From positions 1-54,786 of IMG/VR virus record IMGVR_UViG_3300021960_000004: 54,786 nucleotides of DNA. One strand, 5' to 3'. A model generated the notes under the pieces. The model saw only the letters and a program-made list of their open reading frames with translations. It had not been told where the DNA came from and ran no database searches. The first letter of the stretch is position 1. Every line of letters starts with the position of its first letter. This document shows positions 1-54,786 of the stretch, piece after piece. The stretch comes from a virus (Duplodnaviria; Caudoviricetes). The translations under genes were made by a program, and so were the position numbers.

Positions 1-125
1 CCATCACTCCAGAAAGAGGAAATTCATGGCAATGTGTGCAGGATCTTTGTGGACTACTTGAACCCTGACATGCGAGAAGATCCAAGCTGGGCTTTGCTGG
101 CCTATACGGTAGAGGATCGGGAAGG
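1..125. repeat. Terminal direct repeat, copy 1 (identical to 54662-54786); most likely circular-assembly overlap
   Basis: ccatcactcc...gatcgggaagg is identical at both window ends; the ORF starting at 54473 reads in frame through it. Confidence 0.95.
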
Positions 126-198
126 GTATCTTGTCCTGCAAGAGGGCTTTGACAATGTGGACAAGCTCGTAATTTTCCTGACAGAGACGATTAATTAG
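1..198 (+). CDS. 3' part of an early hypothetical protein spanning the circular join (starts at 54473, about 128 aa total)
   Basis: Frame 1 open from 1 to TAG at 196-198 (PSLQKEEIHG...FLTETIN*), continuous with ATG 54473. Confidence 0.75.
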   Translation, partial: PSLQKEEIHGNVCRIFVDYLNPDMREDPSWALLAYTVEDREGYLVLQEGFDNVDKLVIFLTETIN

Positions 199-211
199 AG
201 AGGATAAGACC

Positions 212-1264
212 ATGAACGTGTTAAGTTTATTCGATGGGATGTCATGCGGTCAGATTGCACTTGATCAGCTGGGCATCGAAGTGAAAAACTATTTCGCAGC
301 GGAGATTGATAAGTATGCAATCAAGGTGGCTCAGGCCAACTATCCTGACATGATACACCTAGGCGATGTGCGGCATGTGCAAACATCAGGTGACCACTTG
401 ATTGATGACTTTGAGTGCGGCCATAAGATTGACCTTCTGATTGGTGGGTCTCCGTGCCAAGGCTTCAGCTTTGCAGGTAAGCAACTCAACTTTGATGACC
501 CACGCAGTAAGTTATTCTTTGAATATGTCCGACTGCTCAAGGCACTCAAGCCTAAGTATTTCCTGCTTGAAAATGTAAGGATGAAAAAGGAGAGCATGGA
601 CGTTATCACTGAGATGCTAGGTGTGGAGCCTGTGGCAATCAACAGCAACCTAGTGTCAGCACAGAACAGGCACCGACTGTATTGGACGAACATCCCTATG
701 GATGGCATTCCAGAGGATCGTGGCATTGTGTTGTCTGACATCCTAGAGGATGGGCACACCGACAGAGACAAGTCACACTGTATTGATGCAAACTACTTCA
801 AGGGCGGCAACCTCAAGTCATACTTTGAGAAGCACAGGCGACAGCTAGTGTTCAGTGGTGATGGCCTTGCTCATGTAGGCGATGCTGCCGAATACGATCA
901 CTACAAAAACAGTCAGATCAAAAGGGTGTACCACCCTGAAGGTAAGGCACCAACATTACTTGCATCTGCGGGAGGTAATTCAGAGCCTAAGATATTACAA
1001 AAGGGAAGGGGTTGGAACAAGGGAGGTCTCAAAGCTACAGATGGTAAGACACCTACCCTCAGCACTAGCTCATGGGAACACAACAACCACCTGACATATG
1101 ACGAGGGCATGACATGGCGCAAGCTGACACCCTTAGAATGTGAGAGGTTGCAGACTGTACCAGAGGGATACACTGCACACGTTAGTAATACGCAGCGGTA
1201 CCGTATGCTGGGCAATGGTTGGACAGTAGACGTAATCAAACACATCATGAAAGGAATGGCGTAA
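212..1264 (+). CDS. DNA (cytosine-5)-methyltransferase
   Basis: Motif I LSLFDG, catalytic motif IV GGSPCQGFS, motif VI LLENV, motif VIII QNRHRLYW, motifs IX/X LTPLECERLQ and MLGNGW; RBS GAGGA upstream. Confidence 0.95.
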   Translation: MNVLSLFDGMSCGQIALDQLGIEVKNYFAAEIDKYAIKVAQANYPDMIHLGDVRHVQTSGDHLIDDFECGHKIDLLIGGSPCQGFSFAGKQLNFDDPRSKLFFEYVRLLKALKPKYFLLENVRMKKESMDVITEMLGVEPVAINSNLVSAQNRHRLYWTNIPMDGIPEDRGIVLSDILEDGHTDRDKSHCIDANYFKGGNLKSYFEKHRRQLVFSGDGLAHVGDAAEYDHYKNSQIKRVYHPEGKAPTLLASAGGNSEPKILQKGRGWNKGGLKATDGKTPTLSTSSWEHNNHLTYDEGMTWRKLTPLECERLQTVPEGYTAHVSNTQRYRMLGNGWTVDVIKHIMKGMA

Positions 1265-1419
1265 TGGATAGAGAAGTATTCTTTGATTGGCTTGATGCAA
1301 TGGTGTTGTCAGATGACAGCCGTGGGTTGTGGTGGCAAGTCGCACAGGATGACGGTGACGGGTGCATCACAGTAAAGTTTCACAAGGTAGAAGAGGAAGA
1401 GGAAGAGACAAATGGATAA
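1264..1419 (+). CDS. Small acidic hypothetical protein
   Basis: ATG overlaps the MTase stop (TAATG); MDREVFFDWL...EEEEEETNG. Confidence 0.65.
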   Translation: MDREVFFDWLDAMVLSDDSRGLWWQVAQDDGDGCITVKFHKVEEEEEETNG

Positions 1420-1585
1420 GCTAGAACTGTACACGAGTGAACTGTTGATGCTCAAGGATCTACTTGAGGGTGACATGGAGCAAACATCATGGGGTGAGGT
1501 TGAGTATGATGACGTTGAGCTCATGCAATACTATCTTGATCGTGCTAAGGTATTGGTCAAAGTTAAGGAGCTAGTTGGATCATGA
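1412..1585 (+). CDS. Small acidic hypothetical protein (57 aa, not in ORF track)
   Basis: MDKLELYTSELLMLKDLLEG...KELVGS*; purine-rich RBS; stop overlaps next ATG (ATGA). Confidence 0.7.
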   Translation: MDKLELYTSELLMLKDLLEGDMEQTSWGEVEYDDVELMQYYLDRAKVLVKVKELVGS

Positions 1586-1833
1586 AAAAGAACTATCGCA
1601 CAGCATATAACCAACTCAAGAAGCTAGGCGTGACAGTCTATGAGGATGACGATGGCTTCCGTATATCAGGGGAGGACAACTATCCAGAGGTGTGGGCCGA
1701 CTACTACTGTGAGTTTGGCGGCACTGTCTTGGATGACTTTGGGGTCAACCACAAGATCAACGCCATCTTAGAAAAGCAAGGACTGTTTGCAGAGTGGGAG
1801 AACACTGGCGTCCTAGGCGTTGCAGAATTATAA
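1582..1833 (+). CDS. Hypothetical early protein
   Basis: AAGGAG RBS, coupled start, 83 aa. Confidence 0.75.
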   Translation: MKKNYRTAYNQLKKLGVTVYEDDDGFRISGEDNYPEVWADYYCEFGGTVLDDFGVNHKINAILEKQGLFAEWENTGVLGVAEL

Positions 1834-1851
1834 TCTAAATGGAGAAGACAC

Positions 1852-2130
1852 ATGACTAAGAAGACAATCAAAACAGAACTGACCCGTGATGAAGTACGCA
1901 TACTACTCGAAGTCTACAACTGTATGGACAGCATGGTAGATGACACAATGGAGATGATGGATGTCCGAATGTCACAACTAAGTGACCTGCGAGATAAGGC
2001 GTACACACTGAAACATATGTTTGACTTCCGTCCGACTGTAAATGATGACGGCAACCCTAACCACTGGAAGCCATGCGTATTGCCTGACGATCCTACAGCT
2101 TGGTACTATGACAATGGGGAGACAGAGTAA
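1852..2130 (+). CDS. Hypothetical early protein
   Basis: GGAG RBS, 92 aa, co-oriented with neighbours. Confidence 0.75.
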   Translation: MTKKTIKTELTRDEVRILLEVYNCMDSMVDDTMEMMDVRMSQLSDLRDKAYTLKHMFDFRPTVNDDGNPNHWKPCVLPDDPTAWYYDNGETE

Positions 2131-2498
2131 TGCGAGTAGAATTGAGATCAGTACTTCACGATGACCTGATGTCAGACTGTGGCAACTGCTACCAAGCGGA
2201 GGTCTACCTAAATGATAGGCCTTTCGCTCACCTACAAAACGATGGCACAGGCGAGGAGACAGACATCAAACCACACCATCTATTCCAAGGGACACGGAAG
2301 CAATGGCAGTACTGGAGAGAGGCCATCAACAAACACCTGTCAGTTACGTCAGAGGAGGCAGTCCTGGACAGCAGCTATGGGTGGGAAGACTCCCTACTAA
2401 GTTGGGCTGATGGTGTGCTAAAAAAGCAACACCCTTGGGTCGCTGCGAGTACGTCCTCTATGGAGCAGAGAGACTTCAAGTTATTCATGTTAAAGTAA
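2130..2498 (+). CDS. Hypothetical early protein
   Basis: TAATG coupling, GGGAG RBS, 122 aa. Confidence 0.7.
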   Translation: MRVELRSVLHDDLMSDCGNCYQAEVYLNDRPFAHLQNDGTGEETDIKPHHLFQGTRKQWQYWREAINKHLSVTSEEAVLDSSYGWEDSLLSWADGVLKKQHPWVAASTSSMEQRDFKLFMLK

Positions 2499-2648
2499 GA
2501 GTAACACAGGTATAACAGTAGGCTATCATGCTTACTTAAAGTGAAGGGTTAGGTCTTAAATGCCTACATATGAGTTGATAGCAATAGGTACCACAGTAGT
2601 GTTCTGGTGTGTGGTCTACCTAATCTATAAAAAAGATGAATAGGGTAC

Positions 2649-2676
2649 TTGAAATACAGAAGGAGGTACCTACGTT
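2649..2676 (+). promoter_or_regulatory. Putative sigma70-type promoter
   Basis: TTGAAA-N16-TACGTT in an AT-rich intergenic region, followed by TACTGTTAGT repeats. Confidence 0.45.
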
Positions 2677-2678
2677 AA

Positions 2679-2770
2679 TACTGTTAGTAGTACTGTTAGT
2701 ATTACCCTTGGTATTTATTTCTTTTATAGAAAATAATACTTATAGATACTAACAGTATATACTAATAGTA
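2679..2770. repeat. AT-rich inverted repeat built from TACTGTTAGT / ACTAACAGTA units
   Basis: TACTGTTAGT at 2679 and 2691; ACTAACAGTA at 2748 and ACTAATAGTA at 2761. Confidence 0.75.
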
Positions 2771-2811
2771 CATCTACTACTGGTCTGCATTTAATTAAAA
2801 GGATAAAAGCA

Positions 2812-2976
2812 ATGGCAGACGATAAGAAAGACGAAGAGTTACCACTAACAGAGTACGATGATGTCACTCATTGGGTGGGTAAGATGGAGAAAGACAATGA
2901 ACAAAAGACTGGTACTTCTGGACAGACACATAGCGAACCTACAAAAGGAAAGGGACGACCTAGAGTGGGAGGGTGA
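2812..2976 (+). CDS. Small hypothetical protein (54 aa, not in ORF track)
   Basis: AAGGA RBS; MADDKKDEELPLTEYDDVTHWVGK...; overlaps next ORF. Confidence 0.5.
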   Translation: MADDKKDEELPLTEYDDVTHWVGKMEKDNEQKTGTSGQTHSEPTKGKGRPRVGG

Positions 2977-3064
2977 GTACTCTCGATCAGACTTCCTTCA
3001 AAAACTTATTGACGATGCAATTCAAATGAGAGATAAGGGTGACACTCACTACCCCTTGTTCTAA
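2897..3064 (+). CDS. Small hypothetical protein
   Basis: GGAG RBS before ATG 2897; MNKRLVLLDRHIANLQKERDDLEWEG...YPLF. Confidence 0.7.
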   Translation: MNKRLVLLDRHIANLQKERDDLEWEGEYSRSDFLQKLIDDAIQMRDKGDTHYPLF

Positions 3065-3069
3065 AGATA

Positions 3070-3146
3070 CCACCCTTAGCTCAACTGGATAGAGCAAATG
3101 CCTTCTAAGCATTAGGTTGCAGGTTCGAGTCCTGCAGGGTGGGCCA
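3070..3146 (+). tRNA. trnR: tRNA-Arg (anticodon UCU)
   Basis: Acceptor CCACCCT/AGGGTGG, D-arm GCTC..GAGC, anticodon stem AATGC/GCATT with loop CT-TCT-AA, T-arm GCAGG-TTCGAGT-CCTGC, encoded CCA end. Confidence 0.96.
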
Positions 3147-3166
3147 AACAAAAAAGGATACACACT

Positions 3167-3379
3167 TTGGAAACACTTGACATCATTCTTCTAGGCTACG
3201 GGGTTATCCTTGCTTACTTGGTTTGGGAGAACATTCAGTTACGAAACAACGTGGAAGAGAATTCTGGATTAATTGACGAGCTAATTGCTAAGCACAATCT
3301 TTTGGGCGATGAATTTGGAGAATTTTTGGACATGATCGAGGACGGTCTAAAAGCAAGGGAGGAGAAGAACAATGGTTAA
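3167..3379 (+). CDS. Hypothetical membrane-anchored protein
   Basis: TTG start after AAGGA; N-terminal hydrophobic segment then a coiled-coil-like acidic tail. Confidence 0.65.
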   Translation: METLDIILLGYGVILAYLVWENIQLRNNVEENSGLIDELIAKHNLLGDEFGEFLDMIEDGLKAREEKNNG

Positions 3380-3554
3380 TACTTGGTTGTTGATATGGTT
3401 TGTCTTTGTACCTGAGTTAGGCATAAAATACTATCACTTAGGTACATACGAGAACGAGACCTTCTGCGGTACTGCTCTCAGAGATGCAGCGGTAATGGTC
3501 AACGATAAGAATGAAACAGTAGAATGTATTGGGATACAGGTAGATGTTAGGTAA
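3372..3554 (+). CDS. Hypothetical protein
   Basis: GGAG RBS; hydrophobic N-terminus, two Cys. Confidence 0.65.
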   Translation: MVNTWLLIWFVFVPELGIKYYHLGTYENETFCGTALRDAAVMVNDKNETVECIGIQVDVR

Positions 3555-3819
3555 GTACGATAAAGGGGAGTATACCAAAGGTGAGAAGGTTATTAAGAAA
3601 CGTAAGCTTGGTCTGATTTTCTTTAAGCCTAATGGAAGGTCTGCGTACATGATAACTAAAAGGCTACAAATATTGGATGTTCCAAACAATAAAGTTAGTA
3701 GTGATTGGTTTGCTAAGACTTTAAACACTGTAGGCTACCAATCGCAGGTCGAATACTATCAGGACACCTTTGGTTGGAAAGTAGAGGGTAAAATATTGGA
3801 GGCAATAAAGAATGATTGA
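3544..3819 (+). CDS. Hypothetical protein
   Basis: Overlaps both neighbours in operon fashion, 91 aa. Confidence 0.6.
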   Translation: MLGKYDKGEYTKGEKVIKKRKLGLIFFKPNGRSAYMITKRLQILDVPNNKVSSDWFAKTLNTVGYQSQVEYYQDTFGWKVEGKILEAIKND

Positions 3820-4504
3820 AGTAACATATATTGACCATATGGGTACAGACTTGACGGTAGCTAACGCTGCACGGGTATCCTTTGGTAAGGTGAGTGAGAT
3901 GGAGGACGATCCTTGGGGACCACCTAAGCTCAAGGAGAAAGACGATAAGCTGATCCGCTATCTTGCCAAGCACAAGCACATCAGTCCATTCGGTCACTGC
4001 TTTGCTAGCTTTCACATCAAGGCTCCTGTGTTTGTAGCACGGCAGCTAGTTAAGCATAAGTTCTTGAGATGGAACGAAATATCTAGGCGCTATGTGGATG
4101 AAGACCCTGAGATTTATGAACCTGATGTATGGAGAGGGCGTAGTAAAGACAAAAAGCAGGGAAGCTATGGTGATGTCACTGATTACGCAATGAACTTTGT
4201 TTGGTGGGACGATTATAAATTAGGTGACCAGATAGAGTTTTATAAAAAAGGTGTCGTGGCTATGTACAAAAGAATGATAGAGATAGGCATAGCACCGGAG
4301 CAAGCACGTATGGTACTACCACAAAGCACTATGACTGAGTGGTACTGGAGTGGTAGCCTTGATGCCTTCGCTGACATGTGTAACCTACGCTGCAAGTCTG
4401 ACACTCAGGCAGAGACACGGCAGGTAGCACAACAGATTGACCGCAAGATGATTGAGTTATTCCCTGTAGCATGGGACGCACTAACGGAGGATGACGATGA
4501 CTAA
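3812..4504 (+). CDS. thyX: FAD-dependent thymidylate synthase ThyX
   Basis: AARVS, H.SPF.H, RQLVKH...NEISRRY signature, [12 protein letters not shown]...Q.E.R. Confidence 0.95.
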
Positions 4505-4703
4505 GATGTATGAATTAGAGCCTATGATCTTAGACTGTTGGCGTGTGTGCAATGACCTTGAGGTTGTCTTCAAACAGGTGGGTGACGGTGAACATACTGA
4601 GGATGAACTGATGAACGCCTTGATAGGTATGCAGCAGCTTTACGAGTGGAAGTTTGAACAGCTGTTTAACAAATATGAGGAGACACTCCGTGATAAAGAG
4701 TGA
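4497..4703 (+). CDS. Hypothetical protein
   Basis: GGAGG RBS; LEPMILDCW...YEWKFEQLF; start could be 4491. Confidence 0.7.
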
Positions 4704-5001
4704 ATGGAATCGTCTAATAAAAGAACGTGAAGACTTTAAGGAGAGTGTATTGGCAGAACATACATCAGACATCGTAAATGAACCTAAGCACTATGCACGG
4801 TGGGCTATTGAACCCATCACATACATCATGCGTAATGGTTTTGAGTTCTGGCGAGGCAACATCGTTAAGTACGCTAGCCGTGCAGGCTACAAGATGTACG
4901 AGGGTAAGACGCAGGTTGAGAGTGAGATCATTGACTTGGAAAAAGTTATCAGGTACTCACAGATGCGCATCAATCAACTTAATGGCGAGGAGAAACTCTA
5001 G
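4690..5001 (+). CDS. DUF3310 (SaV-like) family protein
   Basis: DIVNEPKHY...IEPITYI...[12 protein letters not shown]...DLEK pattern; GTG start after GAGGAG. Confidence 0.8.
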
Positions 5002-5053
5002 TGAATATCTTACTATCCATTCTTCTTGTCCTTGTTTTATTCTAGGAGGCGGT

Positions 5054-5287
5054 ATGTTTACAGTTGAGTTTGAACCGGACGCAGCAATCATTCAAAGCCT
5101 TGATGAAACAGGGAACATGAATGACGTTGAGATGATTATAGCGGAGGAAGGTGTTGTGTATATACGACAGTGGGATGATAGTTTAGAGAAGTACGAGATG
5201 CTTGTCATGACATACCAACAGCTTCTTGATATAATACTTTCTCTAAAGCAGACAGAAGGTCTTTTCCAAATAGTACCAAGAGGATAA
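5054..5287 (+). CDS. Hypothetical protein
   Basis: AGGAGG RBS before ATG 5054; MFTVEFE...VYIRQWD. Confidence 0.75.
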   Translation: MFTVEFEPDAAIIQSLDETGNMNDVEMIIAEEGVVYIRQWDDSLEKYEMLVMTYQQLLDIILSLKQTEGLFQIVPRG

Positions 5288-5291
5288 AGAG

Positions 5292-5468
5292 ATGGATAAC
5301 ACAGACACACAACAGTTAGACCACTACATGCGGGAGAATAACCTGTCAAAGGAGGACGTTCTTCTCATAGTTCAACGTCATGTGAATGACTTACAGTTCG
5401 AGAGAGACTTGGACGAAGCTTACAACAAAGACGAGTGGGATGACTGGTCAGAAGGAGACATGGTATGA
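5292..5468 (+). CDS. Small acidic hypothetical protein (58 aa, not in ORF track)
   Basis: MDNTDTQQLDHY...WSEGDMV*; stop overlaps primase ATG. Confidence 0.65.
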   Translation: MDNTDTQQLDHYMRENNLSKEDVLLIVQRHVNDLQFERDLDEAYNKDEWDDWSEGDMV

Positions 5469-7087
5469 TAGCCTCAGAAGAAAAGAAGTTTGATGTGGAA
5501 AGAGTTGCGTGTCCCTACGTGGATTGTGGTAGCTCAGACGGGTTCTACTACAGTTCAGTAACTAAGTCAGGTTTTTGCCACGTGTGCGACAGTAAGACAG
5601 GTAAGCCTGGTAAGTACCCACGCCCTAACTTTAGGAGTGATATTGCTGATTGGGCAGAGGAGGCTTATCCAGTGAACACAATGAAACCACCAGTACACAC
5701 AAGGCAGATAGCTTCAGCAACATTCAACGGCATACGGGGTATTGATCCTGACGTTTGTAAACTCTTTAAGATCCAGCTTCAACTGGACAGTGAGGGTGAC
5801 GAGGTTAGGTACGCATTTAAGTACCCATCAAATGTAAAGTACAGAGGCTTTGAGGAGAAGAAGTTCTGGACTGAGGAGAAGGGTGCCTTACAGGATCTCT
5901 TTGGCCCAGACTTTAACGCTGGCTCTAGTAAACGTCTTTACCTTACAGAAGGTGAGTTTGATGCTGCATCTTTATATCAAGCCCTAGGTAAGAGTTTCCC
6001 AGTTAAGTCGATACCATCTGCCTCACTGTCTGATAAGTTTATCAAGCGTAACTTTGACTACCTCAACTCATTCCAAGAGATTGTCTACGCTGGTGAACAG
6101 GACGATGCAGGTAAGGGTGCAGCGACTAGGCTCTATGAGTTATTCCCTGAGAAGTTTTACTATGTCCCTTTGACTAAGCACAAAGATGCTAATGACTTTA
6201 TACTAGCAGGTGACCAAGACGATCTGAAGTGGGCTGCGGTTAAGCCTCAGCGGTTTTCCCCAGATAACTTCTTTGTGGGTGACGTTGAAGTAGAGAAAGC
6301 TATCAGGACTGAGAACCCCTACGAGTACGTAGCTACTGGTCACACTGCACTAGACGATAAGATCAGAGGGTTAGTGAAGGGTGGTCTCACCTTCATTAAA
6401 GCTTTACGTGGTCAAGGTAAGACTGAGTTGATTAGGTACTTTGAGATAGGGCTCCTAAAGTCAGAGGCTAAGATAGCCTTGCTACACATGGAGGAGATGA
6501 AGTCTACAACGTACCGTGCCATGGCTACGTATGAGCTAGGTTGTAATGTCCGTACAAAGGAAGACGCTGCAGAGAATGGCGTTAGTGAGGACGATGTGGT
6601 CTTGTCTGCTAAGATAGCTGCACGAGATGATCAAACCATTATCTTTGAGATGCAAGCTCACGATGACCCAATGAAGCTTCTTGATTATGTTCGACTGGCT
6701 GCTACGGTTTACGGCGCTAGTTTTATTTTCATAGACCATGTCCAACGCCTAGCCTACCTGTCAAATGCAGGGGTGGAGGGTGCAACCAGTACTCTTACAA
6801 CCTTGGGTGCACGTATGGCTCAGCTTGCTAAGGAACTGAATATAGGTGTGGTCTTTATCTCTCAGGTTAATGACGATGGCCGTACCAAGTATGCTGCCTC
6901 CCTTGAGGAAGAAGCTATCATGTGTATCAAACTCAACCGTGACACTGAAGCAGAGGACGAGTCAGAAAGAAACACTACTTACTTTATTGTTGACAAGAAC
7001 AGACCATTCGCTAAGTTAGGTAATGCAGGGTCCGTCTACTATGATCCCGACACAACACTACTAGAGGAGGTTTCATTCAACGTATGA
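5465..7087 (+). CDS. T7 gp4-like DNA primase-helicase
   Basis: N-terminal Zn-binding CPYVDC...CHVC, TOPRIM EGEFDA and KDAND, DnaB-like Walker A ALRGQGKT, Walker B FIFIDH, KNR arginine-finger region. Confidence 0.93.
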   Translation: MIASEEKKFDVERVACPYVDCGSSDGFYYSSVTKSGFCHVCDSKTGKPGKYPRPNFRSDIADWAEEAYPVNTMKPPVHTRQIASATFNGIRGIDPDVCKLFKIQLQLDSEGDEVRYAFKYPSNVKYRGFEEKKFWTEEKGALQDLFGPDFNAGSSKRLYLTEGEFDAASLYQALGKSFPVKSIPSASLSDKFIKRNFDYLNSFQEIVYAGEQDDAGKGAATRLYELFPEKFYYVPLTKHKDANDFILAGDQDDLKWAAVKPQRFSPDNFFVGDVEVEKAIRTENPYEYVATGHTALDDKIRGLVKGGLTFIKALRGQGKTELIRYFEIGLLKSEAKIALLHMEEMKSTTYRAMATYELGCNVRTKEDAAENGVSEDDVVLSAKIAARDDQTIIFEMQAHDDPMKLLDYVRLAATVYGASFIFIDHVQRLAYLSNAGVEGATSTLTTLGARMAQLAKELNIGVVFISQVNDDGRTKYAASLEEEAIMCIKLNRDTEAEDESERNTTYFIVDKNRPFAKLGNAGSVYYDPDTTLLEEVSFNV

Positions 7088-9045
7088 GAGTCGTAGTCAG
7101 TGACATAGAAACAGAAGGTCTCAACAACTGCCAAAAGCTTTGGATCTGTGGTGGTCAGGACATTAAGACAGGTGAGGTTACCCGCTTTGATAACTGTCAT
7201 GAAGATCCTGTAGCTAAGGCTGAGGCAATCAAGTGGTACGAGTCTGCTGACCTGATCATTGGTCACAACTTCCTTTCCTTTGACGCTGTGCAGCTTAACA
7301 GTTTACTTAAGCCTAGACTAATTGACCCAAAGAAAATCATAGACACTCTAATCATAAGCAGACTGGTAAACTACGATATACAAATACCTAAGGGCGCTAA
7401 GAATCGTCACAGCTTACAGGCTTGGGGTATCCGCCTAGGCAACTACAAAGGAGAACATAATGACTGGACTAAATTCAGTGAAGAAATGGTTGAGTACTGG
7501 TATCAAGACATCGAGGTTTCACATGCTTTGTACGAACACTTCTCTAGTGTTATTCGGAATCCTGATTGGAGTAAGTCTCTAAGGGCTGAGCATGACCTGC
7601 AGACTGAGTTAGTAAGAACAAAGTACTACGGCTTTGCATTTGATAAGCCTAAGGCAGAGATGCTTCTAAGTTCTATTCAGACTAAGCTTGCTGAGCTAAC
7701 GGATCAGTTTCGGGTAGACTTCACGCCTAAGTTAAACTTGGTAAACACAATTAAGTATCGCCTAAAGGAAGACGGGGAGGAGATGGCTACAGTCAAGAAA
7801 GCCAAGGAACGTTATGCCCTTACTGATCGTGTGGGTGACGACTTGCTCTGCTATGACTGGGTACACTTTAAGCCTTCGTCATCTAAGGATCGTGCTGATG
7901 CGCTGTGGGATGCTGGATGGACTCCAGTTGATAAGAGCAAGACCTTCAACAACTTCAGCCGACTGTCTGTTGGAGATCCTTATGGCAAGACTGTACCTTC
8001 AATGTCTAAGGAGTTCTACAATGAGAAGAAGAAACACTTTGAGAGGTATGGTTGGTCTGTGTCTGAGGATAATCTCACCACCCTGCCTGAGGATGCACCT
8101 GAAGGGGCGAAGACTTTAGCTAAATGGCTCACACTGGAGGGACGTAGAAGCTCACTCGTTGAGTGGTTAGGTCAGGTTGGTACTGACGGTAGGATACATG
8201 GTACCATCAACAACATAGGTGCTTGGACAGGCAGGTGCTCACATAACAACCCTAACACTGCTAACATACCTTCAGTCTTTCATGGAGAACCTAAGACAGC
8301 TGTGGAAGAGGTAAAGAAACAGTACGACTCACACCTTCGTGCTTGCTGGACAACCCCCAGTGGATCTTTCCTAGTAGGTACGGACGCAGACGGTATTCAA
8401 CTACGGGTACTTGCAGATTATTTATGGAGATACTTTGATGCTGACCAGTATGCTAGAGCTATCATGGAGGGTAAGAAGGAAGACGAGACAGACATTCACA
8501 ATGTTAACAAACGTGCACTGGGACTTGACCATGCTACTAGGGATATGGCAAAGACTTTTATCTATGCTTGGTTACTAGGGGCGGGTGTAGCTAAGACCGC
8601 CCAGATACTTAAGGTAAGTCAGCCCAAGGCAGTTGAGGCTAGAGATAACTTCGTTAAGTCTATCGACGGTCTAGCTAAACTGAAGAACAAACTGATACCC
8701 GCAGTGGGTGAGCAGGGATACTTTACTGGGTACGATGGCCGAAAGGTACTTGTACCTTCAACACACAAGGCACTTGCAGGTATGCTGCAGAACGCTGAAA
8801 GTATCTTAATGAAGTACACACTACTACGCTGGACTTCTGAGGCTAGGAAGCTAGGTATAAACTTTAAGCTTGTTGGCTTCATTCATGACGAGTATCAGAC
8901 AGAGGTGATAGGAACAAAGGAAGAAGCAGAAGAACTAGGAAAGCTTCAAGCAGACTGTATGCTTGAGGTAGGAAAAGAACTGGGGTTTAAAATACCTACC
9001 CCTGGATCTTATGATGTAGGAAAAAACTGGCTTGACACCCATTAA
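7084..9045 (+). CDS. polA: Family A DNA polymerase with 3'-5' exonuclease
   Basis: ExoI DIET, ExoII GHN...FD, ExoIII Y..QD; TGR, motif A D...I.LR, motif B RDMAKTFIY (Tyr at the 762-equivalent position as in T7), motif C IHDE. Confidence 0.96.
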   Translation: MRVVVSDIETEGLNNCQKLWICGGQDIKTGEVTRFDNCHEDPVAKAEAIKWYESADLIIGHNFLSFDAVQLNSLLKPRLIDPKKIIDTLIISRLVNYDIQIPKGAKNRHSLQAWGIRLGNYKGEHNDWTKFSEEMVEYWYQDIEVSHALYEHFSSVIRNPDWSKSLRAEHDLQTELVRTKYYGFAFDKPKAEMLLSSIQTKLAELTDQFRVDFTPKLNLVNTIKYRLKEDGEEMATVKKAKERYALTDRVGDDLLCYDWVHFKPSSSKDRADALWDAGWTPVDKSKTFNNFSRLSVGDPYGKTVPSMSKEFYNEKKKHFERYGWSVSEDNLTTLPEDAPEGAKTLAKWLTLEGRRSSLVEWLGQVGTDGRIHGTINNIGAWTGRCSHNNPNTANIPSVFHGEPKTAVEEVKKQYDSHLRACWTTPSGSFLVGTDADGIQLRVLADYLWRYFDADQYARAIMEGKKEDETDIHNVNKRALGLDHATRDMAKTFIYAWLLGAGVAKTAQILKVSQPKAVEARDNFVKSIDGLAKLKNKLIPAVGEQGYFTGYDGRKVLVPSTHKALAGMLQNAESILMKYTLLRWTSEARKLGINFKLVGFIHDEYQTEVIGTKEEAEELGKLQADCMLEVGKELGFKIPTPGSYDVGKNWLDTH

Positions 9046-9061
9046 AGTCCTATGCTAAAAC
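9032..9061 (+). promoter_or_regulatory. Possible promoter for SSB
   Basis: TTGACA-N18-TAAAAC with TG extended -10. Confidence 0.35.
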
Positions 9062-9093
9062 GAATCAATATGAAACTCAATGAGGATAACAAC

Positions 9094-9639
9094 ATGCCTA
9101 ACGAATCTAAAACACAAATCCTAGAACTATTCGGTACACTGGAGTGGGCAAAAGTATTTGAACACAATCGAGATCGTGCTGTTTGGAATGAAGAAAAAGA
9201 GGGTGAGTACAAAGTTACTATTATCTTAGACGAGGAGAACACTGAGAAGTTCAAGGCGTCTGGCTGTGGTAAGGTTTTAGTCGCAGTAGATGGAGGTAAT
9301 AAAGTTACCTTTGCTCGTCCACATAAGGGTAAGTTTGAGTGGCAAGGTGGTGCACCCAAAGTTGCCAACATTAAAGGACAACCTTGGGACTTTGAGACTG
9401 ACGGTTACATCGGTAACGGTTCTACTGGTCTCGTTAACGTATCCCTCTTCAATGCTAATGGACGCACAGGTTCACGCCTTGAGGCTGTTCAAGTAGTTGA
9501 CCATGTAGAGTTTGAGTCAGACGGTAATAGTGGACCCTCCTCTACCTTCAGAGACCTATCAAACCTTACGACTAAGACCGACATTAAACCTAAGAAGGCA
9601 GCACCAGTCGCTGTCGAAGACGACGCCATCCCTTTCTAG
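9094..9639 (+). CDS. Single-stranded DNA-binding protein (T7 gp2.5-like)
   Basis: Position after polymerase, IGNGS and RLEAVQVVD motifs, acidic C-terminus ending EDDAIPF; GAGGA RBS before ATG 9094. Confidence 0.8.
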   Translation: MPNESKTQILELFGTLEWAKVFEHNRDRAVWNEEKEGEYKVTIILDEENTEKFKASGCGKVLVAVDGGNKVTFARPHKGKFEWQGGAPKVANIKGQPWDFETDGYIGNGSTGLVNVSLFNANGRTGSRLEAVQVVDHVEFESDGNSGPSSTFRDLSNLTTKTDIKPKKAAPVAVEDDAIPF

Positions 9640-9656
9640 GTTTACTTTCTTTCTGC

Positions 9657-9670
9657 TGTGTGTGTGTGTG
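9657..9670. repeat. (TG)7 microsatellite
   Basis: tgtgtgtgtgtgtg in the SSB-exonuclease intergenic region. Confidence 0.85.
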
Positions 9671-9725
9671 CCAAAGCCCCTTCCCTTAGTTGGGTGGGGG
9701 CAACCAACCCTAAGAGGAACATAAG

Positions 9726-10610
9726 ATGAAAACAATAGACACCTTAGTAAGTGACATTGAGCAGACAATCTTCGGCTACAACGGTTGGGACAAAGCTCTT
9801 GGCGACTTCATGGCTAACAACATCTCCACTATGGCAGAACAACGGTTCGCTAAACCACAAGAGCCACGGGGTTACCTATCTCTGTCAGCCCTAGGCACAC
9901 AGTGTGAGCGGAAGTTGTGGTACAAGATCAACAAAACAAACTTAGCTGAGCCTCTTAATGCATCAACACTTCTCAAGTTCTTTTATGGTGACATCATCGA
10001 GGAGTTAGTACTTACGATAGCAGCTGTCTCAGGTCACAGTGTTACTGGTATGCAAGATCGTATGGACGTTCACGGTATTAAGGGACACAGAGACGCTGTC
10101 ATAGACGGTATGACGGTGGACGTTAAGTCAGCTTCACCTTACGCATTTAAGAAGTTCAAGGATGGCAACCTGCGTGATGACGATCCATTCGGTTACATCT
10201 CACAGCTGTCTTCCTACGTCTACGCTGCGAAGGATGACCCCCTTGTCACAAACAAAACCCAGGGCGCATTTTTAGTTATAGATAAAGTTAATGGAAATAT
10301 TTGCTTGGATATTTATGACTTCACGGAGGAGATGAAGGACAAAGAGAAAGAGGTAGCTCACCTAAAGTCTATGGTATCTCAGCAGGAGCCACCTGATAGA
10401 GCCTTCAAACCTGTTCCTCAGTCCCCTAAGAATCCAAAGGGGAACCAGAAGCTTAGCGTGGCCTGTTCCTACTGTGACTTCAAGAAAGAATGCTACCCTG
10501 AGCTTCGCAAGTTTATCTACAGCGACAAGCCCCTGTTCCTAACTAAGGTAGTAAAGAAACCAATGGTTGCAGAAGACTTGGAGTATAGCGGTGAGCTACA
10601 ACAAAACTAG
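9726..10610 (+). CDS. PD-(D/E)xK exonuclease, Cas4/RecB-like
   Basis: C.RKLWY, GH.D...DVKS nuclease motif, QL..Y, C-terminal CSYC-x5-C (four-Cys cluster pattern). Confidence 0.85.
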   Translation: MKTIDTLVSDIEQTIFGYNGWDKALGDFMANNISTMAEQRFAKPQEPRGYLSLSALGTQCERKLWYKINKTNLAEPLNASTLLKFFYGDIIEELVLTIAAVSGHSVTGMQDRMDVHGIKGHRDAVIDGMTVDVKSASPYAFKKFKDGNLRDDDPFGYISQLSSYVYAAKDDPLVTNKTQGAFLVIDKVNGNICLDIYDFTEEMKDKEKEVAHLKSMVSQQEPPDRAFKPVPQSPKNPKGNQKLSVACSYCDFKKECYPELRKFIYSDKPLFLTKVVKKPMVAEDLEYSGELQQN

Positions 10611-10998
10611 GCGAAGAGCCTTACAAGCAGGTTATCGTTCCGGTTTGGAAGAGGACACTGCGGAGTTCCTTCGCACTAAGAATGTAGAGTTTACATACGA
10701 GAAGGAGAAGATACGTTGGCTAGACATGAAGTACAGAACCTACACTCCCGACTTTGTACTAGCTAACGGCATCATAATAGAAACCAAAGGACGGTTTGTT
10801 TCAAATGACAGACGCAAACACAAGGAAATAAAAGATCAGTACCCAGACTTAGATATAAGGTTCGTCTTTAGTAACAGCAATCAGAAGTTATATAAAGGTG
10901 CGAAGAGTTCTTACGGTGACTGGTGTAAGAAGAACGGCTTCAAGTACGCAGACAAACTAATACCAGACGAATGGTTAGAGGAAATCAAAGATGACTGA
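10567..10998 (+). CDS. Endonuclease I / Holliday junction resolvase (T7 gp3-like); true start probably GTG 10591
   Basis: YRSGLE, YTPDF, IIIETKG, DIRFVF, W-C-x-K-x-GF. Confidence 0.92.
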   Translation: MQKTWSIAVSYNKTRRRALQAGYRSGLEEDTAEFLRTKNVEFTYEKEKIRWLDMKYRTYTPDFVLANGIIIETKGRFVSNDRRKHKEIKDQYPDLDIRFVFSNSNQKLYKGAKSSYGDWCKKNGFKYADKLIPDEWLEEIKDD

Positions 10999-11266
10999 AC
11001 CCTTTAGAGGCAGAGTAGAGATACTCCAAGTTATACGTGGCCCTTACGACGACGAGGATGGGCATATATGGAACCTGTGTTTGGCAAGACACTGCTCAAC
11101 TAATGAACAGTTTGAAGAGGAGTACTACTACACGTCAATGAAAGATGCTATGGATGATGTAGACAGACTACACAAGACAGGTCCATTCTTAATTGATGAG
11201 TTAGGTAACACCGAACAAGATCACATGAACAAGATGACTAGGAAGGTTTTAGAGTATGTCGAATAA
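10991..11266 (+). CDS. Hypothetical protein
   Basis: GAGG RBS, overlapping starts and stops with neighbours. Confidence 0.7.
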   Translation: MTEPFRGRVEILQVIRGPYDDEDGHIWNLCLARHCSTNEQFEEEYYYTSMKDAMDDVDRLHKTGPFLIDELGNTEQDHMNKMTRKVLEYVE

Positions 11267-12032
11267 AACAGCAGTCGTATTCAGTTGTGCACATACAGAT
11301 CCAAACATACCTAATGATAGGTTTGATCTACTAGGTGAACTGATCTACGACATTAACCCTAGCTATGTTATCGACCTTGGTGACGGTGCAGACATGAAGT
11401 CACTAAATAGTTTTGACACTAGGTACCCTGAGGCCATCGTGTCACAGAACTATGGTCAGGACATTGAGCATTACAACGATGCAATGGAACGCTTAAGAAA
11501 GAAACCCAGTATAAGGAAATACAAGAAACCCTTTTGGATTGGGTTTGAAGGTAACCACGAAAATAGAATTAAGAAAGCTATCGCTCATGACCCAAGACTT
11601 AAGGGAGACAAATACGGGATATCCTTCGGGCATCTTCAAACGGACCACTGGTTCGACGAGTACCACGAATACCAAAACTCGGCACCAGCAATCGCTGACT
11701 ACGATGGTGTCTCATACGCTCACTTCTTTTCTAGTGGTAACTTTGGGTCAGCTATGTCTGGCATTCACCATGGTTACGGACTACTCCAAAGTAGAAACCA
11801 TTCTTCTACTTGTGGTCATAGTCACAAGCGTTCTATCTATTTCAAGGACTCTGCTCACCCTAACTCGATTATCGGCTTGGTCGCAGGGTGCTTCAAAGGC
11901 GGAGCAGAAGGCTGGGCTGGACAGTCTAATCTAGAGTGGTGGAAAGGTTGCATCATTAAAAGAGAGATAGCCAACGGTGTTTACGAACCAGAGTTTGTAT
12001 CTCTTGATAGGTTGAGAAAAGAATATGGTTGA
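11256..12032 (+). CDS. Calcineurin-like metallophosphoesterase
   Basis: SCAH (Cys at the usual DxH Asp), LGDGAD, GNHE, H, GHSH motifs. Confidence 0.85.
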   Translation: MSNKTAVVFSCAHTDPNIPNDRFDLLGELIYDINPSYVIDLGDGADMKSLNSFDTRYPEAIVSQNYGQDIEHYNDAMERLRKKPSIRKYKKPFWIGFEGNHENRIKKAIAHDPRLKGDKYGISFGHLQTDHWFDEYHEYQNSAPAIADYDGVSYAHFFSSGNFGSAMSGIHHGYGLLQSRNHSSTCGHSHKRSIYFKDSAHPNSIIGLVAGCFKGGAEGWAGQSNLEWWKGCIIKREIANGVYEPEFVSLDRLRKEYG

Positions 12033-12056
12033 CCTGAGGCATGTAACCGATATAAC
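12029..12056 (+). promoter_or_regulatory. Putative promoter for the nucleotide-metabolism cluster
   Basis: TTGACC-N16-TATAAC. Confidence 0.55.
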
Positions 12057-12070
12057 TAGGGGTTCTGTCA

Positions 12071-12238
12071 ATGCGATTTGAAGCTAGACTAATTCTAGAC
12101 GTTGACCCAGAAGCTAACTTCTTAGAGGTTGACTACGGAGAAAACTGCAGAGTAATAGACGAGTTACTGCAGGACTTGGTATACGATACGGATGACATCG
12201 AGGTTGTCCTTTGTGATGTAAGTACATATGATCAGTAA
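12071..12238 (+). CDS. Small acidic hypothetical protein (55 aa, not in ORF track)
   Basis: MRFEARLILDVDPEANFLE...STYDQ*; fills the gap after the promoter. Confidence 0.7.
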   Translation: MRFEARLILDVDPEANFLEVDYGENCRVIDELLQDLVYDTDDIEVVLCDVSTYDQ

Positions 12239-12249
12239 GGAAATGAAGT

Positions 12250-12723
12250 ATGATAACCCAAGAAGACATTGAAGCTTTTTTACCACCAACACCAGAGGAG
12301 TGCTTAGAAGAGTTCATCTTAATCTTTAAGGCCTCCCTTGACCCCAGACTATGGGTTAACCTTATTAAAGAAGAGTACAATGAACTTGAAGCTGAGAAGG
12401 CTGGAACAGTAGACCACCTCAAAGAGGCAGCAGACTTGATGTATGTCCTAGAAGGGTTCCGATTAGTATCCCCAAACTACTTGGACCTATTGATCTCTGA
12501 CGATGAGCTGGAGGATATAAACAATCTGCTTGAGAGTGCCGATAAGGCAATAGAATCTGCTGAAGGTTTCTACGGACACAACACAGTGTACGATGCATTT
12601 CTTTTAGTACACGATAGTAACATGTCCAAGCTAGACGATGACGATAAGCCAATCTTTAGGTCTGACGGAAAGGTTCTTAAGGGACCAAACTACAGGGCAC
12701 CTAACTTAACATACTTACTTTAA
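12250..12723 (+). CDS. MazG-like / dimeric dUTPase-fold NTP pyrophosphohydrolase
   Basis: LIKEEYNE, LKEAADLMYV, VHDSNMSKL, DGKVLKGPNY. Confidence 0.85.
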   Translation: MITQEDIEAFLPPTPEECLEEFILIFKASLDPRLWVNLIKEEYNELEAEKAGTVDHLKEAADLMYVLEGFRLVSPNYLDLLISDDELEDINNLLESADKAIESAEGFYGHNTVYDAFLLVHDSNMSKLDDDDKPIFRSDGKVLKGPNYRAPNLTYLL

Positions 12724-12738
12724 AGGACACAACGCACA

Positions 12739-14634
12739 ATGAGTAACCAATTACCCACCGACTACCAATCGTTTATCCACAAGTCACGGTACGCTAAGTA
12801 CTATGATGGCTCAGGCCGTGAGTCTTGGGACGACACAGTAACCCGCTTCTCTGTCAACATCATTCGTGATCTGGTAGACCCTAACACCAAGTACAAACTC
12901 GAACAAGCTATCCTTGGGTTAGAAATTATGCCATCTATGCGTGGCCTTATGACTGCAGGTCCAGCAGCTGAGCGGGATAACACTTGCATGTACAACTGCA
13001 GCTACCTACCTGTAGACGACCTCAAGTCATTCGACGAGGCTATGTTTATCCTGCTCTGTGGTACTGGTGTTGGCTTTAGTGTAGAGCGGCAGTTCGTCAG
13101 CAAGCTTCCAGAGGTGCCTCAACTCTTCGATAGTGAGACCAACATCGTCGTCAAGGACAGTAAGGAGGGGTGGGCTAAGTCTTTCCGTCAATTGATTGCA
13201 CTCCTATACAGTGGTGAGATCCCTACTTGGGATGTGTCAAAGGTACGACCAGCTGGTGCACCCTTGAAGACCTTTGGTGGTCGGGCGTCAGGTCCAGCAC
13301 CCTTGGTTGATTTGTTTAACTTCACTATCAAAACATTCAAGGATGCTCAAGGACGTAAGCTTTCTTCCGTTGAGTGTCACGATGTTATGTGTAAGATTGG
13401 TGAGGTGGTAGTCGTAGGTGGAGTGCGCCGTAGTGCCATGATCTCACTGTCTAACCTGAGTGATGACCGTATGCGTCACGCTAAGTCTGGTGAGTGGTGG
13501 AAGACTAACCCGCAACGTGCACTCGCAAACAACTCTGTGTCCTACACTGAGAAACCAGACAGTGTGTCTTTCATGAGGGAGTGGATGTCACTAGTTGAGT
13601 CAGGGTCTGGTGAGCGTGGTATCTTCAATAGGCAAGCCTCTAAGAACCAAGCTGCCAAGAACGGACGCCGTGACTCTAACTATGAATTCGGTACAAACCC
13701 TTGTTCTGAAATAATTTTAAGGCCCAATCAGTTTTGTAACTTAACGGAAGTTGTTGTACGTGCGACTGATACCCTAGAGACCTTGTCTGAGAAGGTACGT
13801 CTTGCTACGATACTGGGTACGATCCAGTCTAGCTTTACTAAGTTCCCGTACCTCCGTAAGATCTGGCAGAAGAACACTGAGGAGGAGCGTCTACTTGGTG
13901 TGTCACTGACAGGAATTATGGACAACCCACTAATGACCCTCAAGAATAAAGGACTGGAGAAAACACTTGAGCATCTTAAGTCTATCGCCGTTTCTACTAA
14001 TGCTGAGTGGGCTGAACGCCTTGGTCTGCCTGTCTCTGCTGCTATCACATGTGTTAAACCTTCCGGTACGGTATCACAGCTGGTTGATTCCGCCTCTGGT
14101 ATTCATGCTCGTCACTCACCCTATTACATTCGTACTGTACGTGGTGACAACAAAGATCCTCTAACACAGTTCATGAAGGACCAAGGTATTCCACATGAGC
14201 CTGAGGCATTTAAACCAGATCAGACAACCGTGTTTAGCTTTCCTATGAAGGCTCCGTCTGGTGCTGTGTGTACTGCCGATATGCCTGCCATTGACCAGCT
14301 GGAGATGTGGTTGGCTTATCAAAGGTCATGGTCAGAGCATAAGCCTAGCGTTACTATCAACGTAAAGAATGACGAATGGTTTGAAGTAGGTGCATTTGTG
14401 TACAAGAACTTTGACGAGATGTCAGGTGTGTCATTCCTACCTTACGACGAACACACGTACCAACAGGCTCCTTATCAAGAGTGCGACAAGAAAGCCTATA
14501 AAGAACTGCTAAGTGTGATGCCTAAGTCTATCAACTGGTCTAAGCTATCGGAGTATGAGAGCGAGGATAACACAGCAGGTAGTCAGACCTTAGCTTGTTC
14601 TGGGGATAGCTGCGAGATCGTAGACCTAGTGTAA
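12739..14634 (+). CDS. nrdJ: Class II (adenosylcobalamin-dependent) ribonucleotide reductase
   Basis: PSMR, YNC, GGVRRSA, active-site TNPCSE, TCVKPSGT, EHKPS, C-terminal redox pair AC...SC; no beta subunit gene present. Confidence 0.93.
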   Translation: MSNQLPTDYQSFIHKSRYAKYYDGSGRESWDDTVTRFSVNIIRDLVDPNTKYKLEQAILGLEIMPSMRGLMTAGPAAERDNTCMYNCSYLPVDDLKSFDEAMFILLCGTGVGFSVERQFVSKLPEVPQLFDSETNIVVKDSKEGWAKSFRQLIALLYSGEIPTWDVSKVRPAGAPLKTFGGRASGPAPLVDLFNFTIKTFKDAQGRKLSSVECHDVMCKIGEVVVVGGVRRSAMISLSNLSDDRMRHAKSGEWWKTNPQRALANNSVSYTEKPDSVSFMREWMSLVESGSGERGIFNRQASKNQAAKNGRRDSNYEFGTNPCSEIILRPNQFCNLTEVVVRATDTLETLSEKVRLATILGTIQSSFTKFPYLRKIWQKNTEEERLLGVSLTGIMDNPLMTLKNKGLEKTLEHLKSIAVSTNAEWAERLGLPVSAAITCVKPSGTVSQLVDSASGIHARHSPYYIRTVRGDNKDPLTQFMKDQGIPHEPEAFKPDQTTVFSFPMKAPSGAVCTADMPAIDQLEMWLAYQRSWSEHKPSVTINVKNDEWFEVGAFVYKNFDEMSGVSFLPYDEHTYQQAPYQECDKKAYKELLSVMPKSINWSKLSEYESEDNTAGSQTLACSGDSCEIVDLV

Positions 14635-14685
14635 CCAACTCACCTAAGCAAGTGTCTAAACTGCTTATTACCTTAAGGAGAACTT

Positions 14686-14922
14686 ATGTACACTATCATC
14701 ACCAGAGAACAATGTAACTTCTGTGATTCAGCTAAGGCCTTACTAAAAGGAAGGGGATACCCTTACACAGAGTACAACGTGCATTCCCAAAGCTCAAGGT
14801 GGGTCTTAACCTTAATCAAGAGGGCCAGTCTTACCACAGTTCCTCAGATCTTTTCACCCAATGGTAATTACATCGGCGGTTACACTCAGCTTAAAGAACT
14901 ACTGGAAAAGGAACAACGTTAA
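14686..14922 (+). CDS. Glutaredoxin
   Basis: CNFC active site, TVPQIF, YIGGY; follows RNR. Confidence 0.92.
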   Translation: MYTIITREQCNFCDSAKALLKGRGYPYTEYNVHSQSSRWVLTLIKRASLTTVPQIFSPNGNYIGGYTQLKELLEKEQR

Positions 14923-15626
14923 TGGAAGACTTTCCAGAGAAGCCAAAGAAGACAAGACGTAAGACCAACTATAAAAATGCAGCTAATAAGACAACGTCTG
15001 GTTTACTACCTAGGACCACCAATCAAAAGCTTCTCATTGATTCTCTGAGGGAGAACAAACAAGTCTTTATCTTAGGGCCAGCTGGAACGGGTAAGACCTA
15101 CATCGCCGCCACCTTTGCAGCTGACCTGTACACCCTAAAAGAGATTGACAAGATCGTAATCACCAGACCTCACGTAGCCGTGGGTAAAGATATGGGTTAC
15201 CTGCCAGGAACACTTGAGGAGAAGACCTACCCTTGGGCATTACCAGTTCTTGATGTCCTTATTAAACACCTAGGTAAGGGTGCCGTTGAGACAGGCATTA
15301 AGAATGGAAACATTGAGATGGCACCTCTAGCTTTAATGAGGGGTAGAAGCTTTGACAACTCATTCATTATCGTAGACGAGTCTCAGAACATTACCACTCA
15401 CGAACTAAAAATGCTATTGACTAGGGTAGGAGAAGGTAGTACTATTGTTCTCAACGGTGACGCTCAGCAGTCTGACCTCAAGGAGGCTGACGGTCTGTCC
15501 AAAGTAATACACTTAGCTAAGAAGTACATGCTTCCTGTACCAGTAGTTGAGTTTGGTGTAGACGATATTGTAAGATCTGACATCTGTGCACAGTGGGTGA
15601 AGGTCTTTATGAAAGAGAGTATATAG
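14922..15626 (+). CDS. phoH: PhoH family ATPase
   Basis: GPAGTGKT, GYLPG, MRGRSF, DESQN, TRVG, GD..QSD. Confidence 0.95.
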   Translation: MEDFPEKPKKTRRKTNYKNAANKTTSGLLPRTTNQKLLIDSLRENKQVFILGPAGTGKTYIAATFAADLYTLKEIDKIVITRPHVAVGKDMGYLPGTLEEKTYPWALPVLDVLIKHLGKGAVETGIKNGNIEMAPLALMRGRSFDNSFIIVDESQNITTHELKMLLTRVGEGSTIVLNGDAQQSDLKEADGLSKVIHLAKKYMLPVPVVEFGVDDIVRSDICAQWVKVFMKESI

Positions 15627-15889
15627 TGAAGCCCATGACAGCTACTAACTCAAAGAGGCCCAGAGGTAGGCCACCCAAAAAGAAAACCCTTGAGCAAGAA
15701 GCCCAAGAGTTCTACCTCACTAAAGAAGTAAACGTTATTCCCCCTGGGCAAGTCCAGACTGGGGATTACTTTGCTGGATGCGCTCTGTCTGGTTTGATTG
15801 CATCTGGCAAGTTTCTACGGTCTGACGAGATTGTAGAAGAAGCTTACAGGTATCGAGACTTGATGCTTGAGGCCAACGATAAGAAATGA
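15626..15889 (+). CDS. Hypothetical protein with AT-hook-like motif (start GTG 15626 or ATG 15635)
   Basis: KRPRGRPPKK followed by a DYFAG.AL.GL...AY...D.ML segment. Confidence 0.65.
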   Translation: MKPMTATNSKRPRGRPPKKKTLEQEAQEFYLTKEVNVIPPGQVQTGDYFAGCALSGLIASGKFLRSDEIVEEAYRYRDLMLEANDKK

Positions 15890-15901
15890 TACTTCAAACT
15901 A

Positions 15902-15935
15902 AACCCCCAGTTACTAGCTGGGGGTTCTTTCTTTT
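15902..15935. terminator. Intrinsic terminator between the two converging genome arms (probably bidirectional)
   Basis: AACCCCCAG-ttactag-CTGGGGGTT stem followed by TCTTTCTTTT; A-rich on the 5' side. Confidence 0.85.
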
Positions 15936-18900
15936 AGTCCGTCTCCTCAGATCCTAGGAACTGTTGAGGGAAGATGGCCTTGTCAAAGTCGTAGTTATCC
16001 TCTGCGTACCTGATTACCCTTCTCCTACGGGCTAGCTCTTCTTCAACGCTTGACGAGTCGCCTAGGTAGTCCCTTGCGGATTTGTACTTTACGTCCTCGT
16101 CCTGAGTCATCAGGGACACTAGTTCATCAAAGTTTCTACCACTACTTGACTCAAGTAATTTCTCAGTCAGTACGTACTGGTTTCGTAGGAAACCTGCAGC
16201 CCTTTTTCTACCTGTGTTTGATTCAAGCATAGTCTCAAATGCATCTGTCATAAGGTCTTGTGCATTTGAGACTCTATGATTTACAAAATCCTGTAGTGCC
16301 ATCTTCTTCAGTGTGTAATCATCACCCAATTCATCGTATGTTCTACCAGCGTACTCTGTCCTGTTGTTCAACTGCCAGTTTGCCTTCCAAGATTTAAACT
16401 CTTCTGCCATAGTGGGAACACCAGGCATACCTCTGGCTAGAAGTTTTCTAACTGTGTAGTCGAGAGTGGCATTCTTTGTCTTAGTATTCCCATACAGTTT
16501 GTATTCCTCAAGCCCAAGGAGTGTCATCTCCTTTTGTATGTCGGTACTAGGGGGTTCTTGGGTAAAGCCAAGCTGCCTTGTTATGGGGTTGTACCCACCT
16601 ACAGGTGTTGGGTTAAACGGCGAGTAAAGCTTTAGGTCTTCACCGTCAGAGTCCCTACGTGTTTGAGTAAGGGCTACACCCTTCATATCCATTACAAAAC
16701 GTAAGGCCTGATTTCTGAGGATACCTTCTCCTACAACGTCTTCTAGAAAGTTTCTTTCACCCGTAAGTGGATTACCCTTAACGTCCCTCACGTAAGGATT
16801 ACCTCTTGCGAAGTCAGATAACTGTGCTGCGACATCTCTTGCCATAGTTTGAGGGTACGTAAAGGTAGCCACAATGTTGCCTAGTCCCTTAAGGGCAGCC
16901 TCATTAAACTCACCATCCTTGATAGACGCCGCAAGGTCACCCACAAGATCTATATCAAAGCCTAAGTCTCCCATACCTGCCAGTACTTCGCTGGCGTTCT
17001 TAGCAAATGCCTCACCGCTGATTGGTAGTGGCTCATTGCCAAACAACCCAGACCGCCAGACTAGGTCACCTATTAGGAGGTTAGCCGCCCAAGGACCAGC
17101 TGTTCTACCTACGTCCACCTCGGCACCAGTAGCTGTGACAATCTTGTCGTAGTCTATTTCACCATTCTTTTGAGCAGCAATTACGACACCACCTATAGTA
17201 ATCATAGCCCCTGTCATTTGTCTGGCTACTCTATCTTTACCTGTCTTAAACTGGTCACCCAAGTACGATACTGACTTAGCGTCCTGTTTGTATAAACGCT
17301 TCTCCAGTTGGTCTAGACCACCAGTCGCTATACCTATGGGCGTGTAGTCGTTTATGTATTCCAAGTGGTTCGCTACATACCTAGGGAACGGAATGTTTAG
17401 ACCTCCAGAAATAACAAACGGAAACTTCCTGTGAGCCTGCTGGAGTCCAACAGCACCCCTACCAAATAGAGACTTATCTCCCTCGTACCCACGTTGAAAT
17501 GTAAAACGTTTAGCGTAGTCCGTTGCGTAGTCTACCACACCCGCAGACCTAGCAGCCTCAAGGTCAGTATGCTTTGATAGGTAATCAGAAAAGTTTGTTC
17601 CTAGGTTTGGATCATTCAGTTCCCTCAGCCTCCTGTCAAATGCCCCATAGAAAGAACCCTGCTTGAAGACAGCATCGGTTGCCATGTTAAGGGTGTTCAC
17701 AAACCTAGCGGATCTATTTAGAAAGCTGTCTGATTTAGTTAGGTCACCCACCCTCTGCGTCTCATAGAATAACTCAGTGAACTTAAGAGGGGCATCCTCA
17801 AGGAGCATAGACCCAAGGACTTCTGATTCTTTTCTATTGACTGTAAAGCTTTTTAAAACTGAGAGGGTACCGCCAGTCCACCCTCTCTGCACTGAACCGT
17901 CTGGCATCTTAGTACCTACAGTACTGTTCAAGACATCCTTCCAGAAAGAGTCGGACATGTCAGCTACGACATTGTAACCACCCGTTGCAACGTTTGCAGC
18001 TGTAGTGCCTACTTGAGAGGTCATGAAAGCAATTCTAGTTTGGTCTAAGTTTTGCAAGAGGCTATAAGCACCACCCCTCTCCAACCTACTAAATATTTCT
18101 GTAGCCTCGTTCCCTGTGAAGACGGAAGCACCCTTACTTGCTAGGATGTCTAGCTCTTGGGTCATAGCCTTCTTAAGCTTAGAACCTTCGGCAAGGACTT
18201 TACCAGCCTTAGACAACTCAGCTAACCAAAGGTAAGACATTTCTTCAGAGGAAAGATTAAACTCTCTACGGATGTTTGTTAGTTGCTCTGCCTGTACAGA
18301 TCCATCAGAGATACCTCGAGCTACTGCAGAACTGACACGCTCCCCAGGTCTTAGCTTCAGAGTCTCCTTTAACTTCAGACTAGCCGCAGCAATACCTCTG
18401 ACTGTGTTCATGTCTAGACCAGGGGCGATCAACTCGTTAGCTCTTTCGTCTAGCATACGGCTGAAGATCATCTCACCTTCTTTAACTGCGTCTTTGCTCA
18501 AAGGGTCCAGTGTCTTACCTGTTTCTCTTGCTCGGAACATCTGAGCTAGGTCCACGATATCACTCATAGTGTCGTTGATCTGTTCATCTGAAAGACCACT
18601 AGAGGTTATTGAATCCATAGCTGCTTTTGCATTTGCTTTAGCGGTATCACTAGCCTTCTTGGCTTGATCAACTAGAATGTCAGCAGCTTTATTTCTGGAT
18701 GACTGTGTCCAAGCACCGCCGAACCCACCAACAACCGCACCTAGAGTGCCATCTATTGTAGCGTCAATAGCCAAGTCACCAACGGTGTAGTCGTATCCTT
18801 CAATAACAGCTTCCCTTGTCTCACCCCTACCATAAGAGGCTACACCCCCTACAGCAGCTTCCCCAGCAAAAGAAATGCCTGCAGCCTTGAGGCCTTCCTT

Positions 18901-19425
18901 AGTCACACCCTTCTTAACTGTCTCCTTAACAGCTTGCTTGGACAGCCCCTCGGCAAGAAGCTTGTTAGCATACGACCTAACAGCCATTTGACTGGCTTTA
19001 GCAGTAGCCTTAGCGGCAATCTTAGACCCTACACCAAAGCCAAATGTAGCTGCAGTTACAGCCGTTGAAGGGGAAGCGATAAAAGAAGATGTGTAGTCCC
19101 AAGCTGTTTCAAAACCTCCAGTACCTCCACCCTCGGATACATCGTAGGCCTGCATTAGTTTTCCGAAGGCAAGCTTTCCCGACTTCGGGGCTTCCTCTTC
19201 CGACTTTTGTACATACAACAAATCAAAGACAGCTGTAGCCTCGTTCATAGACTGCCATCTCATGTGCTGTGCAAAGTCGTCTGCAAGTTGGTCAGTGTCC
19301 TCCAGCTGTTCAGGTGTGTAGTTGTACCTACCTCCAGAGAAGAAAGACTTAAGGTCTTCCTGAAACTCTTCCTGGTCCAGTAACTCGTTAAAGTACTTTC
19401 CTTCAGCTTGCTCTACGTAACTCAT
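15934..19425 (-). CDS. Large internal virion (ejection) protein
   Basis: 1163 aa, helical, last gene of the structural arm, the position of podoviral ejectosome proteins. Confidence 0.7.
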   Translation of the reverse strand: MSYVEQAEGKYFNELLDQEEFQEDLKSFFSGGRYNYTPEQLEDTDQLADDFAQHMRWQSMNEATAVFDLLYVQKSEEEAPKSGKLAFGKLMQAYDVSEGGGTGGFETAWDYTSSFIASPSTAVTAATFGFGVGSKIAAKATAKASQMAVRSYANKLLAEGLSKQAVKETVKKGVTKEGLKAAGISFAGEAAVGGVASYGRGETREAVIEGYDYTVGDLAIDATIDGTLGAVVGGFGGAWTQSSRNKAADILVDQAKKASDTAKANAKAAMDSITSSGLSDEQINDTMSDIVDLAQMFRARETGKTLDPLSKDAVKEGEMIFSRMLDERANELIAPGLDMNTVRGIAAASLKLKETLKLRPGERVSSAVARGISDGSVQAEQLTNIRREFNLSSEEMSYLWLAELSKAGKVLAEGSKLKKAMTQELDILASKGASVFTGNEATEIFSRLERGGAYSLLQNLDQTRIAFMTSQVGTTAANVATGGYNVVADMSDSFWKDVLNSTVGTKMPDGSVQRGWTGGTLSVLKSFTVNRKESEVLGSMLLEDAPLKFTELFYETQRVGDLTKSDSFLNRSARFVNTLNMATDAVFKQGSFYGAFDRRLRELNDPNLGTNFSDYLSKHTDLEAARSAGVVDYATDYAKRFTFQRGYEGDKSLFGRGAVGLQQAHRKFPFVISGGLNIPFPRYVANHLEYINDYTPIGIATGGLDQLEKRLYKQDAKSVSYLGDQFKTGKDRVARQMTGAMITIGGVVIAAQKNGEIDYDKIVTATGAEVDVGRTAGPWAANLLIGDLVWRSGLFGNEPLPISGEAFAKNASEVLAGMGDLGFDIDLVGDLAASIKDGEFNEAALKGLGNIVATFTYPQTMARDVAAQLSDFARGNPYVRDVKGNPLTGERNFLEDVVGEGILRNQALRFVMDMKGVALTQTRRDSDGEDLKLYSPFNPTPVGGYNPITRQLGFTQEPPSTDIQKEMTLLGLEEYKLYGNTKTKNATLDYTVRKLLARGMPGVPTMAEEFKSWKANWQLNNRTEYAGRTYDELGDDYTLKKMALQDFVNHRVSNAQDLMTDAFETMLESNTGRKRAAGFLRNQYVLTEKLLESSSGRNFDELVSLMTQDEDVKYKSARDYLGDSSSVEEELARRRRVIRYAEDNYDFDKAIFPQQFLGSEETD

Positions 19426-20378
19426 CAGATATCTCCTAACGGAGAACCAGTACCTGTACCAGTACCTGTACCTGTACCTGTACCAGTACCTGTACCAGTA
19501 CCTGTGGGGGCTTTGAAAGGTTCCCAGTTAAAGCCAGGTGTAGTAATTGCCTCATCTATCTTTTCAAGAACAGTGACTGCAGGTACGTTAGAACTGTTTT
19601 CAATACTACCAATAACCGTACTTAGAGCAGACACTGGGCTGAAACTGTTTGTAGGATCTTCTGCTAACTCTACCGTCTTTTCAGTAAGGTTATTAAAAAG
19701 TATTTGAACATCTGGTGCGGCGTCCTGGCTGAACACAACATCACCTACGTTGTTAATAGAGAAGTTAGTATCGTACATTGTACTGAGGGATGAGGCCAGC
19801 TGTGCTTGAATAGACTTCCGATCTGACAGTTCAATACGTGGCCCCTTAGTAGAGTTTAGCCTAAATGCGGGTAGCCTTGTCCTTCCAGAAGACTCAGTGG
19901 TTTTTAAGAACTGTTCTTGGAGTTCATTGAGGTCTCCCATTGCGTTAATAAGACCCAAGGACATGTCCTCTTCTGTCTTGAAGCTTTCACCTTGCAGACC
20001 CCTTGATACTGCAGCAGCAAGAGCCTCGTCGCCTTCTACCTTTTCGTCCAGAAATGCTGATAATGTTTCTACATAGTTCTCTGACAGCTTACCATTCTTT
20101 GTTAACGTAGCTACCTTGTCTATTTCAAACTCTAATTGACCAGACATTTCAAGCGCCCTAGCAGACTTAGTGGAGAAGCCAAACCTTTTAGCTTGGGAAA
20201 CCCTTGCCCTTGAAGCCTTAAGGGATTCCCTACGATCCTGTATATTTTTCAGACCAGTCTTAAATAAGTACTCACGCTTTACAGCATTGATCTCCGCAAC
20301 CTTAGCCTTCTTCTCTGCGACTTGATCGTTGTATGCTTTAGCAAGACTGCCAGCTATCATTATTTTCTTGAATGACAT
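19425..20378 (-). CDS. Putative internal virion protein with C-terminal (Thr-Gly)10 tract
   Basis: 317 aa; TGATG coupling to the next gene. Confidence 0.7.
   Translation of the reverse strand: MSFKKIMIAGSLAKAYNDQVAEKKAKVAEINAVKREYLFKTGLKNIQDRRESLKASRARVSQAKRFGFSTKSARALEMSGQLEFEIDKVATLTKNGKLSENYVETLSAFLDEKVEGDEALAAAVSRGLQGESFKTEEDMSLGLINAMGDLNELQEQFLKTTESSGRTRLPAFRLNSTKGPRIELSDRKSIQAQLASSLSTMYDTNFSINNVGDVVFSQDAAPDVQILFNNLTEKTVELAEDPTNSFSPVSALSTVIGSIENSSNVPAVTVLEKIDEAITTPGFNWEPFKAPTGTGTGTGTGTGTGTGTGTGSPLGDI
19446..19505. repeat. Ten tandem ACC(A/T)GT hexamers encoding (TG)10
   Basis: accagt acctgt accagt acctgt acctgt acctgt accagt acctgt accagt acctgt. Confidence 0.9.
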
Positions 20379-20382
20379 GTCT

Positions 20383-20955
20383 TTATCCTCTCGCCATTAA
20401 GCCACGGGATTTACTTTGAGGCGCTTCCTCAGCCAGTGCATCGGCTACGTCAGAAACATCTGGTGATATCTCGCCTTCAGTATCCTGAGCAACATCAATG
20501 TCAGGCACTGCCTCAGCAAACTCACCAAGCATTTCGTAACCCTCGTCCCTCTCTTCGATGGGTGTCTCAGCAAGAGCTTTATCAAGTAGGATACCGACCT
20601 TATCTTTCTCTTCTTTTTCCGTTGTCTCTGTATTCTTAAAATCATCTAAGTATTCAACACCAGCTTCTTCCGCTGTTGAGGCTATGAACTTGTGTATGAC
20701 AGGGGCAATGATCAGACTGATGTCAAGGTTATGGATACCCTTGGCTACAGCTATGGTAAGTGCAGCCTGAGTTGCATGTTTAACTGGAAGCCCATACTCA
20801 AGGGTGAACAGCAAGTTATCCAATCTCTTTGGATCAGACAGCTTCTCCATATGCCAGATGACTGCATCGTTAGGGTCTGTAATCTCTGGAGGTCTCTCGT
20901 ACAGAGCATTACGTGGGGTCTTGGTTAGGGATTGCCCTGGGATAGGTCCGTCCAT
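20383..20955 (-). CDS. Putative virion protein
   Basis: MDGPIPGQSLT...ERPP N-terminus, acidic C-terminal part ending GLMARG. Confidence 0.7.
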   Translation of the reverse strand: MDGPIPGQSLTKTPRNALYERPPEITDPNDAVIWHMEKLSDPKRLDNLLFTLEYGLPVKHATQAALTIAVAKGIHNLDISLIIAPVIHKFIASTAEEAGVEYLDDFKNTETTEKEEKDKVGILLDKALAETPIEERDEGYEMLGEFAEAVPDIDVAQDTEGEISPDVSDVADALAEEAPQSKSRGLMARG

Positions 20956-21833
20956 TATACTTCACCTCTAAAGTTTTCGACTAAGTCTAAGTACTTAGGT
21001 ACGTAAGGCATGATATGTTCCTCAGATAGACCTAAGCCTCCACTATCTAGGGCAGGTCCGTCATGGTGAAGAGCGTACACGTAGTCGTTGCTGTAACCCT
21101 TTTTCCTAGCCATCCTAAAGTTATCTGAAGTATGCTCAAGAACCGCTTGAACCTGCATGTCCACATCCCACTGATTCTCAGGGAAGATGCCATAACTTTT
21201 ACCTGTCTTGTCAATAAACTGCCCTAAGCCTCTGGCACTGCTAGACTTAGCTGCTGCGTCTGGATTGAACCCTGACTCATACCTAACAGTTGCGAGTGTG
21301 TAGGCAATCTCGTAATCTGTCATGCCTAGCTTGCTCCCTACATCAACAATCTTATTGACTATCTCTTGCTGTACAGCGGGGCTAACGTCACCAGCCCTAC
21401 GGGAGTTACCCCTTAGCTCACCTTCAATCAGAGGGGAGTCGAAGTAAGACTGAGGGGCAACCTCACCAGTTTGGACACCCTTCTTACCGTACAAGTCCTC
21501 TGAGAGTTGGATTGGGTTGTAAGACTCTTCTGGTTTATTCTCGCTGGCATCTTCCTCGATACCCTGAATCCAAGAAGCCATGTCTAAGTCAGGGGCTAAA
21601 GCTCTTTCCCTAGATGCACCGATATCCGACTGACTAAAAATCCTCCTAACACCTTGGGCACTACTCTTCATGGAGGCCTTGGTCTGCTCCGCTTGAGCCT
21701 CACCTAAGGCAAGCATCCTCTTAGTCCTCTCTCTTGAAGAAGTACCAGCAGCTTTAGTTGTGGGGTCTTCCTGCTGTTTAGCGAACCTGTCAAGCTGGTC
21801 GTACTTCGTCATGTAGTTAGTCTTGAAAGCCAT
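20955..21833 (-). CDS. Virion-associated lytic transglycosylase (SLT/lysozyme-like C-terminal domain)
   Basis: YESGFNPDA...SSARGLGQF catalytic Glu motif; located among internal virion genes. Confidence 0.8.
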   Translation of the reverse strand: MAFKTNYMTKYDQLDRFAKQQEDPTTKAAGTSSRERTKRMLALGEAQAEQTKASMKSSAQGVRRIFSQSDIGASRERALAPDLDMASWIQGIEEDASENKPEESYNPIQLSEDLYGKKGVQTGEVAPQSYFDSPLIEGELRGNSRRAGDVSPAVQQEIVNKIVDVGSKLGMTDYEIAYTLATVRYESGFNPDAAAKSSSARGLGQFIDKTGKSYGIFPENQWDVDMQVQAVLEHTSDNFRMARKKGYSNDYVYALHHDGPALDSGGLGLSEEHIMPYVPKYLDLVENFRGEV

Positions 21834-21845
21834 TACTTTTATCCT

Positions 21846-23684
21846 TTAGTATAACCAATCAAAGAGAGCCTTAGCAATCTCTTGGTTAGCTCCTATTTCT
21901 GCTTGGAGTTTAGCTGCATCAAGTTCAGCATCAGCGGCAAGTTTCTGTAGTACAATTGCGTTAGCCCTGTCCTGATCGTTCTGGTAAGAATTAAACACGT
22001 AGTCCATCTCGTCACGCTCACGCTGCCAGATCTCATCTATCTCAGCCTGTGTTAAAGCATTCTGCTCTTTGGCTACGTACAAGGCTCTCTCGTTAGCAGC
22101 CGATTGGTTTTGTGTAGCAGCTGTCTGTCTCCACTTAGCGTTAGCTTGAGCAACAACTAAACTATTTGAGATCATAAACTGTTTAAAGGCATTGTCTTGG
22201 GCTACATTAAATTGATTGGTAGAGTTTACAGCACTGGTATCAAACTGTGCGATAGCGTTGGTTTGGTCTGCGTTGAACTTAGAAACATTAGCTTGAAGGT
22301 CAGCAAAAAACTGATTTGTCTGGTTCTCAGATGCAGAGTTAAACTGTGCCGCAGCATTCTCAGCAGCTTGGTCCGTGAAGAGAGCCTGAATATTTTGCTG
22401 TGCCCTGAACATCTCGGTCTGCTGCCTATTATTAAGATTAGACATATCCATACCCAAGAAGGACTGAGCGTTCTGAACAGCTGCTTGCTGTCTATTATTT
22501 AAGTTAGCCATATCAAGGTTAGCTAAAGCAGAAGCCTCAGACATTACCATAGCTTGATCGTTAGATAGGTTAGTTAGAGCCATCGTGTTAGCTGCACGAG
22601 AGTTCTCTAAGGCTACCTGCTGTTCAGCAGTGAAGTTCATGTTGGCTATATCAGATATCTTAGCGGCGTTAGCTACTCTAGATTGAAATGCCTGATCAAA
22701 CTCCATGCCCATAAAGGTAGCACGTTGTTGTGCGGCAAGCATAGCACGTTGCTGTCTATTAGACAAGTTCTGAACTTCAAATTGTGCCTGTACCTGTGCA
22801 TCCATCTGAGCAATAGGCAGGGCCGCTTCCATAGCTGCTTGAACAACTGCTTGACCAGCCATACTAGATGCACCTAAGCCACGAGCAGACAAGGTAGCCA
22901 TAGCTGTGCGCATGGAACCAGCAGCCCAAGCAGGGGTTTCCCCACCCTCAAAGTCAGCCATCAAAGATTCGAGTTGACCCGCTACTGTAGCTTGCTTGGT
23001 AGGTGTAGCCGTTGCAGCCTGTATCTCTTCATTGAACTTAGACGCAGTTTCAGCATTAGCTACAGGCGATATCAACTCACTTTGACCAGTTACAGGGTCA
23101 GCTTCAATCTTACGCTGCACAGGGTTGTTCATCAGTACTGCAGCGCCTTGAGCAGCTGTTAGGTCAGACACTGCAGACTTATCTTGCTGAGCCGCATCTA
23201 CCTGAGCTTGCTGTGAGACAACGCCCTCTTGTGCTTTTGTTTCCTCTGTAACCTTCTTAACTTCAGGTGCAACAGTAGTGGGCGCAAAGGTAGAAACTTG
23301 GGCTGTCTGAGGGGAGGTAGCTTGGGCAGCAGTACCAATAGTGTCAAACCCAGCTGTGGTAGCTGCTTGGTCTGGCCCTGTTTGAATCTCTTGGTCAGCT
23401 TGAGGGGTGATGTAGCCGTAGTTAGGGGCAGCAACATTAGTAGAAGGGGTGACTGAGTCAGGACTAGTCAAGCCACCTGTAGCAAGGCCTACTGTCTTAG
23501 TATCTGTCTCAGCAGTAGGAGAGCCTTGCATTGCTCTAGCTTTTCGTTCCAGCTTTTTCATAAGGGATCTAGCCTCAGGCTTAGACTGCATGAAAGCTTC
23601 CATCTCGTCCCCTTGTTCAGACCCTGTATAGCCTGTCTTGGAAAGGATGGTGTATTTTTGTTTGTTGCTAAACATATCCAGCAT
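21846..23684 (-). CDS. Gln/Ala/Asn-rich helical virion (ejection/pilot-like) protein
   Basis: Repeated NL(S/N)NRQQ and QFN helical repeats. Confidence 0.7.
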   Translation of the reverse strand: MLDMFSNKQKYTILSKTGYTGSEQGDEMEAFMQSKPEARSLMKKLERKARAMQGSPTAETDTKTVGLATGGLTSPDSVTPSTNVAAPNYGYITPQADQEIQTGPDQAATTAGFDTIGTAAQATSPQTAQVSTFAPTTVAPEVKKVTEETKAQEGVVSQQAQVDAAQQDKSAVSDLTAAQGAAVLMNNPVQRKIEADPVTGQSELISPVANAETASKFNEEIQAATATPTKQATVAGQLESLMADFEGGETPAWAAGSMRTAMATLSARGLGASSMAGQAVVQAAMEAALPIAQMDAQVQAQFEVQNLSNRQQRAMLAAQQRATFMGMEFDQAFQSRVANAAKISDIANMNFTAEQQVALENSRAANTMALTNLSNDQAMVMSEASALANLDMANLNNRQQAAVQNAQSFLGMDMSNLNNRQQTEMFRAQQNIQALFTDQAAENAAAQFNSASENQTNQFFADLQANVSKFNADQTNAIAQFDTSAVNSTNQFNVAQDNAFKQFMISNSLVVAQANAKWRQTAATQNQSAANERALYVAKEQNALTQAEIDEIWQRERDEMDYVFNSYQNDQDRANAIVLQKLAADAELDAAKLQAEIGANQEIAKALFDWLY

Positions 23685-23695
23685 TTAGATTACCC

Positions 23696-23950
23696 TTACT
23701 TATCTAAGTTCATCCATACTGCACCAGCTATAAAGGTGAGCATAGAGACTGTTATTACTTTTGTTACTGTATTCCAAATAGACTTACGAGTGTCACGCCA
23801 GGCCTCTAGTAAGCTGCGCATCTCAGTAATATCTTTCTGTGCGGAGTCATCGAGCAAGCCAATAGAAGCCAGTGCCTCCTTCGCACCCTTACGGGCAGCA
23901 CGGTCAAGCATAGCTTCAAGTTCTTCATTTGTGATTGTTGTTTGACCCAT
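23696..23950 (-). CDS. Small membrane protein (DUF6127-like)
   Basis: ELEAMLDRAARKGA.EAL..IGL...DI.EMRSLLEAWR plus C-terminal TM helix. Confidence 0.65.
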   Translation of the reverse strand: MGQTTITNEELEAMLDRAARKGAKEALASIGLLDDSAQKDITEMRSLLEAWRDTRKSIWNTVTKVITVSMLTFIAGAVWMNLDK

Positions 23951-23990
23951 GCTCTTTAGTACCTATAGTTAGTGAGTAAAGGATAGCTAA

Positions 23991-24019
23991 GTTATAGCAT
24001 TTATTGGTATACTTGTCAA
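23991..24019 (-). promoter_or_regulatory. Sigma70-type promoter for internal virion genes
   Basis: Minus strand TTGACA-N17-TATAAC. Confidence 0.7.
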
Positions 24020-24032
24020 GTCAAGACAGCGT

Positions 24033-24506
24033 TTACTTTATCTCTTGAGCCAGTATAGCAGCACCCCAGATTAGACCTGCACTACCTAATGCGAAGATAA
24101 CGATAGCAGCTACTATTGTAAGAGCATAAAAGATCTTATCTCTCTTTGCAGCCTCAGCCTCAAGTGCATCCTTGCGTCTTTTACGTGCTCGTGCTTGCTC
24201 ATGTACTACACTCTCCCACATACCTGGAGGTCCATACAGCTGACATATAGAGCGGAGTTCATCTGTAACTTCTTTATGCTTCATCTTTGCTTGAGCAATT
24301 GCAAAGCCTTCTTCTTCTGTAGATGTTAAACGGCCCAGTGGTCCTTTGTGTCTACCCTTCTCTGCAACACCAATCTCTGCTTCAAGATTAGCAAGCTTAC
24401 CAAAAGCAGGCATAAGACTGTTTACATCTTTACCCGCCTTTACTGCACTACTGATACTACCAGCGACTGTACTTACCGCACTTGCAAGAGCTAATACTTC
24501 AATCAT
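24033..24506 (-). CDS. Hypothetical membrane protein
   Basis: 157 aa, hydrophobic N-terminus and C-terminal TM helix. Confidence 0.7.
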   Translation of the reverse strand: MIEVLALASAVSTVAGSISSAVKAGKDVNSLMPAFGKLANLEAEIGVAEKGRHKGPLGRLTSTEEEGFAIAQAKMKHKEVTDELRSICQLYGPPGMWESVVHEQARARKRRKDALEAEAAKRDKIFYALTIVAAIVIFALGSAGLIWGAAILAQEIK

Positions 24507-24507
24507 C

Positions 24508-24855
24508 TTACTTAGTCATGTCCCTATGATCTCTGTTGATGTATCGTAGTTCACTCTCCATAACGGCTATGCGTTGCTTAAGCTTATTGATCTCATTAAT
24601 AGCTAAGGTCATAGAGGCAAGCTCATCCCATAACTCTTCTATGTCACTCCATACGTACTGTATCTCTACGCCATTGCTTTCAACGTCACGCTTAAGGTTA
24701 ATGTTATCCTCAATAGCCATACGTGAGCCAAGCTGACTGACAGTCTCCTCTAAGCTTGCAATGGTAGCAGCCTGCTGTGACACCCACCATACACCACCTG
24801 CAAGCTGGACAGCCATAGCTGCAACAAGAGCTATAGGCAGTTTAATGTTTTCCAT
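24508..24855 (-). CDS. Hypothetical protein, N-terminal TM plus coiled coil
   Basis: LVAAMAVQLAGGVWW then heptad-rich region. Confidence 0.7.
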   Translation of the reverse strand: MENIKLPIALVAAMAVQLAGGVWWVSQQAATIASLEETVSQLGSRMAIEDNINLKRDVESNGVEIQYVWSDIEELWDELASMTLAINEINKLKQRIAVMESELRYINRDHRDMTK

Positions 24856-24869
24856 AGCTTTACTAGCCT

Positions 24870-25043
24870 CTACTTAAACTTAATTTCTATAGGACATACG
24901 TAGTTGTAACTCACTCTGTATACCCTGTCGTACCACGTACCGTTCTTAGTTAATCCACAGTCGTAGTAACAGTACTGAAACAGTCGGTTACCACTCTGTG
25001 TCCAAGCGTGGTTAAATGAAATAAATGCAAGGACACAGAGCAT
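24870..25043 (-). CDS. Small Cys/Tyr-rich hypothetical protein (57 aa, not in ORF track)
   Basis: MLCVLAFISFNHAW...YCYYDCG...YVCPIEIKFK*; fills the gap in the operon. Confidence 0.6.
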   Translation of the reverse strand: MLCVLAFISFNHAWTQSGNRLFQYCYYDCGLTKNGTWYDRVYRVSYNYVCPIEIKFK

Positions 25044-25047
25044 TACA

Positions 25048-25395
25048 CTAAGGCTTAGTAGGCCAGTCAGACTCTTCTAGGTTAGGCCAGTTCTCATGTG
25101 CTGGTAGGTCACGCAGAGCTTGGCGATAGGTAATCATCTCAGTAGACATAGTAACGTCAGACAACGCAAGATAGTCCGTCTTAGCAAGTAAAGCGTTTCT
25201 GAGGTTACGCATTGAAATACTTTTACGTGCATCTAGTTCTTCTTGAGTAGGTGCATTAGGATCACTAAAAGATGAACCATCATATAACCACCCAATACCC
25301 CCAGAAGTAGCAGCAACAAGGTTAGGTATATCAGAAAGATTGTCTACCTCTACTGTGTTAGTAACAACACCGTTTTCTACAACGTGGGCTTTCAT
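25048..25395 (-). CDS. Tail fibre assembly chaperone-like protein
   Basis: RNALLAKTDY...YRQALRDLP...WPTKP C-terminal motif. Confidence 0.8.
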   Translation of the reverse strand: MKAHVVENGVVTNTVEVDNLSDIPNLVAATSGGIGWLYDGSSFSDPNAPTQEELDARKSISMRNLRNALLAKTDYLALSDVTMSTEMITYRQALRDLPAHENWPNLEESDWPTKP

Positions 25396-26033
25396 TAGAC
25401 GTACTCCTCTACGATTACGATACCAGCACTACCTGCGCCACCTGTGGGGGAGCCAGCTCCGTTCATACCTCCGCCGCCGCCGCCAAAACCAGTAGCAGCT
25501 TGGGCATTACTATTTCGCTGCATAAACGCACCACCAAAACCTAGAAGTGAATTACCGCCCATACCGCCGTTGACTTCGTTGCTGTATTGATCCATACCAC
25601 CACTACCTTTTTGACCAGTAAAGTTTATGTCTCCATTAGAGCCAACACCACCTGCCGCAGCAGTTGGCGATCCGTTAGACCGACTACCACCGTCACCGCC
25701 TGTTGCTTGTAAGTAACTCCCAAAAGACGTAGTGCCGCCAGTACTTCCATCAGCATTAGTACCACTACCTGCGCCACCTGCACCAATAGTTACAGCGACA
25801 GAAGATACGCTCGAAACATCAATTACTTCAATAGACGCTCCGCCACCGCCACCGCCCATTGGGTTATCATTACTGCTATCCCATGCCGATCCACCACCAC
25901 CACCACCAACTACAGTAACCTTTACCTTTGTTACACCTGATGGTTTTGTCCAAGTGCCACTTGAAGTAAACACCTGCATTGATGCAAAGCCACTACTACC
26001 AGCGGTAGCTACTAAATCTGTTAAGTTAGCCAT
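25395..26033 (-). CDS. Glycine-rich tail-associated protein
   Basis: FTSSGTWTKPSGV.KVKVTVVGGGGGG ... GIVIVEEY glycine-rich domain. Confidence 0.8.
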   Translation of the reverse strand: MANLTDLVATAGSSGFASMQVFTSSGTWTKPSGVTKVKVTVVGGGGGGSAWDSSNDNPMGGGGGGASIEVIDVSSVSSVAVTIGAGGAGSGTNADGSTGGTTSFGSYLQATGGDGGSRSNGSPTAAAGGVGSNGDINFTGQKGSGGMDQYSNEVNGGMGGNSLLGFGGAFMQRNSNAQAATGFGGGGGGMNGAGSPTGGAGSAGIVIVEEYV

Positions 26034-26293
26034 TACTCGCCCTCCTCTTCAAGTGTCGCAGGGTCTACCCAATCAGGATTAGCTGTCCATGTAGTGCCAT
26101 CAAAAGTGTAACGATTACCTGTCCAGTTTTCTGGTGGTGTTACGTTCTCGTGTAACGTTGCATTAACAGCATTCAAGTCACCGATAATAAAGTCAGGCGT
26201 AATGATGTTATCAGGAGACATCACTATTTCTGCTGCATCCTCAAAGACATACTTCGATAGACCTGTTGCTGTTTCTACGATAGTCTTTTTCAT
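26033..26293 (-). CDS. Hypothetical tail-associated protein
   Basis: P.NW.G.RYTFDGTTW..NPDW motif; coupled to fibre genes. Confidence 0.7.
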   Translation of the reverse strand: MKKTIVETATGLSKYVFEDAAEIVMSPDNIITPDFIIGDLNAVNATLHENVTPPENWTGNRYTFDGTTWTANPDWVDPATLEEEGE

Positions 26294-28617
26294 TAGACCA
26301 AACCTCCTAAGTATTCATTCATCTCACTACCAGTGAGTTTTGTTTTAACTTGTAATTCTGTTGAACTGATAGCTTTACCTATTTTACGCCCGTTGTTAGT
26401 AGTACTAAATGTACCATCGTTAGCTACGAAGTATGATGTGTTTGCCGTAGGGGCGCTTCCTGTGGTGTATTGGAATACGGTATCGTTTGCATTTCCAACA
26501 ACAAACATTTTCACGCCGTTACTACTGAATGCTAACCCTAGTGGAGTAGTCTCTTGCGTGGCAACACTAAAGTTAGTACTGTCGTAAGAGGCTGTGCTTA
26601 TATCATAAGCTGTAGATAAAGAGTATTGGAAAACAGAGTCTTGATTATTAATCAAGATAAATAATTTAGTTCCATCTCCATTAAATGTTATACTATTAGG
26701 ATTTGATCCTTGAGAGGTGACACTTAAACTCTTTCCGCTGTAAGATACTGCACTTAAATCAAAGGCGGTGGCTAAGGTGTATTGATAAAGCGTATTATTA
26801 TTACCCGCCAACACATACATTTTTGTGCCATCTGGGCTAAGAGCAACGTCCTGCCCTCCCGAAACTTGGCTGTAAACAGTATATGAAGAGCTATCAAGGG
26901 AGGCTGTACTTACATCCCATGACGTAGATAAAGAGTAGCTATGCACTCTAGCGAAAGAATTATCTATCACAAACATCTTAGTCCCGTCTGGACTAAAGTG
27001 CATTCCATAAATGATACCAGACAGACCTGTAGTAAAACTAGTACCGCCATAAGATGCTGTGCTTATATCATAAGCGGTAGAAAGGGTGTATTGATAAACT
27101 ACTTTGTCTGTCCAACTTAGAATATACATTATAGTACCGCTTGAGTCAAAGGCAACATCATAAGGTACTGAAACTTGAGAAGAAACACTAAAACTAGATG
27201 AGTCATAACTAGCATTAGCAATGTCGTAACTAGAAAAAGTACCGACATTTACCACCCCGCCAATAATGGTGATCTCACCTGTGGCAGTATCTGCAATATC
27301 TTCCGCTGCTATGCCAATGTAGGATGAGGCGTTGGTTGAAGATGTAGGTTCAAAAACAACAGCAGTCCCGTAATTAGAGTTACCGCTATCTTGATAGGCA
27401 ATAACTATTTTATTAGAGTTACTATCAAAAACAGCAGACGTGTAACTTGTACCAGAACTTTCGAAAACTATAGGTGTACCGAAACTAATAGAAGTACCGC
27501 TTACAGTGCCAATAACAACAGAGCCTGCACTAGAATATGCAATAACTACTTTACTAGAGTTAGCATCAAATGTAGCGGAAATCCATACTGTGTTTGTAGT
27601 TTCAAAAACTACAGGCGTACCGAAACTAACGGAAGTACCACTTACAGTTCCAACAATAGCAGTTCCATAGTTACCGTTTCCAGCATCTTTGTATGCAATA
27701 ACTGCTTTATTAGATGTACTATCAAAAGCAGCCGAGATTTCGTATGAAGCAGCACTTTCAAATACCACAGGAGTTCCATAACTAATGGAAGTACCACTTA
27801 CAGTACCTACTACAGCAGTCCCGTAATTAGAGTTACTGACATCTGTATAGGCAATAACTATTTTATTAGAGTTACTATCTTTAACAGTGGATGTATACGC
27901 TACATAACCACTGTCAAAAACTGCGGGAGTTCCAAAGCTAATAGACGTACCACTTACCGTGGCTACCACAGCCTTCCCGTCATTAGCATTACCTTGATAT
28001 GCAATAATAACTTTGCCTGAACTGCTATCAAAAGTTGAGGAAATATAGTTAGACGCAGAGCTTTCGAAAACTACAGGCGTACCAAAGCTTATCGATGTAC
28101 CACTTACCGTCCCAACAATAGAGGTTCCATAATTAGTGTTACTATCGTCACGATAAGAAGTAACAATCTTATTGGTGTTACTGTCATATGTTGATGAAAT
28201 AAAAGCAGTAAAAGCACTTTTAAAAACTACAGGTGTACCAAAGCTAATACTTGTACCGCTTACAGTCCCTACTACTGCAGTCCCATAATAAGAATTTGCG
28301 GCATCAGTGTAAAAAACAACTACTTTATTGGAAGAAATATCCAGTACGGCTGATACATAGTCAACTCTTGCGCTTTCAAAAACTTCAGGAGTTCCAGCAA
28401 AAGGCGGTGCTTCAGCAACCACACTAACCGTACCATCAGCATTAACCACAACAACATCACCGTTACTAATAGCCCCACTAGCAACAAACTCATGTGTACC
28501 TCCACCGCCTACACCAGCAGCACCTATAGCTGTAGCAGTAGTAGCATCTACAGAAGCAATGTTAGTTAAGCCTCTGCTATTATCTACTACTGTAGTACCT
28601 GCAATCTTTATAGCCAT
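26293..28617 (-). CDS. Beta-propeller fibre/receptor-binding protein, paralogue B
   Basis: Repeats GTVSGTSISFGTPVVF followed by Y.LSTA(Y/W)D.STASY / DGTKM repeats. Confidence 0.8.
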   Translation of the reverse strand: MAIKIAGTTVVDNSRGLTNIASVDATTATAIGAAGVGGGGTHEFVASGAISNGDVVVVNADGTVSVVAEAPPFAGTPEVFESARVDYVSAVLDISSNKVVVFYTDAANSYYGTAVVGTVSGTSISFGTPVVFKSAFTAFISSTYDSNTNKIVTSYRDDSNTNYGTSIVGTVSGTSISFGTPVVFESSASNYISSTFDSSSGKVIIAYQGNANDGKAVVATVSGTSISFGTPAVFDSGYVAYTSTVKDSNSNKIVIAYTDVSNSNYGTAVVGTVSGTSISYGTPVVFESAASYEISAAFDSTSNKAVIAYKDAGNGNYGTAIVGTVSGTSVSFGTPVVFETTNTVWISATFDANSSKVVIAYSSAGSVVIGTVSGTSISFGTPIVFESSGTSYTSAVFDSNSNKIVIAYQDSGNSNYGTAVVFEPTSSTNASSYIGIAAEDIADTATGEITIIGGVVNVGTFSSYDIANASYDSSSFSVSSQVSVPYDVAFDSSGTIMYILSWTDKVVYQYTLSTAYDISTASYGGTSFTTGLSGIIYGMHFSPDGTKMFVIDNSFARVHSYSLSTSWDVSTASLDSSSYTVYSQVSGGQDVALSPDGTKMYVLAGNNNTLYQYTLATAFDLSAVSYSGKSLSVTSQGSNPNSITFNGDGTKLFILINNQDSVFQYSLSTAYDISTASYDSTNFSVATQETTPLGLAFSSNGVKMFVVGNANDTVFQYTTGSAPTANTSYFVANDGTFSTTNNGRKIGKAISSTELQVKTKLTGSEMNEYLGGLV

Positions 28618-28629
28618 TAGAGTACCACC

Positions 28630-30981
28630 TTATACCAGAGAGCCAAGATATTCGTTTGTCTCATCGCCAGTCATTGCGCTGTCGATTAGTAACTCTGTTG
28701 TGGAAATACCTCTGCCAATCTTGCGTCCGTTGTTAGTGGTGGTAAGGCTTCCGTCATCCGCTACAAAATGTGAAGCGTTAATAGTGTAACCGCCGAAAGT
28801 GCCTGTGGTGTATTGGTATACGGTGTCGTTGACGTAACCTATTATGTACATCTTAGTGCCGTCAGGTTTAATAAATATACCCTGTGGGCCTGTTTCTTGC
28901 CCAGCAACACTAAACTCTCGAATAAAAGAAGAAGTAGAAATATCCCAAGCTGTACTTAAAGAATACTCGGTTACGTCATCTCCAGAAGAACCAACAACAT
29001 ACATCCTAGTGCCATCAGGTTTAATGGATATACCTGACGCATCATACTCTCGAGAGTAAACAGAATAGTTCTGAGTATAGGAAGAGCTAGAAATATCCCA
29101 AGCTGTACTTAAAGAGTACTCGTTCACATAACCATCAGAAGAGCCAAGAACGTACATCTTAGTGCCATCAGACTTAAAGAACAATCCTTGTGCTACCGAA
29201 ACCTGAGTAGCGACATTGTATGCTTGGAGATAGGAAGCAGTAGAAACATCCCAAGCTGTGCTTAAAGTATACTCATAAACTTGGTCTGTAGCCTGAGCCG
29301 CAATGTACATCTTAGTGCCATCAGGCTTAAAGAATAAGCCGTTAGGGTAAAGCGTTTGACTAGAAACACTAAAGCTCTGAACGTAAGAGGCAGTAGATAC
29401 ATCCCAAGCTGTGCTTAATGAGTATTCATTTACGTCACGCCCAGCGGTGCCGCAGATATACATCTTAGTGCCATCAGGCTTAAAAAATACGTCTTTAGGA
29501 ATTGTTTCCTGCCCACTAACACTAAAGTTAACACTATCGTAACTAGCATTAGCCAAGTCATAACTATTTACAGTTTGCTCATTCACACCACCATCAATAG
29601 TGACAGCACCAGTAGCTGTATCTGAGATGTCCTCTGCTGCTATACCAATGTAGGAGTCTGCGGTGGTTGAGAGAAGAGTATTAATAGTCGCTGCTTTCCC
29701 CGGAAAAGGTGAGGAAGAACCATCTCGCCATCCAATAGCTGTTTTAGTGGCGTTTTCATCATAAACAACAAAACCTCTTTCAGAATAATAGGAAGTACTA
29801 ACAGTAGGGTCTGAAAAAGAAATAGAAGTTCCACTAACCGTACCTGTTGCAAAGTAGCCGTAGGTAGAGTTCTGTGGGTCTCTGTAGTTAAATATTACCT
29901 TACCCAAGTTCACATCATAAGTAGTGTCTAAATACGAAGTTTCACTTGGACCTAAACTTGTACCTAAACCTACAGGGGTGCCAAACGTAATGGAGGTTCC
30001 TGATACAGTCCCCACAGCGGCTGTGATTTTATTTGTACCACCATCATTATAGTATGATGCGACTATCTTTTGATTTACGCTATCGTAGACACAGCTAGGC
30101 TCATCGCCGCTTCCTGTAGAGTCAATTAAGGTAGCACTGCCAAATGAAATAGATGTTCCACTAACAGTCCCAACAATACCATAAGGTCTAAAGGAATTAC
30201 CCCAATCTTGGTATATACAAACTACTTTTTGTGCAGCCGCATGGTATGCCGCACCTGTAGGGTAAGTAGTTCCATTTGAAGAAAAGGCTACTTTTGTTCC
30301 GAAGCTAACAGATGTACCACTTATAGTCGCAACAACGGCTGTACCATAATTATTATTCCCACCATCCCTATAAAAAAGTACCATTTTTTGAGCATTTGCA
30401 TCGTATGCAAGAGAAGGAACATAGGAAGTTCCGCTGGTGTTGTGCTGTACAGGACTACCAAACGATATACTAGTACCGCTTACCGTACCTACGATAGCCC
30501 TGCCATCACTTGATTGACTATATGCAATAAGTACTTTTCCTGCGTTTACATCAAATCCAATAGTCAAATTATCGGTGTATGCCGCATTAAACTCTACAGG
30601 AGTACCAAAAGATATAGACGTGCCGCTTACAGTACCAACAACTGCATCGGCATGGAAACTATCCGTGTGCTTGTTATATGCTACAACTATTTTATTATTA
30701 GTAGAGTCATATGTTGCGACTGATTGATATACACTTGAGCTATATTGAGTAAAGGAATTTGGGCCGGGAGTAGTTTGTGTTATCACACTAACAGTGCCAT
30801 CAGCATTAAGAGTAACAACATCGCCATTAGCAATCGCACCACTGGCTACAAAGTCATGCTCTCCGCCACCACCAACACCTGCAGCACTAATAGCAGCCGC
30901 TGTAGTTGCGTCTACTGTTGCAATGTTAGTAAGACCTCGTGAGTCATCTACTACGGTTGTACCGCCTACTTTAATCGCCAT
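28630..30981 (-). CDS. Beta-propeller fibre/receptor-binding protein, paralogue A
   Basis: Same architecture as 26293-28617; FKPDGTKMY and YSLSTAWD repeats. Confidence 0.8.
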   Translation of the reverse strand: MAIKVGGTTVVDDSRGLTNIATVDATTAAAISAAGVGGGGEHDFVASGAIANGDVVTLNADGTVSVITQTTPGPNSFTQYSSSVYQSVATYDSTNNKIVVAYNKHTDSFHADAVVGTVSGTSISFGTPVEFNAAYTDNLTIGFDVNAGKVLIAYSQSSDGRAIVGTVSGTSISFGSPVQHNTSGTSYVPSLAYDANAQKMVLFYRDGGNNNYGTAVVATISGTSVSFGTKVAFSSNGTTYPTGAAYHAAAQKVVCIYQDWGNSFRPYGIVGTVSGTSISFGSATLIDSTGSGDEPSCVYDSVNQKIVASYYNDGGTNKITAAVGTVSGTSITFGTPVGLGTSLGPSETSYLDTTYDVNLGKVIFNYRDPQNSTYGYFATGTVSGTSISFSDPTVSTSYYSERGFVVYDENATKTAIGWRDGSSSPFPGKAATINTLLSTTADSYIGIAAEDISDTATGAVTIDGGVNEQTVNSYDLANASYDSVNFSVSGQETIPKDVFFKPDGTKMYICGTAGRDVNEYSLSTAWDVSTASYVQSFSVSSQTLYPNGLFFKPDGTKMYIAAQATDQVYEYTLSTAWDVSTASYLQAYNVATQVSVAQGLFFKSDGTKMYVLGSSDGYVNEYSLSTAWDISSSSYTQNYSVYSREYDASGISIKPDGTRMYVVGSSGDDVTEYSLSTAWDISTSSFIREFSVAGQETGPQGIFIKPDGTKMYIIGYVNDTVYQYTTGTFGGYTINASHFVADDGSLTTTNNGRKIGRGISTTELLIDSAMTGDETNEYLGSLV

Positions 30982-30995
30982 CTTCGTATCCTTTA

Positions 30996-33900
30996 CTAGG
31001 TGATTGTTGCGTTGGAGTTTACGTTGCCTACAACATCAAGGTTGCCTGATGCGTCTAGCTTCATCTTGTTTGAACCGCCTGTAGAGAAGTACAGGGAGCC
31101 ACCACTTTCTGTGACCGTCCAGCCATTGATTGTGAAGCTGTTAGATGCAGCACTGATGTTAAGGCCCGGGATGCGGAAGGCTGTGATGCTGTTGTTACCA
31201 AGGGTGATCTCATTAGACACTGTGGCAGTGGAAGCATCTGAGCCATTGCCGATAACAATGTTGTTAGCCCCCGTAGTCGTAGAGTTACCTGCTTCGTAGC
31301 CTAAAAAGGTATTCCGCCAACCTGTGGTAATACCATAACCAGCGTTCCAACCAACTGCGGTATTTCGGCTATGGTTGCTCCCAGACACACCCCTTAAAGC
31401 ACCCTGACCAATAGCTATGTTGTCACTACCTGTACTATTTGTGCCCATAGCTTGAGAGCCTAATGCTATATTGCTACTCCCAGTGGTGTTATCATTCATA
31501 GCTCTTTCACCTACGGCAACATTGTAGCCGCCAGTAGTATTGGAACTACCAGATTGATAGCCCCCAAAGAAGTTTCTGTCTCCTGTGCTAATAGCATAAC
31601 CAGCTTGATAACCAATAGCAGTGTTGTAGCTGTGAGAGGTACCAGCCGAACCTAGAAGAGCTTGATATCCAAAGGCTGAGTTATTAATACCTGTTAGGTT
31701 ACGATAAAGAGACTGCATACCGACAGCTACGTTATTATTACCCGAAGTGTTAAACCTCATCGTGAGGCCACCTAGGGCTACGTTGCTCGAGCCTGTAGTA
31801 TCAGCCGCTGCTTCTGTACCAATAGCTACGTTGTAAGTGCCTGTTTGGTTGTCTTGTAGTGCATCTCTACCACCAGCAAAATTGTTAGAGCCTGTAGTGT
31901 TATTAAAGCCTGCGTTAGTTCCGATAAAAGAGTTTGATTCGCCTGTATTAGTGTTGTAACCAGTACCCCTTCCAATAAACGTGTTTTGAGAGGCCGTAGT
32001 AACAGAACGCCCTGACTCTGCACCGACAAATACACTTGAGTTAGTAAAGTATGTACTAGCAGAAGTACCCGCATTATAACCTAAAAACACATTTTCGTAT
32101 GCAGTTGTTGCTGATGCACCTGCACTATGCCCTAAAGCAGTGTTTTTATTAGAAGAACCATCATCGTTAGCTAAGGCGTTAGGGCCAAGACCAACAGAGT
32201 AATTTGAGTAGTAACCATCACTGAGATCATTAATACCACCACTGAAGTTAAACGTGATAGTCTCATTACCTGATTGATCTGTAGTAAAGTCACCACCGCC
32301 AGACAGGGCTGTGCCAGCACTCAGTGTGATTGTAGCATCGTTAGGAGGCGTGAGTGTAGCGAAGCTAGTGTTACCTGAACCGTCTGTCTTTAGGAACTGT
32401 CCTGTTGTACCATCTGTAGCTGTGTAAGTAACTGCACCTGCAGAAACTGTACCAGTAATATCAATAGCACCTGTACCTGTGATGTCAGAACCGTTAAGGT
32501 CAAGATCACCACCAAGCTGAGGTGTAGTATCTTCAAGTACATTCGCTAGAAGTGAGCCTGCAGTGAAGCTACCCTGTTGCCAATTACTACCATCCCAAAC
32601 ATACAGTTCATCACTTGTAGAGTTCCAGTACAAAGCACCAGTTACAAGCGCATCACCATCGTTGTCTGTAGTAGGAGCAGAAGCCTTAGCACCCAAGTAA
32701 CGATCATCAAAGTCGTCATAAGATGCAGCGGCTGCGGCGGCAGAGTTACCTGCGTTAGTCTCACTTGTTGCGGCATTAGTCTCAGAAGTAGCGGCAGCGG
32801 AAGCACTAGCAGCGGCACTCGTAGCTGAACCAAGGATGCCATCAACGTAACCTTTGCGTGTAAGATCATCAGCAGCAGTAGGTGTGGCTGTTGAGGTAGC
32901 CTTGTTGCCACCCAGTACAATGTTACCTGTCATCGTACCACCAGACAGGTTCAGCTTAGTAGCATCCTGCGTATCAGTGTACGATTTAGTTGCAGCATCT
33001 TGCGCTGCAGTAGGATCACCCAAGCCAGTAACCTTAGATGTACCCATAGCAATAGCACCCGACATGGTTCCACCAGACAGGTTAAGTTTGAGTGCATCTT
33101 GTGTGTCTACATAACCCTTACGAGTAAGCGTATCATCTGTAGCTGGGGTTGCAGTTGAGGTAACCTTATTAGAACCGAGTGACAGATCACCTGTCATTGT
33201 ATCGCCCGTTTTATCTACTTTAAGGGCGTCCTGCGTATCGACATAACCTTTACGGGTTAATGTATCATCAGTAGCAGGTGTTGCCGTCGAGGTGGCTTTG
33301 TTTGCACCAAGGGAAATATCCCCAGACATAGTGCCGCCAGCCAGAGGCAATTTAGTTGCGATTGAATTGGTGATTGTAGTTGAGAAGTTGGCATCGTCAT
33401 TAATAGCTGCTGCAAGCTCATTCAGCGTGTCTAATGCACCCGGGGCAGCATCAATAACTGCAGAGACTTCGGCATCAACATAAGCCTTGTTTGCTGCATC
33501 TGTGGCGGCTGTAGGCGTTCCAACCCCAGTGACTTTGTTGCTACCCATAGCAAGGTCGCCAGACATCGTGCCGCCGGAAAGGTTTAACTTCAACGCATCG
33601 GCTGTATCGACGTATGCTTTAGTTGCTGCGTCAGAAGAGGCGCTGGGCGTACCAAGACCAGTAACGGTATTGCCACCCATAGTGATGTCACCAGACATCG
33701 TACCACCAGCTTTGTCCAGCTTGAGGGCATCCGCTGTGTCAGTGTAGCTCTTCGTAGCGGCATGTTGTGGTGCTGTAGGATCACTGACGTTAAGCAATGC
33801 TGTGCTTGTGAAGTCTACAGTACCGTTGACTACAAGGTCATTCAGAGTTGTTGTACCTGTAGAAGCTGTAACATTACCTGTCAGGTCACCTGTTACATCT

Positions 33901-34913
33901 CCAGTTACATCGCCTGTAAGATTGCCCGTTACGTTACCTGTGACATTACCTGTAAGCGCACCCGTAAATCCTGTGTTGGCTGTGATTGTCGTACCAGTTA
34001 CAGCCTGTGGAGATGCACCACCAATAACTGAACCATCAATAGTACCGCCATTAATGTCAGCGGTTGCAAGAGTAGCTTGTCCAGATGTCGATATAGTTGT
34101 AAAGCTACCAGCAGCAGCACTAGAAGCACCAATGATTGTGCCATCAATAGCACCACCGTTAATGTCTACCGTAGCGTGTGTGGAGTTACCTGTAGTTGTA
34201 AGGCTACCTGCAGACATAGCGCCTGTGAAGGTAGATGTGCCAGTTACGTTAAACGTACCACCTACAGAAGCATTACCTGTGGTGTCCATTGTAGTGAAAT
34301 CAGCAGCGGCTGGAGTAGTAGCGCCGATAACTGTACCGTCTATGTTTCCACCGTTTACGTCTATAGTGGCAAAGGTAGAAGTTCCTGTAGAAGTAACATC
34401 GCCCGTCAAGTCACCCGTGACATCACCAGTTACATTACCTGTAACGTTACCTGTCAAGTTAGCAACTACACCAGCAGGAGCACTAATAACACCTGTTACA
34501 TTGAGGGTGCCTGCAATAGTAGCATTCTCGTGTACTGCAAGTGTATCAATGTAACCGATACCGTCAATATACAAGTCCTTGAATTCAGAGCCTAAAGCAC
34601 CCAAGTCAATGTCATCGTCTGTGATAGGAATAAGAACACCATCACGCACACTAATTTGTTCAACAGGGACACCTGACACTTCAACGTAAAAGTCTACAGA
34701 GTTACTTGTAGTATCAACCTCAACCTTGTTCTTAGCGTCTGAATCAGCAATAAGAGGTACGTATCCACCCTCGCCAGTGCCGCCATCATGCTTGTGACCT
34801 GTAGATGCAGCAAAGGCATCTCTAATAGTATTAAACTCAGCGTTAACGGGCGCAGACCGTACAACAGCTGTAGGTACAATATCCGCTACGGATTGGCGTG
34901 TGTAACCTGACAT
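30996..34913 (-). CDS. Long tail fibre protein
   Basis: G(N/D)VTG repeats, INGG.IDG..IG repeats, DAATK.YVD stalk-like repeats, C-terminal N(T/V)A(I/V)G beta-helix repeats. Confidence 0.85.
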   Translation of the reverse strand: MSGYTRQSVADIVPTAVVRSAPVNAEFNTIRDAFAASTGHKHDGGTGEGGYVPLIADSDAKNKVEVDTTSNSVDFYVEVSGVPVEQISVRDGVLIPITDDDIDLGALGSEFKDLYIDGIGYIDTLAVHENATIAGTLNVTGVISAPAGVVANLTGNVTGNVTGDVTGDLTGDVTSTGTSTFATIDVNGGNIDGTVIGATTPAAADFTTMDTTGNASVGGTFNVTGTSTFTGAMSAGSLTTTGNSTHATVDINGGAIDGTIIGASSAAAGSFTTISTSGQATLATADINGGTIDGSVIGGASPQAVTGTTITANTGFTGALTGNVTGNVTGNLTGDVTGDVTGDLTGNVTASTGTTTLNDLVVNGTVDFTSTALLNVSDPTAPQHAATKSYTDTADALKLDKAGGTMSGDITMGGNTVTGLGTPSASSDAATKAYVDTADALKLNLSGGTMSGDLAMGSNKVTGVGTPTAATDAANKAYVDAEVSAVIDAAPGALDTLNELAAAINDDANFSTTITNSIATKLPLAGGTMSGDISLGANKATSTATPATDDTLTRKGYVDTQDALKVDKTGDTMTGDLSLGSNKVTSTATPATDDTLTRKGYVDTQDALKLNLSGGTMSGAIAMGTSKVTGLGDPTAAQDAATKSYTDTQDATKLNLSGGTMTGNIVLGGNKATSTATPTAADDLTRKGYVDGILGSATSAAASASAAATSETNAATSETNAGNSAAAAAASYDDFDDRYLGAKASAPTTDNDGDALVTGALYWNSTSDELYVWDGSNWQQGSFTAGSLLANVLEDTTPQLGGDLDLNGSDITGTGAIDITGTVSAGAVTYTATDGTTGQFLKTDGSGNTSFATLTPPNDATITLSAGTALSGGGDFTTDQSGNETITFNFSGGINDLSDGYYSNYSVGLGPNALANDDGSSNKNTALGHSAGASATTAYENVFLGYNAGTSASTYFTNSSVFVGAESGRSVTTASQNTFIGRGTGYNTNTGESNSFIGTNAGFNNTTGSNNFAGGRDALQDNQTGTYNVAIGTEAAADTTGSSNVALGGLTMRFNTSGNNNVAVGMQSLYRNLTGINNSAFGYQALLGSAGTSHSYNTAIGYQAGYAISTGDRNFFGGYQSGSSNTTGGYNVAVGERAMNDNTTGSSNIALGSQAMGTNSTGSDNIAIGQGALRGVSGSNHSRNTAVGWNAGYGITTGWRNTFLGYEAGNSTTTGANNIVIGNGSDASTATVSNEITLGNNSITAFRIPGLNISAASNSFTINGWTVTESGGSLYFSTGGSNKMKLDASGNLDVVGNVNSNATIT

Positions 34914-34920
34914 GTCTTAA

Positions 34921-36468
34921 TTATCTCCTGTCTGCAAGCGCATATGACACAACATAAGATTGTATGGTATGACTTGGTTGATCTTCTGTTGTAACGTAGG
35001 TCAAAGATATAGAACTACCTGACCCATTAAGGTTTGTTTTTCTTACGGGGCTAGGGTTACCATCATAGATATCACTTGCATCATACGAGGCAATACCCCA
35101 GTAGGAAGCGGCACCTGCAGTCGTAAACCCAAAGTTAAAAGGTATTAAAACGTCACTGTCTCCATAGTCGTACTCAACACCAATGTTTACTGTAACTTCA
35201 CCTTCTGATCTCATGTACGTGTGTACATCGTAAAAGATTTTCCTTACAATAGGATCATCCATATACACGTAAGGGGTCTGGTATAAAGAGAAGATAGGCT
35301 CTGTATCAAATGATGTACCTGTTTCTTGCCTGTGTACTTTACCTGTGGAGTCACCGTGAATAACAAACTCTTCTGTGTCTATATAACCCGTAGCACCACA
35401 CGATACTTCTACACCTACAAGCTGAGAGTACTCAAAGCCTAGACCCTGTTGCCCCGCTCTACGAAGGGAACCGATAAGACCCAAGGACTCAGCATTAGAG
35501 AAAAACAGTCTGAATTGAGACTTTCTATTTACTACCATCATAGTAATACTGTCTAGGTCTTCGTTACGAGAGTAAGCTTCAAAGATAGACTGTACAGGCT
35601 TAGACAGAGTACCAAGTTCAATATCACCAATACGTTCTGTAGCAGTAACGGGTCTAATACCATCTGGGCCTAAGAATAAAATATCTCCGTTGAACTCTAC
35701 TACAGCATCAGAAGACACACAACCAAGATTCTTAGTTACGTCAGATAGTACAAAGTCAGCAATGTTGTTACCGTTTAGTCTTTTAATGTTATTGACGCCG
35801 AATATATAAAGTTGATCTCTAAAAGACTTTATAGTAACAATGTCGAACCCTACGTTAATTACACCTGAACCTAACGCTGGGGTGAAGTTAGTCTCATCAA
35901 GAGGAGCAGAGAAATAAAGTAGGTTAGGTTCGCTAGGGTCACCCGCAAGAAATAAATGATTAGCAAATGTCTCACAGAACTTAGGTGCGGAGGGGGCCTC
36001 TGCGCTATTTAACTGCGTGTATGTTGTCCCGTCCCAAGATGCAGCAGGATTAATACCATCAGTAAGGACAAGCTTAGGTAAGCCCCAATTAAAACTCTCA
36101 AAGCGTACTTTGCTGACACCCGTCATACTAGGCGAACCAGCAGTACTAGGAGTTACCCAAGCAGAAGTTGTTTTGTCCCAGTAATGAAAGTAGTTGCTGC
36201 CAGTGGACGGCTTACGGCAAGCAAAAATACCATCATTTAAACCACTAAAAACAGAGACACCAAGTACAGGCGATCCCTCTAAACCCGGTACAGTGCCATA
36301 ACTGTTAGCATACCCACTAATACGTCTATAGCCGCCTTCGATAGCTGGTTCGTAATTAATCATACGGATAGCTGATCCCGGCATTTGAGCAGCTTGTGTC
36401 AGGTAATCTTGGTTATTAACTAACCCACCTGAACAAGGAGCCAAAAAGGATCTTACATTGTCAGCCAT
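34921..36468 (-). CDS. Tail tubular/nozzle protein (podovirus tail protein B-like)
   Basis: 515 aa beta-rich; position after adaptor and before tail fibre. Confidence 0.7.
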   Translation of the reverse strand: MADNVRSFLAPCSGGLVNNQDYLTQAAQMPGSAIRMINYEPAIEGGYRRISGYANSYGTVPGLEGSPVLGVSVFSGLNDGIFACRKPSTGSNYFHYWDKTTSAWVTPSTAGSPSMTGVSKVRFESFNWGLPKLVLTDGINPAASWDGTTYTQLNSAEAPSAPKFCETFANHLFLAGDPSEPNLLYFSAPLDETNFTPALGSGVINVGFDIVTIKSFRDQLYIFGVNNIKRLNGNNIADFVLSDVTKNLGCVSSDAVVEFNGDILFLGPDGIRPVTATERIGDIELGTLSKPVQSIFEAYSRNEDLDSITMMVVNRKSQFRLFFSNAESLGLIGSLRRAGQQGLGFEYSQLVGVEVSCGATGYIDTEEFVIHGDSTGKVHRQETGTSFDTEPIFSLYQTPYVYMDDPIVRKIFYDVHTYMRSEGEVTVNIGVEYDYGDSDVLIPFNFGFTTAGAASYWGIASYDASDIYDGNPSPVRKTNLNGSGSSISLTYVTTEDQPSHTIQSYVVSYALADRR

Positions 36469-37193
36469 CAGGCACCACCACCAAACGCAGAGTTAAAGCC
36501 CCTTGATACAGCTGTGGATCTAATTTCTATTGCGTCATCCATTAAGACACGGCGCATTGACTTAATGCCATCATCAAAGTTATTCTGGTGCATCGCAGCA
36601 CTCTGCTCATTACTACGGAAACGCATCATAAACATCATAGCACCATCAATAAGAACATGCTTGAATCTGTCTGGTATGATGCACACGTCATTGTACACTG
36701 CCATGTCGTCAGGGTAAGACCAGTACACATACTCAATTTCGTAGGCTGCATCCGGTACAGGTGTAACTCCGAAGGCAGGTCCATAAGTTTGGTACACAAC
36801 AGAAGGAGACGCATCCCCGTTAACTGTGTCACCTGTGTCGTCTATACTTCTATAGTTTTGAATGTAGTCCTCATACGTAATTACCTTTAGGTTACGAGGT
36901 GCATTACTCTTAGAGGATAATTGTTTAATATAAAAGGTGTTCCAGTCAGTACTTGAGTAGTCGGAAGGGAAGTCGTAGAGGCGTGTACCTGCCGTTAGTG
37001 TTTGGGTATACGTTGTCTTAAGGAAGGGCCACTCCTGACCATCCTGTAGAATAAGTCTAACGCTACTATTGACTGCATCTTTAGCTAGAGCCTGAACATT
37101 ACGTACCGTATCGAAGCCATCACCCGCAATGTCAAGTGTCACCTCGTTCATACGTCTTAGTAATTCATTAACTAGCGATACATAAGTAGCCAT
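36468..37193 (-). CDS. Head-tail adaptor / tail tubular protein A-like
   Basis: TY..LVN.LLRR.NE, WPF, P.PD..Y.I.Y.Y; immediately after capsid. Confidence 0.75.
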   Translation of the reverse strand: MATYVSLVNELLRRMNEVTLDIAGDGFDTVRNVQALAKDAVNSSVRLILQDGQEWPFLKTTYTQTLTAGTRLYDFPSDYSSTDWNTFYIKQLSSKSNAPRNLKVITYEDYIQNYRSIDDTGDTVNGDASPSVVYQTYGPAFGVTPVPDAAYEIEYVYWSYPDDMAVYNDVCIIPDRFKHVLIDGAMMFMMRFRSNEQSAAMHQNNFDDGIKSMRRVLMDDAIEIRSTAVSRGFNSAFGGGA

Positions 37194-37222
37194 AGAGTTA
37201 TCCTACCGTTGAGGTTGCTGAA

Positions 37223-37248
37223 GGGCCAGCCTCCTAGAAGACCAGCCC
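37223..37248 (-). terminator. Hairpin after the capsid gene (weak terminator or processing/stabilising stem)
   Basis: Minus strand GGGCTGGTCTT-ctag-GAGGCTGGCCC with several G-U pairs, short U tail. Confidence 0.45.
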
Positions 37249-37266
37249 AACAGATTATTGTATTGG

Positions 37267-38340
37267 TTAAGCCAAGTTGTACTTAGCTGTTACCAAAGCT
37301 TCTGGACGCAGAATCTTGCGACCGTAGAGATGCATACCACGGACAATGTCAGCGAATGAATCTGGATCACGGTAAGTTTCAGTCTTGTTGATTTGCTCAG
37401 CAGTTGCTACAGCAGAATCGTGACCAGCTACGATAGCACCGAAGTTGGTAGACTGGGCGGCTGTACCTGTTGTAGATGCGCCTGTGCCGATTTGTGGCAG
37501 GTTGTTAGACACATATACACGGAAGCCATTCCAGTTGTTGAGGACGAGACCGTTACGCAACCCGTTAGAGTCACCGAAGTCAGCGTTCAACAGACGGGAA
37601 TCTTCATCCATCAGGATTTCCATCATCACTGGGTCAATGATAACCCAACGACCAGCCTTGTCAACACTGTTTTGATCGAGAAGACGACCCATACGTGCAA
37701 TCAACATAGTAGGTGATACGTATGCAGTTGGCAAAGCAGTCGCACCTGGCAGACGAGCAGCAACTGGAATAGAGTCGCCAGCTACACCTGCAGTTGTGAT
37801 GTTGCCGAAGTCTGGGCGGGAAAGCTTATTAGCTGCAAGCAGTTCGTCAGAACCAGCAGCTGTGTCAGCTTTAGTGCCGTTGACTTGATCGTTTACTGTG
37901 TCAGCAGCAGTGTGCAAAGCAGACTGTTTGTAACCTGACAAGTAACCCAATACTTCTTGGTCATGCTGGTCAGCCAAGCGGTAAGCCGCACGGTTGGTTG
38001 CAAGATCCATGAAGTTTACATGGGAGTGAGCCTCCTCGATATCGTCCATCTTGAAAGCAAAATAGTTAGCTTTATCAACGACTAAGGAGAAGTCAGCGTC
38101 TGTAAGATCTTGTGCAGCAATGGTTGTACCACGTGCATAAGCAGATACGCTTACCTCTGGCTCTTTAATAATCTTAACAGTGTCCCCTTGGTTGGCAATC
38201 TCGCCAAAATAATCAGAGTTGGTTACGTCACCGACGACTGTTGACTTGCGGAATGCAAGCTGTACTTTTTTAGAGTAGATAACGGAACTGAAGTTACCGT
38301 TAGGGAGGTTGGTATAACCTCCAGCTGATGCGAATGCCAT
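37267..38340 (-). CDS. Major capsid protein
   Basis: 357 aa; LPNGNFS.VIYSKK, GEI.NQGDTVKI, GF.VY.SNNLP, FADIVRG.HLYGRK.LRPEAL; strong AGGAG RBS; follows scaffold. Confidence 0.92.
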   Translation of the reverse strand: MAFASAGGYTNLPNGNFSSVIYSKKVQLAFRKSTVVGDVTNSDYFGEIANQGDTVKIIKEPEVSVSAYARGTTIAAQDLTDADFSLVVDKANYFAFKMDDIEEAHSHVNFMDLATNRAAYRLADQHDQEVLGYLSGYKQSALHTAADTVNDQVNGTKADTAAGSDELLAANKLSRPDFGNITTAGVAGDSIPVAARLPGATALPTAYVSPTMLIARMGRLLDQNSVDKAGRWVIIDPVMMEILMDEDSRLLNADFGDSNGLRNGLVLNNWNGFRVYVSNNLPQIGTGASTTGTAAQSTNFGAIVAGHDSAVATAEQINKTETYRDPDSFADIVRGMHLYGRKILRPEALVTAKYNLA

Positions 38341-38595
38341 TGTAATTCTCCTAGAATGTTTGGCTTATGATAAGAAGTGAATGCGAGTATAAGGCAAACA
38401 CCTCAACTCAGAGAAACTAAACAAGACGAAGAGGCTGAGATATTTTCTAGGGTGCGTTTGGCTTCAGGTTGGCCAACCATTAGCTAACGGGCCTATACTT
38501 ACTCAGGTGGTTCTTGGTTGAATGTTATAGTTTTTAGGTTTGGGAAAGTTTTATAATTAAGAGGTAGTCTGCTAAGAGGCTCTTGAACTATACGT
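38341..38595 (-). ncRNA. Long structured 5' leader of the capsid gene (candidate cis-regulatory RNA)
   Basis: About 255 nt non-coding between promoter and ATG; nested stems interrupted by three GCC/(C)YACC internal loops. Confidence 0.55.
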
Positions 38596-38600
38596 ACTTA

Positions 38601-38628
38601 GTTATATGCAGGCAAAAGTGTTTGTCAA
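38601..38628 (-). promoter_or_regulatory. Promoter for the capsid gene
   Basis: Minus strand TTGACA-N16-TATAAC. Confidence 0.7.
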
Positions 38629-38631
38629 CAC

Positions 38632-39564
38632 CTATCGTGCATTACCGCTAAGATCATATACGAATTTCCCTGTTCGCATGGCCTTAGCAATTTCTTGTTC
38701 ACGGGCTTCAAACTCAGTGGCAGACATGTTGGAAACGTCTGACTCTCTGATAGTAGCTCCGCCTTCTGTGGGGTCAACCTTAGTCCTTGAACCCTTACCA
38801 ATAGTTTTAGCTGCTGCTTTAGTGCTAGCTTTCTTAGCTTGAGGGGTATGGCCTGTATCAATCTTGTACAAGTCAATAACTCTTACGACTGAGTCTGGGT
38901 CATCCATGTTCTCGTATAAAGCGTCTCGTACCCACTTAGGCTGGTTGTCTGCCCAAGAGTGGAACTCGTCAGACTCTCTTAGCTTACTAAAGTCAGGGTG
39001 AACCTCACTGATTCGTGCCTCTGCTGTCTTACGTTCCGCTTCGTACTGGATCTCGTCTAGTTGAGACAGCCTATCCTCAGCCTTCTTAAACATCTCTTGA
39101 GCTTTTCGAGAAGCAATGGTTTCTACAATACCCGCTACGTCTGGGTACTCCTTAGCCCATCTCTCAATGTCTTCCTCTGATTTGGGAGGTGCGATAGTCT
39201 GTCGGTTATCCTTAGCACTCAGCTTGTCCTCCCACTCCTTTTCCTTCTGCTGCATATGTCTACGCAGGTCACCATAACGTTTCTTAAAAGACTTCTCCTC
39301 AGCACTTAAATTTGAGTCATCTTCTTGTGCTTCATCTTCAACGATGGTTTCTTCTTGTTGGGGACTACTCTCGGCTTGTACTTCGGTTGCCTCAAGTCCC
39401 TCGCCATCGGATTCCTCTTCGACGGTTTCACCTCTGGCCTCCGCTTCTAGTTTGGCAATAGCGTTTTCTTCTTCCTCGATACGCTTGCGTTTACGGTCAT
39501 AGTTTGACCCCCTGTCAACAAATCCTGCTGTTTTAGGGGATTGCATTGCTAGTAGTTCAGGCAT
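38632..39564 (-). CDS. Capsid scaffolding protein
   Basis: Acidic N-terminus, FKKRYGDLRRH coiled coil, HPDF, C-terminal I.KAMR.GKF.YD; directly upstream of capsid. Confidence 0.8.
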   Translation of the reverse strand: MPELLAMQSPKTAGFVDRGSNYDRKRKRIEEEENAIAKLEAEARGETVEEESDGEGLEATEVQAESSPQQEETIVEDEAQEDDSNLSAEEKSFKKRYGDLRRHMQQKEKEWEDKLSAKDNRQTIAPPKSEEDIERWAKEYPDVAGIVETIASRKAQEMFKKAEDRLSQLDEIQYEAERKTAEARISEVHPDFSKLRESDEFHSWADNQPKWVRDALYENMDDPDSVVRVIDLYKIDTGHTPQAKKASTKAAAKTIGKGSRTKVDPTEGGATIRESDVSNMSATEFEAREQEIAKAMRTGKFVYDLSGNAR

Positions 39565-39570
39565 ATTTTT

Positions 39571-39616
39571 TCCTTATGTTGGGGCCAGCCTTGCGCTGGG
39601 TAGCCTTATAGTTATA
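39571..39616 (-). promoter_or_regulatory. Scaffold leader: TATAAC -10 element followed by a hairpin with a CUACC/GCC internal loop next to the RBS
   Basis: Minus strand TATAAC-tataa-GG-CTACC-CAGC-gcaag-GCTG-GCC-CC-aacat-AAGGA; no good -35. Confidence 0.5.
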
Positions 39617-39632
39617 TGACGTATACTTAGAG

Positions 39633-39905
39633 TTAACGAGAACCCAAACCCATACGACTAGGTCTTACTTCCTCTTGAGGAATTTCTGGCTGTGCCTCAA
39701 CGACAGCACCCGCACTAACACCTGACAACTCAGGTCCAAGAACCTTACTTAATATTTCAGCAAAGGGTGAGTTAGGTAACTCTTGGAGAACCCTTTTGTC
39801 TTCGTCAGGCAGTCCTCGGACACGTTGAAGAACAGTCATCTTATAGATGTTCATGTAGTCTTCCATAGTGGCGATAGGTGGTTCAGTCTTTTCCATTATA
39901 GCCAA
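39633..39905 (-). CDS. Hypothetical protein
   Basis: 90 aa (start may be a few codons downstream), ends MGLGSR. Confidence 0.65.
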   Translation of the reverse strand: MAIMEKTEPPIATMEDYMNIYKMTVLQRVRGLPDEDKRVLQELPNSPFAEILSKVLGPELSGVSAGAVVEAQPEIPQEEVRPSRMGLGSR

Positions 39906-42900
39906 TCCTTCTCAAGTTTTTTAACCATGTTTTTATAAGTAGTGTAGGCTTTATCTAAAAGGTTCTTGTCTATAAACTCAACCGACTTATCAACTTGAGA
40001 TCCAATCCAGTCCCAGTCATCGTGGTCTTCTGGTATAGACGCAACAATCTTAGGAGCTATACGGTAGTACTCCTCTACGTCTGCTATGTTTGAGGCCATA
40101 AACGTGTCCCTGAAGTTTCTCAACTTGGTGAGTGTAGGCCCGTTGTCTTCCTCACCTCTACGTTCAACGATGGCTGTTGTAAGGAAGCAGACACTGCTGT
40201 TCCCGTCATTGCTTGGGTCATTATCATTATTTCTTGCCTCTGTTGCAGCCTTTGCAGCTTGGGTAGCCGCTTTACTTGCAGCAGATTGTGCTTGGACAGC
40301 TGCGTGCCATGCAGCGCCATCATCGCTAGGGCTTATTGAGTTAACTACTTGGGTTGCTTTAGCCCATTCATTCGTTGCAGCGGTTGAGGCACTCTCTGCA
40401 GCAGCTACACTTGAAGGTGTTGATGTTGTTCCACCGCCGCCAGTATTGCTTGGAGTAGCCGTTGGCGTTCTTTCCTTAGGTCTTATAGACGACTCAACAG
40501 CTCCAGTAGTCCTAACGATAGTTCCTGGAATAATTGTAGAACCATCATCCCTCTTAGTCTCAGAGGTGACTACAGTTGCACCCGTGTAACCTGGGCTGTT
40601 TTCAATGAGGTAATCATTTACATTCTTCTGACCAACTTCATTCAGGGTGTCGTTGAAGATAACAGCCTCGTCCGGGGCGTTAACACTTGTAGCAGCTTCA
40701 AGAGCGTTGTTAAAGCGTTCCTCACCTTTAGCAAAAACACTGTCAAGGGCAGATACTACTCCAGGAGCTTTCTCAAGGAAGGAGTCTATCTCCTTTTGTA
40801 TTGCTTCGGAGGCTTCAGTCATACCTAAGAAGTCTGCCATCTTGAGGTTTGCGTTTGCTTTAGACAAAGCAGACAGTTGACCGATAGCGTTTACCCCAGC
40901 GCCTGCCACACCTAGGAAGGGATTAATAGCTGTAAGAAATGAGCCTGCCCCTTTTGATACTTTAAACGCTTCATTGAGGGCGGTCTTGGCGGCTGTGAGG
41001 GGATCTTTCACACTAACACCACTGTCCTCAAACATCACACTTGCGCCCTCAGGTGTGTTGGAGTCTACTGTTGTTTTGACATTTACGTTATAGTTTTCAA
41101 TGGCGTTGTCATCGTCCACGTCTACGGATGTACCTGTCGTCACGGTATCAGTATCCGTATCAGTAGTATCGGTAGTGTCCTCTATATCGGTTATGGTACA
41201 ACCAAAGAGAGCACTATTCTCTGGAGTATCCTCTAAGTACTCATTAAAGTTAGCTGGTACCGAACTGATAGGGTTACCATTTAACGTGAGTACTGAGATA
41301 CGTACACAGTCTTTGTTGATATAAAACTTTGTTGCCATACCCCCAGTGCTTGTTGAGGTGTCCGTTGTTGGGGTAGAAGTACCCGTGGTCGGTGTACTTG
41401 GAGTGTCTACTACAGCACGAGTAGTTGGGGGCGTAGCTGCAGTGTAAGGGGTTCCTGAGGCAGTGGTAACACCGTAGATACCTTGGGGGTTTGTTGGGTT
41501 AAGGGGAAGTACAGAGTAGGCTGGTTGGTTTGGGGACTGTGTTACTGGTTGAATAGGATTACCAAAAGGGTCTTTTGCGACAGAACCACCTGCAGCCATA
41601 CCTACGGGTTTATTATAACTTGTTGGCTGAGAGGGGTCAATACCCAACTGAGGGTTATTCATAGGTTGCTGAGGGGAGAGGTAAGGAACCTGCTGACTAA
41701 CAGCTCCTCCTTGGTTCATAGCTACAGGTTCACCTTGAGCCATAACCTCTTGAAGTAAAGCCATCTCGTCTTCTGTTAAGTCGTCTTCATCTTCTGGTAC
41801 TGGCTCACCGCCGATACGTCCGTTAGCCTCCATCTCTGATAGTTCTACCTTAGCGTTAGCTCTAAGATCCTCAAAGAACTTCACACCGTAGTAACGAGTA
41901 ACATCAGCAGGAACTACGTACTCACCTTCAGAGAGCATAGCAGGGATGTCATCCCGTACTTCTTCTGGAGTAGAACCTGGAGGTACTTCATTTCCTGACA
42001 CTGGGTCTATAGCTTCAACCTCACCGCCTAGGGCGTAGCCTGTCCGTCTGGACCTAAAGGTGAGTTTCATCTGGTCATCCATAGCCATACCGCCTTCGTT
42101 AAATTTTGGAATAGACCCCATTCCCTCAGGTGCTGCCGCTGTAGCGTCTACCTCAATATAGTCATAGAGTGGGTGATCATTATAACCTTTTGGGTTCTTT
42201 TCTGTTTTCTTAGTTGGTATTCTAATAGTACCTACTTGCTCACCTACATTAGTATCACCAACAGTAGCGGGGCGTAAGTTGGGCTGTTGAACTTCTTCTG
42301 TAACCTTGCCTGTCTTTTTATTTGTTCTTTTTGTTTTTCTAGTAATCCTATCCATACGAACAGGACCAACAAATTGGGTATCAAGGGTGTAGTAGTGTTT
42401 CTTATCACCTGTTATATTATGAACGGCAACAATGGGGTGGTCTAAAGACCTTTCACCTACATCTGTAACCATTTTAAATTGCTCAGGTTGAAGTAAATTT
42501 GTACGAACCTCTACACCCGTCTTACCAGTCGAAGCCTTGTAGTTTGACTTCATCTCAGCTATAGTTAAAGAAGGGCCATCATAAAGGTTGGCACGGGCTA
42601 CAGACTTATTGTTCTGACCAAATGTTGTCTTCTTTTGCGAAGGACGTGCAGATACAAATAAGTTCTCAAAGGTTTCATTAGATACATCTTTAGGGGCACC
42701 TTTACCCATCATAATATAATTACCAAACTCAAGATCTAATTCAATATCAGCATCCTTAAGCATACCTGTGAACCTATCCCCTTTGTAACCTTTCTTAGAA
42801 GGATCAAAGAACTTACCAGGACCAGGCATCACGCTACCTGCTGTTTCAGCGGCCATAGCTCTTTCGAGACGAGGGTCAAGGTCTGAAGCTAAATCAGCGG

Positions 42901-43423
42901 AGGGACGTAAGATAGTTTCGCCAGTTTTCTTAGTTCCTCTTTTAGTAACTTTAACTGGGGTCATTACCTCTTCAAAGGTATCTTTCTTCCTGAAGGCACC
43001 CACGCCAAAGGATGACATGGAATTAGGGTCTAGTTCGTATTGTCTTGCTTTATTAGCTAGAGCTTTAATACCTTTAGCGCCGTACTTAGTTGCGACACCT
43101 CCCATTAGGAGTAAGCCGGTCTCTAGAGCTGCACTTTGACCAGCTTCTTTAAACTGAGATTTTATGTAGTCGTAGTCTCTTTCTTCTTCAGGCTTGAGGT
43201 ATTCCTCCACTACATTGGCAATGTTAACACCTGAGTCGTAGTAGGGAACAAGGTAAGAGGCAGCTGTCTCTAAAGAACTGGAGTCATCCTCAGTGAACTC
43301 TGCTGCATACTTATCTGCCTCTTGCTGGAGACCTTCAGCTGTGTAACCAAAAATAGATTGGCTGTCGTCAGTAGGAGGATTTGTATCCTCAAAATTAAAA
43401 GCTTGTTGTGTTTGATCAGCCAT
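39896..43423 (-). CDS. Large multidomain virion-associated protein with C-terminal CFI-box-like domain
   Basis: DPVSGN.VP.GS..EEVRDDIPAMLSEGEYVVPADV domain, four aromatic/Met-x-x-GG motifs, T/P-rich linkers, C-terminal CFLTTA...LRNFRD...YY. Confidence 0.8.
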   Translation of the reverse strand: MADQTQQAFNFEDTNPPTDDSQSIFGYTAEGLQQEADKYAAEFTEDDSSSLETAASYLVPYYDSGVNIANVVEEYLKPEEERDYDYIKSQFKEAGQSAALETGLLLMGGVATKYGAKGIKALANKARQYELDPNSMSSFGVGAFRKKDTFEEVMTPVKVTKRGTKKTGETILRPSADLASDLDPRLERAMAAETAGSVMPGPGKFFDPSKKGYKGDRFTGMLKDADIELDLEFGNYIMMGKGAPKDVSNETFENLFVSARPSQKKTTFGQNNKSVARANLYDGPSLTIAEMKSNYKASTGKTGVEVRTNLLQPEQFKMVTDVGERSLDHPIVAVHNITGDKKHYYTLDTQFVGPVRMDRITRKTKRTNKKTGKVTEEVQQPNLRPATVGDTNVGEQVGTIRIPTKKTEKNPKGYNDHPLYDYIEVDATAAAPEGMGSIPKFNEGGMAMDDQMKLTFRSRRTGYALGGEVEAIDPVSGNEVPPGSTPEEVRDDIPAMLSEGEYVVPADVTRYYGVKFFEDLRANAKVELSEMEANGRIGGEPVPEDEDDLTEDEMALLQEVMAQGEPVAMNQGGAVSQQVPYLSPQQPMNNPQLGIDPSQPTSYNKPVGMAAGGSVAKDPFGNPIQPVTQSPNQPAYSVLPLNPTNPQGIYGVTTASGTPYTAATPPTTRAVVDTPSTPTTGTSTPTTDTSTSTGGMATKFYINKDCVRISVLTLNGNPISSVPANFNEYLEDTPENSALFGCTITDIEDTTDTTDTDTDTVTTGTSVDVDDDNAIENYNVNVKTTVDSNTPEGASVMFEDSGVSVKDPLTAAKTALNEAFKVSKGAGSFLTAINPFLGVAGAGVNAIGQLSALSKANANLKMADFLGMTEASEAIQKEIDSFLEKAPGVVSALDSVFAKGEERFNNALEAATSVNAPDEAVIFNDTLNEVGQKNVNDYLIENSPGYTGATVVTSETKRDDGSTIIPGTIVRTTGAVESSIRPKERTPTATPSNTGGGGTTSTPSSVAAAESASTAATNEWAKATQVVNSISPSDDGAAWHAAVQAQSAASKAATQAAKAATEARNNDNDPSNDGNSSVCFLTTAIVERRGEEDNGPTLTKLRNFRDTFMASNIADVEEYYRIAPKIVASIPEDHDDWDWIGSQVDKSVEFIDKNLLDKAYTTYKNMVKKLEKDWL

Positions 43424-43607
43424 TAACCTTTTCCCTCAAGAATTTAAATTTGTTTAAACAAGCTGCCTGCCCCTGCAGACGGTACAAGTCCTCAATGCCT
43501 TGGGCTTGTTCCATCTGCTTATGAACCTCGTTCAAACGGGATTGTATCTCTTCTAGGAAGGATTCCCAGAGTGCCTTATCATTTACTAAAGGTTTTAGAT
43601 TGTGCAT
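43416..43607 (-). CDS. Small conserved protein downstream of portal
   Basis: LKPLVN...W..F...LYRLQG...L..LRE pattern; coupled to portal stop. Confidence 0.75.
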   Translation of the reverse strand: MHNLKPLVNDKALWESFLEEIQSRLNEVHKQMEQAQGIEDLYRLQGQAACLNKFKFLREKVNG

Positions 43608-45736
43608 TAAGCAGCACCTTGTTGGCCTGTGTTACCTGAGAAGCCCTGTTCTCCCGGCTGAGGGGCTGTTCCGGTTCCTATGTTGCCACCCCCTGCTCCA
43701 GAGGTATCCTGTACTCCAGGAGCCGCTCCTTGGCCCTGTGGGCCTCCCTGTGGTGGTTGCACACCCTGCTGGGGTTCAGGCGGTGGGTTCTGGGCTTGGA
43801 AGTCCTTCAGCAACTCAGCTTGAAGTCTAGCGTCTGCCATGGAGTTTACTACCTTGTCGGGGTCAAGATCCATAGACTTAGCAATTTCACGGATGATGTA
43901 GTCCATCTTAGAGAAGGGAGCTAAGGCAGGGTTCTGTGTAATCTGCAAGAACTGCATCAAACGTTGACTACGGACTTCGTTAGCCATCAGGCTTTCAGTA
44001 CCTTGAGCCTTAACCTCTAAGTCACCCTTGATCTCTTGGTCAAAGTCAAACTGCATATTAAAGTTGAAGAAAGCTTTACCTAGGGGAGATAAAAGGTAGT
44101 CGTCTACATTCTTAACCACATTACGAATAGAACCGTTAGCAGCAGACATAAGCATACTAATGCCGCTTGCAGTCCTACCAACACCACTAACGCCTGTTTG
44201 ACCATGAGCAAAAGACGGGAATCCTGTCGATTCATCTGCTAACACCCTCGCTTTATCAAATAGCTGCATGTTCTCATTAGAGACGTTGGGGAACTTGGTT
44301 CCAAAGAGGGCTTGCCCCGGCGCACCGCCTTGTCTTCTAAAGACTTTTCCAGGGTACACTGACATATCTTGACCTGGCACTAGGTTTGTCTCGTCAACTT
44401 CAATGATAAGATTGCCAGAAAGTGCAGCATTGTCAACAGCCATTCTCATGAAGCCATTCATAAGTGTCTGAGTGTCGTCCATGTTCTCTGCAATACCTAC
44501 ACCAAAGAAGGAGTAAGGGTTTACTTCATACGGAACTGCGTAGTAGGGAATGTAAGATGGGGTAAATGGATTAAGAACTAGACGTAGAACCTGCCCGTTA
44601 CAAATCCAGATGTTGACTGATACTTGGTCGAGGTCTTCTAGATCCTCAGGAATATCAACGTTCTGATCTTTAAGAAGGTCTGTATCGAGGTAACCCCAGA
44701 ACTCAAGAACCTCAAAGCGTTCGCTACGGGCCTCTTGGTCGTCGTCCTCCATAGCTTGCTCCCACCACTCTTTTGTGTAGGACTCACCCATGGATACTGC
44801 TGTATCAATAGCGTTCTCCCTAAAGAAAGGTCTTTTCTTAAGGGATCGTATCTGAGTGCGAGACATCTTGTGACGCTCAACGACATACTCTGCGTCATCC
44901 ATGTTTGCAGCATCTGGGTCTGGGTAGAAGTTCCAGATAGAAACAGAGGAGCACCTAGGCATGGTCTTAATAAGAGGGGAATACTCTCCTTCCTCAGTCC
45001 AGTTAGGATACTCTTTATCTACTGCAAACGGTCCTTTCATAATACCAGTACCAAACAAGGCGCACTCAAAGGCTGCTGTACGCAATTCCTTTCTGGCATT
45101 AGACTCTTCTAGCTGGTCGTGTATCTTCTTTTCCATCTTCTTAGCTGCTATCATAGCGGGATGGAAAGTAATCTGTGTGGGTGATCCCGCCTCACCTTCC
45201 TTTAGGTCAGCCTCCACTGGGGCTAGCTTATCCTTAAGGCCAGCGAGACGTTCCCTGAAGTCTACAAGTGTCTCCCCAGGTTCAAGGGTTGGAGTCTCAG
45301 CTAATGAATCCTGACGCTCATCCATTTGCTTAAGGCTGTCTTCAGTCTCAAGGTGTACAGCCTCAGTAACACCGTCAGGCAGAACCGTTGGGTCAATGCT
45401 GATAGGGAACTTATTTGCCCCAAACAGAACCTCTACGATCTGACCGTAAGCTGCCAGCACCTTTGTCTTCGTAACCTTAACAAACACTCTCGACTTCTCT
45501 GTAGAAGTGAACTGTACGTCTGGGCTGTAAAGACCTCTATAGTTTCTGTACGCTCTGATCCAGCGTTGCTCCTCAGCATTTCTAGCAGTCTCAGCCTTCT
45601 CAAAACGTTGCTGAACGTAGCCTACGATAGTTCCTACTGAGGGATCACTATAGGCTTCTTCGTCTGCGTCCTCAATAAAAGATACTTTAGCATCTTCCAT
45701 GTAGACTTCTTCAGCCAAGATGTCATCTTCTTCCAT
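43607..45736 (-). CDS. Portal protein
   Basis: 709 aa following terminase; W...YRNYRG, FGTGIMKG, FYPDP, G...TASG.SML; Q/P/G-rich tail. Confidence 0.88.
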   Translation of the reverse strand: MEEDDILAEEVYMEDAKVSFIEDADEEAYSDPSVGTIVGYVQQRFEKAETARNAEEQRWIRAYRNYRGLYSPDVQFTSTEKSRVFVKVTKTKVLAAYGQIVEVLFGANKFPISIDPTVLPDGVTEAVHLETEDSLKQMDERQDSLAETPTLEPGETLVDFRERLAGLKDKLAPVEADLKEGEAGSPTQITFHPAMIAAKKMEKKIHDQLEESNARKELRTAAFECALFGTGIMKGPFAVDKEYPNWTEEGEYSPLIKTMPRCSSVSIWNFYPDPDAANMDDAEYVVERHKMSRTQIRSLKKRPFFRENAIDTAVSMGESYTKEWWEQAMEDDDQEARSERFEVLEFWGYLDTDLLKDQNVDIPEDLEDLDQVSVNIWICNGQVLRLVLNPFTPSYIPYYAVPYEVNPYSFFGVGIAENMDDTQTLMNGFMRMAVDNAALSGNLIIEVDETNLVPGQDMSVYPGKVFRRQGGAPGQALFGTKFPNVSNENMQLFDKARVLADESTGFPSFAHGQTGVSGVGRTASGISMLMSAANGSIRNVVKNVDDYLLSPLGKAFFNFNMQFDFDQEIKGDLEVKAQGTESLMANEVRSQRLMQFLQITQNPALAPFSKMDYIIREIAKSMDLDPDKVVNSMADARLQAELLKDFQAQNPPPEPQQGVQPPQGGPQGQGAAPGVQDTSGAGGGNIGTGTAPQPGEQGFSGNTGQQGAA

Positions 45737-45745
45737 AATTATTCC

Positions 45746-47335
45746 TTAGTATCCAAACGTTGAGTCTGCTGCCTGAAAGCCTGTACGCTGAGTGCTAGCG
45801 TTGTAATCAAACAAGTTACTTCTAGGTCTTGTCATAATACCATAACGTAGGGCATCGTAGATGTGGTCTTCAGATTTAGTGTCCACGTCCTCAGGGTTTG
45901 TTTTGTCAAGAGGAAGGGATGGTAGTTGAGCAATTGTATTGTAGCAGGTATTAAAGAAAACTACTCTAGGTTCCTCTGTGAACTCGTCTACCTGAAGTCT
46001 TCTATGTAGTTCGTTCTTACCTGAGACCCTAGACCCCTTAGACCTGTCAGCTGGTCGCCATCTGCAACCTTTGACTATCATTTGTTCTGCTAGGCTGGGT
46101 CCAGTATCTCCCCTCTTGTGCCAAAGGGAACTGTCTAAAACACCATACCTTATATTCTCAGAAGACTCAAGGTCTAAAATTATGTCTGCTAAGTCTGTGG
46201 CTAGAACCTTAGATACGTAAAGCTCTCTGTAAACAATAAGCTGTTCGTCTGGAGATACAGCAAACCAAAGTACAGCACTGTAAGACCCGTATCCGTAGTC
46301 AGCCGCCCTAAACCTAGGCCAACTGTGGGGTATGTCGAAGGGTTCTACAACGTGAACTCTACGGTTAAACTCAGGAAAAGCAGCTCCCTCGTTGATGTCC
46401 CAATCCCCTTCCAACAGTTGACGCCGTTGATGCTCGGGCAAAGAGAGTAGGTTGGCTTCGTACATCCCGTCATCAGACAGGTAAGGGTTATCAAACAAAG
46501 TCGCAGGAATAAACTTCCTCTTGAATAGAGGATCTCCCTCCCTACTATGACCCTTGGGCCAACAGATTGTCTCACCTTCTTCGTCTGTAGCCCAAAATGC
46601 CTCGTTAGGTGTGTTAGGATCAATGAAGGTTTTCTTTACCCAATGGTGGCCGGGACCGCCGGGGTTACTTGTAGCCCTCATAAATAGAGGAAGGCCGCTA
46701 GCTTTTGTAGTCCTAAGCCGTGAGCGCATGTAATTCCAGGCATAGGGACTAGGCCATTGAGTTAGTTCGTCAAAACCAATCCAGTTGAAGGCCTGACCTT
46801 GGTACCTCATAACGTCATCGTCACGGTCAAGGTACGACATCCAGAGTGTGGCTCCGCTAGGAGCAACCCAAGTCTTGTCTCTCTCCATAAACTTAATACC
46901 TGGGATAGCCCGTGGGTATAGTTGTTTAGATACTGAGATAAGTTCTCTTAGTTCCTCTGTACTCCTACGTACAATAAGCATCCTAGAGTTAGGATTGTTG
47001 AAGTACCTGACTGGATCTGCGATTAGACTATAGCTCTTACCGCCACCAGCTGCACCACCGTAGAGAACCTCTTGCTCTGTGGCGGCTAGGAAGCTCGTTT
47101 GAGGCCCAGGGTTGGGTTCAAAGATAACTTCTCTTTGTACCTGCTCAACGTCATCGTCATTCTGAGTCAGAGTTGTATGGTCCTGTGCGAGGGTCTCCAA
47201 AGATTCTTTTGGTAGCTCTACCACCAAGTCTTTCTTTTTCGATCTTCTCCGCTTTCCTCGACGCTTCTTTATACTTTTTGGCATACTTCCTATAGCTTGA
47301 GGAAGCTCGTCTTCGCTTTTCTTCGATCCTGACAC
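45746..47335 (-). CDS. terL: Terminase large subunit (true start uncertain, somewhere in 47160-47335)
   Basis: PGPQ..FL, Walker A YGGAAGGGKS, Walker B IGFDEL, ATSNPGG coupling motif, RNase H-like DYG and DHIYDALRY. Confidence 0.93.
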   Translation of the reverse strand: MSGSKKSEDELPQAIGSMPKSIKKRRGKRRRSKKKDLVVELPKESLETLAQDHTTLTQNDDDVEQVQREVIFEPNPGPQTSFLAATEQEVLYGGAAGGGKSYSLIADPVRYFNNPNSRMLIVRRSTEELRELISVSKQLYPRAIPGIKFMERDKTWVAPSGATLWMSYLDRDDDVMRYQGQAFNWIGFDELTQWPSPYAWNYMRSRLRTTKASGLPLFMRATSNPGGPGHHWVKKTFIDPNTPNEAFWATDEEGETICWPKGHSREGDPLFKRKFIPATLFDNPYLSDDGMYEANLLSLPEHQRRQLLEGDWDINEGAAFPEFNRRVHVVEPFDIPHSWPRFRAADYGYGSYSAVLWFAVSPDEQLIVYRELYVSKVLATDLADIILDLESSENIRYGVLDSSLWHKRGDTGPSLAEQMIVKGCRWRPADRSKGSRVSGKNELHRRLQVDEFTEEPRVVFFNTCYNTIAQLPSLPLDKTNPEDVDTKSEDHIYDALRYGIMTRPRSNLFDYNASTQRTGFQAADSTFGY

Positions 47336-47639
47336 GTTTGTCTAACCCTACATGTGATATATACCTACCTGACTGTTGGGAGAGCCATCGAGCTACCTGC
47401 CGTAAGCTGTACTCTTGTAGGAATAGTTTTGCTTTTTCTAAAAGTTCTAATTCTTCTGGTATGGGTATTAGTAGATCAGGATCTTCTTCGTCCTGCTTGT
47501 ATCCGAAAGGTACGTGTCTTCCAACTCTTATGATGGGGTACCACTCACCATTTTCTCCTCGGAGGGGTACTTGCCATTCTACTTTAGTTGGGTACTTTGC
47601 CTCTGATGCCCTTGCAGTCTTAACCTTAGGCATCATCAT
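47157..47639 (-). CDS. Putative DNA-binding protein (VPFGY plus helix-turn-helix), packaging-associated
   Basis: VPFGY...SLRQVARWL...GRYISHVGL; basic C-terminus; lies between small-terminase-like gene and terL. Confidence 0.7.
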   Translation of the reverse strand: MMMPKVKTARASEAKYPTKVEWQVPLRGENGEWYPIIRVGRHVPFGYKQDEEDPDLLIPIPEELELLEKAKLFLQEYSLRQVARWLSQQSGRYISHVGLDKRVRIEEKRRRASSSYRKYAKKYKEASRKAEKIEKERLGGRATKRIFGDPRTGPYNSDSE

Positions 47640-47991
47640 CCTTTGATGGTAAGATAAAGAGAGGCTCCGAAGTCTTAACCTCTACCTTCTCTGTCTTAGT
47701 GAAACCCGCTCTGTCAAGAATATCTTTAGCGGCCATCATCTTTTCTTTAACACCTAGGTCTGTTGGGTCTGCCATAACGCTGAACATAGTATAAGCAGCC
47801 TTGGTGGAAGACTGTGAGATAAACTTCTTTGTTCTGTCTACAATTTCATCTTCGATAGACGCTACAATTTGAGCAGTAGCCACACCTTCGGCGTATCCTG
47901 CAAGCTTCTTAGCTTTAACAGGATCGCCTTTGGCTTCGTCAAACAGAACGTCTAAGAACTTCTGCTGTTTTTCAGTTAGTGTTCTGCCCAT
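47626..47991 (-). CDS. Terminase small subunit-like protein
   Basis: LTEKQQKFL...A.KLAGY N-terminal HTH, AKDILDRAG; upstream of terL. Confidence 0.65.
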   Translation of the reverse strand: MGRTLTEKQQKFLDVLFDEAKGDPVKAKKLAGYAEGVATAQIVASIEDEIVDRTKKFISQSSTKAAYTMFSVMADPTDLGVKEKMMAAKDILDRAGFTKTEKVEVKTSEPLFILPSKDDDA

Positions 47992-48136
47992 ATACTGTTC
48001 GCCTTATTTCAGTTCGTGAAATACCAATATCACGTAGCTCTTTGTTTGACATATTCTGGAGAATCCAGAAGTCTGCACGTCTTTGTTGAGAGTCTTGGAT
48101 TGATTTTAGTGCTGAACTTGCCCATACTTTAAACAT
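47972..48136 (-). CDS. DUF1127 (YjiS/CcaF1-like) small protein, 54 aa
   Basis: QRRA...LQNMSNKELRDIGISRTEI signature; GGAG RBS before ATG 48136. Confidence 0.85.
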   Translation of the reverse strand: MFKVWASSALKSIQDSQQRRADFWILQNMSNKELRDIGISRTEIRRTVYGQNTN

Positions 48137-48138
48137 GA

Positions 48139-48187
48139 TAGTCTCCGTTTGTATCTGATCTGTGGCTGAATTAACCACCGGAGACTA
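48139..48187 (-). promoter_or_regulatory. RBS-sequestering 5' UTR of the DUF1127 gene
   Basis: Perfect 9-bp inverted repeat TAGTCTCCG/CGGAGACTA enclosing a GTGGTT/AGCCAC hairpin; the 3' arm contains the GGAG RBS. Confidence 0.65.
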
Positions 48188-48201
48188 GTTTTACATATAT
48201 A

Positions 48202-48230
48202 GTTATATCATACTATAGACAATATTGCAA
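48202..48230 (-). promoter_or_regulatory. Promoter upstream of DUF1127 and terminase genes
   Basis: Minus strand TTGCAA-N17-TATAAC. Confidence 0.6.
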
Positions 48231-48235
48231 CCCCG

Positions 48236-48595
48236 TTACCCGACTGGGACAAAGGTCTCTGTTACAGTAAGAATAGTATCAATGTGACCAGCACTTACTG
48301 GGGTTACTTGTATCTTGTCACCAGGTTGAAGTACTAAGTCAATATCAATGAAGGTAGTGTTATCGCCTGCTCCTAGACTTTTACCAGCTAAGAAGTGTGA
48401 AGTGTAGTCATCTGTAGCTACATACCACTCAACGTCTACAGAGTTAGTACTACCCCCACCGTTGACTACATGTACAAAGGTAAGCTCCGCTACACAGTTA
48501 GCAGGACACGTATATACTACCTCTGTAGTAGTGCCACTATTGTGACCATACACAGACCGCATACGTGAGGGTTTACCTTGATTGAATAAACTCAT
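48236..48595 (-). CDS. Hypothetical beta-rich protein (possible virion component)
   Basis: VYTCPAN...LVLQPGDKI pattern, 119 aa. Confidence 0.7.
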   Translation of the reverse strand: MSLFNQGKPSRMRSVYGHNSGTTTEVVYTCPANCVAELTFVHVVNGGGSTNSVDVEWYVATDDYTSHFLAGKSLGAGDNTTFIDIDLVLQPGDKIQVTPVSAGHIDTILTVTETFVPVG

Positions 48596-48873
48596 TACTT
48601 TTTCAATACCTTCTTGGCTGTCTTAACTACCCAAGCCTCATTGACCTCAGTAGTCGGATCGTCAGCAATGAAATGACCATTCTCGTCACGTGCTCTTTCA
48701 AGAACAGGATCAGGAGTAGCCTTAGCTTTAGGCTTTGTTTTCTTCTTTGGTTTATCTTGACCTGCCAAGAAGTCTAGGACAGCAGCATCTTTAGTTTGCC
48801 ACTCCCCATAGACTTTTTCTGCAAGAACATCACCACGAGGGCTAACAACTTTATCACCTTCAAGTTTAAACAC
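48595..48873 (-). CDS. Hypothetical protein
   Basis: RARDENGHFIADDPTT..NEAW motif; GTG start after GGAGG-like RBS. Confidence 0.7.
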   Translation of the reverse strand: MFKLEGDKVVSPRGDVLAEKVYGEWQTKDAAVLDFLAGQDKPKKKTKPKAKATPDPVLERARDENGHFIADDPTTEVNEAWVVKTAKKVLKK

Positions 48874-48875
48874 TA

Positions 48876-49706
48876 TCAGTACTTACCCTCCACGCCAAAC
48901 TTCTTCTTGTGCTGAGCAATACTTTCTTCCTTGTATCGAGTAGTGTACTTCTTGTCCTTCCAAGTAAAGGTAGCATTGCCAGACTTACGGTTTCTAGCAA
49001 AAGCTTTACCGAAAGACTCATTGGTTACTGGACCTGCTGCAGGTCTTTTCTTGGGACGAGGTGTCTTCTTAGGCGCTGACTTAGTAGGAGCATCCTTACG
49101 TGTCTCTGCTGCCTTCTTGTTAGCGTCAGAAGTTTTCTTTTTAGTCTTAGGTAAAGTTTTCTTAGTTGGTTTTTTATCGTCAGAAGGAGCAACCAATACC
49201 TCAGGTGTAGCTGTGTCAAGAGCACCTAACTTAGTGCTTGGGCTACGCATGGCTTTAGGGTTCATACCCACAATACGAGAACCACTTGGTCTTCCAGGTG
49301 CATTCTTGTTAGGTGTGATATCCTTCATTGGGCGACTAGGGCCAGAACTACCACTACCTGAACGGGAAGCCTTAGGCTTAGCTACGCTTGTACTTGGTTT
49401 TGGTTTTGTATTCGTGGAAGGTACCTTAGGCTTACTACCTGGCTTGGTTGTTGCAGGTGGCTTAGGTGCAGTTCTAGGAGCGGCTGGAGCTGTGTTAGCA
49501 CGGGCAGCTGGTGGCTGACTCTTTCTGAACTGACCGGTGCTGGGGGACTTGGGCTGAGCTACTGTAGGTGCCTTCTTAACTGTTGCATTTTTTGGTAACT
49601 TACTTTTAGGGATACGCTTCCCACCTTGTCTTGCTAGGTCATCAGCTACACGTTTACTGTTGGTACCAAAGATCTCTTTACCAATTTTAATTAAGAACTT
49701 AAACAT
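48876..49706 (-). CDS. Lys/Pro-rich basic low-complexity protein
   Basis: Highly basic disordered body; C-terminal SFGKAFA..RK.G..TFTW..KKYTT motif. Confidence 0.75.
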   Translation of the reverse strand: MFKFLIKIGKEIFGTNSKRVADDLARQGGKRIPKSKLPKNATVKKAPTVAQPKSPSTGQFRKSQPPAARANTAPAAPRTAPKPPATTKPGSKPKVPSTNTKPKPSTSVAKPKASRSGSGSSGPSRPMKDITPNKNAPGRPSGSRIVGMNPKAMRSPSTKLGALDTATPEVLVAPSDDKKPTKKTLPKTKKKTSDANKKAAETRKDAPTKSAPKKTPRPKKRPAAGPVTNESFGKAFARNRKSGNATFTWKDKKYTTRYKEESIAQHKKKFGVEGKY

Positions 49707-49711
49707 TTCAT

Positions 49712-50122
49712 TTAACCCTTATAAGATGCGCCGCATTTGGCTTGCACTACGCCACCTGCTTTGTAGCCCATTGTTTTCTTCATACCACCCTTCGAGTAGC
49801 CCATCTTCTTGGCTACTGCTGGTGCCTTTTTCTTTAGTGCTTTCATGCCTTCGTTCATCGGAGTTTTCATTGCTAGGGTACCTTTTGCTGCTCTGAATGG
49901 TTTTACTTTTTCTGCTATCTTCTTAGGTTGTTTGACAAACTGCTTACCTTTAGCAGTGCCTTCTCTCTTAGCTTTTGTGGTTGCTGCGTACTCTGAAGAA
50001 GACAAAGACTTAATAGCTTTCTCTGGGAGGTATCTCTCACCAGTCTTAGCACTAGGCTTTCCACTCTTTGTGCGCCACTTCTGCTTTGTCCAGTTCTTTA
50101 AAGACTTCTGGGGTTCCTTCAT
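49712..50122 (-). CDS. Small basic protein
   Basis: SLKNWTKQKWRTKSGKPS..TGERYLP; C-terminal GYSKGG / GYKAGG repeats. Confidence 0.75.
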   Translation of the reverse strand: MKEPQKSLKNWTKQKWRTKSGKPSAKTGERYLPEKAIKSLSSSEYAATTKAKREGTAKGKQFVKQPKKIAEKVKPFRAAKGTLAMKTPMNEGMKALKKKAPAVAKKMGYSKGGMKKTMGYKAGGVVQAKCGASYKG

Positions 50123-50304
50123 GAAGTGTACCCTCCGCCCTTAGCTTTGTATTGCTTTGCAACCATCTGTGCTTTTCTTGCTGACCATTGTCCAGGCTTA
50201 CCACCTTTTCCACCCGCCTTAACTTGTTGTACGAGTTTCTTACGCATAGTGGGCTTGGTGTAGTTACCAGCAGCATTTACTGTAGATTTCTTTTTCTGTG
50301 GCAT
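50119..50304 (-). CDS. Small basic protein
   Basis: AGNYTKPTMRK...GGKPGQWSARKAQ...YKAKGGGY. Confidence 0.75.
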   Translation of the reverse strand: MPQKKKSTVNAAGNYTKPTMRKKLVQQVKAGGKGGKPGQWSARKAQMVAKQYKAKGGGYTS

Positions 50305-50492
50305 TAAGTACTTACTCCAACTTCTATACAGATAGGTAAGGCATAACTCCCTTTAGACATCAAGTAAGATGACATGTTGTACGAGTCAGCTTTACACTCT
50401 TTCTCTGTCCTGAATAATTCCTTTGAGTTTGCCATCACTTGACAGGAAAATGCAGACTCACTGGTGCAAGCAAGGACAAGCGCCATCCACAT
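50304..50492 (-). CDS. Small Cys-containing hypothetical protein
   Basis: MWMALVLAC...C...EC...C; coupled on both sides. Confidence 0.65.
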   Translation of the reverse strand: MWMALVLACTSESAFSCQVMANSKELFRTEKECKADSYNMSSYLMSKGSYALPICIEVGVST

Positions 50493-50809
50493 TACATTAA
50501 GTCTTCGTCAAAGCCCATGTCTTTGCAATCCCAAGCTTGACAAGAAGCGTCCTGAGAACACATGAACAAAAACTTCATACAGGCACCCATACCCGCTTCA
50601 GCATTTAAAGCCTTAAGGGTCTTGGCTCTGTTGTTAAAGTAATGGCAGTTACCACACTTCTTAAGCTTAGCATACTCAAGTTCTTTATCCCAAGCCTTAG
50701 CGAGGTCTTCTTCTGAAGCACCATACATCCAATACTCTTCAGCACGGTCTTTATTCTTGGGGTCTACGTCAGGTGTATCGCCACCCATCATTAAGCCGAC
50801 TTTCATCAT
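50492..50809 (-). CDS. Cys-rich hypothetical protein (possible metal/Fe-S binding)
   Basis: CGNC...GAC....F.C....SC.AW pattern. Confidence 0.7.
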   Translation of the reverse strand: MMKVGLMMGGDTPDVDPKNKDRAEEYWMYGASEEDLAKAWDKELEYAKLKKCGNCHYFNNRAKTLKALNAEAGMGACMKFLFMCSQDASCQAWDCKDMGFDEDLM

Positions 50810-50813
50810 AGTA

Positions 50814-51092
50814 TCACCACTTCACCTTGTCTGCCCAGTAGGCTGCGCTTAGTTTACCTTTTTTAATATTCTTTGCGTGTCTTGCCTTAAAGCTAGCACG
50901 TTTCTTCTTCATCTTATCGGACTCACCTGACTTAGGTTTACCTGCTGTGGATGCACCCTGCTCACCAAACCTGATAAGCTTAATTGTGTCACCTTCCTTA
51001 GCAAGGACCGCATGAGACTTTGTAGGGTGCTTAGGGGTTCTCTTAGGCTTATTGTAGCCTGCGAACTTCTCACCTCTGTACTCGATAGCCAT
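50814..51092 (-). CDS. Small basic protein
   Basis: GYNKPKRTP, IRFGEQG, RASFKARH, SAAYWA. Confidence 0.75.
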   Translation of the reverse strand: MAIEYRGEKFAGYNKPKRTPKHPTKSHAVLAKEGDTIKLIRFGEQGASTAGKPKSGESDKMKKKRASFKARHAKNIKKGKLSAAYWADKVKW

Positions 51093-51093
51093 A

Positions 51094-51546
51094 TTACATC
51101 AACTCAAAGTGAGGACCATCAATAAAGGGTCTTCTACCTTGAGACCTTCTTAAGTCCACGTAAGCCATCATAGCATCTTCAGACGTACCTGCATAGTCCC
51201 TAATGTCACCCTCTGACCAGGCTGCACCCCACTTGATTGCTACACCAAGTTCCTTAGCAGCTTCTTTCATTGCATCACAGAGGTCATCATAAACATTCAA
51301 CTCCCAGCAACCCTTACCATCTACATATGCCATGAGGTCTACTGCTCTACCCTCTAGGTGCTTGGACTTCATAGTCTGAGACTTGCCAGCAGCTACAAGC
51401 TTCTCCTGCTCCTCTACAGTCCTCAAACCATAGATAACCCCAAAGTCTACCTTAGTAAGTTCAATGGCACGTTTGACTACAGACACGAGCCTCTCGTCTA
51501 CGCCATCCATCTTAGTTAAGCTACGGTTGGAAAGTTTAAATGCCAT
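51094..51546 (-). CDS. Endolysin, peptidase M15 (L-Ala-D-Glu peptidase-like)
   Basis: G.RT.EEQ, SKH..GRAVD Zn motif, WG..W, DGPHFEL. Confidence 0.9.
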   Translation of the reverse strand: MAFKLSNRSLTKMDGVDERLVSVVKRAIELTKVDFGVIYGLRTVEEQEKLVAAGKSQTMKSKHLEGRAVDLMAYVDGKGCWELNVYDDLCDAMKEAAKELGVAIKWGAAWSEGDIRDYAGTSEDAMMAYVDLRRSQGRRPFIDGPHFELM

Positions 51547-51547
51547 A

Positions 51548-51904
51548 TTACTTCTTACCTGTAAAGAATTTAGATACTGATCTCATACCAATGCTAGCAC
51601 TAACGATACCACCCAATGAGTACTGGTACCATGTAGGCATAGACTCAAGTGCTGTAAAGCCAGCCTGTACGATCTGGTTACCCCACTCACCACAGAAAGC
51701 TAAGATAAGGGGGATGCTAAATAGAAGAGTAATCCACTCATCCTTCCAGCTGTTCTTTGTGCTGTCCATTGCAGCTATGTCCCAGTCAAGCTCACCAGTT
51801 GCTTGCTTCACACGGATCTCTGCGTTGGCCTTCTGCACTGCTACCTTGCTGTCAAGATACGTGGAGGCTAGCCCACCTACTGCACCTATAAGTTGACCTA
51901 TCAT
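51548..51904 (-). CDS. Putative holin
   Basis: SWKDEW then two TM helices, P.WYQY; adjacent to endolysin. Confidence 0.65.
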   Translation of the reverse strand: MIGQLIGAVGGLASTYLDSKVAVQKANAEIRVKQATGELDWDIAAMDSTKNSWKDEWITLLFSIPLILAFCGEWGNQIVQAGFTALESMPTWYQYSLGGIVSASIGMRSVSKFFTGKK

Positions 51905-52146
51905 TTGTTATAACTCTCTTCGTGTACTACACGTGTTGGGGTTACAGTAGTCTTAGACTCTTTGCCCATCCAGATGCCAAAGCAACCAGTTAGAGCACCC
52001 ATACAAACTGATACAAGTCCTGACTGTGCTACACTTGGATCTGGCAGTGACATAAACCAGTGTACTGCTTGGTAAGTCAATACAGTAACCGCAAGCATCA
52101 TAAGCCTGGGTAGTACCTTCCAATCGTCTAACACTGTTTTAGCCAT
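51901..52146 (-). CDS. Putative holin / membrane lysis protein
   Basis: W...PR, two TM helices, WFM.LPDPS..Q. Confidence 0.6.
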   Translation of the reverse strand: MAKTVLDDWKVLPRLMMLAVTVLTYQAVHWFMSLPDPSVAQSGLVSVCMGALTGCFGIWMGKESKTTVTPTRVVHEESYNK

Positions 52147-52403
52147 TAGTCTTCCCAGTCTCTTGTTCTCTCAGGATCTAATACATTATATGCACTTAAC
52201 ATACCTTCTAAGTACATAGATCTTTCCATTCTGTCTAAAGTAATCCACTCACCTGAATGATTGTAATAAGCTTCCCTAGCATAGAAGACTGAACTGTGAG
52301 GGATGTGTACCCTTCTTAGTATCTTCTCATTACCTTTAGCTAAAGCCAAGTAGAATTCTTCTAGAACTTTATCAGACTGATAGTATCTTACTTTTTTAGA
52401 CAT
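52146..52403 (-). CDS. Hypothetical protein, first gene of the late arm
   Basis: MSKKVRYY...LEEFYLAL...VHIP.S.VFYAR...MYLEG. Confidence 0.7.
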   Translation of the reverse strand: MSKKVRYYQSDKVLEEFYLALAKGNEKILRRVHIPHSSVFYAREAYYNHSGEWITLDRMERSMYLEGMLSAYNVLDPERTRDWED

Positions 52404-52428
52404 CTTTATTAGAACCAATGCACCAGTA

Positions 52429-52456
52429 GTTGTATCTATTAGCCTGCATCTGTCAA
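52429..52456 (-). promoter_or_regulatory. Putative late-arm promoter (proximal)
   Basis: Minus strand TTGACA-N16-TACAAC. Confidence 0.55.
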
Positions 52457-52517
52457 GGACTAAATGCAGAGACTAAAATTATATTTTACCTTTATAGATA
52501 TAAAGAGAAGTAGAGGG

Positions 52518-52661
52518 TACTGTTAGTTACTACTAGTAGTATTATAAGTATTATAAGTATTATAAGTAGAAGACTACTAGTATTAGCTAACAGTATTACT
52601 TATAAGTACTACTTACAGTCTATACTAAAAGGCTTTACTAGTAGTATATACTAACAGTATT
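52518..52661. repeat. AT-rich region with TACTGTTAGT/ACTAACAGTA units and a tandem (AGTATTATA)3
   Basis: TACTGTTAGT 52518, CTAACAGTA 52587, ACTAACAGTA 52650; AGTATTATA at 52538, 52547, 52556. Confidence 0.8.
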
Positions 52662-52662
52662 A

Positions 52663-52690
52663 ATTATATGGATACCCGCACTTTTGTCAA
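52663..52690 (-). promoter_or_regulatory. Consensus sigma70 promoter driving the late arm (distal)
   Basis: Minus strand TTGACA-N16-TATAAT. Confidence 0.7.
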
Positions 52691-52721
52691 GCCCTTATTT
52701 ATACTAAATGTGATCACGAAT

Positions 52722-52791
52722 TGTTACAACTATGTTACAAGTACGTTACCTCACCCCTAAAGTGTTACAAGAATCTTAGTAAATGCTACAA
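52722..52791. repeat. Direct TGTTACAA repeats
   Basis: TGTTACAA at 52722, 52733, 52763; TGCTACAA at 52784. Confidence 0.7.
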
Positions 52792-52970
52792 CCTGTAATA
52801 CTTGTAAACCATAAATTTCCATAAGTGGTTAACAGAACCGTTTTTACCCCCCGCTGTCATTGGGCATATACATATAGCGTACACCCCCGCCCTGGCCCAC
52901 GCCCCCTACCCCAAGCGACACTCGGTTATATCCAGGATCTCTTATATAAACAAGCTCTTATGTATCGATG

Positions 52971-53047
52971 GTTTAATATTAAACTATTATTTCCAAAAGT
53001 AGTTTAACGTTAAACTAAATGTTTTGCCATATGGTTTAACCTTAAAC
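52971..53047. repeat. Three phased palindromes GTTTAA-NN-TTAAAC
   Basis: Copies at 52971, 53002, 53034 (31 and 32 bp apart). Confidence 0.85.
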
Positions 53048-53208
53048 TAGTTTGGGTTTAGCTCTAGGAATTTTCAGCTTGTGATCACAAATAGTGAAAG
53101 CATCTATAACCCCTATAATTTTGTGATCACATTTAGAAAATCTTATCGCATATTATATAGTCAAAAACATAACGTGAAATTAATTTGAAAAAAATACATT
53201 TGAACCCC

Positions 53209-53236
53209 TTGCAATTCTATTTGTGCTGCATATCTT
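53209..53236 (+). promoter_or_regulatory. Putative early promoter
   Basis: TTGCAA-N16-TATCTT preceded by an A/T-rich UP-like tract; 35 bp before the first early ORF. Confidence 0.55.
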
Positions 53237-53270
53237 ACTAACAAGAAATAACACATAACCTAAAAGGAAA

Positions 53271-53894
53271 ATGACAATGTATACCAGAGACGTTCAAGAG
53301 ATACTTAATATCTGCCACGCTAAAAAGTCTGTATTGCCGGTAGTTACTTTTACACTATCAACAATCCAAGCTGGTCTTTCCACATGCCTAGGCCAGATTG
53401 AGGATGTAAATGCTAACGGATCTGCATCCCGTTTTATGTGGGGCTTAAAAGGTGACGGATACGATTACACCATGCAAAATGATGCATACTTGTGGGGCAA
53501 GGTGAACCACATAAAAGACACATTGGGAACGGAAAGTGTAGAGGCATGTGTGGAGGTGATCATGTTATTTATGCGAGTGCCTAACCTAGGAATGGTGAAG
53601 GCGGCTTTCGTGGCGCAGATGTTTGGATTTAACGTGGCATGTATTGATAGCCATAACATCAAGCGCCTAGGCCTTAAACCTAGTGCCGTGCAAACTCCAC
53701 CAGCCAAAATGAAAGAGACCAGCAAGCGCAAGAAAGTGACAAAATATGTTGAGATGTGTCAGATTGAGGGCACGGAATACTGGTGGAATACATGGTGTGA
53801 ACACGTGGCGGGTAATCGTGCCAACAAGGCCTTGGATACTGGTGACGTAGTTTCCCGCTATCATGTGGAATGTGTGGAAGCGGTGGCGGTATGA
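53271..53894 (+). CDS. HhH-GPD superfamily DNA glycosylase-like protein, first gene of the early arm
   Basis: Helix-hairpin-helix FMRVPNLGMVKAAF followed by VACIDSH (catalytic Asp position); AAGGA RBS. Confidence 0.7.
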   Translation: MTMYTRDVQEILNICHAKKSVLPVVTFTLSTIQAGLSTCLGQIEDVNANGSASRFMWGLKGDGYDYTMQNDAYLWGKVNHIKDTLGTESVEACVEVIMLFMRVPNLGMVKAAFVAQMFGFNVACIDSHNIKRLGLKPSAVQTPPAKMKETSKRKKVTKYVEMCQIEGTEYWWNTWCEHVAGNRANKALDTGDVVSRYHVECVEAVAV

Positions 53895-53986
53895 TGCCTA
53901 TCGCTTTCGTGGTGGCAATGCCCCTAGTTTTTGGAATAGTTTTGGCCCTGATTGTTTGGGCTGGTATAAAAGAGAGAGAGGAATAA
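53891..53986 (+). CDS. Small membrane peptide (31 aa, not in ORF track)
   Basis: MMPIAFVVAMPLVFGIVLALIVWAGIKEREE*; ATGA overlap with upstream stop. Confidence 0.55.
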   Translation: MMPIAFVVAMPLVFGIVLALIVWAGIKEREE

Positions 53987-53988
53987 AA

Positions 53989-54144
53989 ATGACAAGACCA
54001 ACAATCAAAAGTAGCAGGGGTAGCAGTGGTCAAATGGTTTGGCATATAGAGGAAACAATTGACGACCATGGTATCGTGCAAGAGTTTGGGACGCTAAAAG
54101 AAGCGCAAGAATACTTGCAGTACATAAAAGAATTGGAGGGTTAA
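53989..54144 (+). CDS. Small early hypothetical protein
   Basis: GAGGA RBS before ATG 53989; F.TLKEAQ.Y motif. Confidence 0.7.
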   Translation: MTRPTIKSSRGSSGQMVWHIEETIDDHGIVQEFGTLKEAQEYLQYIKELEG

Positions 54145-54146
54145 AG

Positions 54147-54368
54147 ATGGCACACTTAGACATAGACACAACTACGCTGGAAGTGGCAACAAGAGCTTTG
54201 GCCCTTTTTAAGTCGGAGTATCCCGACAGAATTACTGTATGGGCAGAGACAGCAGAGGGCCAGTTGGATATTAAGATCGGCAGCATATCAAAGCACAAGA
54301 GCGAGAGGGGTGGATCTATGCGCCATCACATATATTTTCACAAGACATCATCACTTATGGAGGTGTAG
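54147..54368 (+). CDS. Small early hypothetical protein
   Basis: GGAGG RBS, 73 aa. Confidence 0.7.
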   Translation: MAHLDIDTTTLEVATRALALFKSEYPDRITVWAETAEGQLDIKIGSISKHKSERGGSMRHHIYFHKTSSLMEV

Positions 54369-54370
54369 GC

Positions 54371-54460
54371 ATGGATTGGCTCAAAGATATTGTGGCATTG
54401 CTTTGCCTATGTGCCACTGGCTACGTTTTACTGATGATCGGCTACGGCCTAGGATACTAA
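54371..54460 (+). CDS. Small membrane peptide (29 aa, not in ORF track)
   Basis: GGAGGT RBS; MDWLKDIVALLCLCATGYVLLMIGYGLGY*. Confidence 0.6.
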   Translation: MDWLKDIVALLCLCATGYVLLMIGYGLGY

Positions 54461-54472
54461 AGGGGAAAGAAA

Positions 54473-54786
54473 ATGGGAAAAGTTAACGCACTATTTCAGG
54501 ACGCACAGGAAGCAAGAGAGGAAGCACAGATGCACTTTCCAAACTATCTGATCACAGATGTACCGCATGAGGATTACGATAACTATGACATGCTCAACAA
54601 ACTCTTTCATGCATTGGCACCGCATGGCTGGGAGAATAGCACTTGGAAAAATGACACCTGCCCATCACTCCAGAAAGAGGAAATTCATGGCAATGTGTGC
54701 AGGATCTTTGTGGACTACTTGAACCCTGACATGCGAGAAGATCCAAGCTGGGCTTTGCTGGCCTATACGGTAGAGGATCGGGAAGG
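54473..54786 (+). CDS. 5' part of early hypothetical protein continuing across the join to position 198
   Basis: AAGGGG RBS; MGKVNALFQD...WKNDTCPS...; no stop before window end. Confidence 0.75.
   Translation, partial: MGKVNALFQDAQEAREEAQMHFPNYLITDVPHEDYDNYDMLNKLFHALAPHGWENSTWKNDTCPSLQKEEIHGNVCRIFVDYLNPDMREDPSWALLAYTVEDRE
54662..54786. repeat. Terminal direct repeat, copy 2 (identical to 1-125)
   Basis: Exact match to window start. Confidence 0.95.

Follow-up and report, generated by a model that had tools for sequence, protein, structure and literature searches.

A conserved CC/AC internal loop in the scaffold and capsid gene leaders of HMO-2011-type marine podophages

The head-gene locus

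The window (the whole stretch of 54,786 nt that was analysed) is the complete genome of an HMO-2011-type podophage, a marine phage; PMC9038755 places phages of this type among the most abundant marine virus groups. The head genes lie on the minus strand in the order portal, scaffold-like, capsid. The capsid gene product matches the Pfam family P22_CoatProtein (E 3.9e-7) and the major head protein family phrog_267, and the scaffold gene adjoins this gene for a P22-fold coat protein, as in P22. An earlier sequence-only reading of this DNA had proposed that stems interrupted by one asymmetric loop occur in the leaders of both the scaffold and the capsid gene, and that the capsid leader is unusually long. 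The gap between the two genes is indeed 291 nt, the third largest among 69 gaps with a median of 1 nt. The features of the scaffold leader are these:

39611..39616, minus strand: TATAAC(TA), which resembles a -10 hexamer and lies immediately 5' of the scaffold hairpin, read from the sequence
39581..39605, minus strand: scaffold-leader hairpin GG-CUAC-CCAGC-gcaag-GCUGG-CC-CC, read from the sequence, made up of GG (39605-39604), the long loop strand CUAC (39603-39600), the stem CCAGC/GCUGG (39599-39595 with 39589-39585), the short loop strand CC (39584-39583) and CC (39582-39581)
39571..39575, minus strand: scaffold SD AAGGA, 5 nt 3' of the hairpin, with the AUG at 39564-39562

The hairpin had been described correctly and placed just 5' of the AAGGA ribosome-binding site, which it is, but its end had been set 2 nt too far, at 39579 instead of 39581. 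The loop had been written as GCC/(C)YACC. A shared asymmetric loop is present; however, the G of GCC forms a pair with the final C of CUACC (in the scaffold alignment, CG 28, UA 6, UG 1, other 1), and with these letters paired as C-G or U-A the loop becomes CC opposite 3-6 nt ending in AC. The TATAAC(TA) hexamer, for which the window genome has no good -35, is a candidate promoter, and at the corresponding spot upstream of the hairpin the relative L066 carries TTGACA-N17-CACAAT. The octamer TATAACTA is common to the 5' side of the scaffold hairpin and the stretch after the capsid promoter.

The capsid leader contains a promoter, a first hairpin (HP1) and a larger nested element (R2):

38601..38628, minus strand: sigma-70-type promoter TTGACA-N16-TATAAC, directly 3' of the scaffold stop codon
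38546..38599, minus strand: HP1, the 5'-proximal hairpin of the leader, from the MFE fold
38584-38559, minus strand: core of HP1, AAGAG-CC-UCU-uagc-AGA-CUAC-CUCUU
38427..38517, minus strand: nested element R2, 91 nt, from the covariance model and alignment
38515-38502 with 38439-38429, minus strand: outer pair of R2, with P1 AAGA/UCUU, the loop ACCAC (38511-38507) facing CC (38434-38433), and P2 CUGAG/CUCAG
between P2 and P3, minus strand: internal loop UAAGUA / GAAAAUAU
38495-38486 with 38458-38448, minus strand: nested pair of R2, with P3 UAGG/CCUA, the loop CC (38491-38490) facing CAC (38454-38452), and P4 CGUU/AACG
38478-38467, minus strand: cap P5 of R2, GGUU-GGCC-AACC

The capsid hairpin, the outer pair, the nested pair and the cap all lie where the sequence-only reading had put them. 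The exact pattern of the capsid promoter occurs twice in the window against 0.02 expected, and nearly all relatives keep this promoter in the corresponding position. Metatranscriptome contigs in all four runs (4/4) join the capsid leader to the capsid start, a weak hint that the leader is expressed. Contig depth over the capsid gene and its leader exceeds that over either flank, although contig depth cannot rank genes. Uncovered contig parts and a joint from 38534 to 38623, present in four runs, were considered as transcript ends and are most simply explained as divergent HP1 regions of related strains. A terminator 3' of R2 was discounted, since no G+C-rich stem with a U run behind it occurs there, as was a small open reading frame in the gap, since its ATG-led frame in the R2 apex is missing in relatives.

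The position of HP1 and R2 directly 3' of a strong promoter would suit a promoter-proximal antitermination RNA like HK022 put, the leader modifying the host RNA polymerase to read through into the tail genes. A Pfam scan of 61 of the 70 called open reading frames gave 28 families; no RNA polymerase gene is among the 25 listed, and the large reading frames outside the scan have other or no matches. A hairpin 3' of the capsid stop codon also fits, but it has no U tract. Furthermore, the scaffold copy abuts an SD in a region with no good -35, and a second perfect promoter, at 23991-24019, has no HP1/R2-like element downstream. Antitermination is thus a very improbable function for these leaders.

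Conservation and covariation of the leader structures

From the window genome alone, the stems are statistically unremarkable. Folding gives z-scores of -0.69 (gap) and -0.11 (scaffold leader), and a loose loop descriptor matches 91 places in the window where shuffles give about 64. With 100 matches in another scan, such a generic descriptor was rejected as too noisy to define a regulon. Weak single-genome statistics are what one would expect of chance stems or of a site that acts in the DNA, but this reading is already contradicted by the comparative data and can hardly be right. At least 598 related IMG/VR stretches were confirmed by a capsid-protein scan, and more than 150 relatives contribute to the conservation and covariation of the leader structures. 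G-U pairs outnumber A-C mismatches (101 versus 54 cells, 22 of those 54 at one doubtful pair), and the element is always on the sense strand. The argument of the earlier reading for an RNA structure rather than a DNA site therefore holds, and the leaders are well supported as an RNA-level structural motif.

The covariance model of the scaffold hairpin, R1, scores 47.4 bits (E 2.8e-12) in the window genome, where the scaffold leader is its only credible match in the whole 54.8 kb; two further matches (33142-33169 and 18834-18867) fall within coding sequence or on its antisense strand, form no stem and were discarded. Among the relatives, R1 matches 61 of the 73 loci with enough upstream DNA, and 8 of the 12 loci without a match have an extended double-loop version of the hairpin. 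L066, also unmatched, has a single loop with CGAC, and L005 a variant. When 36 sequences are aligned with MAFFT, 98.0% of cells in the hairpin are paired, compared to 5.6-56.2% with slid partners, and compensatory changes are found in 4 of the 7 pairs. The hairpin ends a median of 5 nt from the scaffold SD (range 1-11) and 17 nt from the AUG (n=59 unique relatives in each case), within the 30S footprint of its gene, and it is thus placed as a translational operator would be.

The R2 model scores 88.5 bits in the window genome and matches 93 of 95 sources, once per source, just 5' of the capsid gene. In an alignment of 31 sequences, 90.3% of cells are paired (31.8-44.1% with slid partners) and 13 of 21 pairs are compensatory, a level that 0 of 500 shuffles reach. 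RNAalifold, given no prior structure, recovers P2, P3, P4 and part of P5. A strict nested-loop descriptor finds 97 of 148 unique capsid upstream regions; the background is 7 matches in 304 CDS windows and 4 in 740 shuffles. The HP1 descriptor is matched in 65 of 83 unique relatives (controls: CDS windows 25/273, shuffles 37/1660), and an alignment of 54 sequences is 91.4% paired (38.7-57.0% when slid), the rows having been preselected by a descriptor that requires 4 outer pairs. Some relatives, for example CRP-603, CRP-2, CRP-207 and HMO-2011, have no loop in HP1; not every loop copy is essential.

Across the group, the helices covary while the letters of the loop stay fixed, as the sequence-only reading had supposed in noting that the stems vary yet remain complementary. 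The module has CC on one strand; the other holds 3-6 nt, of which the last two are AC, and a C-G pair (sometimes U-A) closes that AC side. The short strand is CC in 85 of 85 unique R2 rows at both loops and in 46 of 47 R1 rows; the long strand ends in AC in 47 of 47 R1 rows and in all common types listed for both R2 loops, being CUAC in 40 of the 47 R1 rows, and CAC is found in 81 of the 85 R2 rows. One copy lies in the scaffold leader (two nested copies in some relatives) and three in the capsid leader, one in HP1 and two of opposite polarity in R2. The loop thus occurs in both polarities, and its place in the leaders of exactly these two co-assembling head genes holds for the whole phage group. 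The rhizobiophages RHph_N3_19 and phiM6 have the same leader layout built from entirely different helices. One loop in four helical contexts and both polarities suggests that it is recognised as a module and does more than stabilise a stem.

Relation to known RNA elements

No named family covers the leaders. Searched against Rfam 15 at E up to 10, the region 37800-40200 of the window gives three weak matches, all within coding sequence and none in the leaders; the whole window at the gathering score gives only tRNA, and seven relatives at E up to 1 give no matches. Full-text literature searches found no description of the leader motif, and the HMO-2011 genomics paper has no mention of promoter, intergenic, untranslated or secondary structure. 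The words "scaffold" and "transcription" occur in that paper once each, in other senses. The CC/AC leader loop thus appears to be undescribed. A catalogue of 10,006 candidate structured RNAs draws on the same source, IMG/VR, and covers the same kind of feature; some of its candidates lie upstream of a major capsid protein family, but the capsid genes named there are PHA00201 (PMC10690425).

The loop may also be compared with the C-loop, described in PMC9516175 as an asymmetric internal loop whose longer strand often starts with C and which forms two base triples. The loop described here is likewise asymmetric, lies in a hairpin stem and frequently has a leading C, but what stays constant in it is the AC at the 3' end of the long strand and the CC across from it, rather than the first C.

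A K-turn is defined by a 3-nt bulge with tandem sheared G-A pairs around it. The present loop, with strands CC and N(1-4)AC, has neither G-A nor A-G pairs next to it and does not fit. Like HK022 put RNA and the RNase III sites of T7, the leaders contain phage stem-loops with internal loops in leader or intergenic positions; the scaffold copy differs in being a 7-bp hairpin directly beside the SD. Cleavage by RNase III or RNase E could in principle give the scaffold and capsid messages different lifetimes. The R2 rod, extended by a tentative helix P0 (see below) to about 27 pairs broken by internal loops, resembles the T7 sites, and the greater contig depth over the capsid gene and leader would agree, weakly. 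An RNase III site needs about two turns of coaxial double helix, however, for which the R2 rod with P0 is long enough and the scaffold hairpin with its 7 pairs is too short. Processing would also leave a loop shared by short and long contexts unexplained, and we consider it improbable.

The scaffolding protein of P22 represses its own synthesis post-transcriptionally, an autoregulation reportedly described by Casjens and Adams and by Wyckoff and Casjens, both in 1985; we know of no RNA site that has been defined for it. P22 shares with the window genome a scaffold gene beside a P22-type coat gene and the idea that head-protein supply is controlled after transcription. In P22, however, the portal and scaffold genes are 13 nt apart, the scaffold and coat genes overlap, the capsid gene has neither a promoter nor a leader to itself, and bases 1-12000 of the genome match neither R1 nor R2 at E up to 1. 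The precedent therefore lends no structural support. Phage translational operators include the coat-protein hairpins of MS2 and PP7 and the RegA, gp32 and gp43 operators of T4. They resemble the present elements in being small hairpins with fixed unpaired letters at a ribosome site and, in the RegA regulon, in the reuse of one element across mRNAs, but what is recognised in them is a linear site, a hairpin loop or a bulged A instead of a CC / N(1-4)AC internal loop. Unlike those operators, three of the copies here lie far upstream in a long leader. Ribosomal-protein leaders under autogenous control offer a further parallel as structured leaders through which an assembly component senses its own excess; the phage leaders differ in having no evident rRNA mimicry and no Rfam leader match.

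A possible head-gene regulon

R2 lies 42-122 nt from the capsid AUG, outside the 30S footprint and thus at a distance from which it could not simply block the ribosome. Segments on either side of it might carry an effect to the capsid start:

38523..38533, minus strand: U1, a G-poor linker segment (AAACUAUAACA), from the MFE fold, which can pair with 38414-38423 to form helix P0 and extend the rod; tentative
38414..38423, minus strand: segment X (UGUUUAGUUU), whose complements are U1 on its 5' side (P0) and AAGCCAAAC on its 3' side (P6); tentative
38358..38366, minus strand: U2, which is AAGCCAAAC, 5 nt 5' of the capsid SD and kept in nearly all relatives
38352-38348, minus strand: capsid SD AGGAG, with the capsid AUG at 38340

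P0 and P6 compete for one strand, and the sequences of the relatives allow either helix. Pairing is 82.5% for P0 (21-52% when slid) and 88.4% for P6 (30-58%), with weak covariation in P0 and little in P6. Flank energies for P0 are -8.5 kcal/mol for matched, -7.1 for mismatched and -5.1 for shuffled flanks. P6, which leaves the SD uncovered, is the helix of the MFE fold in 42 of 56 leaders; imposing P0 instead raises the energy by a median of 5.9 kcal/mol. The MFE fold also pairs GCCA with UGGC of the capsid start region. Three other pairings, seen by eye, were dropped: that of CCUCUU with the capsid SD, which is absent from the MFE fold; that of CUAC with the AAGUA loop; and that between the CC loops and the apical GGCC loop, against which the GCGC and GAUC variants speak.

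The loop letters could serve RNA tertiary folding or bind a small ligand. In the first case the leaders would be cis elements independent of any protein: the hairpins would protect 5' ends and insulate ribosome sites, a co-transcriptional choice between P0 and P6 would set a fixed, high translation rate, and the loop letters would serve tertiary packing. HP1 and the scaffold hairpin do lie at or near predicted 5' ends; plain hairpins substitute for HP1 in CRP-603, CRP-2 and CRP-207; P0 and P6 share a strand with an energy difference that favours P6; and the UAAGUA/GAAAA internal loop of R2 is also conserved, as in compactly folded RNAs. A stabilising stem, however, needs no invariant CC and AC in four contexts, a 25-nt hairpin with a single loop gives little room for tertiary contacts, and P0 and P6 covary weakly. 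Such a mechanism seems unlikely, if still worth serious attention. A small-ligand riboswitch, with R2 closed by P0 as the aptamer and P6 as the expression platform, would account for the many conserved unpaired letters and for a closing helix that competes with a hairpin beside the SD, and riboswitches borne by phages exist. The same loop alone in the 25-nt scaffold hairpin, the lack of any Rfam riboswitch match and an SD that P6 does not cover make a riboswitch highly doubtful.

The reading that we favour, with a probability of roughly 0.45, is that the loop is a protein-binding operator common to the scaffold and capsid mRNAs. A trans-acting protein would dock on the loop, and the two head-gene mRNAs would form a small post-transcriptional regulon, the capsid leader beginning at a sigma-70 promoter of its own. 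Bound next to the scaffold SD, the protein would tune the entry of the 30S subunit. In the capsid leader, occupation of several sites would alter folding and may tip the balance towards P0 and away from P6, the rival hairpin near the ribosome site; such a shift would change capsid translation or mRNA lifetime.

Two candidate binders can be named, as leads only. The scaffold protein has an invariant basic motif, FKKRYGDLRRH. DUF1127 is the only family with reported RNA binding among the 25 listed of the 28 Pfam families; the DUF1127 protein is restricted to roseophages and is missing in 4 of 11 motif-bearing genomes (HMO-2011, HTVC033P, RHph_N3_19 and phiM6), and it was rejected as a universal partner. 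A more specific proposal, which we regard as quite unlikely in its full form, is that unassembled scaffold protein binds the loop at its own SD and the three loops in the capsid leader, perhaps via FKKRYGDLRRH. Binding would lock P0 and free AAGCCAAAC from P6, tying scaffold and capsid output to the assembly state of the procapsid.

The leaders provide a covariation-supported RNA, without an Rfam match, that is tied to both head genes in an abundant group of marine phages, and with it a concrete handle on how tailed phages balance scaffold and capsid synthesis. Such a compact loop with a fixed signature could become an RNA tag if a binder is found. If feedback by the scaffold protein proves true, the loop would be the first RNA site to be defined for autoregulation by a scaffold protein, and in a very abundant marine phage group.

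Head-gene order and the relatives compared

The record is complete at 54,786 bp and has direct terminal repeats. Its closest named relative is Roseobacter phage CRP-13 (82.4% identity, 97% of query covered), which makes it an HMO-2011-type podophage. The genes relevant here are as follows.

Head-gene region of the window
47972-48178, minus strand: DUF1127 ORF, 68 aa (PF06568, 28.5 bits), lying immediately 5' of the terminase genes
45746-47335, minus strand: terminase
43607-45736, minus strand: SU10-type portal
Between the portal and scaffold-like genes, minus strand: 1175-aa protein, then a 90-aa ORF
38632-39564, minus strand: acidic scaffold-like protein, 310 aa (phrog_13678; no Pfam match)
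37267-38340, minus strand: major capsid protein (phrog_267; Pfam P22_CoatProtein)

The 291 nt between the scaffold and capsid genes form the third largest of 69 gaps (median 1 nt); the largest non-coding gap, 852 nt at 52419-53270, lies near the coding-strand switch. None of the Rfam 15 families matches the leaders, and a tRNA-Arg (anticodon TCT; 3070-3146, plus strand) is the genome's sole feature picked up by Rfam or ARAGORN. The comparison set comprised 14 GenBank relatives and 80 IMG/VR loci taken from the capsid-protein matches listed. Of the 14 GenBank phages, 12 retain a scaffold-capsid gap of 221-330 nt; another carries an HNH gene inside the gap, and in the pelagiphage HTVC033P it is just 31 nt.

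A shared internal loop in the scaffold and capsid leaders

Judged from this genome alone, the stems are unremarkable. The sequence-only reading had claimed four stems interrupted by one asymmetric loop, and each is found where it was placed, the end of the scaffold-leader stem being off by 2 nt. The folding z-scores of the leaders are -0.69 and -0.11, and loose loop descriptors hit the genome about as often as shuffles. Among the relatives, the structure is real and conserved.

Each of the 14 GenBank relatives carries, 5' of its scaffold gene, GG-CUAC-C[stem]G-CC-CC followed by the Shine-Dalgarno sequence (SD), with stems that include CAGC/GCUG, CAGGG/CCCUG, CAGU/ACUG, CG/CG, CGAC/GUCG, CAUC/GGUG and CUUAU/AUAAG. 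The deviants are HTVC033P, with CAC for GCC, and CRP-738, with AUACC and GACC. In a MAFFT alignment of 36 distinct scaffold hairpins, pairing is 98.0% (5.6-56.2% for slid partners) and 4 of 7 pairs show compensatory changes. The loop had been drawn as GCC facing YACC; it is indeed asymmetric, but the final C of CUACC and the G of GCC covary (CG 28, UA 6, UG 1), so these two pair and the unpaired loop is CUAC facing CC. We call this the CC/AC loop, a CC strand facing 3-6 nt that end in AC.

R1, a covariance model of this hairpin, has one match in the window (47.4 bits), the scaffold hairpin, and no other credible match there. It matched 69 sources at E below 0.02 and recovers the hairpin in 61 of 73 loci with enough upstream DNA. 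Eight of the 12 loci without a match have an extended hairpin in which another loop, of opposite polarity, is nested; other missed loci are L066, with a single loop and CGAC, and L005, a variant. Across 59 unique sequences the median distance from the end of the hairpin is 5 nt to the SD (range 1-11) and 17 nt to the AUG.

The capsid leader holds, 3' of a G-poor linker, a nested 91-nt element: P1, N(1-2)YNAC facing CC, P2, YAAGUA facing GAAAA.., P3, CC facing CAC, P4 and P5. Its model, R2, has a single match (E 0.016 or better) in each of 93 of 95 sources, always in the sense orientation and immediately 5' of the capsid gene; CRP-738 and HTVC033P have no match. In a 31-sequence MAFFT alignment, 90.3% of cells are paired (31.8-44.1% when slid), and 13 of 21 pairs show compensatory changes, a figure equalled by 0 of 500 shuffles. 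RNAalifold, unaided, recovers P2, P3, P4 and part of P5. G-U cells exceed A-C cells (101 vs 54, one doubtful pair accounting for 22 of the latter), which fits folding of the sense strand. These data uphold the view that the element is an RNA structure rather than a DNA site. In the model-fitted alignment the short strands of both loops are CC in 85/85 unique rows, and the inner long strand is CAC in 81/85. The apical loop is GGCC in 37, GCGC in 14 and GGCA in 10; L003, L005, L025, L032, L035, L047, L072, L073 and L075 have an alternative apical module with UAACUGAUCMUUAU in place of the GGCC-type P5. In the relative L008 (MW202701) an HNH endonuclease gene (2173-2742) sits within the scaffold-capsid gap, between the region of the promoter and 5' hairpin (HP1, below) and the nested element, which is intact (R2 match 2721-2805).

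The arrangement extends to Rhizobium phage RHph_N3_19 and Sinorhizobium phage phiM6, whose DNA-level similarity to the window is confined to a capsid segment. Both have a double-loop scaffold hairpin (R1 E-values 0.0015 and 0.014, respectively), and their capsid genes are preceded by a nested element of compact form (R2 E 7.7e-4 in phiM6); the helices are entirely different. A further 80 IMG/VR loci were drawn with the phiM6 capsid protein; here R2 matched 25/80 (E 7.6e-4 or better) and R1 10/80 (E below 0.1), both models having been trained on the main group and being less sensitive on this set. A regular expression found the scaffold hairpin in 28 of 51 such loci with enough upstream DNA, and reading 11 loci by eye gave both canonical loops in 10 and a variant inner strand in one. 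Over all fetched loci, a strict nested-loop descriptor hit 97/148 unique capsid upstream regions vs 7/304 coding windows and 4/740 shuffles.

Promoter, message and possible switch in the capsid leader

The capsid leader starts with TTGACA-N16-TATAAC, directly 3' of the scaffold stop codon and conserved in relatives. The exact promoter pattern occurs twice in the window (0.02 expected); the second promoter-like site, TTGACA-N17-TATAAC (23991-24019, minus strand), precedes a small ORF (23696-23950) and a 612-aa gene, with no CC/AC loop element downstream. Downstream of the leader promoter is a hairpin, HP1, whose outer stem is broken by G-CC-[short hairpin]-(N)YNAC-C. For HP1, a descriptor hit 65/83 unique upstream regions vs 25/273 coding windows and 37/1660 shuffles. 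It placed no requirement on the three outermost positions; of 54 aligned examples, 41, 46 and 43 nevertheless form these pairs, with many pair types.

Part of the stretch is present in 20 seawater runs from 20 studies, 19 of them recorded as RNA. In 4/4 runs examined, contigs bridge the leader and the start of the capsid gene (38321-38534 in two, 38324-38534 and 38390-38534 in one each). Their depths resemble those of capsid coding contigs, with both flanks lower. Contigs are no proof of transcription, of transcript ends or of relative levels, so the pattern hints no more than weakly at an abundant capsid message with the leader included. In all four runs the matches break off at 38534 and start again at 38623, passing over 88 nt, most likely because related strains diverge in the HP1/linker region. 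Nineteen nucleotides past the capsid stop codon is a stable hairpin, GGGCUGG ... CUGGCCC (37223-37248, minus strand), with no clear U tract; at this position a similar hairpin, GGGGCUG...GGCCCC, occurs in relatives. It may form a 3' end of the capsid message or stabilise it.

In the linker ahead of R2, a segment (CUAAAC in most) is the complement of GUUUAG 3' of R2, and the two would form helix P0; in other clades the strands are GCAAAC/GUUUGC, CAGAAGA/UCUUCUG and CACUAGCCAC/GUGG..UAGUG. The downstream strand can alternatively pair with a conserved AAGCCAAAC just 5' of the SD, as hairpin P6. In a 56-sequence alignment P0 is paired at 82.5% and P6 at 88.4% (21-58% when slid). The two helices have just 10 and 13 compensatory cells, respectively, and 152/500 shuffles reach the covariation score of P0. 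An energy model of the 56 leaders favours P6 in 42, P0 in two and neither in the other 12, and imposing P0 raises the energy by a median of 5.9 kcal/mol. A P0/P6 switch is possible, and we propose it tentatively.

A candidate operator and its candidate binders

The unpaired letters of the loop are invariant in four helical contexts and both polarities, in the mRNAs of two co-assembling proteins, as would be expected of a module that is recognised. One of its copies lies directly beside an SD. The simplest account would be a protein-binding operator common to the scaffold and capsid mRNAs, to which we give slightly less than an even chance (about 0.45). A K-turn identity of the loop was rejected; it may or may not be a C-loop.

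One lead is the scaffold protein itself, which might bind through FKKRYGDLRRH, an invariant basic motif in 14/14 aligned phages, including rhizobiophages and a pelagiphage (residues 93-103 of the window's protein, after a variable acidic N-terminus). These homologues also share a conserved C-terminal GKFxYDxSGxAR. The phage DUF1127 protein is a second candidate. Of 11 genomes tested, the seven that carry its ORF are all the roseophages, among them the window itself; the ORF is missing from HMO-2011, HTVC033P, RHph_N3_19 and phiM6. CcaF1, a DUF1127 protein of Rhodobacter, is reported to bind RNA, and its authors describe CUGGC in its target hairpin loops (PMC8034643); several P5 loops of the nested element have the sequence YNGGCN. 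Small DUF1127 proteins have also been given a protein-protein role (PMC12501420).

A full-text literature search found no description of the motif, though the supplements of the IMG/VR structured-RNA catalogue (PMC10690425) may list it. In the HMO-2011 genomics paper the terms promoter, intergenic, untranslated and secondary structure do not occur; scaffold and transcription appear a single time apiece, with other meanings. The structure is apparently unnamed so far. Scaffold autoregulation in phage P22 reportedly provides a precedent in function only; the P22 head genes have no such leader, and neither R1 nor R2 matches them. That a phage protein, free scaffold or capsid, binds the loop and so balances scaffold and capsid output is a plausible proposal for how these phages may regulate head assembly.
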